Assembly (NCBI GenBank): GCA_001724245.1 | Contig: MEDX01000027.1 | Coordinates: 1-41,435, forward strand | DNA length: 41,435 nt | Direction: 5' to 3' | Source of the DNA: Fonticula-like sp. SCN 57-25 | Taxonomy: Eukaryota | Part shown: piece after piece, positions 1 to 41,435 of the stretch | Layout of the letters: every line of letters starts with the position of its first letter | How positions within the stretch are numbered: position 1 is the first letter of the stretch | Translations under genes and position numbers: made by a program | The notes under the pieces: model-generated | What the model was told of the DNA's origin: nothing | The model's database searches: none | Seen by the model: only the letters and a program-made list of their open reading frames with translations

Positions 1-335
1 AGCGAATACTTTAAAATGTCCATGCGCGCGGCGTGCAGCTCTGGCGGCCCCTCTGTAAAGAATTCTTCCTCTTCGCCTCCCTGCGCCTCGCTGGCGCTCT
101 CAGAAAACGACGCCAGGAACCGGGACAGCTCACTGTCGGTCAGGCAACTCATCTCCTCGCGCAGACGCTCGCGCCTATCGTGCGCATCTTCACCAAAAAG
201 ACAGATCGGATGGCCAAGCTCGCGCAAGCGCAACTTCACTTTGGCGTCATCGGTAGGCACGGGCAGCGACTTGGCGCGCTTGCGGCGCTCCAGCTCGGCC
301 AGCTCGGCGCTCATGAGCGGCGCCGACGCATCCAT
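1..335 (-). CDS. PRP4: U4/U6 snRNP protein Prp4, 5' part (runs off the window)
   Basis: Manual translation from ATG at 335: MDASAPLMSAELAELERRKRAKSLPVPTDDAKVKLRLRELGHPICLFGEDAHDRRERLRE...EEFFTEGPPELHAAR. This contains the PRP4/SFM motif VPTDDxxVxxxLRxLGxPIxLFGExxxxRRERLR. It is absent from the ORF track because no stop lies in the window. Confidence 0.9.
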   Translation of the reverse strand, partial: MDASAPLMSAELAELERRKRAKSLPVPTDDAKVKLRLRELGHPICLFGEDAHDRRERLREEMSCLTDSELSRFLASFSESASEAQGGEEEEFFTEGPPELHAARMDILKYS

Positions 336-491
336 GGCTGAACGATGCCGCTCGAGGTAAACTAACTGGGGTGTGCACCCTATATCAAGGAACAGGTAGT
401 CTACCCAGCGGTCGTTCCGGAATCGGTCCTGGGACCAATCGTCACACGACGTTCTGTTTGCCCAACCCCGCACTTTTTCACCGACGACGTG

Positions 492-2540
492 ATGAAGAGC
501 GTGAGCGTGGCGCTTGTCGCCTGCCTGGCGCTCATGGCCCCGCTGGCAGCGCATGCGTGGCGCGCCGGCTCGGGTTCTCGCACCATTCTCCCGCTGTACA
601 ACGGCACGACGGACTACCTCCGTGTCATCCCGGACACTGATTATGACGATCCGGGAGCCTTCATTGAGCGCTGGGATGCTGGCCGCATCAGCGTTGGCAA
701 CGGCGACATTCAGTCGCACTGGGTCCGCGACGACCTTCGCACTCAGTCGCTCGCCATTGAGGGCGACGACGGCGTGATCCTCGTCTTCTCCTCTACCGAA
801 GTCTACATGCTTTTTGCCCCTGATCTTGTCGAGTACATGGATCGCGTCCGCGCGGCCGTCGGCGACGACATGTATGCGCGCCTCCGTTTCCTTGGCCACG
901 GTCAGCACAACCATGAGGGCCCCGACACGTCAGGCCTTGGTGGACCGGTGAACCGCGAGTACATCGAGTACCTCTTTGACCAGATGGCCGCTGCCACGCT
1001 GGACGCCCTGGATTCGCTCGAGGATGTGACTGTACGCCCCCACCCCATTGTGTGCCGAAAACGGCTAACGAGTCACTGCTTTTAGCTCCAATTCGGCGAG
1101 GTTCCTCACAACTTTGGTCTTGGCGACGGCCGCGACCCGCGCGTATACGACAATCTTGTGCACATCATGCGCGCCATCCCGCTGGCTGGCGGCGCGCCCG
1201 TGGCCACGCTTGTGCAGTGGGGCATGCACCCGGAGATCACGATGAGCTGGGCGCCCAAGACGCCGTATGAAGACTGCGAGGTGCTCGGTGTTCCCGCTGA
1301 AGAGTGCACCGCCAAGGGCCAGTTCCTCACGGGCGACTACCCTGGCATCCTCCGTCGCGTCCTCAGCGGTACGCACTGCTCTTCGGCGTGAGCGATTCCA
1401 CTTACGCTATGCGTAGATCTTGACGGCTCCCGCGAGGTCATCTACTACAACGGCGCGATTGGTAGCCAGATTGGCCCGCGCGGCCCCGTTTGGGAGATCA
1501 CCGAGGAGCACCCGCTCGGCGACGGCACGACGCTCCCGGAGGGCGCCGTCTCTCTTGGCCGCTCCTTCCGCAAGGCGTTCCTCGTCGGCGAGCAGCTCGC
1601 CATTGCCGTTGCCAACGCCGAGACGCCGTATACCGTCCCCGAAGGCTCCATTGAGTACTCTAGCGCCAAGTCCTACTCGCGCATGACCAACCCGCTCTTC
1701 AAGATTGGTACGGTTCATTGCAAACGTATTTTGTTTCTTGCTGACTAACGATTGCCTTTCTGCTTAGGTCTTTGCCCTCAGAGCGTGCTTCCGCGCGGCG
1801 ACCCCACGATCCCCGCGGTGCTTGGCTACAACCTGCGCGACCTGTACATCTGCTCGGAGCCGGCCAATGACGCCAACTGCGTCTTTGACAACTACGAGTT
1901 TGATATGAACCCGCTGCCGATGCGCAAGGGCAACTTTGCGCGCATTGAGGTACACCTGGCGCGCCTCGGCCCGCTTCGTTTCGTCACGATTCCCGGCGAG
2001 ATGTCGCCCGAGCTGTCCATCGGCGTGCCGCTTGATTTCGACACGCCCGAGGGTACCGCCAAGTACTATGTGAACCCCGACGTCCACCCGACCGGCGAGG
2101 ACTATTACTTCCCGGGCACCATCAGCGCCATGCTCAACTGCACTACGGCCGAGCCGTGCTTTGTGCTCGGCCTTACTGGCGACGAGATGGGCTACATCCT
2201 CCCCATCAGCGACTGGCATCTCACCTGCCTCGCGAACGCCACCGACTGCCTCGCCGACCACGAGGCCGGCGCCATGGACTACTTTGACTCGATGGCCGGC
2301 GCCACCTGCGAGCGCATCATTGTCGACATTGAGGCGGCCCGCCAAGAGTACACCGAGCTGTACGGCGAGGAGACGGCCACCCGCGTCATCAGCGCCTGCA
2401 CGTGGGGCCAGGTCACCTACGACACCTCGGAGCACTACGAGGAGACCAACAGCGGCGGGTGGAATGGTGTCGACGACTATTTCAGGGGCCTCAGCGAGCT
2501 CCTCGGCGTCGAGCCGCACGGTCGCTACCAGCTCGAGTAA
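492..2540 (+). CDS. Secreted neutral/alkaline ceramidase-like metallohydrolase, 4 exons (introns 1032-1085, 1369-1416, 1708-1767)
   Basis: Signal peptide MKSVSVALVACLALMAPLAAHA. Motifs HNHEGPD, GMHPE, GDYPG, YYNGAIG, TIPGE, LGLTGDEMGYI and HYEETNS. GT-AG introns join the frames cleanly; strong C/G third-position codon bias. Confidence 0.7.
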
Positions 2541-2805
2541 GCAGGTTTAGAACGCTCTTTTTTGGGTTGTAGTCAATTCTTAGTGCAATTTGCTTGGTCT
2601 CGTTTCATTCCGATCTCCACGCAGGGTTAGTCGAAAAACAATAAACAATAAACGCTTTTAAAGTATTGTGTGCGTGTGAGCCCTGGCCTCACTTTGTTTC
2701 ATACTACATTGAATGGGGCTGCTGAATCGCAAGAATAAATGAAAGGGTGAACGAGACAAAAGCAACAAAGTCAGTCGAGGCTGAGCGACGGGAGAATGCA
2801 GTTGT

Positions 2806-4457
2806 CTACTTCTTGTTCAGTCTCCGCTGGCGAGCTATCACACACAGGTCAGATCAAATGACAAAAGGTCCATGCCTTCGTACCGAGGTCCTTGTTGCGG
2901 AAAATGAACTTGTCTGCCAAATTGCGGGTGCTTGTATCCTTGAACGTCATGCCAAACTTTTGGATCATCTTGTTATCCTCGAGAGCCTTGACCAGCTGCT
3001 TCTCGGCGCGCTGCGAGCTGGACACGCGCTGGTTCGTCAGGCGCATCTCCTGGATTACATCGTTGACCGCGATCATGGCCGCCATCGCCTCGAGTCCGTT
3101 CGGGCCGATGCTGCATCACCTCGCGTTAGACCGGCAGGTAGCAAGCCACAAACGTACTAGTTGCTCTCCACGTTCACGTTGTTAATGCTCTTGTTCGCCT
3201 TGAGTCCCTCGGCAATGGCGATGGCGCCGGCCTCCTTGAGGTTGCAGTTTGCAAGGAAAAGCTCAACGACCATGGTGTTGCGCGCGAGGGCCTTGCCCAG
3301 GCGAACCTGCAGCTGCTCGTCAAAGAACCTAGCAAAAAGTATCCTCTCGTCAGCATCGCAGCGTAGGTTATATTCAAGATGTGCGCACTCGTTGTTGTTA
3401 AAGTTGACCTGCCGACAGGCCATGCTGTCCTGCTCGACAAACTCGATGACGCGGAGCAGCTCCTGCTTGAACTCCTCCTTGCTCTCCTCGGTGGGCGCCT
3501 CATACGAGATGACGGCGTCGTTGCCCTTGACGGCCGCCGGAGCAGTGCCCTTAATCACCTCCGTCGTCGTGTCCGCAATGTTAAGCTCGATACCGAGGTC
3601 CTCGGCAAGCTGCGCCAGCTCTTCAGGCGACATGTTCGCGGCCAGGGCGTCCAGCTCGGGGTCACCCGTGCGCGGCACTGCACGCGCAGGCGGCGGCGTC
3701 ACGGAACGCGGCTTCTCAGCCTCCTTCACCTCGGGAGCAGCAACAACGGCAGGCGCGGCCTCGACAACCTCGACCGCAGCGGGCGCGGCAACAACAGGGG
3801 ACGCAACAGGCTCGGCCTCAGTAGTCGGCGACACGACGGCCTCAGCGGGCACAACAGGGGAAGCGGCCGGCTCAGAGGAAGCCACGGCGGCGGGGACCTC
3901 CTTAACCTCGGCAGCAGCGGCGAGCACGGGCGACGCATTGCGGGACGCCTTCTTGGGAGCAGGCGCGCCGCCGCCAAGCTCGGGAATGTCCTGAACCGGC
4001 GCCGACATGTCCGTTCCCTTGATGGCCTCCTCAACGGCGGCCTCGGTAAGCTGCTCGGGGGCGCTGATGTACACCATGGCGTGCATGAACGGGAGGATCT
4101 CCGAGATGGTGTGCTTGTGCGACGACGCCTTGGCCTTCTTGAGAGAGGGCGCAGAGTCGGACACATTCACAACAAGCACGTACACCTCCTCACCTGCGCG
4201 GGCCTGAATGTAGCCGTACGTCACATTCTAGCAAATAACGGGTCAGCTACACAATAGCGGCAGATGCAGCGAGGAAGGCACACCTCCTTGCCGAGCAAGT
4301 CGCGCGCGCCATCGATGCCGCCCGCGCCCGAGCCCAGCACCGTCAGCTTGTTGCGGGAGTCGCCATAACCAAGAACAAACCAGTTCTCGTTGTTCTCGTG
4401 GTGGCGAATGCGCAGGTACGCCGCCTTGATGGACGGATCAGAAGTGTCCAGAGTCAT
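2806..4457 (-). CDS. ADF-H (coactosin/drebrin-like) domain fused to a tropomodulin-like C-terminal half, 5 exons
   Basis: N-terminus ...AAYLRIRHHENNENWFVLGYG..KLTVLGSGAGGIDG..VTYGYIQ..KKAKASSHK is ADF-H-like. An Ala/Pro/Val/Glu-rich linker follows, then DPELDALAANMSPEELAQLAEDLGI and an LRR (NVNVESN, EMRLTNQ, KFGMTF, RNKDLARQRR) typical of tropomodulin. Confidence 0.85.
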
Positions 4458-4788
4458 TGCTGCAGCGTTCGCGGGGCAGGAGCAATCAGGAGAACAGAAA
4501 ACGGATGCGGTTTCCACAGCCGTTTCAAGATCGCTCGATATGGGTACAAAGTGATCAATGGAAATCAATCACTTTGCACCATCAAAGTGGCATCTTCCGA
4601 CTTTGCTATGGGGTCGCCTTGCAAGCCTTGCCGTCTGGGCAAATAAAGAAAGAAACCAATTCAAAGGTGGAAAAGGGCAGCCCCGGGGTCAATTCAGGCG
4701 ACTGTACTAGGCTGTTCAACTGTATCATTTGCAGTAGTATCCAGATATATTTAGTGTGTCAGATATGTACACATCAACTTGCATGTAT

Positions 4789-7700
4789 TTACACGTCAAT
4801 ATCCATATTGTTGTCGTGCCTTGCTCGGAGGGGGACCGGTTTGGCCAGGCGTACGGTAGCGAGCCCTGGGAGCTTCTCCTTTATCCCGGCGATGGCGGCC
4901 TCGGTTACATTGGTAATATCCAAACCAAGAGTTTCGAGAGAGCGAAACGAAGCCAGACAAGGAATGTCATCATCGGTGAGGGCTGTTCGACTAAGGTTCA
5001 ATACCTTGAGTGTCCTCACGACGCCCAACGAGGCGAGCGCCTGCAGCGCTTTCCCGGTGATGTTTGTTTCGGCGAGCGACAACGACCAAAGGTTATTAAG
5101 CGCGCTCAGCGCAGCCACTCCTTCATCAGAAACGCGCGTGCGCTCCAGGTGCAGCTCCTCCAGGTGCAAAAGATGACGTGAAATCGAGACGAGCGATTTG
5201 TCGGTGATGTGCGAACCCGTCAGGACAAGCGTGCGCAGCGATGCGGGGGTGCCGCCGGGCGATGAGCAAATGGCAGCGACGCCGGCGTCCGTAAGGCCGG
5301 GAAAGCTGGAGAGCTCCAGAGACACAAGGGATAGCCGCGAACCTAGCAAAGTGAGAGTTAACAAACAGTCTGTTTCGGCCACAACACACCTTGCCCCATG
5401 ATAAAGGTTAGCAGCGCGTCGATGTCAAGCTCGCGGCTGGGAAAGGTCAATGTATGCAGCGATCCACATTCTGCAGGATGTGAGAAAAAGTCTGAAATTG
5501 AAACAGTGCGCACCGCGAAGCGGCAGTAAATCCTCGACCTCGAGGCCTGTGCCGTCCAAAAAGAGCTCCAGGAGAGTCGGGAGTGCCGCGACGCACTCAA
5601 AATGCCGCCCGTCGACTAGGCAGTTTCGAATGGAAAGGCGGCGCAGCTCCTTGAAGCCACCTCTGAACGACAATAGATCTTTCAAGTTGGTCTGTTCCAT
5701 GATCAGTGTCTGCAGACTCGGCAAGGCTGGCTCTGGCGTCAATAAAAAGAACCAAAAGTAGTGGACGTACGCGCGAGCGCCAAAAGGACCTTTCTCGTAA
5801 TCCCCGGGCACTGGCTGATATCAAGCGTCTCCAACTTGTGCAAATGCTCGACAAGCACAGCAATGCCTGCGTCGGTCACCCTTGTTCCCGCCAGCTTCAC
5901 CTCTCGCAGCTCGCGCAGCCCTAGCGACCCCGCAATGTAAGCCCGCCGCCAGAAAAGGCCGCAATAGCGCACCTGCCAAGTGCTTTACGCCCTCGTTGGT
6001 GACTGTGCAGTACGACAAATCGAGCCGCATGAGTCGCGCCGCGCGCGCAAGGGTTGCCACACCGGCGTCCGTCACGTACGACGACGACCGGACCGAGAGG
6101 TCCAATAGCGCGCGACACTCGGCCGCTGCAGCGACGAGTTCATTGGTAGCGCCCGCGTAGCCATCGAGGCTCACGCGAGGCACGCCACCGCCGCTGCCGC
6201 GACCCAACAGCAAGAGGTTACTGCGGTCGAGGCGGTTGGAGGCGCGCAGGTTCTGGACCACAGCCACTGCAGTTGAGCCATGAAGCTGCCTAAGTGAAAT
6301 CTTGCGCGACAACTGCGGATCGCACAACAAATCTGCAAGGGAAAGCATGAGCGACCGATACAAACCTGAAAATACAGAGATGTACCGCACAGCCGACCTA
6401 TGCACAGCATCTGCAGCGACCGGATTTTGCCTCGCACGGGCGTTGGGCGTTGAATTGCCACCGGCGCGGGCGCTGCTACCGCGCTGGTGGCAGCGCGCTG
6501 TGCAATCACGTCGGCCTACATCACAGTAAGCAGCAGGAACAAAACGTAAATATATGAAACGCACTCGAAGCCTCCTTGTTGCCGCGTCGACTTGAGCAAC
6601 TGGCTCGTTCACTCCTTGCAATTCGGTTGCCTGCGGCCCTGCGGTGCTGCCCAATGTCTGACCGACGCCCCACTGCCGCACGCGCCTCGCCGGCCTCCCT
6701 ATTCCCCTCCCAAATTGGTCCACGATGTTGTGTGGTTGGTCGGCGGGCGCAATATTTGTGCGTTGCCGGTGTGGCACCGCCGGCCCGTGGTCATCCTCGT
6801 CTGTGTCGTCAGAATCACTCGCCGACGCGTCCATATCCACATCGTCGTCTTCTTCTTCTTCCTCCTCCTCCTCTTGCTGTTCTTCTTCAGATAAAGGACG
6901 GCGTCGAGAAAAAGGACCAGAATGGCTTGTGCTAATTTCCTCGTTCTCTGTGCGATCGATGGGTGCCGCAACAGGTTCGGCCGCAACGACCGGTCGCACA
7001 ACGACCAGGGACGCGTTCGGCACGAGCCCTGCGTCGGCCAAGCTCATCTCGCCGTCGTCAAACTTGTGCGGTGGAAACTGCCTGAAAAGCGCCGCACCCT
7101 CTACTGCAATGTGCTCACCCGGGTGCGCCTTGCGGATTGCCTCGAGCACGTCGGCGATGCGTGCGCTCGCATCAAAGGTCGCACGAAATTCGCTGCCGCT
7201 CGGCAGGCGCACTTTGAGCGCCGCCGTCGGGCTCCCCGACGCGGCCATCGCGGGTGTAGCACCCGCTGCCACAGCTTCGACATTGTCCTTGCTGGATGGC
7301 GCGCGGGGAGGCGCACAGGCAAGGCGGCGCTGCTTGTCTGCCTCGATTTCGAGCCGGACAAGCTCCGCGGCGCGACGGTCGTCCGCGCGCTTGCTCTTGG
7401 CAATGCTCGTCGCTTCGTCCACAATGCGCTGGTGCTCGCGTTCAAGCTGCTTTTCACGGTCGGTGAAGCGCGCAAAGCGACTCCGCACCGCTTCGTCAAC
7501 AGGATGCTCGGCCGACGACGGTGCTGGAGGCGGCTCGAGCGGCGTGTCCCAGTTGATAGTGATCGGCGTCTGTTTGGAAGGACTTGGCACTTCGGGTGGT
7601 GATGCGGACAAACGAGGCCCACCGCGCGCGCCGAGCTGAAGAGTCGCGGGAGCAGCAGCAGCGGCATCGAATCGGCCGCCGACCGAAGACGCGGCAAGGA

Positions 7701-7873
7701 TGCTGTCACCATCGCCCCTGTTAACCGGCCGAAGCAAAAAACCAAGAAGCGATTCCGTACGTTGCAACAAGGCGGCTGATGTCGGCTTCAGGCTCTTGTG
7801 CAATGGCTTGTGCCGCCGTCTGTACGTCAAAGCCCATGGCAGCGAGCTGCGCTATACGATCGTCGTCCGCCAT
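4789..7873 (-). CDS. UBA-UBX-LRR (AMN1/FBXL-type repeats) multidomain protein, multi-exon
   Basis: Starts MADDDRIAQLAAMGFD (UBA MGF loop). A coiled coil (IEADKQRR) precedes a UBX domain (LKVRLPSG..F..QFPP..SLADAGLVPNASLVV). An acidic tract and many LxxLxLxxTxVTDxG repeats follow. All junctions checked are GT-AG. Confidence 0.8.
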
Positions 7874-7917
7874 GCCAGGCCCCTTGTCGACAGCACGAAT
7901 GGTGACGTAAACACATC

Positions 7918-7926
7918 TCACGTGAC
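7918..7926. promoter_or_regulatory. E-box (TCACGTGAC) in the 111-bp divergent promoter between the UBX-LRR gene and NEDD1
   Basis: Palindromic CACGTG core near the centre between two head-to-head ATGs (7873 and 7985). Function is inferred only. Confidence 0.35.
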
Positions 7927-7984
7927 CGAGCTTGAACCGATCAAGTGCGATTCAAACGGTTTTGAGTTTGGAGGATCGCGCGCC

Positions 7985-10162
7985 ATGACCGAAGGGGTGA
8001 GCGGCGCTCCGCTTCTTTCCGTTTCGGGCTCGGTATCCGTATGGCGCGACGCGTCCGGTGGTCTTTTACACTCGTGCAATGCGGTAAGAAGCGGCGCGAG
8101 CACGTGCGCAGCACCGAGGTCCACACCCACTGGCGGTTACGCGGTAGGGACGGCGCAGGGCACGATCGAACTGCTCTCGGCATCTGGGGCGGTGGAGAGG
8201 AGCCTCGTGGCTTCGCCCGGTGCTGCCGTGCGCGCGATATGCTTTGACAGGCAGGCGCGGTATCTTTGGGCGGCCGGCGAGGCGACAAAGGTGGTGCTCT
8301 TTGATCTCTCAGACCAAGCCAGGTCGACGCCGCGCGCGGCTTTGATGGTACGCAGCACCACGCTTGTTTCAAATGCTAATGACGGGCTCACTGTGTGACG
8401 ACAGTCGCTTGAGGCGCCTGCGACGAGCGTTGCGCTCAACAGGATCGAGACGCATCTTGCCGTGTCGACCGCTGCCGGCCACATCGTCGTCTACGACTTG
8501 ACGACTCACCGTTCCACGTCGCTCATAACTGAAACGACGCAACGCATCTCGGCCATCGCGTTCAACCCGTATCGCCCTAAACTTTTGGCCGCCGCCTGCG
8601 AGGACGGTAGCGTGCGCCTCTTTGACGTCGCGGCGTCCCTGCTCCCGCTTCATACCTTTGAGGCGGCGCACAGCGCATCGTGCACCGGCCTCGCGTTCTC
8701 GACTCAGTACAAGATGGTTATGGCGTCCGTGGGGTTGGACGACTGCATCGTCCTCTATGATGTAGAGAAGAAGACGTGCGCAGTTTGTTCCATGAAACAT
8801 TCTCTCATTGCGTTGACGTTGGTAGGGTGCTGCGGACGTTCTCTGCCAATGTGCCGATGGTGTCCGTGACGTTTCGACCCGATGGCCGCATCTGCGCCGG
8901 CTCGACAACAGGTGCGCCTTGTTATCCTGCGCAGCGATTTGTACCGGGCTGACCAGCGTTGTTCTTAACCGCGCCCCTTAGGCTTGATCATTACGTATGA
9001 CTTGAAGCAAGGAAAGACAACTGCTTCATTCGAGGCCGACAAGGACGGCGCGCCGGTGTCATTTATTGCGTCCATGGTGTGTACTTTTCCAATTGTGTTT
9101 TGATTCTAACCCTTTTTGCAGCTCGTTTCGGCTGGCGCCTCCGCAACTTCCCCTGCCGGCGGCCCGTCAAAGGACTTGGCGAGCCAGGCGGCCAAGCCGA
9201 GCCCTGCCACTGGGGCGAGGCCTGCAGCCTTGAGTTCTGTAGCGTCCTCGACCGCGCAGTCACCGACGACGCGCTCGCCGACAATGGCGCCGCTCTTTGG
9301 GCCGCGCGACGGCGAGGCGGCGCCCGCGGCCGACGGGGACGCTGTGCTCAGCGCCAGGGCGCCGGTCGAGGAGGACCCGCTTGTGGTCAAACCCCGGCCC
9401 GGGTTGGTCCTGGTGCAAGGCGAGGCGGGAGCAGCAAAGGTCGCCTCGACGGCGCCACCACAAAGGGCGGTTGAAACTCCGCAGCCGGTGCAGAATCATC
9501 AAGCCGCCGCTGCGCAGAAGCAGACGCGGCCGGCAACGTCAGAATCGGCGCCTGGTACGCCAAAACTGTTTTATGCGAATGGCGATGAGCCTCTGCCGCC
9601 GCTCGACTTTGGCACAACGAAATCATCAGCCGCTGCGGCGGCGGCGAAGTCTACAGCGTCTGCGGTTGAAACAGCGTCTCCTGTCCACGAGAACGGCGCG
9701 TTGGGTGCGCTGAAGGGACCAGCGACAGGGTCTTTGACCCCTGCTCCCGCGGCAGAGCCCTCCGCGGCGCGTATCGGCGACAATAAATTAGCGGCCGCGG
9801 TGCCGAGTTCGCCGAGCGGAGAGTATGAGGTGAGGCGGACGGCCGAATCGCGGTCTGTGTCTGGGTCGAGTGCCGCCATGGCCGCAGCGGCAGCAGTGGC
9901 TGCAGCAGCGTCGAGCCGCAATGCCTCGATATCGCTTTCCGACCGGCAGATGCTGGTTGGCGTGGTCGAGGAGGCGGTGGAGCGGATGCGGATCGGCATC
10001 CATCAAGATATGCAAAACATGCATCTGGAGATTTTGAGACAGTTTTATTTGCAGCAGCGGGAAATGGAGAAGCTCGTGAAGCGGATGGTTCCCACTGAGG
10101 AGCTTTTGGAAGAGTTGCGAATGTTGCGGGAGGAGAACGATAGGCTCAGGAAGACGTACTAG
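7985..10162 (+). CDS. NEDD1: NEDD1/GCP-WD gamma-tubulin ring complex targeting factor, multi-exon
   Basis: N-terminal WD40 repeats (AHSASCTGLAFS..MASVGLDDCIVLYD), a low-complexity linker, and the diagnostic C-terminal helix DMQNMHLEILRQF..LLEELRMLREENDRLRKTY. Confidence 0.9.
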
Positions 10163-10217
10163 ACTAACGATTATCGGTGTATTTAATAATGATATTATAC
10201 AAAACATATATGGACAT

Positions 10218-11166
10218 TTAGGGCTTGGTGTTAGAGGGTGTACGACCGCAGGGTCCGCTTCGGCGCTGCGGGGATGTAGCCTCTGATCAGCTGGAGCGTC
10301 CACCAAAAGTTGAGCGAGCCCAGCGCGGTCTATCACGACGAATGTAAGCAAGAGCGGCGACAACTGTAAAACGAACCATGTTGATCAAGGACGCGGTGAT
10401 AACAAACCAGTGCGTCTGCCTGACATTCTTGACGAAGTCGCCCTTGTCCAGCGCGTACTTGATGGCCCACGGCCAAACAAACGTCCTAAAGACGAGCACG
10501 GTTAGGAGCCTCACGAGCAGGAGATTCCCCTCTGCCTTGGACCCCTTCCAGTCGGGGCGCGCCCTCTGCATGACCCACAGCAGGTTCTGCGGGATCACCG
10601 ACATCTCGGTGATGGAAAACGCCGCCGGGAAGAAGGGCGCCTGGCGGAAGCACATCATGAAAAAGCACCCCAGGGCCTCGAGAATGTGGTGCATCCACAT
10701 GACGGCGCCGTCCTCCCGGTGGATGGCCATGACGACCATGTCGTAGAGGGCGTATCCAAGCGTGGTGCTAAAGAGAACATCGAGTTGCTTCGGGTATGGC
10801 CGAAACACGTCCTTTTCAAACGAACGCCGATGAAAGATGATGTCGATCGCCAGCAGCGAGACCGCCGCTCCATGCAGCGAGGACACAACCTTGTTGGGGA
10901 TATGGTATGAGAGGTCCGACGGCGAGAGGCGGTTCAGTGATGGGAAGAGCTTGGGGAGGAGACCGCGGGCGACGACATGCGTAACGGCGCACGACCCAAG
11001 GACCTTGAGTGCCCGCTCAATGAACTCGCGGCGAACGGCAAATCGGCGCTTTCTCAAATCCTGTTTCACTACATGTTAGAGTGGAGGTAGGAGGAGCGTA
11101 GTGGCGTACCTCGGGGAGCGAGGGCGGCGGCAGCTCGCTCGTCGATCCAGTGGCCCCGTGCGCCAT
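10218..11166 (-). CDS. TLC (TRAM-LAG1-CLN8) domain membrane protein, 3 exons
   Basis: Motifs VVSSLHG, GYALYDM, MWMHHI, TEMSVIPQNLLW and LNFWW, with multiple hydrophobic helices. First intron 11061-11109; second intron near 10331-10377. Confidence 0.85.
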
Positions 11167-11895
11167 TGTTGCCAGGAGCGAAGTGGAAGTGCCTAAACTT
11201 TGCAAACTATGGTGCAAACTATCGTATGATTGGGAGGGAAATCATGTGAATGCATTCCTCTTCTCCTGTATGTTCTCGCTGAACAAGCCGATATATGGGA
11301 AGCTGCAATAATATATCTACACAAGCAAATACCGTACATTATACCCCAATACCAGTATTTTCTTTGTTAAAGAGATATCGCAGCTTGTAACTTGTCGTTT
11401 ATAAATTATTTGTATCAGTCAGTGGCTTTTGACGAGAACTCGGAAACATACTATCTAGAAAATATTGCAAGAATGGTATTGGCTGCATTCTATCATTCAT
11501 GTGTTTGGCGCTGTATTATACAATACCAGGTACTATACAGTAGCGGAATACTGTATTGTACTGCGCTGCCCTGCGATACCCGAAGGTGGCTCAAATGCGT
11601 GGACCTATCCAATTGGTCCAATAATGAAAATAAGCAAGCTGATTGGTTGATATTAACCCATAATAACGTCACTTGCCTCCGCGTTTGCCGACGGGCAATC
11701 GACAACACCAGGCACCGCGTTCTCGTCTTTGCCCTTCCTTCGCGTCGGAGAAGGAGCTTGCGATACCCATCGTCGAAGCACATTGTTATTGATTCTGCCA
11801 AGCGTTCCTTTCGGCCACGTCGGGAAACGCGTGCTTGTGGGCCTTTGGCGCCGATTTGAAAGCCTAGCCAAGTAATCCTAGACTCGCAGCTTACG

Positions 11896-13884
11896 ATGCG
11901 TGTGACGTTTACCGGCTACGCGCTCGTCAGCGTTGCCTTGAGCGTTGCGGTTGTGGCGAATGCTTTCCGCTCGCATCCGCAGTTCTATTCGGCATGCGTG
12001 CATTTGAGCAAGTCCAATGTTAGCGTGCTCATTCTGTTCAATGCGCTGCTGCTGGCTGCGATGCTCTTCTCGCGGTTCTGGCAGCGGGTATTCTTTGGAC
12101 GCCTGCGTGCGATTGAAGTAGAGGTACGCGCATTATACGCGTTGCGCTACATTTTGCTCTTTAACCGGGAACTTAACGCGCTCGATTGCCAGCATGCGAG
12201 TGAGCGAGTGTGGTTTGCGACGAGCGAGGCATGCCTTGCCATGACAATATTCCGCGACGAGTTTGACTCGCGCTTTCTCATGCTTTTCATTGGTCTTATT
12301 TCTGTCAAGCTGTTCCATTGGCTGTCGCAGGACCGAGTCGACTATGTACGCTTTGCCCGCCACGCTTGTCAAGCTAACCTGCCTCGCGTAGATGGAGCAA
12401 AGCCCCACCGTCACTCGCCTGTTCCATATTCGCTACCTGTCGCTCACGGCAATCCTGCTGGCAATTGACGCGACGTGGCTGTACTCGAGCGTGGACCAGA
12501 TATGGACGAATGGGCCGTCGATGATCATGCTGTTTGCCCTGGAGGTGCGACCCTCCACGGAATGGCTACACGGATGCTCACACTAAAGGGTCGCATAGTA
12601 TGCGGTTTTGCTGACGATGCTCCTGACAACCTTTGTCAAGTACTGCCTTCATTGTGTGGATATGTACGGCGCCGCCCCGTGGGAGAGCAAGTCGATGTAC
12701 ATCTTTTATCTCGAGTTTGTGGCCGGTACGGAACGCTGCTTTGCCTCTTCTGCGCGTTAACATCGATACGTTATGTTAGACTTTATCCGCATGGCGCTCT
12801 ACCTGACGTTCTTCTTCCTCATTTTCCACTTTTACTCGTTCCCGCTGCACATCCTGCGCGACCTGTACCACACCATCCGCTCGTTTGTCGTGCGCCTTCG
12901 CGACCTCATCCAGTACCGCCGGGCAACGTTCAACATGAACGAGCGCTACCCCGATGCCAACGAGGAGGAAATGCGCAACGTCGCAGACCGCACGTGCATT
13001 ATTTGCCGCGAGGAAATGGAGACTGCCAAGCGGGTACGCATATTCGCACACTTTGGATTGGCTTCAATGTTTTGAACGCTTTTCTCGTGTGGTCTTCCCC
13101 TTTTTTACGCTTTGATACCGACGGCTGACGCGCTGATTCCAGTTACCCTGCGGCCACCTGTTCCACTTCCACTGCCTCCGCTCGTGGCTGGAGCGCCAGC
13201 AAACCTGCCCGACGTGCCGCACGAGCGTTCTGTCTGAGCCCACCCGGCGCCCTACCAACGCAGCCGCCAACGACAATGTCGCGGCCAATGCGGCGGCTCC
13301 CGCCGCGGCGCCGTCGCCGCAGGCCGCCGCCGCTCAAGACCCTGCCGTCGCTCATTTACACGCGGTGCCCTCTCGGGACTCGCTAAGCGACGCGGCGGGC
13401 AGCTCGCGCGCGGGTTCGGCGCACGCCTCTACGACTGGCCTGGCCGCCTCGCCTTCATTGGGCGCCATGGGTGCCAGCCAGCAGCTCACTGCCGGGCTGG
13501 TGTCCCAGATCGCGTCGGGTGGCGGCGTCGCGGGGCTGACTCCTCTGGCGGACCTGCGCCTCCCGAGCGATACAGTGGTGCTGCCGGTTGCCGCGGCGAG
13601 CGTGTTCACTTACGATACGACGCAAGTTCCGCAATGTACGATATGTGTGATTTTTTGGGGAAAGCAACTGACCCTCGGCTCTAGTGCTGACGATAGACGA
13701 GCTGAGGCGGATGGAGGGCGAGGAGAGTTCGCACTTTGAGCAGCGCCTCCAGTTCATGCAGGGCATCCAGGCGCATATTAATGGGCTCGTGGCCCAGATG
13801 CTGCAGTTCCAGCAGACGACGGGGAGGAGGCGCCCCGCCGCTGAGCAAAGCGCCAACGATGCAGGGTCGAGTTCGGCAAGGTAG
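11896..13884 (+). CDS. HRD1: ERAD E3 ubiquitin ligase Hrd1/synoviolin, multi-exon
   Basis: QFYSACVHLSKS, FFGRLRAIEVE, CLAMTIFRDEF and KLFHWLSQDRVDY; RING-H2 CIICREEM..LPCGHLFHFHCLRSWLERQQTCPTCR; C-terminal LTIDELRRMEG segment. Confidence 0.96.
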
Positions 13885-14042
13885 CAAGCACCATATGAAT
13901 GTAAGAGAATCCAATATCCATAGTGTATATAATAAATTCATTCTCAGTAGAGCAACGGACTTCACGGGGTTTACGCCTTCTTTCGCACACCAGTTTGACA
14001 AAAGGTGACACCCCGTTTCAATTTCCCGCCAAAAAATCAAAA

Positions 14043-17000
14043 ATGCAGGCCGATGATGGGGCGGACGACGGGGACCTGACGGTGCGTAAAAAGCATTTGC
14101 TTGATATATTGTGTGTCTTATGGGGACGTTTGCTTGAGTAGACGTTTCGCTCTTTCTTTGATGAAGGCGATGAAGTGCTTGAGCGGGCATCCCTCGTCGC
14201 CAGCAACAACGACATGGGCGATGTCGAGTGGATTGCCCGCATCCTTGACGGGTACCAGGAGCAGCCCCAATTATTAGACACGCACCTGCCTCGCCTGATG
14301 GCCATTGTTGTGGACGCTATTCGACTAAAGCGCGAAGCTCCTGCTGCTGTTGAATCTCTTCGTGCCGTGTTCCGCCTCGCCTATGTCATCGTCAAGGTCC
14401 GAGGCGCCAAGGCAGTAGGTACGAGGTCGCCATTGCCAAACCACTTTACGCTCAAAGCGTTTTAAAAGGTAAATATTGGGGACATGAAGTATCCGACGTT
14501 CTTCCTACGCTGTCCTTTCTCATGTCCATAGACCCGCTTGTGCCGTCGCTGTGGGAAGCGCGCTACGTTTTGCTTCTATGGCTCTCGACACTGTTGCTGA
14601 TCCCGTTCAGTCTGAGTACAATCGATGGGAGCGGCGCTCAGCAGAACCAGCAAGCAAACTCCTTAAAAGAGGTTTTTCTTCCAACTGACCCCTCCTTTGC
14701 CTCGGCGGCGCACGACGTGTCTATTGTGACGCGCGTGCTCGCTGTCGCCAACTTTTTCCTGCCATACCAAGGAAGAGAACGGGAAGGCGCCGCCATGTGC
14801 ATTGCGCGGTTGCTCTCGCGCCGCGATGTGCTTGGCGTGGACAGCGGCGCCTTTGTCGAGGATTTTGTGGGGCAAGTAAATGACGCGCTGGGCGGCCAGA
14901 GCGCCGCAGCAGCCGGTACCCCAGCCTCCACCAACGGCAACGTCGTTGGCCTCCTGATGGCCCTCTGCGCCCTGCTCAAGGTCATGCGAAGGTCCGACGT
15001 CAGCCCGGCCCTCCAAGAGCAGCTTTATATGTGCCACGTTGCTGCGCGACGGGCTGCGAGCTCGTCGAGCAGCACCATGCTGACCAAAATGGCAGTCAAG
15101 CTGACGCAGCGCCTAGGCGTGGCCCTGCTTGTGCCCAAGGTTGCCAAGTGGAGGTACAAGCGCGGTGGACGCTTTGTAAACGGCGCCGATTCGGCCTCAT
15201 CCGGCGCCGCGGAAGAGCGGGGTGACGAGGCAGTAGAGGTTGCCGACGTGGATCACTACGAGCAGATTGAAGAGTTTATTGACACTCTGCTCGACGCGCT
15301 GAATCACCGTGTACGCATATCGTATGTTTTGTTGTTTGTACTGCTTACGAATATTGCGTACGTTGCAGGACACTGTTGTGCGGTGGTCCGCCGCCAAGGG
15401 CCTCGGCCGCATCTGCGAGCGCCTCCCCTTTGCCCTATCGGATGACGTCATCGGTGCTGTGCTTCGCCTCTTCCAGTCGTCGCGCTCCGACCCCGCTTCT
15501 TGGCACGGCCTTTGCCTGTCGCTGGCCGAGTTGAGCCGGCGCGGCATTCTTCTTCCCCGCCGGCTTGCCCCCTTCATCCCGCTCGTGCGACGCGCGCTCT
15601 ACTTTGAGTCGCGCGTGGGTGTGGGTGGTGCGTCGCTCGCCATCGTCGTCCGCGACGCGGCGTGCTACGTGTGCTGGGCGCTTGCCCGCGCGTATCACCC
15701 CGACGTGCTGGCGACTCACGTTACGACGTTGGCCGTCTCGCTCTCCACCGTGTCCGTATTTGACCGAGAGGTGAACGTGCGGCGAGCAGCGAGCGCCGCC
15801 TATCAGGAGCTCGTTGGGCGCATGCGGGGCGCAGTGCCTCACGGCATTGACGTCATCCGTGTGGCAGACTACTTTGCCGTTGGTGGGCGGGCGCGCTCGT
15901 TCGTGCAGGTGGCGCCCGCTGTTGCCAGCATCGGAGGCGAGCGCTACCGTGAGAGCATGGTCGCGCACCTCGTGGAACAAAAGGCGATCCATTGGGACCG
16001 GCAGATTCGAATTCTTGCGGCAAAGGCAATGCAGCAGCTCGTAGCAGACGACGTCGAGCTCGGGATATCCGTGATCGACTCTCTCGTACGACAGCCCTTT
16101 TCCACATTGTACCATTTTCATGTTGTTCACATTGCCCGCTTTCGTTTCGTAGTATGGCTCGTGCTTTTCAACGGATCCTGCCCATGTTCATGGCTCCCTG
16201 ATGGCGCTCGGTGCCGTGATAGCGGCCGTCTCTGCGGGCGGCCGCCCAGTGCCATCGCTTCATCAAGGGCGCGCCCTGGCCCGCCTGCCGATTGAGGTGA
16301 TCTCGACGTTGGGCAAGGCGGTTGCATCGTCGGATGTCGTAGGCGAAGCGCTGGCGGCGTTCATTGGAAATTTGGCCGACGCGCGCGTCCGCCTCGACAG
16401 CCCCGACAGCGAGGCGCTGGAGGACCAGCTCATAACACTCCTAAAGAAGGAGACGGACTTTACGAGAGAAGCCGCCCGCGATGCCGTCGGACGATGGCTG
16501 CTGGCGAAGGCGAGCGAGGCCGCCGATGATGAGCAGGCGCGCCAGCGGCTTCTCGGCAGCATTGCCGGCCGCTACATTGAACTGGTGGACAGCAACGTGA
16601 AGGGGAGAGGTGCGCTGGCAGAGCTCCCGCTCGTCCTCGCGGTCATGCCGGCCGCAGTATTGGCGCAGGAAGGAGAACGCGTCGTCAGCTGCCTGGTTGA
16701 CTGTCTTCAAGTACAGGTGCGCCGCTACGCTTGACGTTTGTTCCGCTTTCTAACTGCTTCTTTAAAGCATCTTGCTGAGCGCGTCCGTGCCGCCCTCACT
16801 GCCCTTATCCGCCTCTTTGTTTTGCTTCCCGGTGCCCTTTTTGCGCCCGCCCTTCCTTTAGTCCTGCAGACGTTTGGCAACTATACAACCGACGAGCGCG
16901 GCGATGTCGGCTCGCTGTGCCGCGAAGAGGCGATGGACTTTATTACGCGCGCCCCGCGAAGCGTTCTCGACGCCCTCATGCAGGCGGCAGTACAAGGCGG

Positions 17001-17985
17001 ACAAGAGCCTGGCGATTCGCCGACGGATGGTGTGAGCGTTGAGGGACTCGTCCTTCAGCAGATGCTTGAGAGGATAGATCGCACGCGCGTGGCCGCCTGC
17101 GTTGCCATGCGTCGAATCCTTTTCGATCAAGTGGACGACGACGCGCAGCCCGGGATTACGTGGCCTGCCGGCGCGGCGCCGGGCGGGTTGGATAGCGAGC
17201 TGCTGCGCTCAGTGTTCTCTGCCGAATCGCTCGCGCCATCGTTTCTTGATTTGGGCGATTTGTTTACGCGTGCCACTGCTCTGCTTGCCCGGGAAGGCGC
17301 TGGGTTCTCGACGTCCCTGCTGCTTGGCCTCTCAGCGAGCGCCGGCGGTGGCGCGGCGGAAGCGATCATGACCGCCGCCCGCACCGCGCTTCTCATGCGG
17401 CTCTTGACGCTTGACGCGAGCCAGAGGTGGTCGATTGCGTCGCGCTGGGCGGCCCTTTTGAGCAAGTACGCGCACCACGAGCGCCTCGCGTCGGCCCTCG
17501 TAGGCACGCTCCGGTTGCTTGTCGAGTCGGCATCGCTCGGCGGGGGCGGCGACGGTGGCGAGGTCGCAATGCTCGCAGTCGTGCGAGCGGTCAGAAAGGC
17601 GATTGCGACGTCGGGCGACATGAAAAAGATTGCTGAGGGTGTATACGTGCTTGCCTGGGCCATTGAGTGGAGTGAGGATGCGGGCGGTGAGAACATCGAC
17701 AGCAGCGCGGGCACTGTCACTGCGGCGAGTGTGAAGCGCAGTGCGTTTGGGCAGCTTGCCGTCACGCTCTGCAGCAAATTTCCGCGGGCGCGGACAATAA
17801 CGGCGTCGGCGCTTTATACGGCCGCACTGGGGAGGCAAGTGCTCCGGAAGGGAAAGACGATAGACTTGCTGATTGACACGGACTGGACGGGCGCTTTGAA
17901 GGATGTCAAGCCGAGGCGAGATCTGCTGTGCGACATGTACGGAGAACCGCGGCCGACCCCGATTAAACCCGCCGCACAGGCTTAA
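14043..17985 (+). CDS. TBCD: Tubulin-specific chaperone D, multi-exon
   Basis: YQEQPQLLD, WEARYVLLLWLS, DTVVRWSAAKGLGRI, VRDAACYVCWALAR, FDREVNVRRAASAAYQELVGR and YTTDERGDVGS. Confidence 0.96.
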
Positions 17986-18047
17986 TTTTTGTAACTACAT
18001 ATTAAATAGTCAGTGATGCATCAAAATGTATTTAAATCGGCACTAAA

Positions 18048-18983
18048 TTACAATAGCCAGGACGCGAGGACCGGCGTTAGAATCGCCGTGGAAAGGCTGG
18101 ACAAGAAATTGACACCGTTGTTGCTCAGAATGTCCCTTCCGCTGATGCGGTGGCTGCCCACGCTAAAATGCGACGTGATCAGCTTCCTGTCCGAGTCGTA
18201 GTACGTCGCCTGCAGGACGGCTCCAAGCAGCGAGTCAATGAGTGAGCCGGCCAGTCCAGCTGCACCGGCAGCGAGCACGACCCAGGCCTGGTGGCGCGGG
18301 CACCCGAGATGTGTGGCGAGCAGCCCGACATTGCGCTGCGGGAACGCCAAAAGAGGCGACGCGGCGGTCGAGAACATGACGCCATCAAAAAAGTAGCGGC
18401 TAAGCACAAAGCAGATGCCCACCACGAGACCGCCCGTGAGACTCGCCATGAGCCCGGTGAAGGAGACGCCGCCGTTGGTGCCTGGCGGTACCGGGCGTAG
18501 CGTTGTGATGAGGCGCGGTGTGCCGCCGGCAACAGAGCCGATCTCGCTCGCCCACGTGTCGCCTGCGCAGCACGCGTAGAAACCAACAAAGGCGATAAGA
18601 AGCATGTCCGCCGTGCTCCCGTCAAAGCTCACGCACTGAGCTGGGGCGCTAATGGACGACGAAACCAGCAGATGAGACACCGCGAGAAGCGTCCCAAGGC
18701 CACCATTGCACAATACTTGAAACACATTGCGCTGGCCTCCGACCTTGTACTCCTCTTCCTGCCGGCGCTTCACAGAGGCTTGGTACTTTGTGAGGCGCGA
18801 CGATGAGAGGTAAAACACGAGCAGTGTCGCAGCAAACGAGTAGCCGCTCGCAAACGTCAGCACGCCCAAAACAAACGCCGCCACTCCGCCGTACGGCGTA
18901 AGGCTATGAGAATGCTTCACGCCGCGAAGGGAGATCGCTGCGCTAAAGATAGTGCCCAGCAACGCGCGAACCCACACCGACAT
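18048..18983 (-). CDS. TMEM19: TMEM19 / DUF92 membrane protein
   Basis: SSSRLTK, GGQRNVFQVLCNGG, AGDTWASEIG, VPPGTNGGVS, GSLIDSLLGAVLQ and ILSNNGVNFLS; a single long ORF. Confidence 0.93.
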   Translation of the reverse strand: MSVWVRALLGTIFSAAISLRGVKHSHSLTPYGGVAAFVLGVLTFASGYSFAATLLVFYLSSSRLTKYQASVKRRQEEEYKVGGQRNVFQVLCNGGLGTLLAVSHLLVSSSISAPAQCVSFDGSTADMLLIAFVGFYACCAGDTWASEIGSVAGGTPRLITTLRPVPPGTNGGVSFTGLMASLTGGLVVGICFVLSRYFFDGVMFSTAASPLLAFPQRNVGLLATHLGCPRHQAWVVLAAGAAGLAGSLIDSLLGAVLQATYYDSDRKLITSHFSVGSHRISGRDILSNNGVNFLSSLSTAILTPVLASWLL

Positions 18984-19293
18984 ATGGGGCGCCCTGAGAG
19001 TCGAGACGGAGTCGAGAAAAGTGACAAAAATCTCAAGTGCAAAACCGACCGAGACCGACTATATGCATAAGGATGTCGCCGAGAACCGCGCCTCTGGCTG
19101 CCAGCTAAAGCGCGGATCCTTGTTGCCTCCTTCGTCTGTAAACTGGGCGACTGCGCGGCGGCTGGCCGATACTGCGCTGGAGCAACATTGAGCTTCGGAG
19201 TGTTTCCAATTTTTGGCGGGAAATTTCAGGGGCGGTGGTAGGATTGCAATGTGCAATTTGGACGACAAACAAACTTGTGATCGTCGGTGAGCG

Positions 19294-21495
19294 ATGAGCG
19301 ATTCATCGGACAGCGAGGAGGCCGTATTTGAGGACGCCCTGGAGAATCCGGGCACCTCCGTGTCCCAATCCGTCTCATTTGACAACCCATCATGGTCGAG
19401 CATGAACACCTCGCTCAATGATGTGCGCTGCCGGGTCTGGCCAACTTCCCCTGCTCTAACGATCGCGACCGCTTTAGTTTGGAAACCGGCTTCCTTTGGA
19501 GGAGACGTGCACGCCAGAGATCATGGCCGAAGTGAAGCGCGCGCTTGATCTTTTTCTTTCAAACAAGTTTGACGAGGCTGTTGATATTTGCCGCGCGCGC
19601 GCATCGGTTCGTCGACAACCTCTGGCCGTTGCTGGTCTGACGCAATGTTTTAGGTGAGTGTTTATCATCAGGTAGGCTTTGCCGTTGTCTCTGCCGTGCG
19701 GTCCATTATGACTTTTGATGGCGACGATATTGCCATGGCTGCGCGAGAGCTTGAGCTTGCGGTTCAATTCGCCAATTCGTACCGCCGCAAGGGCGGGATG
19801 CTGTCGTCGGTTACGTCGTACATCCGCGGTCACGGAGGTCCCCCCGCGCTCAAGGATATGAGTGTGGCCCAGTTAAACATGGAACTCATTCACGCCGAGG
19901 CCATCATGCTGCGCGCTGGGATTAACATCGCCAACGACGAGACATTCATGTCGGTCGTCAAAGGCGGCCTTCAGATGCGCTCGAGCTTTCAGGCGTACAA
20001 GGGCCTCCACGACCTCTTGCAGCAAACGACACCGGCCACGTGTCCCGCGGCGTACGACGTCAACATGAGAACTGGTATTTTGTTGGGCACCGGCGGCTTC
20101 AACATGATGCTCTCGCTGCTGCCGTCAAAGATCCTCAAGGTGCTCGAGTTCTTGGGCATGCCATCGTCGCGTTCACTCGGGCTAAGCCTGCTTGAGCAAG
20201 GCGCGTCAATCGAAGACGGCATCAGGACATCGCTATGCGCGTACTGCTATCTTGGCTACTACCTGGTACTTTAACTTGCATTGTTTGAGCAGCACGCTCA
20301 CGGGCTGGGCAGGTGATCACTGGCCTGCTTGAGCTGCCGCCGGGCGATCCCGCTATGCTCGAGCGGGTCATGGCAAGGGAGCGCGCAAAGTACCCGAACG
20401 GAACCATCACGCTCTACTTTGACGCCAAGTTGTATCAAGCCAATCAGCACCTCAAGACGTCCGTGGCAACATTCGAGTACGCCTCCGCCTCGGTACTGCA
20501 TGCTCCGCCGTACTAACGATGCACTCTAGACGGGCAATTGCCTCCCAGCTTACGTGGATCCAGCTGCATCACATTTGCTACTGGGAGCTGGTTTGGTGCC
20601 ACCTCTGCCTTCAGCAGTACGAAAAGGCTGAAAAGTGTGCCAGGAAACTCTTTGTCGAAAACAGGTTTGCCCTCGCCTCCCATTGCTGACTTTTCCTGAT
20701 TCTCACTCCGCGACATAGATGGTCAAAGTCGGTGTACTCGTACATTATTGGTGTCACTATATTTACCCACAGTGGCCCGACGGCCGACGCGCGCGAGTAC
20801 TTTTCCCGCGTTGAGAGCCTTCGCCTCCGCATCGCCAGCAAGAGCATCCCGATTGAAAAGTTTGTTGCCCGCAAGGCCCGCAAGTTCCAGTCGCAGTCCA
20901 ACTATCTATTTGCGCCCGTGCTGGAGCTCATCTACACGTGCGGGTTCATGCGCATCATTGGCACGCACGGGAGCGAGCTGCTCCTGACACTCGACAAGGA
21001 AGAAGCCGAGCTCAAGAAGCAGTACGCGGGTCGCTCTGTGCCCAACGATGTGCACTCATTAAACACCCGTAGGCGTCATCCCTACGTTGCAGACGACCGC
21101 TGCCTTGCGCTGCTGCTGCGAGGGGCGATTTTGCGGGAGATCGGCCGCGTGAGCGAGGCGATCGAAGTGCTCTCGAGACTGACAAAGGAATCGGTGCGCC
21201 TTGTGTTGCAGTAAATGTAGATGCTGACGCAGAAAAACTCACAGAAATTGCTGGTGCTGGACCACTGGATTGCGCCATTTGGCCTTGTGGACTTGTCTCG
21301 CGCCCACATGCAGCAGGGAAACGTACGGAACCGCCCCGCATCTGAATGGTGACTCACCGTGACGCGTAGCTCGCCGAAGCAAGGTCTTGCCTGCACAATG
21401 CCCGCTCAAAGTACAAGCACTACTCTCTGGAAAGTCGCCTTATGCTGCGCGCCCATGTGCTTGAGCAGGAGCTTTCAGAGTTAGAGCGCAAATAG
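19294..21495 (+). CDS. TTC39: TTC39/Iml2 family TPR protein, 9 exons
   Basis: GGFNMMLSLLPSKILKVLEFLG, LHHICYWEL, WSKSVYSY, KSIPIEKFVARKARKF and YSLESRL. The reading frame is restored by canonical introns. Confidence 0.92.
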
Positions 21496-21771
21496 GCAGA
21501 CATTTGTATATATTATCCTTTCATTTTGCAGTCAATCAAATTTATGTTTATTTGAGCGTCTGCTTACGGCAATCTTGCGCCTTGAAGAATGGATTAAAAC
21601 GTCATTGGTAGCCTAAAAGCGCCCACCCATACCTGAATAGCCACACAAGGTACCTATTCAAGCATGTCTTGCGATGATACCCAACGCCTTGTCCGCTGGA
21701 GATAAGTTCTTGGCGCATCATGCAATCTTAGTTCAGTTTGCATCGAGTCAGACAGCCCCAGGTGGAAGCAA

Positions 21772-22734
21772 ATGGCGGCGTTCAAGCGGACGAGGACGTA
21801 CGGCCAGCGCGCTGCGGACTGCGCCAACCCGGCCGGCGCGCAGCTCCTGCGCATCATGGAGGAGAAGAAGTCGAATCTCTCCATTGCCGTGGACGTGGTA
21901 AAGTCGAGCGAGCTGATCCGCCTTGCCGACCTGCTGGGCCCCTACATCTGCATGCTCAAGGTGCGCCCGCTTTATTTCGCTCATTGGTGCCCATACTCAT
22001 GCTCCCCTTGGGATAGACGCACATTGATATTGTGGAAGACTTTACGTATGATGTTGCGGAGGAGCTCGCTCGCCTGGCGGAGAAGCACAACTATGTGATC
22101 TTTGAGGACCGCAAGTTTGCCGACATTGGCAATACTGTGAATCTGCAGTACTCTGGCGGCGTCTACAAGATCGCAAAGTGGGCGCATATCACCAATGCGC
22201 ATGCCGTTCCCGGCCCCGGCATCCTCGACGGCCTCAAGGTAGCAGCGGCACCGCTCCAGCGCGGCGTCCTCGTGCTCGCCGAGATGAGCTCAAAGTACGC
22301 GAGGACTACTTGAATTGCTCTGTGATCAGGAATACTTACATGCGAGCGCAGGGGATCGCTTGCCACCGGCGAGTACACTGCCGCCGCAATTGAGATGTCG
22401 CGCGCTCGCCGCGACCTCGTACGACTTTTTGGCTAGTGGCATCGATTCAAGTCTGACGCTCTTTTGACAGGTCTTTGGTTTCGTTTCGGGTCGCGCGCTC
22501 GCCCCTGAAGAAGAGAACTTTGTCTACTGTTCGCCCGGCGTTAGCCTTGCGACCGCAGGTGACGCGCTCGGCCAGCAGTACTCGACCCCGGACGTGGTCA
22601 TTGGCGAGCGCGGGAGCGACGTCATCATTGTCGGCCGCGGCGTGTACGAAGCTGCTGACCCCAAGGCCACCGCCGAGACGTACCGCCAGGCCGGCTGGAG
22701 CGCATATGAAAAGTCGCTCGACGCGAGCCGTTAA
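21772..22734 (+). CDS. URA3: Orotidine-5'-phosphate decarboxylase (monofunctional), 4 exons
   Basis: [53 protein letters not shown] and DVIIVGRG. Confidence 0.97.
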
Positions 22735-23037
22735 ATTTACTTTTTGTGTGCACTCGACTGCCCCATCCATTTTACTCTTTTTTCCTTGTCTTGTATCACC
22801 CTATACGTAGAAATCCGATAAATACTGAGAGCTCTTTTATGAATTCACAAACGCGATACGGTTTTTAAGTACACGCATTTCGATGCCCATGTGTGTGCCC
22901 CTTGTCCGCGCACCAGCTACGTACACGACACTCGTTTTATATACAGGAACACGCGAGGACGCATACTTTTACGCCATGCACCAATCATTGTCTCATCGAC
23001 GCCACGCGTGTCAGTTTGCAGTTTGCAATCTTTCCAC

Positions 23038-25001
23038 ATGGCTGCGCCGACCACGATGCAGGTGCTGCCGACGCTCCCGGCCGACTGGTCCAATGGCGAG
23101 TCCCTTGTTATTGGCGACTTCCCCGCTCTCGTCCGTCGTTCCATTGAGCCCGTTGGACGCGGCTACAAGCTCCATGTCACCCGCGAGCAGAACAGCGAGC
23201 AGGAGGATGCCAACCTTTTCAGCACTGAGGAGGCCAAGGAGACTGAGGAAACCGATGAGGGATCGTTCCCTGGCTACGACGACCACGAGCCGGCGTCGCT
23301 GCTCAAGCTCGACGCTGGTGACTGGAAGAACCACGATCTTTACCTGATTCTCGGTCTCGGCAAGCTTCGCTACAAGGCCACGGATGACGACCTCCGCCGT
23401 GCCTGTACGTGATTTGCTTAAAGCCCTTTTGTTCTTTTTTTGCTTCTTTCTGGTTTCGTGTTCTGAAGCTCACGCATGTTGTAGACCGCCGCAAGGTTCT
23501 CAAGCACCACCCCGACAAGATGGCGAGCAAGACCAAGGGTAAGGGCAAGGTTGACGACAACTTTTTCAAGATCATCCAGAAGGCGTACGACATCCTGTCG
23601 GACCCCGTCAAGCGCACGCACTTTGACTCGTGCGACCCGACCTTTGAGGAGGAGATCCCTTCGGCCAAGGTTCCTGCGGACAAGTTTTACGAGGTCTATA
23701 ATGCCGCCTTTGAGAACAATGCTCGGTATGTCCAGGATCTAACCCACCCCTTTTGCTGACGTGTGCCCAGCTTCTCGGTCAAGCCGAACGTTCCCAAGCT
23801 TGGCGACGACAGCAACGACTCTGACCATGTCCGCACCTTCTACGACTTTTGGTACAACTTTGAGTCGTGGCGCGTGTTCAACTGGGTCGATGAGGAGGAC
23901 CCCGGCAGCGCCGAGAGCCGCGAGGAGAAGCGCTACTACGAGAAGCTCAACGAGAAGGCCCGTAGCGAGCTCAAGAAGGAGGACAATGGCCGTATTCGCC
24001 GCCTCACTGACCAGGCTGCTGCCCTCGACCCGCGCATTCGCCGCATGAAGCAGGAGGAGCGCGAGAAGAAGGAGCGCGTGATTGAGGCCAAGCGCGCTCA
24101 GGAGGAGGCCGTCCGCATGGAGGCCCAGCGCGCCGTCGAGGCCGCCGCCGAGGCCAAGCGCGCTCAGGAGGCCGCCGCCAAGGAGCAGGCCGAGGCCGAC
24201 AAGAAGGTGCGCGAGGAGAAGAAGAAGCTCGCCAAGAAGGAGCGCAAGACTCTCCGCCAGCACGTCAAGGGCAACAACTGCTACCTGCCGCTGGACGTGT
24301 CCGAGACCTCCACGCGCATGTTTGAGGCTATCGCTCGCCTCGACGTGCTGTGCGAGGAGCTCGCCTACGACGAGCTCGTTGCCTTTAACGAGTCTCTGAT
24401 TGCCGCCGCCGATGGCGGTGCCGAGATCTACCTGACGCGCATCGGCGACATGGCGCGTCTTGCCGAGACCCAGGCTTCCCGCGCCGCCGCCGAGGAGAAG
24501 GCGCGCGCCGAGGAGAAGATCGCCGCCGCCGCTGCCCCGTGGAGCGACAAGGAGAAGGCGCTGCTGATCCAGGCCGTCAAGCTCTTCCCCGGAGGCGCCA
24601 TCAACCGCTGGGGCCGCATCACTGAGCACGTTAACGAGCACAGCGGCCTCACCGCGCGCGTCGAAAAGGACGTCATCAACGAGGCCAAGAGCATCCTCAA
24701 GGACACGGGCCGCGTCCAGGACGTTGCGCTCAAGATCGAGAGGCGGTCCGACAACGTCGCGCCCATCGACCACCTCACCACGCGCGAGGAGGTCGGCAGC
24801 GAGGCCCCCGGTGCCGCCGAGCAGCCGTGGACCGCCGCGGAGCTCGAGGGCTTCCAGACCGCGCTCCGCGCCGTCCCGGCCACCGCTGAGAACCGCTGGG
24901 AGAAGATTGCCGAGCTCGTCCCCACGAGGTCAAAGAAGGAGCTTATCGCCAAGTTTAAGGAGATTGCCACGCTCATCAAGGAGAAGAAGGGCGCCAAGTA
25001 G
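23038..25001 (+). CDS. DNAJC2: Zuotin/MPP11 ribosome-associated J-protein with C-terminal SANT/Myb domains, 3 exons
   Basis: IEPVGR, DWKNHDLYLILGL, J domain with HHPDK, FYDFWYNFESWR, a charged region and two SANT repeats (PWSDKE..FPGG..RW; PWTAAE..RWEKIAELVPTRSKKE). Confidence 0.96.
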
Positions 25002-25344
25002 ACAGAGGCAGGTGAGCCCCATGGTTTTTCTTTAGGTGTTTTCCCTTTTTGTTGATTTGCTTGCTCGCCCTTTTTGTTGGCGTTTCGGAGGTCTCTGTTG
25101 ATGATGAGGATGATGATGAACGATTGTTTTGTATTCCGTCTCTTTGCTAGCGACACAGATGTTTGGCGTGGAATGAATATACGGCACTTTAGTAAGAATT
25201 ATACACGTTTCGTTCGTGGCAAAATTGCAGCATCCATACGTCGGGTACAGCAGCAGGTGCCATCGATGCGTGGCACATGCAGTACTGGTACATACCGGGT
25301 AACTAAAAAATAACAGAAAAAGGCCCGAAAAACAATCATAAAAA

Positions 25345-28188
25345 CTACTCTTCAGCAATCGTGCTGGTCTGGACGCCCGACGCCGCCGCGACAGGCTCCT
25401 CTTCCGAGTGCAGCGGCGCGTTGCTCTGAATGCTTGCGCGCCTGTGCACCTGCAGCTTGAGGCTTTCGACGTCGTCCTTGAGCTCGCTGAACCGCTCGTC
25501 CTCCTCGACCGCCTCCTCGTACGACTCGAGCAGCTCAGAGAGCACCGCCTGCTCGCGCTGCGCATGCATAAACGTCAGCACTGGGCCCCACGAGTGTGGG
25601 ACAGCACGCACCTGAATTTCCTGGGACATGGTGTCGCCAAAGAATTTGTTGAGCTTGTTGATCTTCTTGAGCCGTACCGTCTTGACCTTGTCGCTCTCCG
25701 CTTCGGTCGCCGGCGGCGGGTACGTGGCGTCGACGTCGGCCATAAAATCGATGAGCTGCTCGAGGTCGGACTCGATGTCGTGCTCGAGGAGGAAGGTGAG
25801 CATCTTGAGCACCTTCTTGTTCCTCACGGGCCACGGGTCGTCCTGGTTGATGATGAGCTCGCGCGGAGGCATCTGGCCAAACACGCGCTCGAGCTTGTTC
25901 ATCCTGCGCTGCTGCTGCCTCCTGTCGTCGCCGGCGAGCGCGACGGTGGCCGCCACCGCATCCTGCGGGTCGTCCACGATGCCTTGCGCCATCAGCTCCT
26001 GCGCGGCCAGGCGCTCGCCCAAAAAGTTTTGCAGCTTGGACAGCCTGCGCTGGCGGTACTCCTTGGTCAGACGCTCCTGCTCAAGGGCGTCCATGGACGA
26101 CGACCGCGAGCGGGCCGCCACCAGGCGCTGCAGGTCCTCAACGGATGGGTGACGCAGCGAAGGCGACATGGGCGCCGCGATGGAGGCGTCCGCGTCGCTC
26201 TCAGTCGACCGGCCAAACTTGCCGAGGTCCACCGAGTTCAGCCAGCCCTTGATGCGCTGCGTGCCGTTGGACAGCGCGCTCGAGCTAGGAAAAGAAAACA
26301 AAGGCGCAAATGAGCCACGCGCCGTTGGGCAATGCTAGAGGAAAGCGTGCGTACCCAGTCGCCTTGCCCTGGACGGGGACGCGCTCCTCGCCGATCGGCT
26401 GGCCGAGAATGTCCTGCAGCTTGCGCGTGCGCCTCGTCATCGTCTTCTTCTCGTCCGACGTGAGCTCGTTGGTCGTCGGCGGCAGCTCCTCGAGGTCCTC
26501 CGACGAGTCGACCGGGACCGCAACGCCCGTCACGAGGCGCTGGCCGGCGAGCTGCGGCGTAGGAAGACGGTCGCCAAAGAACTCGCCAAGCTTGTCCGCC
26601 TTGCGCTTCTTGGCCGACGGGGCGCCATGCTCGGCCGCCGCGTCGACGTCGCCCTCGTCGCCCTCCGACATATCCACGTCGCCCGCGGCGGGCGCGTCTT
26701 CGAGATCAACGTCCGTGGGGAGGTGCTCGCGGCTGCGCTGCAGCTCCATGTGCGCCTCGCTCGGGCGGTCCCCAAAGAACTTGATCAACTTCTTCTCTTT
26801 TTGGAAGCGCAGGCGACGCTGCTGAGAAGCGAGCTGCTCCTTGGCCTCGCTGTAGTCGCCGCTCGCAATGCTGCAAAAGGAGAAAAGGAACAAATATAAG
26901 AGTGAGTGCCGGCCTACGTGGTGCCCGAATCTGCGCACTCTTGGTCGACGGCGTCGCGCAGCCAGTAGCGCTTGACGGCCTTTGAAAGAGTGGCGTGGCG
27001 GTCCGGCTTTTCTTCGGCAGCCGCGGGCTGCTCCGGCGTAATGCGCGAGGCGAAAAAGGCGCCAATGTTTTCCGTTTGCGTGCAATCGGCAGCACCCACA
27101 TCTGGCGGCACACGTCAGCAGGCAGGTGGCGTACTTAAAAAGGGACGCCGTACCGGCATTCTTGGCCGCCTCGTACTCGCGGAATTTGCTGCTCTGGAGG
27201 AACCGCTTGAACGAGTGCGCCTTGAGCATCGTCTGGATGTGCGCCTGCGCGTCGTCATACATGTCGACAGCCGCGGACTCTACGGGATACGTAATCGCGT
27301 TGCTGTGGAAGGGCAGTGGTCAGACAGAGGCGTGATAAAGCAAGTTTTTTGCGCACCGGACGTCCTGCTCGAGATTGAGGCCCAGAGGGGCGTCCTCCGC
27401 GAGGAAATGAAGGTAGATGCGCTGCGCAAACTCAAGACGCCTGGCATCCTTGCTCTGCGCCAGAGCGCGGAAAGTCTCGACATCAAGCCAGAAGAGGAGA
27501 TCTTCAAGCGCATACTCGCTGGTGCAAAAGTCCTGCTCGCACAAAACACGCGAATCAGTACAAAGGCGCGGGAGCAGATCGCGGCGCACCCTAAAGTAAG
27601 TTAGGCACATGCGGTTGTGCATGGCGTTGATAAAGTCGGCATCCGAGATGTGAGTCACTTCCTCCACCTCTGCAAGCGAAGAGAGGGTTGACGAAGACTT
27701 GATCGCGAGCTCGTCAAGCTGCATCGCGACGGCATTGCTGGCATCTGCACCCACAGAGTAAGCATCGAAACCATGCGATCGTGGTCCGTTGCCGCACCGT
27801 CGCTGCGATCCTCTTCCGAGACGGCGATCACAGTAGCTCCCGTCACGATAAGGCTGCCGATCTCTTCAGAAAAGCTTAGCGGCACGCTCTCCTCGTCCAT
27901 AAAGAGGCAGCAGTGGATGGCCGGCTTGTCACTGTTTAAAACATCATGCCCATGTTAGGTCGGCATTTGCGGCGCAGCCATGCGGGCGTACGGGTTCTGC
28001 TCCTTATACACGGCCTCTACGTGGCGTGCAAGCTGCTCAACCGTGCGCGAGGCGTTCACCTCCGCGGTCAGAACGACCTGCTCCACTAGCACGTTGACGG
28101 TGAGCACGGGGCTGCGTGCGTCCACCTCAAGGCGCTGCGGCTTCCGGAAATACCGGGCCGAGTTGCGCCGGCCAAGCGAAGTCGCCAT
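25345..28188 (-). CDS. RGS-domain protein with a possible N-terminal ubiquitin-like fold and six C-terminal KLxx(F/I/V)(F/L)G repeats, multi-exon
   Basis: RGS core FC.SEYALEDLLFWLDVETFR..AQRIYLHFLAEDAPLGLNL..MYDDAQAHIQTML..SFKRFLQSSKF. Repeats KLIKFFGDRP, KLGEFFGDRLP, KLQDILGQP, KLQNFLGERL, KLERVFGQMPP and KLNKFFGD. Confidence 0.8.
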
Positions 28189-28399
28189 TTCTTTAAACAA
28201 GGGAAAGCACAAATGGATAGGATATTTTATGCGGCGATGCGACACAAAAAGCAAGGGAGAAAAACGGGGGCCGGCCGAAACACGGGAGCGGGAGAGGTTA
28301 AGTGGGTGCGGCCGCGGCGTTCGCGTCGACCCACCCGATCGCGGGATACAACCAATGAAAAGTAATGAGGCGTAAATTGGACCAATCATAGACGGCCAA

Positions 28400-29142
28400 T
28401 CAATAGACATCATCAATCAATGAACGCATGCCTTTCTGGAGCAGGAGTGTGTCACGGCGTTCATCGCGGACGGCCAGCAGCTTGCCCCGTGCGCCGCGCA
28501 GCTCCTTGGTGATGCTGGCTTGAAGGCCGACGATGTCCGACTTGCGGCGCTCGTTCAGGTCTTCGAGATCCTTCCACATGGAGGCCTCGATCGCGCGCGA
28601 CTGCTTGTTGATCTGCTCCATCTTGGCCACGATGGCGCCGCACGTCTGCTGGTAGGTCTGCTGAAGCGCGCGAAGCCTCTCGATTTCCTTGTCATACTCG
28701 CTCTGTCGCTCTGCGAATTGCTTCTGATAGGACTGCACGCGCTGCTCAAAGCCCTGCTGAAAGGCGCTCAAATGGTTGCCCAGCTGCTCTGCTCGGTCAA
28801 AACAGATACCACACTCGTTAGAACCGCGCTCTCAGAGCAGATAGAAGCATGCACCGCACCATTTGCGTTTGACATGATGTTGTCGGTCATTTCGTTGAGC
28901 TTGCGCTTCCTGCTGTCCATCCGGGTCGACAGACGCTCGCTAATGAGCCCCAGCAGCGACTGAATGTCGTCACGCCCGTCTCCGGACGGCGACTGCGGAC
29001 GCGGCGTCCGCTCCGCCTGTGGAAGCTCATTCTCAAAGTCAAACTCGTCATGCACCGCGCTTATCTTGGTCTTTGACGCGGGCGTTTTGGTGGCGAGAGC
29101 ATTCCCGCGCTTGTTAACCGAGGCGGGCTTGAGCGGCGCCAT
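28400..29142 (-). CDS. SYCP3/Cor1-like coiled-coil protein (~223 aa; intron 28789-28859)
   Basis: Spliced product: disordered N-terminus with EFDFENE, then DIQSLLGLISERLSTRMDSRKRKLNEMTDNIMSNANEQL, a Q-rich coiled coil, and the end GLQASITKELRGARGKLL..LLLQKGMRSLI. Size and motif order match SYCP3. Confidence 0.7.
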
Positions 29143-29851
29143 TCACGTAGCGGTCGGCCGTTGCGCGCCGACAAGAGGAAAGAAAAATGCGCGCCCCTTT
29201 TGCGTCCGTACGCGCGTTTGGGGAAAAGAAGCCCAAAATGAATATTGAGCCGAATTCAAATTGGGCAGCTCACGCAGTCGATGGGGGCCGCGATATGCAG
29301 AGTTCCATGCAGTGTTCATATACAGGGCAACACCTAGAGAGGACATTACACCTCAGTAAGCAGACATGATGCGTGCATGCATGTGCTCTTGCTCTTGCTT
29401 GCTTGCACTTTTTATTAAGAGTTTTTCGGCGATTGCTATTTGGGTCCCTGGGAATGCATTCCAAGCTGCAAACTGCAAACTTCCGATCTTATGTCAGATC
29501 CGCGTAACAACCCAGATTGGTCAATAGTAAAAGTCCAAGGAACCGCTAATAAGAATCGAGTAAAATTAAACGGTCCAATCTGGTCGTTTACACGAATTGC
29601 TCTTGTTTTCCCTTGATCCCCTTTCCATTCGATACATTTTTTTCCCTTTTTTCAAACTTACCTCGGCTCGTTGTGTTTGGTCAGGTGCGCACTGAAAGGC
29701 AAAGAGGGCTAGCCAGCGAAAGGCGGTGGGTAGGGTGACGCGCTGCCGCTGTATGCTTGTGGTAGTTGTAGCTTTCTTTTTTTGCTGCTTAATTTGGCTG
29801 TATTTTTTGGCTAATCTTGTTGGTCTTTGTAGGTTTTTTTGCAAAGCAGCC

Positions 29852-30554
29852 ATGGACAAGATCAAGGAGAAGATGAACCAGCTCCGCCTGGAGGCGGATC
29901 GCAACCTCGACCGCGCTCAGGAGGCTGAGGAGAAGTCCAAGGTCATGGAGGAGAAGGTCCGCAGCTCGGAGAACGAGATGCAGAGCCTCCGCAACAAGAT
30001 CAAGCTCCTTGAGCAGGTGCGTTGACCAACCTATGATCGCTGTTTTTCTTTTCGAATTATTGTGAATCCGATACTGCTATGAGTTGTTATGCATTTGTGT
30101 ATATGCCTGTGCCTCGTTTCTCCTGTATCCTCTAGACTCGTATGCTTTGGCTGACTCGTATATCTTTTTGTAGGAGCTTGACCGTGCCGAGGACCGCATT
30201 GCCGACTCCAAGGCCCAGGCCGCCCGCAGCGACAGCGCTGGTACGTTTCGCATTTTTTCCCATGTGGGCCGTGTCCGGCGTGCCTAATACCATCGTTTAG
30301 GCCGCGACTCTGAGGCTCTTCTGCGCAAGATCGCCCTCCTCGAGAAGGACCTCGACATTGCCGAGGAGGCCCTCAAGGAGAAGACCGATCTCTACCGCGC
30401 TGCTGAGCTCAAGGCCGAGACCTTCGAGCGCAAGTCGCGCATCCTCGAGCAGGAGCGTGACGACCTCGAGCAGGAGCTTGAGGAGAAGCTTGCCGAGCTC
30501 AAGAAGGCCAAGGCTGACCTCGAGGAGACTCTTTCGAACCTCGACAGCATCTAA
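29852..30554 (+). CDS. TPM: Tropomyosin, short 161-aa fungal type (exons 29852-30016, 30174-30240, 30301-30554)
   Basis: MDKIKEKMNQLRLEAD N-terminus and a continuous heptad coiled coil. Exons sum to 486 nt, i.e. 161 aa plus stop. A probable 5'UTR intron lies at 29685-29832. Confidence 0.95.
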
Positions 30555-31385
30555 ACAAAATAGTTTGTGTGTGTTGTGTGTGAGTGTGAGTTATTTGTTG
30601 ATCAAATGCAGCCCTTTTTCCACTATTTCGTATGTGTTTCGTTCACACTGAGCCGACTGAAAATGCGGGAGGAACACACGGTATACCGGACTTTTTTGGA
30701 GGGCGGCTCCTTCACAGTCAGGAGACGCGCGCCTGGCGGCGTTCTAGCGTGCGACGACTCTCGGATTCTGCGACCTGCGGCGACTCGCGGTCAGCTAAAG
30801 TCAACGTTGGTTTGGCAAAGGTTGGCGAATGCCCTAATATTGACCAGCTCCGCAACGCTCTTGCGACTTGAAAAAATTGCCTACCCTGTCGCTGTGCGGG
30901 GGTGTACATTTTAGCTGACCTGCGTGCAATGCGGCCAGCTCTGAACCAGACAAACGGGAAGGACCACGTTGACTAGTGAACGACTATGTACATTCACAAA
31001 GAACTTGAGTGATCCAACGCTAGCCTCCACATGAATCCACGTGCCTTTTGAAGCACCATGCCATTTCGATATTCGTGACAATGCTCTTGCGTGCGCACAA
31101 ACCGTTTCGCCCCACTGGCAGCGGCCCCACAGTCGAAGGACCGCTTGCATCAACAAGATGCGTGATCCGGCTACAGAATGGCAAAAATCGCCAAACCTAG
31201 TGAGTTCATTGTGACAAAAATCTCGTTGTAGTTTTTTGATGCGGGTGAAAGTACGCCGTGGTGGGGTTCTCTTCGAGTCGGGGCACGATGCCTGTCGCCT
31301 TCTGCCCCGCTGGACTGTTTCCCGCCAAGTGCAGCGGAAATGGCGGACCGTGATGGGTTCAAGAAGCATAAATCGCCGATTCTTA

Positions 31386-31464
31386 GTTTGTATGGCCGAG
31401 TGGTTAAGGCGCTGGAGTTAGGATCCAGTGTGAAAGCGCCCGGGTTCGATCCCCGGTACCCTCA
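31386..31464 (+). tRNA. tRNA-Leu(TAG) with a mismatched acceptor stem (edited tRNA, tRNA-like element or pseudogene)
   Basis: D arm GCCGAGTGGTTAAGGC; anticodon arm CTGGA-GTTAGGA-TCCAG (TAG at 31419-31421); variable arm with a GAAA loop; T arm CCGGG-TTCGATC-CCCGG; discriminator A; T-run at 31472-31477. Acceptor strands GTTTGTA/TACCCTC mispair at positions 2-4. Confidence 0.8.
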
Positions 31465-31669
31465 CTATCTATTTTTTGTCTTTTTGATGCATTTCCCTCT
31501 TTCATTTTTGTCTTTCTGGTGAACAGTCGAAAGCAACCCAGTTTGTTACTTGAAGCGTTGAATGCATTGCAAAAACAAGGATGGAAAATGATGAAGTACT
31601 ACAAAATACCAATACACCTAGATGAACTCGTACAGACGACTGACGCCTATACCCGCTGTCACTGAACCC

Positions 31670-33587
31670 TCAAATCATCATTGGCTCCTCTCGCCTCCGC
31701 CTACTGCTGCTGGCCATCCCAGGCTCGTCGTCATTGGCGTCCTCCCCCGCTGCGGGCTTCTTGCCCTTCTTCTTCTTCTTCTTGGCGCGGTTGACGTCAT
31801 AGGTTGGAGCCGGTGGCAGCGAGGTCGACTGCAACAGGTTGGTGGTCGACGTCGGCACTGCGCCGTCGTCGAGCATGTCGCTCAGCGAGCGCACAATGCT
31901 GTCCTCGTAGGTGACCGTATCAATATCAGGAACGATATTTGAAGGCGTCTCCGGCACAGCCTCGGTCGCAACAGCGGCGCTCTTCTTCTTCTTCTTCTTC
32001 TTGGCCGCGCCTGCATCACTGCCCTCGGTCGCCTCCTGGAACGCGCGAGCAGCAGCGCGCGCCTTTCTCCTCTCCCGCCGCAGGCGCCGCTCCTCGGCGG
32101 ACTCGCGCTGCCTCGCCGCACTCGTGAGCGGGTCCTCGGAGCTCGCCGGGCCTGCACTGATATCCAACTCGTCCTGCGACATTTCCGACTCTGTGCCATA
32201 GTCGAGCTCCTCCTCGTCCGCCGCACGCGGGACCGTGTCATTGAGCGGAGCAACCTCGACGTGGCTGTCCAGAGGCGCATCAACTTGGCCAAAGGTCGCG
32301 ATGGGGAAGTCAAAGGCGGGCCGCGGGACCGGTGCGCCCGTTGAGCGGTACACGAGCGACGCGTTGACCATCTCGGTTCCACCTTGGGGCGCGGCAACCA
32401 CGGGGACCACCTGCTCGGCCACCTCGTCCGTCACTGGCGGGCTGTGGGACACAATCTGCTCCATCGTGAGGTCGCGCTCGGGCTCCTCGCCAATGCGGAT
32501 CTGGAGCAGCGCGTGGAAAGGCTGCCGGCAAATGGGGCACCTGTTGCTCTGGAAGCGGAGCTGCTCGGCGCACTGGCTGCACAGGCACATGTGGCGGCAC
32601 GGGAGGACCACCGTGTCCTTGGTGTCCGACATGCAAACAACGCACTCGCGCATGTTTTCCTCCGCGTCGTCCGACAGCGAGCCGCCGCCCTCCAGCACCT
32701 GGTCAATGCCATAAATCTCCTGCAGCACGTACGAAACGCCATCCACCATAATCTTTTGCTTCAGGACACGGATGCTCCATGACCCGTCCGACTGCGGAAC
32801 AAGTGTCGCAAAGGTCGACTGCGACTGGACGCGGATCGGAGTCAGGGACGCCAAGCTCTCGTCAAACACTGGCAAACGAAAGACTGGTCAGCGCAAAGCG
32901 AAAGAAAGCGCGGGTGCCCGTACCGGGATGCGCCTCGACGAGGATCACGACGGGGAAAATGCCGAGGACGTGGCGCTCGTCGTCCACATTCAGGTCCGCC
33001 GCGGAAAAGGCCGACGTGTCCAGCAGCCTGCTATCGTCCAGGGAAAACGACTGGCCAAGCTTGGCCGGGAACTCGGACCCCAGCTGGCACAACGACTCGT
33101 AGCGCGAAACGTACTTTGCATTCAGATCCGCGTCAACCATCTCGGAGGCGCAATAATAAATATTGACGGTGCACGGCGCCTCGGCATCCAGCTTGAAGCT
33201 GAGGCGGTACTTGCTCGACTCGCCAACGCGCTCCATCCGCACGCTGCTCCGCTTCACGTTGACGTAGCTCTTGATCGTCGTCGTGCGCTGATACTCGGAG
33301 GTAGGCTGCAAATTCTACAAACGCATTAAAATGGTTAGACGTATGTTATGCCCATTCGCTTCCTGTGTGCGCACCATGCGAGCGAGACCGAGATGCCCCA
33401 GGGGTACAGCGCTGCCTTCAAACAAGACGTCGGCTTCCAAATTCAAGCGCTGCCCGTTCGGCGAAATGGGCGGACCAAAGTAGAGGCTCTGGCGGCGTGA
33501 AGGGTTCTGGGCATCGTCTCCCCCGCCCCACGCCATCTCAACCTCTCCTTCCTCCTCGCCCGCCTCGCGCGACGACGACTGACCCAT
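31670..33587 (-). CDS. MGRN1/RNF157/LOG2-type RING E3 ligase, 3 exons
   Basis: N-myristoylation-type start MGQSSS; TTTIKSYVNVKRSS; VLKQKIMVDGVSYVLQEIYGI; RING CVVCMSDTKDTVVLPCRHMCLCSQCAEQLRFQSNRCPICR. Confidence 0.93.
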
Positions 33588-33765
33588 CGACGGCGCTCTT
33601 TCGAAAGGAGGCGATTTGATTAGCGGCTGATTTGTTGATGACAAGACAAACATAGACCGCCTCTGGGTAGTCATAAACATATACACCCAGTACGTAAACG
33701 GGGGGTGCCACCACGTATTTCACCCACCATCGGACCCGCGGGATCGCGTCGCACGTCAGCAAGCC

Positions 33766-33990
33766 ATGGGCAAGCCGATCCTCGAGGTGGCCAAGTTTGG
33801 CCTTTATCTCGCTGTGCCGATCAGTATCGGCTACATGTGTAGCCTTCCCAGCTACGTTGAGTCGGCATTGGAACTGTACCGCCCGGAGGAGAACTACCGC
33901 GTGCCGACCACCAAGGACGATCTCGCGAGCGAGCTCGCAAAGTTCCGCGCGGATGCTGCTGGGTACCAGCCGCCAACGCTGAAACGCTGA
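33766..33990 (+). CDS. PET100: Cytochrome c oxidase assembly factor Pet100-like
   Basis: 74 aa with LEVAKFGLYLAVPI (Pet100 N-terminal TM motif) followed by P.T...L..EL. Confidence 0.75.
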   Translation: MGKPILEVAKFGLYLAVPISIGYMCSLPSYVESALELYRPEENYRVPTTKDDLASELAKFRADAAGYQPPTLKR

Positions 33991-34138
33991 GAATGCGAAT
34001 GGTCAAGAACGCACGCTGTGACTGCTCGGCCTTCTAGTGTTTGTATAGTATTATTATTACGTCCCTTTTAGAGTGTGTATATACAGTCATCATCGTCATG
34101 AAATGCCCTCGCTACCAAAACTGCCCACAGCTCGCTGC

Positions 34139-35480
34139 CTAGTTGCCATCGGCCGCGGAGGCGGCGGAGGCGGAGGCAGCCGGCCTGTACACCGTGGCCA
34201 GCCGGTCAAGGAAGCTCATCAACATCTGGCTTCCGCCGAGCTCATCAATCATGCGGCGCGCGCGCGCCTCGACCTCGACAAGGAAGTTGAGCGTGTACTC
34301 GAAGCTTCCCGTGCGACGAATGCAGTCGACGGCGTACTGCAGCACGTCGTGGTCCGTCGTCTTCTTCTTCAAAATATCTGAAATTACAAGTTTAGCGCGC
34401 CGGCAAAGCGACCAGCTCTGCGCCCGTACTGAGGAGCTGGTTCGAGTTGACAGAAGACCTCACAGAATGAATGACCAAAAAAGACATCTTGCCCTCCGTG
34501 ATGTCCTCGCAGAACCCCTTCTCCTTCATGTACTGCGCGGCATGCGTCAGGCTGCGCTGCTAGAGAGCATAGGTGGGGCGTACGTCACTCGAATGCAAAT
34601 TGATGTAGTCGTCGCGAACCTGAAAGTGGATGCCCAGCGTCTCCGCCAGCGAAATAAAATTGCTAGCATGTCGGTCAGCACACGCCCTAGCGGCATGAAG
34701 CAACGCACCTGTTGTTGGCGCTGAACGTCTGCATCAACTTGACCGCAAGGCGCAGCAAGCCGCCCGTCTCTAGAAACGGGCATGGTTAATTGCCAAAACA
34801 CAATGGTGAAAAGAAGAACGCACTATAGTTGATCATGTGAAGATACTCCTCCTCCGTCGGGCAGATATTGTTGTCGCGCCAATGAAGGTCCATGCCCTGG
34901 CCGCGGTGGAGGTTGCACAGCTCCTCTGTCAGGATGCGACCATCGTCAGCAAGCACACCTCGCGTCAAGACGGGCGCGTACCGGAATAAATCTCGACGCA
35001 GCGAGGATCCTTCAAAAGCAACACCTTCTGAAGTGCCAAAAAGTAGACGTAATTGGCGCAGTTGATCGTCATCGCGACACCGTAAATGCGATGCGCGACT
35101 GCGGACAGACTGTCAGACTGTGCAAGCGGGGTAACCAACGAGAATGCGCACCGGGAACGCCGCGGCGCAGCATCGAGTCGTCCTCAATATCGTCGATCAG
35201 CAGACTGGCATTGTGCAGCATCTCAGTAATGTCCTTGATGATCGCAAGCTTGTCCTCGGGGACGCGCATCCACTGGTTGAACGCCTCGATAAGGCTCGTG
35301 CGGATGTTCTTGCCGGGATGCTCCAAAAGGTAGTGATAGGGCTCCAAAAGTGTCTACAAATGGATATAAACAAAGTGGTTAGAAATGGCCCGCGCAGCGA
35401 CACTAGGCGGGCCGTACAGCGTCCATACGCTCGTTGAGAGCGCCCTCGGCTGAGGTGCGCCGCGATCCGACGCCAGCCAT
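34139..35480 (-). CDS. GGPS1: Geranylgeranyl pyrophosphate synthase (type III), 8 exons
   Basis: [54 protein letters not shown] and FCEDITEGK; all seven introns are GT-AG and restore the frame. Confidence 0.96.
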
Positions 35481-36459
35481 AACAGAATCTGAATCATGGC
35501 CACGTGATAAGCGATGCAGAAATATGGTGGCACAGCCTTCCGTGTTCACCGGAACAGAAAAGGCTACAAGGCGGTAATGGCAAATACAGGTGCTTGTATG
35601 TATGGCAGTGAAATATGCCCTTGGTCAAGCGCTTCATTCTTTATCGAACGATCCTGACGAACGGGCCGGATCGCAAGCATCTTTGTCAAACACATGCGGC
35701 AGCAGGAGCTCACAGATAGTATAACAACATAAAATTGTGAACCTAAAATGTAAATATATATGTATTAACAAATAATAACTTGCATTGATGGCTGAAAAGG
35801 GCGGTGCGCTTTAGCAATGGTGCATAGACGTGACGAGCTATACGCACTATGCTCTGATTGGTGCATTTGTGTGATTAAGATTCACCATTGGTCAGTAATT
35901 CAATAATTTTTTATTTCTTTATCATGAAAATTCTCGTCAACGGCATTAAAGAGCACCTTGCAAATTTGGAGAACCCCTTTTTGCATGCTGTTTTACCAAA
36001 ATACAATCATAAAACTGTATGTTAAATATAGATTTCAAGAGTTATGTTAACATGGATCAATATGTGGATCAAAAAAGGTCCCACTTGAATTATCATCTCA
36101 ACCTCTATTGTATGGTACTTGTTCCTCAACGTACACTAAAAAATTTTCAACCGCGGGGCGGGGCGAGCCGGCGCGTTATTTCCTTATATGATCAAGAGAT
36201 ATTGAAACATAGTCAAGTTGGAAATTTACAAACCCACGACTGATATTCATTTCTGCATCATTTTTCGCACCCCTTTGCACGTTGGTGATAGACCAGCCGT
36301 TCGCCCGCCGCGTCCGACACTTTGTGTGCGAAACGTGGCGCTTAATAGGTGCCTTTGTTGTACTGCCACACGGTTGTGGCATGGCTGCGACCATAGTCGG
36401 TATCATTGAAACCATCAGCAACGAGTCTAAAGTGTATATTATTTCAATTGGATTCATTG

Positions 36460-38191
36460 TTACAGGTTGGACTTGAGCGGCTCCACGAGCAGCTTGTCCT
36501 TTAATTTTTGGATTGTATCTTTGGAGACGCCCGCCTGCGAGAGGTAGTTTTCGACGCTGCCCCACTTCTTCTCAAATGCCTGCATTGTGAGGAGCATGCT
36601 CTCTGCCCTTGCGGACATGAGACTGACGGCCTGGTCGTCGCTGAGCTTACCCTGGAGCCCGGCGATGCGCGCGAGCGTCCCGGGCGTCCTATCGGCGAGC
36701 CTCTCCGTCTGCTCATAATCCCACGCAATAACGTCCTTGTCGACACCAAAGAGGGAGAGGAGCAGCATTGAGAGGATCCCGGTGCGGTCCTTGCCCGCCG
36801 TGCAGTGGAACACGACGCCCGCCGGCGAGTCGGCGATGAGTGTGAGCGCGCGGCCAAACGCGGCCATCCCGGTCTGCATCATGTACATGTACGCCTCGAC
36901 AAAACCCGGCACGCCGCTGGCGTAGAGCGAGAAGCGGCGCTCGAGGGCGGCGGGCGAGTAGTCCTCCTCGCCAAAAATGGGGCATGCAATATGTTCGACG
37001 CGCGCGATGGCCGGCGACGCGCGGATGCCGCGCTCCCTGTCCGACCGCAGGTCGAGCACCCATTGGACGCCGAGGTCGTGGAGCACCTGGTGGTCGTTCT
37101 CGTGCAGCTCGCTCAGCTCGGCGGACCGGAACAGCACGCCGGGCCGCGTCACGCATCCGCCGCGGGCCGGGTACCCGCCAAGGTCACGAAAGTTCTGCAC
37201 ACCTTCCAGCGTCACCAGGCGCGAGCGGGGAATGACTGCAAACGCACGGTCAAGCGCGGCGCGGCGTTGGGGAGCTTCAAGCCACGTCGTGATCACCGAC
37301 ACAACCTCCTCATCTAAAGGGCAGCATGTTGAGCATGCGGTACGCGCGGCAAAGGAGGGAAAGAAAATGCAAACAGGACGTACGGCGGCCTTTAAAGTAG
37401 TGATCCGTGTCGCGCATGAGGACGAGCGAGTGGTTCTGGATGGTGTTGGCAAAGAGGGACGAGTCCTCGACGGGGACCACCGCATCGTTCAGGCCGTGAA
37501 CAGTAAGCACAGCGGTGCTCGGCGGGATGTTTTGCGCTGGCGAGCACGTCAGACACACACTCACACTAACCAAAATGAAGAGACGCACTGATGGTCATGT
37601 CGAGAGAGCTAAAGCCGTCAAAGTCCTCCTTGGTCACGCGCAGCGATGCCGGCTGGCCGCGCGAAAGGTACTTCCAATCAAACCACCCATGCTCCGATAG
37701 GTGCCGGCGCTCTTCCTCCGTGTGCTTATTGAGAATTCGCGACATGTCAAACCGGCCCGCGAGGTTCACCGCAAAGAGAAGGTTGCCGTGCAGAGCAGTG
37801 TACCGCATGGCGCCAGTGCCGCCGCGAGAGTGGCCAATCACGCCCACGACCTGATAGCCGCGGCTCTCGAGCCACGCAGCAACAGACACCGTGTCTTCCG
37901 TGTCTTCCGTATAGCCGCAGTACTTGACAACGCCCGCGCTATCGCCATGCCCGCGAAGGTCAAAGCGGAACGACGAGAACGGGAGGCGAGCCGCAAGAAG
38001 CGGGAAAAACATCGAGTCGCGGTGGCCTTCAAAAGGGCAGTGAGCAAAAGAGACAACAAGCAATACACAACAAGGGACGAACAGAGGATTCCATGCAGAA
38101 GGATAACAACGCGCTTGGGCTCGCTCGGGTTCACCCGAAGCGTCCCGGCGATGCGGCCAGCGCCGCCGTCAATGTACTCGGTGGTCTCCAT
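36460..38191 (-). CDS. Alpha/beta hydrolase fused to a PtpB/Y_phosphatase3-type Cys phosphatase, 4 exons
   Basis: HG oxyanion motif, GHSRGG nucleophile elbow, VHGLNDAVVP and DHYF, joined in frame after splicing to VQNFRDLGG..FRSAEL..DLRS..HCTAGKDRTG; ends PLKSNL. Confidence 0.88.
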
Positions 38192-38415
38192 TCACTGGAG
38201 GGGCATCTAAATCTGACTCGCAAATCGAGAATGAAATCAACGAAGGGAGCCACGAAACCAAAGACGTAGGGGATGCAAAAAAAGATGCAGACAAGGATGA
38301 GTGGATAAATATGCAACAACGAGGGTTACTGGGTGTGTCTTTAGTGTGTGCAGCCCCTGCAGAGCCCTTGCAAGCAGTCTTCTTCTACCTCCACGAACAA
38401 AAAAAAGAACAAAAA

Positions 38416-38487
38416 AGGAGCCGGGCGGAATTGAACCACCGACCCTTCGATCTGCAGTCGAAAGCTCTACCACTGAGCTACAGCTCC
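38416..38487 (-). tRNA. tRNA-Cys(GCA)
   Basis: GGAGCTG/CGGCTCC acceptor stem, D arm GCTCAGTGGTAGAGC, anticodon arm TTCGA-CTGCAGA-TCGAA, T loop TTCAATT, U73 discriminator, immediately followed by T-runs (Pol III terminator). Confidence 0.97.
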
Positions 38488-38595
38488 TGAAACAGAAGTC
38501 AAATTATTTGTCTTAAGAATCTACCGTATGGTTTGTTTACTTGAAGCGTCGGCTTCAGACGCACCTTGCATCAGGCCATTTCTCCTTGCAAGGGC

Positions 38596-40189
38596 ATGCA
38601 AGTGTGCGCGCGCAGCGGGACCGGGGAATCAATTCAGAAAGAGCGGTTGCTAACGCAGCCTAACAGGTCTGTTGCGGCCCCTGGTAAGGTGCTGCTTACC
38701 GGCGGGTATTTGATAACGGAGCGCGGTTATGGCGGCGTGGTTCTTGTGACTGACGCGCTCTTTGTGACGGTACGTGGCCGCATCGGCAGAGACCGGGTTC
38801 ATGTTGAATCGTCGCGCTGACGGCAAGCGCGCAGACGGCATCGCAGTCGTCGGAGCGTCGACCGTACTCGGTGAGTGTTTCGTCGCCGCAGTTTGGCTGG
38901 TCGGCAGAGTACCGCGTATCCGTCGAGGACAATGTGCTGCATCTTGATCAGGTCGATCAAGCGGCGCTCGCGAACCGCTATGTCCAGATCGCCGCCTTGA
39001 GCGCCCTCTCGTACGCCTACAAGGAGAGCCGGTCGCTCTTTGATGCCGCTCTTGCTGCCGGCATCAGCGTAGTCATCCTCGGCGACAACGACTTTTACTC
39101 GCAGCGGCATGCGGTAAGTTCAGTTCCTTTGGCGTATCCGTCTAACACGCTTTTTGCGCGTAGCTTCCGCCCGGCACCCGCCCATCGGCCGAAGCGCTCT
39201 CGCGTCTGCCTGCCTACAACCGCCTCCCGACTGACGCGCTGAGCAATCTGCGCAAGACGGGTCTTGGCAGCTCTGCGGCGCTGGTTACGTCCGTGGTTGC
39301 GGCCCTTCTCCACTACGTCGATCCGTCGACGCCGCTGTCGCAGCAGCGCGAAAAGATTCACAATGTGGCGCAGCTCGCGCACTGTCAGGCGCAGGGGCGC
39401 GTCGGAAGCGGGTTTGACGTATCGAGCGCCGTGTATGGCAGCCAGCGCTACGAGCGCTTTTCTGCGTCGGCGATTTCAGAGCTGCTAGCGCAAGGGACGC
39501 CTGCTCGCTCGCCGCCGCTGTCAGCACTCTATGACGCGCTGCGTCCCGGGGGAGCAAACAGCGCCTGGGATGGGTCCGTGGCGCCCATTTCGCTACCGCC
39601 GGGGCTCTGTCTTGTGCTCGGCGACATTGACGCCGGCAGCAATACGCCCTCGCTCGTCGGCGCCGTCAGCAGGTGGCGAGCCAGCGACCCGGTTGTGGCA
39701 GCCGCGCTGTGGACTGAGCTAGCCGCTGCCAACGAGCGCGTCGAGATGCTGCTCCGCCACCTCGCCACGCTCTCAAGCAACGTGTCATACTCTTCCACTC
39801 TAGAGCGCCTCGCAAAGGCGCCGGCTGCCGAATGGGTCGGCGACGAGCCCGTTTCGCGCGCCCTCACGGACCTCGCGCAGGCTTTTCTTTGCGTGCGCTC
39901 GCTGCTGCGTGACATGGGCAGCGCGGCGGGGGTGCCCATCGAGCCGCCCGAGCAGACCGCCCTTCTGGACCGCTGTATGGCACTGCCCGGGGTTGTGCTG
40001 TGCGGCGTGCCGGGCGCCGGCGGGTACGACGCCATCTGCTGCCTCGTCCTCGGCGAGGGGGCCCGGAAGGCCGTTCTCGACAGCTGGCGGAACGCACCAG
40101 AGGGGGAGACCAACGTCTGCCCGCTCCTCACCACCGCCGGAGGCAGCGGCATTCGCGTCGTAGACACACCCGTAGAGGCCAAGTTTTGA
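38596..40189 (+). CDS. ERG8: Phosphomevalonate kinase, GHMP (Erg8) type, 4 exons including an 8-nt first coding exon
   Basis: APGKVLLTGGYLI, GDNDFYSQ, KTGLGSSAAL, AHCQAQGRVGSGFDVSSAVYGS, GSNTPSLV, IEPPEQT and GVPGAGGYDAI. ATGCAAGT|GTGCGC..CTAACAG|G gives MQVSVAAPGK. Confidence 0.95.
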
Positions 40190-40513
40190 ACATTGTATCA
40201 CCAAGAAGGAGGGCAAAGGCGATTGTATACAAGTTATAGATAGTGCATTTTAAGTAGTCAGAAAATTTTGTGACACTGTACAAAAAGACATGTTTGCGCT
40301 TTCAAATGCTGGTTTTGACCTCCATGCTCTTCTGCAAAAGACGCGGGGCCGAATAGGCCAACTCGAAATAGGCACTCCACACCCCATCCCCAAGGCAAAA
40401 CTCAACAGCTACCAAAACAAATGAAGCAAACTTCGACAACCAACACAAACGGCAAACCGAAACAACAGCAACGGACAAGCAGGACTAGAACGTGCTGCCA
40501 ACGTCAAACTTAA

Positions 40514-41195
40514 TTAAGCGCCGTGAACCTTGAGCTGCTCCTTGGGCGCAATATCATTCTCAATCAAGATATCACGGATCTTGACGCGGTGGTCGCCCTG
40601 GAGCTGAATAACCTCACCAAGTTCCTTGTGGACGACGATGGTGCCGTTGCAGCAAAAGTCCTTCTTGAACACCTTGATGAGCTTCTCGATCTTCTCCGGG
40701 GGGAGATAGTCCTTAAGGCCCTGAACAGTAGTCAAGGTCTTGCGACCGTTGCGCTGCTGCAAACGAATATCTGTTGTGCGGTTAAGGAAAAAAAGGAGAG
40801 AACGAGTTCAACCATAAACAAAAGAAAGAGCAAATCACGACGAGACGGGCAATCAGTGTAACTATGACACACGAATGTGAGAGCTTCAACCAGCCCGAAG
40901 GCAGGGGATCCCAGAACGGGTTCACTTTCAGCCAAAAAGTTATCATCAACTTGACCCGCCAGCTTCGCACACGAAATGCTCCCAACGACCATTGCACACA
41001 AACATCACACAGGCCAGAAATAAAATTAATGGTATGAGCGGATACGGACTACACCGGCAGTACCAGCGTCGGAGGCGTCACCAGTGTCGGCAAAGGGGTC
41101 TACACAAATGAAATCGAGCATGTCAGCAACGAAGCATCTCCCCGGACCTGTCGACGCGTACCGTAAGCCTTGAGGTTTTCGATTTCGCTACTCAT
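40514..41195 (-). CDS. SUI1: Translation initiation factor eIF1 (introns 41100-41161 and 40771-41045)
   Basis: Spliced MSSEIENLKAYDPFAD...VHIRLQQRNGRKTLTTVQGL..KKDFCCNG..GEVIQLQGDHR..KVHGA. Confidence 0.97.
40845..40959 (-). ncRNA. Intronic box C/D snoRNA, snR63/SNORD46(U46) type, guiding 2'-O-methylation in LSU rRNA helix 69
   Basis: C box TGATGA (40948-40943), D box CTGA (40856-40853) and terminal stem GCGGG(T)CAA/TTGCCCGT. The guide GTCATAGTTAC next to box D is complementary to the conserved LSU sequence GUAACUAUGAC. Confidence 0.88.
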
Positions 41196-41435
41196 GCAGG
41201 AGAAAGAAAGCGACTTTTCAGTCCTTGGGTGGTGGTTAACGAGAGATTGGCTGTTTAGCGCTGCAGGCAAGGATGGATGATGCGCAAGATGCTCCTCCTA
41301 GCGGGCGACAGCGCGGATGGAAGCGGATGCACTCTGGATGGGGCGTCCAGAAGATTCAGAAACTTGGTCAGGCCAGAGGCTGACGTCATCAACGAATTTC
41401 GTTGAAATCATTGTATTACACAGTCATCATTACGT

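What the first reader, a model, noticed from the sequence alone, without database searches (positions are those of the whole stretch)
2806..4457. Coactosin-like ADF-H domain fused to tropomodulin: candidate new actin pointed-end regulator outside animals
Seen: one spliced ORF carries an ADF-H domain, a long flexible linker, the segment DPELDALAANMSPEELAQLAEDLGI (~3589-3663), and an LRR ending RNKDLARQRR. Established: animal tropomodulins have a tropomyosin-binding site 2 of the form EPELEEALANASDAELCDIAAILG (recalled) and an LRR ending RNNDLVRKRR; they are generally treated as an animal family and have no ADF-H domain. Here the N-terminal tropomyosin/actin-binding sites appear replaced by ADF-H. 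A short fungal-type tropomyosin, a plausible partner, lies 25 kb away. Inference: a pre-animal tropomyosin-tropomodulin capping system with an extra F-actin-binding module.
Basis: partly seen in the sequence, partly recalled or inferred. Interest (0 to 1): 0.8.

Follow-up and report, generated by a model that had tools for sequence, protein, structure and literature searches.

The report
ADF-H domain fused to tropomodulin-like cap
A five-exon gene in a compact, apparently non-animal genome joins an actin-binding ADF-H domain to the C-terminal two-thirds of a tropomodulin, a domain combination not described before that may regulate the slow-growing end of actin filaments.

Summary
On the minus strand, 2806-4457 is a five-exon gene for a 479-residue protein. 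All four splice junctions give gapless alignments to relatives.

- **N-terminus:** an ADF-H domain, closest to drebrin/Abp1 rather than coactosin.
- **Middle:** about 115 residues of Ala/Pro/Val-rich linker.
- **C-terminus:** co-linear with animal tropomodulins from tropomyosin-binding site 2 (exactly 3589-3663) through the five-repeat LRR cap and the C-terminal helix.

Tmod/Lmod chains take every top rank by sequence (PDB phmmer, a profile of canonical Tmods) and by fold (Foldseek ranks 1-12, rmsd 1.2-1.4 Å). The Tmod N-terminal TMBS1/ABS1 region is absent.

A 560-residue ortholog on mRNA-sized contigs has the same architecture in one ORF. A third GC-rich species shares the linker, TMBS2, LRR and intron positions.

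A 161-residue fungal-type tropomyosin lies at 29852-30554. An ERG8-type phosphomevalonate kinase argues against an animal source.

Function is inferred, not shown. It could be pointed-end binding with an ADF-H second actin contact, or Lmod-like nucleation. No RNA data were available and no published description was found.

The parts
4284..4457 (-). Exon 1: start codon (4455-4457) and N-terminal half of the ADF-H domain (residues 1-58)
   Evidence: boundaries. (Cofilin_ADF model 1-42, 15 bits). (best PDB match is drebrin-like protein 1x67, E 0.0024).
4228..4283 (-). Intron 1, 56 nt, GT..AG; must be spliced to keep the frame
   Evidence: The junction aligns with ortholog P0050.
4006..4227 (-). 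Exon 2, first part: C-terminal half of the ADF-H domain (residues 59-132)
   Evidence: Cofilin_ADF model 72-124, 16 bits. (only PDB match is drebrin 5y1z residues 66-133, E 0.77). (coordinates).
3664..4005 (-). Exon 2, middle: Ala/Pro/Val/Glu-rich linker of about 115 residues, predicted disordered
   Evidence: sequence; not conserved with P0050, whose linker is an EP repeat. (P0050 linker pLDDT below 50). (codon-position GC 0.83/0.61/0.69).
3589..3663 (-).
   Evidence: coordinates; 0 of 100000 shuffles reach the score. (13/27 identical to Tmod2 114-140). (multiple alignment). (P0050 alignment to Tmod1 starts at Tmod1 residue 103-114).
3389..3588 (-). Exon 2, end: stretch before the LRR, co-linear with the N-terminal part of Tmod ABS2, plus the capping helix and first beta-strand of the LRR
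   Evidence: the canonical-Tmod profile aligns residues 247-476 in one stretch.
3329..3388 (-). Intron 2, 60 nt, in frame and without a stop. Splicing is supported because only the spliced form aligns without a gap to P0050 and Tmods
   Evidence: The same intron position occurs in L009.
3158..3328 (-). Exon 3: LRR repeats 1-2
   Evidence: best PDB matches Lmod2 3.2e-5 and Lmod1 1.1e-3. (exon-sized fragments of relatives at 44-65% identity).
3111..3157 (-). Intron 3, 47 nt, GTACGT..CAG
   Evidence: Relatives' fragments and L009 end their open frame at the same point.
2884..3110 (-). Exon 4: LRR repeats 3-5 and the start of the C-terminal helix
   Evidence: the top 10 of 16 PDB matches are all Tmod/Lmod.
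2835..2883 (-). Intron 4, 49 nt, GTACGA..TAG
   Evidence: The junction aligns without a gap to Tmods.
2806..2834 (-). Exon 5: basic end of the C-terminal helix, and stop codon TAG (2806-2808)
29852..30554 (+). Candidate partner: three-exon gene for a 161-residue tropomyosin (exons 29852-30016, 30174-30240, 30301-30554)
   Evidence: Pfam Tropomyosin model 1-55 at 44.6 bits and 179-241 at 39.6 bits; threshold 38.6. (gene model). (the only PDB matches at E<=0.01 are 161/162-residue tropomyosins 8puz and 9ff9, E 5e-11).

Best explanation
The locus is one real gene for a bipartite actin-filament regulator of the Tmod/Lmod family. A folded ADF-H domain of the drebrin/Abp1 type stands in place of the disordered TMBS1-ABS1 region of canonical Tmods.

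Shown:
- The architecture is ADF-H, a flexible linker of about 115 residues, a TMBS2-like helix, the stretch before the LRR, a five-repeat LRR cap and a C-terminal helix.
- It is conserved in at least one other species.
- The C-terminal half is homologous to Tmod/Lmod ABS2.

Inferred mechanism:
- The LRR cap docks on the pointed-end face of the terminal actin subunits, as ABS2 does in Tmod.
- The TMBS2-like helix contacts the N-terminus of the 161-residue tropomyosin.
- The ADF-H domain, tethered by the long linker, supplies the second actin contact that ABS1 gives in Tmod, by binding the filament side near the end.
- The result would be a pointed-end cap or stabiliser of tropomyosin-decorated filaments.

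My odds:
- Real single gene with this architecture: about 0.9.
- C-terminal half homologous to Tmod/Lmod: about 0.95.
- Binds pointed ends: about 0.55.
- Does so together with tropomyosin: about 0.35.
For: Gene model: all four junctions are supported by gapless alignment to relatives. The C-terminal half of ADF-H, the whole linker, the TMBS2-like helix and the LRR start lie in one uninterrupted exon (3389-4227). The fusion therefore does not depend on any splice.

Ortholog P0050:
- 560 residues; 103/223 identical in the C-terminal half and 43/127 in ADF-H.
- Same order of parts in one ORF, on contigs of 1.85-1.94 kb.

L009, a third GC-rich species, has a 5'-open Ala/Pro-rich linker ORF, then the TMBS2-like motif and the LRR, with the same two intron positions.

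Tmod/Lmod membership:
- P0050 against PDB sequences: 47 matches at E<=0.01. The top 10 are all Tmod/Lmod (3.5e-25 to 1.8e-11). Alignments to full-length Tmod1 start at Tmod1 residue 103-114. The first other LRR is LRRC34 at 1.5e-10, and CARMIL is at 1.2e-3.
- A profile of 5 canonical Tmods scores the spliced window protein 116.6 bits in one stretch (profile 116-347 of 364). P0050 scores 123 bits.
- The best other protein in that set scores 62 bits on the LRR core only. The set consisted mostly of the best LRR matches to this protein among 1.84 billion proteins.
- AlphaFold model of P0050: LRR cap pLDDT above 90, five strands plus a long C-terminal helix.
- Foldseek ranks 1-12 are all Tmod/Lmod (E 1e-13 to 1e-10). 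The ABS2-only structures among them give target TM-scores of 0.82-0.93 and rmsd 1.2-1.8 Å. The next match is at 3e-7, and CARMIL is at rank 46.

Known roles of the parts (TMBS1, ABS1, TMBS2, ABS2): PMC4571291, sections 3, 6, 7 and 8 read.

A tropomyosin gene is present in the window.
Against: - ABS1, which PMC4571291 (section 7) calls critical for capping, is absent, and so is TMBS1.
- The TMBS2 likeness is short: 27 residues, pairwise E 0.002. Pfam's Tropomodulin model gives no hit at E<=1 on the window piece or at E<=0.01 on P0050.
- The LRR is marginally closer to Lmod ABS2 than to Tmod1 (92 against 81 bits; 38% against 33-34% identity). Lmods nucleate rather than cap.
- The ADF-H fold is supported by sequence only. 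Both models of it had pLDDT below 50.
- There are no expression data for this organism.
- Being 25 kb from the tropomyosin gene is no evidence of partnership.
Confidence: 0.55

Rival explanations
1. Lmod-like nucleator. The protein does not cap. It uses its two separated actin-binding modules (the LRR/ABS2 and the ADF-H domain on a long tether) to gather two or more actin subunits and seed new filaments. It would then stay at, or leak from, the pointed end, as leiomodins do with ABS2 plus a WH2 domain.
For: - PMC4571291 section 3 states that multiple actin-binding sites define a nucleator. Sections 7-8 state that loss of ABS1 and specialisation of ABS2 turn the common fold into a nucleator.
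- Here ABS1 is absent.
- The LRR of P0050 scores slightly higher against Lmod1/Lmod2 ABS2 than against Tmod1. The window's exon 3 has Lmod2 as its best PDB match.
Against: - Lmods lost TMBS2 and kept TMBS1 (PMC4571291 section 7). This protein shows the opposite pattern.
- The stretch just before the LRR, which that paper calls a capping element of Tmod ABS2, is co-linear here and keeps a short shared motif at its start.
- From recall, not tested: the drebrin/Abp1 class of ADF-H binds filaments rather than monomers.
- The 11 positions that separate Lmod from Tmod ABS2 appear only in a figure and supplement that I could not see.
Confidence: 0.25
2. Two neighbouring genes, or an internal promoter. 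The ADF-H protein and a short Tmod-like protein would be made separately, and the open frame through the GC-rich linker would be fortuitous.
For: - In this GC-rich DNA long open frames occur by chance: two antisense frames of 277 and 296 codons cross the same stretch.
- The linker has atypical codon-position GC (0.83/0.61/0.69 against about 0.6/0.35/0.84 in the domain-coding parts) and is not conserved in sequence with P0050.
- No RNA data were available.
Against: - The ADF-H C-terminal half and the TMBS2/LRR start are in the same frame of one exon, with no stop between them.
- The only internal Met codons lie at the end of ADF-H and inside the TMBS2-like helix.
- P0050 carries both domains in one 560-codon ORF on contigs only about 200 nt longer than the ORF; its cluster members were seen on 1, 5, 2 and 1 contigs.
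- L009 has a 248-codon 5'-open linker frame running up to the TMBS2-like motif.
- The antisense frames have no Pfam match.
Confidence: 0.07
3. The LRR is a generic RNI-like protein-interaction module unrelated to pointed ends, such as a CARMIL, RanGAP or NLR type, attached to an ADF-H domain that alone accounts for actin binding.
For: - The single-exon query drew hundreds of RNI-type LRR proteins: 544 at E<=1e-3.
- The Pfam 38.1 family LRR_TMOD-LMOD (PF27087), precomputed on the window's ORF, also marks LRRC74B and bacterial LRR clusters. That label alone is therefore not diagnostic.
Against: - The high ranks come from many repeats each matching one query repeat (5-25 stretches per protein).
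- In single-stretch terms Tmod/Lmod win by about 15 orders of magnitude and about 55 bits.
- Homology extends beyond the repeats into the TMBS2-like helix, the stretch before the LRR and the C-terminal helix.
- By fold, ranks 1-12 are Tmod/Lmod and CARMIL is rank 46.
Confidence: 0.05

Closest known systems
Tropomodulins (Tmod1-4) of animals
   Same: Co-linear from TMBS2 to the C-terminus: the TMBS2-like helix, the stretch before the LRR, the five-repeat LRR cap (ABS2) and a basic C-terminal helix. Identity to Tmod2-type proteins over that span is 70/220 and 72/217. Spacing between the TMBS2-like helix and the first LRR strand is similar (about 60 residues), with gaps in the alignment there.
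   Different: It lacks TMBS1 and ABS1, and has no Pfam Tropomodulin hit. It carries an N-terminal ADF-H domain and a linker of about 115 residues instead. It sits in a genome that looks non-animal.
Leiomodins (Lmod1-3) of vertebrates
   Same: Same LRR/ABS2 fold, and the highest sequence scores (Lmod1 ABS2 3.5e-25 for P0050). A second actin-binding module is tethered by a long low-complexity stretch. ABS1 is lost.
   Different: In Lmod the extra module is a C-terminal WH2 motif after a Pro-rich region; here it is an N-terminal ADF-H domain. Lmods keep TMBS1 and have lost TMBS2 (PMC4571291); here the pattern is reversed.
Drebrin / drebrin-like protein (mAbp1) / Abp1 ADF-H domains
   Same: These are the only ADF-H chains found in the PDB sequence searches. 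1x67 matched over the whole domain (E 7.2e-4 for P0050; E 0.0024 for window exon 1). Drebrin 5y1z matched both window halves. The ADF-H domain is at the N-terminus, followed by a long disordered region.
   Different: From recall: those proteins continue with helical/charged regions, Pro-rich stretches and (Abp1) SH3 domains. None carries a Tmod-type LRR.
Coactosin
   Same: A single ADF-H domain that binds F-actin.
   Different: No coactosin chain appeared at E<=10 in three PDB sequence searches. Coactosin is a stand-alone domain.

Membership tests
Tropomodulin/Leiomodin family | C-terminal LRR cap (ABS2): five leucine-rich repeats closed by a long C-terminal helix, closer to Tmod/Lmod than to any other LRR | tested here: met
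   Window exon pieces. Spliced protein against a canonical-Tmod profile: 116.6 bits against at most 62 for other LRRs. Ortholog P0050 by sequence and by fold: ranks 1-12 of Foldseek, rmsd 1.2-1.4 Å.
Tropomodulin/Leiomodin family | TMBS2 helix at the conserved distance upstream of the LRR (Tmod-specific; lost in Lmods) | tested here: met
   Met at sequence level only. 13/27 identities to Tmod2 114-140, E 0.002. 0 of 100000 shuffles reach the score. In register in the multiple alignment. Tropomyosin binding itself was not shown.
Tropomodulin/Leiomodin family | N-terminal TMBS1 and ABS1 (the Pfam Tropomodulin region, PF03250) | tested here: not met
   No PF03250 hit at E<=1 on the window pieces or on P0001. 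None at E<=0.01 on P0050. The profile alignment starts at position 116 of 364. ADF-H and the linker occupy that place.
Tropomodulin/Leiomodin family | Pointed-end capping or nucleation of actin filaments, enhanced by tropomyosin | not testable with these tools
   Needs biochemistry.
ADF-H domain family (Pfam Cofilin_ADF, PF00241) | Match to the family profile over the whole domain of about 125 residues, above the curated threshold | tested here: met
   Ortholog P0050: 35.3 bits against 22.4, model 2-123 of 125. Window: two sub-threshold halves at the right model positions (15 and 16 bits), split by intron 1. The spliced protein could not be sent to Pfam. It is 43/127 identical to the P0050 domain.
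ADF-H domain family (Pfam Cofilin_ADF, PF00241) | ADF-H fold | tested here: inconclusive
   AlphaFold models of the P0050 domain had pLDDT 31-50 in the full-length model and a mean of 37 alone. No fold search was run on them. The order of helices and strands is compatible with the fold but proves nothing.
CARMIL / generic RNI-like LRR proteins | Best similarity of the LRR to these families rather than to Tmod/Lmod | tested here: not met
   CARMIL (LRRC16A) at E 1.2e-3 against 3.5e-25 for Lmod1, and Foldseek rank 46. Ribonuclease inhibitor, NLRs, LRRC34 and DRC5 all fall behind all Tmod/Lmod chains.
Short (161-residue) fungal-type tropomyosin, for the neighbouring gene | Match to both ends of the Pfam Tropomyosin model above threshold, and a length of 161 residues | tested here: met
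   The only PDB matches at E<=0.01 are 161/162-residue tropomyosins.

The most novel reading that the evidence does not exclude
A non-animal, probably fungus-like lineage has a working tropomyosin-linked pointed-end regulator built on the Tmod fold. The disordered TMBS1-ABS1 arm is replaced by a folded ADF-H domain. If so:
- The Tmod LRR cap and its tropomyosin-binding helix predate animals, or at least are not confined to them.
- Evolution has produced a third solution on this fold, beside Tmod (cap) and Lmod (nucleator/elongator). It couples filament-side recognition by ADF-H to pointed-end binding in one chain.
Probability: 0.35. Interest if true: 0.8.

Novelty: new variant of a known kind. 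Interest (0 to 1): 0.6.

Why it matters
From recall, Tmod and Lmod are the textbook pointed-end regulators and are discussed almost wholly in animal muscle and membrane skeleton.

- **Wider range.** A Tmod-type cap in a compact, fungus-like genome next to a fungal-type tropomyosin would extend the tropomyosin/pointed-end partnership beyond animals.
- **Simple test system.** It offers one short tropomyosin and one Tmod-like gene in which to study that partnership.
- **A natural experiment.** The swap of ABS1/TMBS1 for an ADF-H domain tests the idea in PMC4571291 that small changes around a common ABS2 fold decide between capping and nucleation.
- **A new architecture.** No paper found by my searches describes an ADF-H domain combined with this fold.

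Tried and rejected
- **RNA evidence.** The look-up of sequencing runs for 2600-4700, kind rna: none was listed.
- **Binding test.** Complex prediction with two copies of the tropomyosin exon-1 peptide and the 60-residue TMBS2 piece gave no verdict (score 0.01, mark 0.34). It is not evidence either way.
- **ADF-H fold.** The alignment of three rows gave mean pLDDT 37 and the full-length model 31-50 in that part. Both are unusable, so no fold search was run on them.
- **Word-index protein searches with window pieces.** These found only the window's own ORF, P0001.
- **Exhaustive representative search.** Multi-repeat LRR proteins swamped the 150 rows listed of 544 hits. Further fusion proteins may be hidden below the listed rows, so rarity cannot be claimed.
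- **Metagenome scan.** The first alignment (A1) was too diverse. The narrower A2 gave 19 loci. L001 is a canonical Tmod, L002 a C-terminal Tmod-like fragment and L009 a relative of the fusion. The other 16 gave only LRR-core matches, mostly as many overlapping repeats. No ADF-H match was found in any locus.
- **PF27087.** It is not in the local Pfam copy.
- **Organism.** It could not be named. The Atlas search with the DUF92 protein gave plant and fungal clusters alike.
- **Literature.** The eight aimed at Tmod outside animals or at ADF-H fusions found no paper on either. One search (tropomodulin + chytrid) returned 0 papers. Three review or primary papers were not held. Supplements were closed.
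- **Rejected reading: a coactosin subtype.** No coactosin chain appeared in three PDB searches.
- **Rejected reading: retained intron 2 as the main form.** It would insert 20 residues into the first repeat, where relatives have none.
Full report
**1. What is there**

The minus strand of 2806-4457 holds a five-exon gene. The exons are 4457-4284, 4227-3389, 3328-3158, 3110-2884 and 2834-2806. The GT..AG introns are 56, 60, 47 and 49 nt, with GC of 0.45-0.57 against GC3 of 0.81-0.85 in the domain-coding exons.

The product has 479 residues; it was translated in a script only. The quoted C-terminal motif is real and spans intron 4.

Homology supports all four junctions:
- Across each one the spliced protein aligns without a gap to the ortholog P0050, and for introns 2-4 to animal Tmods.
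- Intron 2 is in frame and stop-free, so the read-through ORF 3157-4227 looks continuous. Retention would put 20 extra residues into the first repeat, where no relative has any.
- Antisense frames over the region have no Pfam match.

**2. The N-terminal domain**

- Pfam Cofilin_ADF matches exon 1 (model 1-42, 15 bits) and the start of exon 2 (model 72-124, 16 bits). Each is below the 22.4-bit threshold because the domain is split by intron 1. The rules barred sending a joined sequence to Pfam.
- The ortholog P0050 passes: 35.3 bits, E 1.1e-8, model 2-123 of 125. It is 43/127 identical to the window domain.
- In PDB sequence searches the only ADF-H chains found were drebrin-like protein 1x67 and drebrin 5y1z. 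For 1x67, E was 7.2e-4 over the whole P0050 domain and 0.0024 for window exon 1. For 5y1z, E was 0.89 and 0.77, in register.
- No coactosin chain appeared at E<=10. The domain is therefore better called drebrin/Abp1-like than coactosin-like.
- Structure prediction of this domain failed: pLDDT 31-50 and 37.

**3. The C-terminal two-thirds**

*Window exon pieces against PDB sequences*
- Exon 4 piece: the top 10 of 16 matches are all Tmod/Lmod (6.3e-5 to 4.4e-3); the other 6 have E>=0.26.
- The piece ending with exon 3: Lmod2 (two PDB sequences, 3.2e-5 and 3.6e-5) and Lmod1 (1.1e-3) come first. 9 of its 31 matches are Tmod/Lmod.

*Ortholog P0050 against PDB sequences*
- 47 matches at E<=0.01. The top 10 are all Tmod/Lmod (3.5e-25 to 1.8e-11).
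- Alignments to full-length Tmod1 begin at Tmod1 residue 103-114, that is, at TMBS2.
- The first other LRR is LRRC34 at 1.5e-10. CARMIL is at 1.2e-3.

*Profile of five canonical Tmods (P0157, P0159, P0162, P0164 and the L001 ORF),*
- It was run against the other stored proteins plus the spliced window protein and L002.
- After two Tmod1 sequences, the P0050 cluster scores 123 bits and the window protein 116.6 bits in one stretch (profile 116-347 of 364 = residues 247-476). L002 scores 96 bits.
- The best generic LRR protein scores 62 bits, on the repeat core only.

*TMBS2-like helix*
- It matches Tmod2 residues 114-140 with 13/27 identities, E 0.002. 0 of 100000 shuffles reach its score.
- It sits at a distance from the first LRR strand similar to that in Tmods, with gaps in the alignment between them.

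*Fold*
- The AlphaFold model of P0050 has pLDDT above 90 from about residue 385 to 560. It shows five strands alternating with helices and a long terminal helix.
- Foldseek ranks 1-12 are all Tmod/Lmod (E 1e-13 to 1e-10). The ABS2-only structures among them give target TM-scores of 0.82-0.93 and rmsd 1.2-1.8 Å.
- The next match is DRC5 at 3e-7, and CARMIL is at rank 46.

**4. What is missing**

- There is no match to Pfam Tropomodulin (PF03250, the N-terminal region) on the window pieces at E<=1, on P0001, or on P0050 at E<=0.01.
- The Tmod profile aligns only from position 116.
- The linker is Ala/Pro/Val/Glu-rich here and an EP repeat in P0050. It is not conserved and is predicted disordered.
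- TMBS1 and ABS1 are thus absent, and ADF-H plus a spacer stands in their place.

**5. Is it one gene, and is it conserved?**

- The C-terminal half of ADF-H, the linker, the TMBS2-like helix and the LRR start share one exon and one frame.
- P0050 was found as the only single-stretch, near-full-length match among the 150 listed of 544 hits in 1.84 billion representatives. It has the same order of parts in one 560-codon ORF.
- Its cluster of five members comes from contigs of 1.85-1.94 kb. That is mRNA-sized, while the window and L009 genes have introns. I infer these are transcripts.
- L009 (GC 0.66) carries a 248-codon 5'-open Ala/Pro-rich frame, then the TMBS2-like motif, the stretch before the LRR and an LRR exon identical to fragment P0037. 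Its introns are at the same two positions as window introns 2 and 3. The contig ends before any ADF-H could appear.
- Seven exon-sized fragments at 44-65% identity (P0030, P0037, P0042, P0044, P0067, P0072, P0087) show further relatives of unknown full architecture.
- Of 11 proteins found with the P0050 C-terminal half, only P0050 itself combines PF00241 with PF27087. Six are PF03250+PF27087 Tmods and four are generic LRRs. That search needs shared 5-mers and missed even Lmods, so rarity is not established.

**6. Surroundings and organism**

- A tropomyosin gene lies at 29852-30554 (+). It has three exons and encodes 161 residues.
- Pfam Tropomyosin matches both ends above threshold. Its only PDB matches at E<=0.01 are 161/162-residue tropomyosins.
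- The window also holds an ERG8-type phosphomevalonate kinase (TIGR01219, 259 bits on the main exon). From recall, animals use an unrelated enzyme for this step, while fungi and plants use ERG8. Also from recall, tropomyosin is an opisthokont protein.
- Together with introns of about 50 nt, about 58% GC and dense genes, this points to a fungus-like, non-animal opisthokont. I could not name it.

**7. How it probably works**

PMC4571291 (sections 3, 6, 7 and 8 read) says the following:
- Tmods alternate TMBS1, ABS1, TMBS2 and ABS2.
- ABS1 sits on the first pointed-end subunit and is critical for capping.
- ABS2 binds at the interface of the first three subunits.
- Lmods lost ABS1 and TMBS2, and their ABS2 recruits two or more subunits, which makes them nucleators.

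The protein here keeps TMBS2 and ABS2, including the co-linear stretch before the LRR. It lacks TMBS1 and ABS1 and gains an ADF-H domain on a long tether.

- **Best inference, about 0.55.** ABS2 docks on the pointed end, and ADF-H gives the second actin contact by binding the filament side near the end. The single tropomyosin-binding helix would link it to the 161-residue tropomyosin (about 0.35).
- **Main rival, about 0.25.** Two tethered actin-binding modules without ABS1 act as an Lmod-like nucleator. The slightly higher scores to Lmod ABS2 lean that way; the retained TMBS2 leans the other.
- **Not tested.** None of this could be tested here. No RNA run was listed.

**8. Novelty**

Both modules are well known; their combination is not. 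Eight full-text searches found no paper on a Tmod homolog outside animals or on an ADF-H/Tmod fusion. Key reviews were not held and supplements were closed. That Tmods are regarded as animal proteins rests on my recall.

I rate this a new variant of a known kind, with interest 0.6.

Noticed in passing
window 29852-30554 (+): Three-exon gene for a 161-residue tropomyosin. Its N- and C-terminal exons match the two ends of the Pfam Tropomyosin model, and its best solved relatives are 161/162-residue tropomyosins.
   Followed up: yes
window 3329-3388 (-): Intron 2 of the gene is 60 nt, in frame and free of stops. A retained-intron isoform would add 20 residues inside the first leucine-rich repeat. 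Prokaryote-style gene calls (P0001) read straight through it.
   Followed up: partly
window 39164-40189 (+): ERG8-type (GHMP-fold) phosphomevalonate kinase: TIGR01219, 259 bits over profile 149-450. From recall, this is the fungal/plant type and not the animal enzyme.
   Followed up: partly
window 31386-31464 (+) and 38415-38488 (-): tRNA-Cys (GCA) is called by both ARAGORN and Rfam at 38415-38488. A second tRNA match (41 bits, 79 nt) at 31386-31464 is seen by Rfam only and may contain an intron.
   Followed up: no
window 1749-2540 (+): A 263-codon open frame ending just downstream of the gene has no Pfam or NCBIfam match. A mirror antisense frame of 260 codons covers the same stretch, as is common in this GC-rich DNA.
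   Followed up: partly
window 4789-5424 (-): The gene immediately upstream encodes a different kind of leucine-rich-repeat protein (LRR_6 and LRR_8 types, E 5e-13). It is unrelated to the Tmod-type cap.
   Followed up: no
window 14354-17985 (+): Tubulin-folding cofactor D, spread over several open frames (ARM_TBCD, ARM_TBCD_2nd, TFCD_C). Other neighbours are a UBX protein (5821-7851, -), a DUF92/TMEM19-like membrane protein (18048-19058, -), a RING-finger protein (31670-32887, -) and a Y_phosphatase3 protein (36460-37488, -).
   Followed up: no
L001 71-1216 (+): A 2-kb metagenome or metatranscriptome contig (GC 0.44) encodes a canonical full-architecture tropomodulin, with regions like TMBS1, ABS1 and TMBS2 plus the LRR. 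The organism is unknown.
   Followed up: partly
L009 3-1472 (+): A GC-rich (0.66) contig from a third species has a long Ala/Pro-rich frame, a TMBS2-like motif and LRR exons, with introns at the same positions as the window gene. The contig ends before the expected ADF-H region.
   Followed up: partly

Follow-up and report, generated by a model that had tools for sequence, protein, structure and literature searches.

A two-exon gene from a probably fungal, uncultured eukaryote encodes a long-helix protein with motif-level likeness to animal SYCP3

The meiotic chromosome axis looks alike across eukaryotes, whereas sequence comparison relates the proteins that build it only with difficulty. West 2019 and Tromer 2021 describe Red1, ASY3/4, Rec10/27 and SYCP2/3 as one pan-eukaryotic family, and the account given in Tromer 2021 starts from one ancient SYCP2-type gene, SYCP3 having arisen by a duplication in the metazoan ancestor. 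According to the same two papers, SYCP3-type proteins exist outside animals: ASY4 in plants, Rec27 in S. pombe and KKT16 in kinetoplastids are described there as pairing with or deriving from an SYCP2/Red1-type axis core protein, and they are reported to stem from independent, lineage-specific duplications. Hence the premise from which the first-pass annotation of the DNA studied here had started, namely that non-animals lack recognisable SYCP3 relatives, is outdated in part. As to the animal protein itself, the BLAST survey in Grishaeva 2014 detected no SYCP3-like protein in fungi, plants or choanoflagellates, and literature searches, the supplementary lists of fungal members in Tromer 2021 left aside, turned up no Cor1/SYCP3 protein outside animals.

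Human SYCP3 is a protein of 236 aa whose helical core spans residues 66-230, as printed in Syrjanen 2014 (PMC4102245). In the same paper, Nt6 (69-EVQNML-74) is required for fibre formation and Ct6, the conserved last six residues (231-236), for fibre assembly; BP2 (88-KRKR-91) is DNA-binding, BP1 corresponds to 52-KRRKKR-57, and the packing partners include L92-M216, L100-M208, W111-L197 and F154-F154. The protein that we describe is, like ASY4, Rec27 and KKT16, short and coiled-coil-only. Unlike these, whose link to the family was established by reciprocal profile searches or biochemistry, it is known by motif-level likeness, and what it resembles at that level is animal SYCP3 itself.

We analysed a stretch of 41,435 nucleotides, hereafter the window, in which the candidate gene occupies exactly positions 28400-29142 of the minus strand. 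The spliced coding sequence of 672 nt encodes 223 aa and ends in a single terminal TGA. The gene is built as follows:

28860..29142, minus strand: exon 1 (residues 1-94), opened by the ATG at 29142 and made up of 94 codons and 1 base
28789..28859, minus strand: predicted 71-nt intron with donor GTGCGG and acceptor CAG; a branch-like CTAAC stands 29 nt before its 3' end
28400..28788, minus strand: exon 2, residues 95-223 and the TGA stop (28400-28402)

A model with two exons, one GT-AG intron and about 223 aa had been put forward in the first-pass annotation; translation, enumeration of splice pairs and codon-position GC confirmed it, the splice being a prediction from DNA. GC content by codon position is 0.61/0.39/0.78 over the whole coding sequence and 0.56/0.46/0.77 in exon 1, the two exons being alike. 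An in-frame TGA lies immediately 5' of the ATG, and no start codon stands close to the 5' end of exon 2. Among the 170 frame-preserving GT-AG pairs that we enumerated, the 28859/28789 pair has the best signals: it is the only one that joins a G at +5 and a CTAAC 29 nt before the CAG to an intact conserved coding sequence. With three pairs close by, which use donor 28859 or 28854 and end the intron at 28792, 28787 and 28784, at most two junction residues change; all the others either lose coding sequence or retain read-through of the intron. Similar signals are found in three other introns of the window, one in the tubulin cofactor D gene (GTACAG..CTAAC) and two in the tropomyosin gene (GTGCGT..CTGAC..TAG and GTACGT..CTAAT..TAG). 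The intron is also present in DNA contigs of four other runs, which are near-identical and contain no joints and no coding variants; near-identical DNA contigs of this kind are uninformative on selection or splicing. Like the ORF track used at first pass, public ORF callers split the gene in two, here as P0003 (123 aa) and P0007 (124 aa). The two-exon gene encoding a 223-aa protein is thus real, and its model is further supported by the alignment register described below, which runs over the splice junction without a break. Upstream of the gene, 56-64 nt from the ATG, there is one match to an Ndt80-type middle sporulation element; the window holds 7 such matches where 8.4 are expected, and we rejected the match as evidence.

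The predicted architecture of the protein is a basic, disordered tail followed by one amphipathic helix of about 166 residues (57-222), unbroken to the C-terminus. The tail is delimited by the AlphaFold2 model of exon 1:

28975..29142, minus strand: tail at the N-terminus, residues 1-56, disordered (pLDDT 55-73) and free of helix

Residues 1-57 have a pI of 9.4. A basic tract at residues 5-26 holds six K/R and no acidic residue, and EFDFENE occupies residues 33-39 (29026-29046). Modelled alone, exon 1 is helical over residues 57-93, and exon 2 forms a single helix over exon residues 2-128 (pLDDT 95.5). A helical core of about 140-165 residues, as expected of an SYCP3-type protein, is therefore found in the AlphaFold2 models, in which each exon was modelled separately. 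With 223 against 236 aa, and a disordered basic tail leading into a long helix that reaches nearly to the C-terminus, the protein resembles metazoan SYCP3 in size and layout. The hydrophobic periodicity of the helix peaks at 3.6-3.67 and not at 3.5, none of 2000 shuffles reaching its power at 3.6 or 3.67, and self-similarity is maximal at offset 11 (z 4.8). A period of 3.6-3.67 suits straight helical bundles or surface-binding helices. Foldseek returned no match to the exon-2 model in PDB, a result that is uninformative because a lone helix has no fold information. A four-copy complex prediction, made with exon 2 only, scored 0.19 with a mark of 0.32 and was counted neither for nor against an oligomer. 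Among the 30 nearest models of a structure-atlas search, an SYCP3 cluster stands at row 10 of the family sets (TM 0.72/0.59); we gave it no weight because DivIVA and ATP synthase b are also among these 30.

We compared the protein residue by residue with human SYCP3, using as reference the human residues printed in Syrjanen 2014 (PMC4102245), and made the mapping and the BLOSUM62 sums by hand. The mapping is post hoc, the alignment of the first-pass annotation being already in view; the human strings given in that annotation agree with the printed ones at 26 of 26 checkable positions, and the window-side strings that it had quoted are all present. The segments on which the comparison turns are these:

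28951..28968, minus strand: DIQSLL, residues 59-64, at the helix start; candidate counterpart of Nt6
28897..28911, minus strand: RKRK-L, residues 78-82; candidate counterpart of BP2 and L92, also NLS-like
28715..28729, minus strand: YQKQF, residues 115-119; candidate counterpart of Y125..F129 of the aromatic core, at offset 10
28646..28663, minus strand: QQTYQQ, residues 137-142, at the helix midpoint (139.5 for 57-222); predicted dyad at Y140
28415..28435, minus strand: KGMRSLI, residues 213-219; candidate counterpart of the C-terminal assembly patch, followed by 4 residues

DIQSLL is the 6-mer of the protein that best matches Nt6, with a BLOSUM62 sum of 17, six of six positions positive and two identical, and an Nt6-like patch is thus present by similarity. 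RKRK-L begins 19 residues after the first Nt6-like residue, which is exactly the human spacing and provides a basic patch where BP2 would be expected. The chance expectation for an Nt6-like 6-mer followed at the human spacing by four basic residues and a hydrophobic one is 9e-6 per protein with this composition and 9e-7 with a generic one; a slack of ±3 in the spacing multiplies the expectation by 7. Where BP1 would fall (42-47) the protein reads QAERTP and offers no basic counterpart, the basic tract lying further upstream at residues 5-26. In a single ungapped register, in which the human number equals ours plus 10, L92 falls on L82, L100 on M90, I107 on L97 and W111 on L101, and the aromatic core follows in the same register, with Y125 on Y115, F129 on F119 and W136 on Y126; D139 falls on E129. 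Lost at this offset are Y95, R118, S126 and F133, the last being Q123 here. Over the 22 printed positions of the N-terminal half, offset 10 gives a hand BLOSUM62 sum of 41, against a mean of -20.6 (sd 9.6) under a random-residue null and of 15.0 (sd 9.0; z 2.9) under a generous null in which the hydrophobic/polar pattern is taken to match perfectly. The 13 residues outside the patches sum to +18 at offset 10 and to -6, -8 and -5 at offsets 7, 14 and 17.

For the 22 printed core residues of the C-terminal half, the highest hand sum is +8, reached at offset 17, against -4, -14, -15, -17, -18 and -32 at offsets 14, 16, 21, 10, 13 and 18. In this best register, hydrophobic residues (one of them an alanine) occupy every one of the ten hydrophobic core positions between L178 and M216 inclusive, and Q201 and K214 are identical. 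The difference between the two offsets amounts to a net indel of 7 residues, or one heptad, relative to metazoan SYCP3, and chance matches between coiled coils also give heptad shifts. The human salt bridges R118-E190 and R91-E218 are lost, their positions being F108-N173 and K81-V201 in our protein. In the human protein, the partners L92-M216, L100-M208, W111-L197 and F154-F154 each sum to 308; with offsets 10 and 17 the corresponding sum is 281, which places the dyad at 140.5. Y140, in QQTYQQ, parallels the human dyad residue F154 with its Q157/Q158, so that a Q-rich aromatic centre would stand at the dyad in both proteins; a residue-by-residue mapping of this region needs an extra shift of 4 residues, the central core I150/F154/L161 falling on L136/Y140/I147 only at offset 14. 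KGMRSLI differs from the human C-terminal patch in having four further residues behind it. In the sole relative of the protein, described below, the same columns read KRSLQALF, and neither string stands at the very C-terminus. Both KGMRSLI and KRSLQALF resemble the C-terminal string quoted for human SYCP3 at first pass, the letters of Ct6 not being printed in Syrjanen 2014.

Family searches gave a different picture from this comparison. Pfam and PDB scoring was done per exon, so that the Cor1 figure applies to exon 2 alone (129 aa) and not to the 223-aa protein. On exon 2, Pfam Cor1 (PF04803) scored 15.4 bits (E 0.023), where the cutoff is 32.1; that the similarity exceeds chance was confirmed by no standard statistic. 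The alignment places exon-2 residues 8-99 on positions 37-128 of the 132-position profile and reaches the model end. Cor1 ranks 9th of 22 weak helical-family matches, below OmpH, Apolipoprotein, REX1B, FAM184, HAUS6_N, MAD and DUF1664 and tied with DUF3106. A significant match to the Cor1 profile was the check that the first-pass annotation had set for itself beforehand, and with a sub-threshold score and eight other helical families at or above Cor1 its claim does not pass this check. As the cutoff was applied and not reached, we leave the protein outside Pfam Cor1. Three coiled-coil controls, two tropomyosin exons and an adhesin, gave 23, 5 and 22 weak Pfam matches, with Cor1 in none of the three; Cor1 is therefore not universal noise, and here it is one weak match among many.

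Exon 1, its 40- and 50-residue tails included, had no Pfam match. PDB sequence searches with exon 2, with exon 1 and with a 3-sequence profile found no SYCP3 chain at E<=10; with the 3-sequence profile, 10 of the 22 PDB matches were apolipoprotein A-I (best E 0.014). Language-model features placed no Cor1 cluster among the top 30 neighbours, with or without the 'named' filter, and phmmer of exon 2 against 1.84 billion representatives did not find SYCP3. At such low similarity, a remote relative would in any case have been out of reach of the searches across whole databases. The SYCP3-like identity proposed at first pass is partly supported, through the presence, spacing and register of the motifs, and has no significant Cor1, PDB, phmmer or language-model match behind it.

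The phmmer search of exon 2, run against 1,835,955,588 representative proteins at E<=0.001, returned four matches: the window's own ORF, P0004 (57 aa, 64% identity to exon 2), P0005 (93 aa, 44% identity) and P0006. The last was rejected as a relative, its Pfam assignment being a bacterial YadA-type adhesin, and is noise. For P0004 as for P0005 the source is a single Logan contig of 2213 bp, probably shared by the two, and from their sequences they are exon fragments of one relative with extra introns. Cor1 is absent from the Pfam matches of both. Y115, F119 and QQTYQQ are kept in P0004. Word-indexed protein searches recovered the window's own ORF as the one confirmed candidate of 21 at near lengths, and again as the one candidate of one with exon 1; at longer lengths, none of 8000 candidates reached E<=10 with the 3-sequence profile. 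Two metagenome contig scans gave 65 and 226 pattern matches, none of which was confirmed.

Two readings of these results carry most of the weight, and all others together have only a small share of the probability. The match on Nt6, BP2, L92, Y125, F129 and W136 in one ungapped register makes a remote SYCP3-type protein, a member of the SYCP2/3 axis-core family in a probably fungal, uncultured eukaryote, plausible. We rate this at about an even chance, because a low prior and sub-threshold statistics have to be weighed against a specific, collinear and function-centred match; the metazoan origin of SYCP3 given in Tromer 2021 was counted against it. The other reading, which we regard as a substantial possibility somewhat short of even, is that of an unrelated, lineage-restricted long-helix scaffold, probably nuclear in view of RKRK and self-associating through its hydrophobic stripe, whose resemblance to SYCP3 is due to chance: two amphipathic helices rich in Q, E, K and L would have been compared and their likeness picked post hoc. 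That every automated test was negative or sub-threshold fits such a scaffold, as does the crowd of 22 weak helical families on exon 2, which is what the coiled-coil controls also attract. So do the 7-residue difference between the two half-offsets, an ambiguity typical of coiled coils, the z of only 2.9 in the N-terminal half once a perfect hydrophobic pattern is granted, and the finding of one relative only among about 15 billion proteins. Against chance stands where the similarity falls, since it is concentrated on the residues singled out by an independent structural paper (Syrjanen 2014, PMC4102245). The exact spacing from the Nt6-like to the BP2-like patch has a chance of about 1e-5 per protein, the identical aromatic core residues follow 36-40 positions on in the same register, and there is further agreement with SYCP3 in size, in where the helix lies and in a candidate Q-rich aromatic centre. 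On the residues compared, the resemblance is not generic coiled-coil noise.

The periodicity raises the further reading that the protein is no chromosomal rod but, like apolipoproteins, perilipins or LEA proteins, an amphipathic helix with 11-residue repeats that covers lipid or membrane surfaces. The protein shares an 11-residue periodic amphipathic helix with apolipoprotein A-I and the exchangeable apolipoproteins (PF01442), which also provided its best weak PDB profile match; Apolipoprotein was matched by exon 2 at E 0.0012, and we attribute the apolipoprotein matches to the hydrophobic period of 3.6-3.67 and the 11-residue self-similarity. However, that match amounts to 19 bits against a cutoff of 90, the protein is without the proline-punctuated repeats of apolipoproteins and is predicted to form one straight helix, and its NLS-like basic patch and basic tail would point to the nucleus, whereas the apolipoprotein family is animal and extracellular. 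In addition, Tromer 2021 reports that HMMs of metazoan SYCP3 themselves drift to apolipoproteins, and we therefore counted the cross-matches for an SYCP3-type protein; a lipid-coating helix is improbable. Even less probable, to the point that we give it hardly any credit, is a divergent member of the REX1-B DNA-repair family (PF14966). Of the weak Pfam matches this one comes nearest to its cutoff (18.2 vs 24 bits, E 0.0038; exon-2 residues 6-74 on positions 2-64 of the 94-position profile), but its score is under that cutoff, it is not listed for P0004, which spans the same stretch, and it covers only part of what is predicted to be a single helix of 127 residues.

If the protein is of SYCP3 type, then by analogy with the human protein we infer homology, a tetramer, DNA binding, fibre formation and a use in meiosis. 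Four helices would form an antiparallel bundle, a rod of some 20 nm whose dyad would lie near Y140, within QQTYQQ. At each end of the rod, two basic tails, each made of the RKRK patch and the tract at residues 5-26, would bind DNA, and the DIQSLL patches at the helix start, together with the C-terminal KGMRSLI patches, may link the rods at their ends, giving fibres that follow the chromosome axes. The first-pass reading of the gene as evidence of meiosis in its host is not supported. If it is of SYCP3 type, the protein would be a sign of meiosis in an uncultured microbe and would offer a simple microbial system, and a small, tractable protein, in which to study the assembly of axis fibres. A narrower claim, that a fungus-like lineage has in this protein a true SYCP3 orthologue, with the fibre, DNA-binding, aromatic-core and C-terminal patches of the animal protein kept, is tentative, and we would lean against it. 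Were it correct, SYCP3 would be older than animals, and the well-studied fungi would have lost or scrambled it, in contradiction to its published origin by coiled-coil duplication in the metazoan ancestor. If the resemblance is instead due to chance, the case is a warning of how far astray one can be led by motif similarities between long helices.

The likely host sets the protein apart from metazoan SYCP3. The genes of the window are plainly eukaryotic and include PRP4, UBX, TLC domain, synoviolin, tubulin cofactor D and DUF92/TMEM19 genes, as well as Iml2/TTC39, RGS, RING finger, Y_phosphatase3 and GHMP kinase genes. They are tightly packed, with introns of 54-160 nt that carry CTRAY branch sites, and GC content is 52-63%. 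The candidate is adjoined by the following gene:

29852-30554, plus strand: tropomyosin gene, three exons, about 160 aa, of the short fungal type

Because of the packed genes, the short CTRAY introns, the GC content and the short tropomyosin, the host is probably a fungus or a fungus-like opisthokont rather than an animal. The first-pass assignment of the DNA to a non-animal genome is thus likely, short of proof. The DNA is metagenomic, and none of the 17 runs listed for it is an RNA run. The four runs with near-identical contigs are a wastewater run, an aquatic run and two 'fungus metagenome' runs.

The predicted single long helix of the candidate SYCP3-like protein (residues 57-222; 28403-28971, minus strand) follows a hendecad, 11-residue rhythm and not a heptad one. 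Its hydrophobic period is 3.6-3.67, and its self-similarity reaches z 4.8 at an offset of 11 residues, versus z 1.3 at an offset of 7. The only relative of this long-helix protein is represented by two exon fragments, P0004 and P0005, each from a 2213-bp Logan contig, probably the same one. The read-through tails of these ORF fragments, from which its introns were deduced, suggest that the relative carries at least two introns absent from the window's gene; one would lie after the QQTYQ motif at the helix midpoint and the other ahead of the C-terminal patch.

At the DNA level, the locus 27900-30100 recurs at ≥99% identity in four runs, one from wastewater, one aquatic and two labelled 'fungus metagenome', always at low depth. 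The copies were seen to vary only at three single bases and by one insertion of 2 bases, all outside coding sequence.

The long-helix gene is flanked by the following features:

29852-30554, plus strand: tropomyosin gene, three exons, ~160 aa
29198-29206, minus strand: GACGCAAAA, 56-64 nt upstream of the long-helix gene's ATG
28352, 28382 and 28396: three CCAAT boxes, within 50 bp (28352-28400) together with ATTGG
28376: one ATTGG, among the three CCAAT boxes

The tropomyosin gene, which matches Pfam Tropomyosin in exon 1 (E 4.5e-12) and exon 3 (E 5.2e-10), is by its length of the short fungal type; it and the long-helix gene are transcribed in divergent directions, the two start codons lying ~700 bp apart. 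GACGCAAAA matches the yeast Ndt80 middle-sporulation-element consensus; since the whole window holds 7 sites fitting it versus 8.4 expected, we regard this site as a lead only. The CCAAT/ATTGG cluster overlaps the long-helix gene's stop codon. The next gene on the minus strand encodes an RGS-domain protein and has its ATG at 28189; the cluster lies ~165-210 bp upstream of that start codon and is possibly this gene's promoter.

Elsewhere in the window lies a gene with an in-frame intron:

14354-17985, plus strand: tubulin cofactor D gene, intron at 16714-16767

This intron contains a TGA. Because the intron is in frame and carries this stop, the gene appears as two adjacent long ORFs in stop-to-stop lists, an effect of the intron and not of an altered genetic code.
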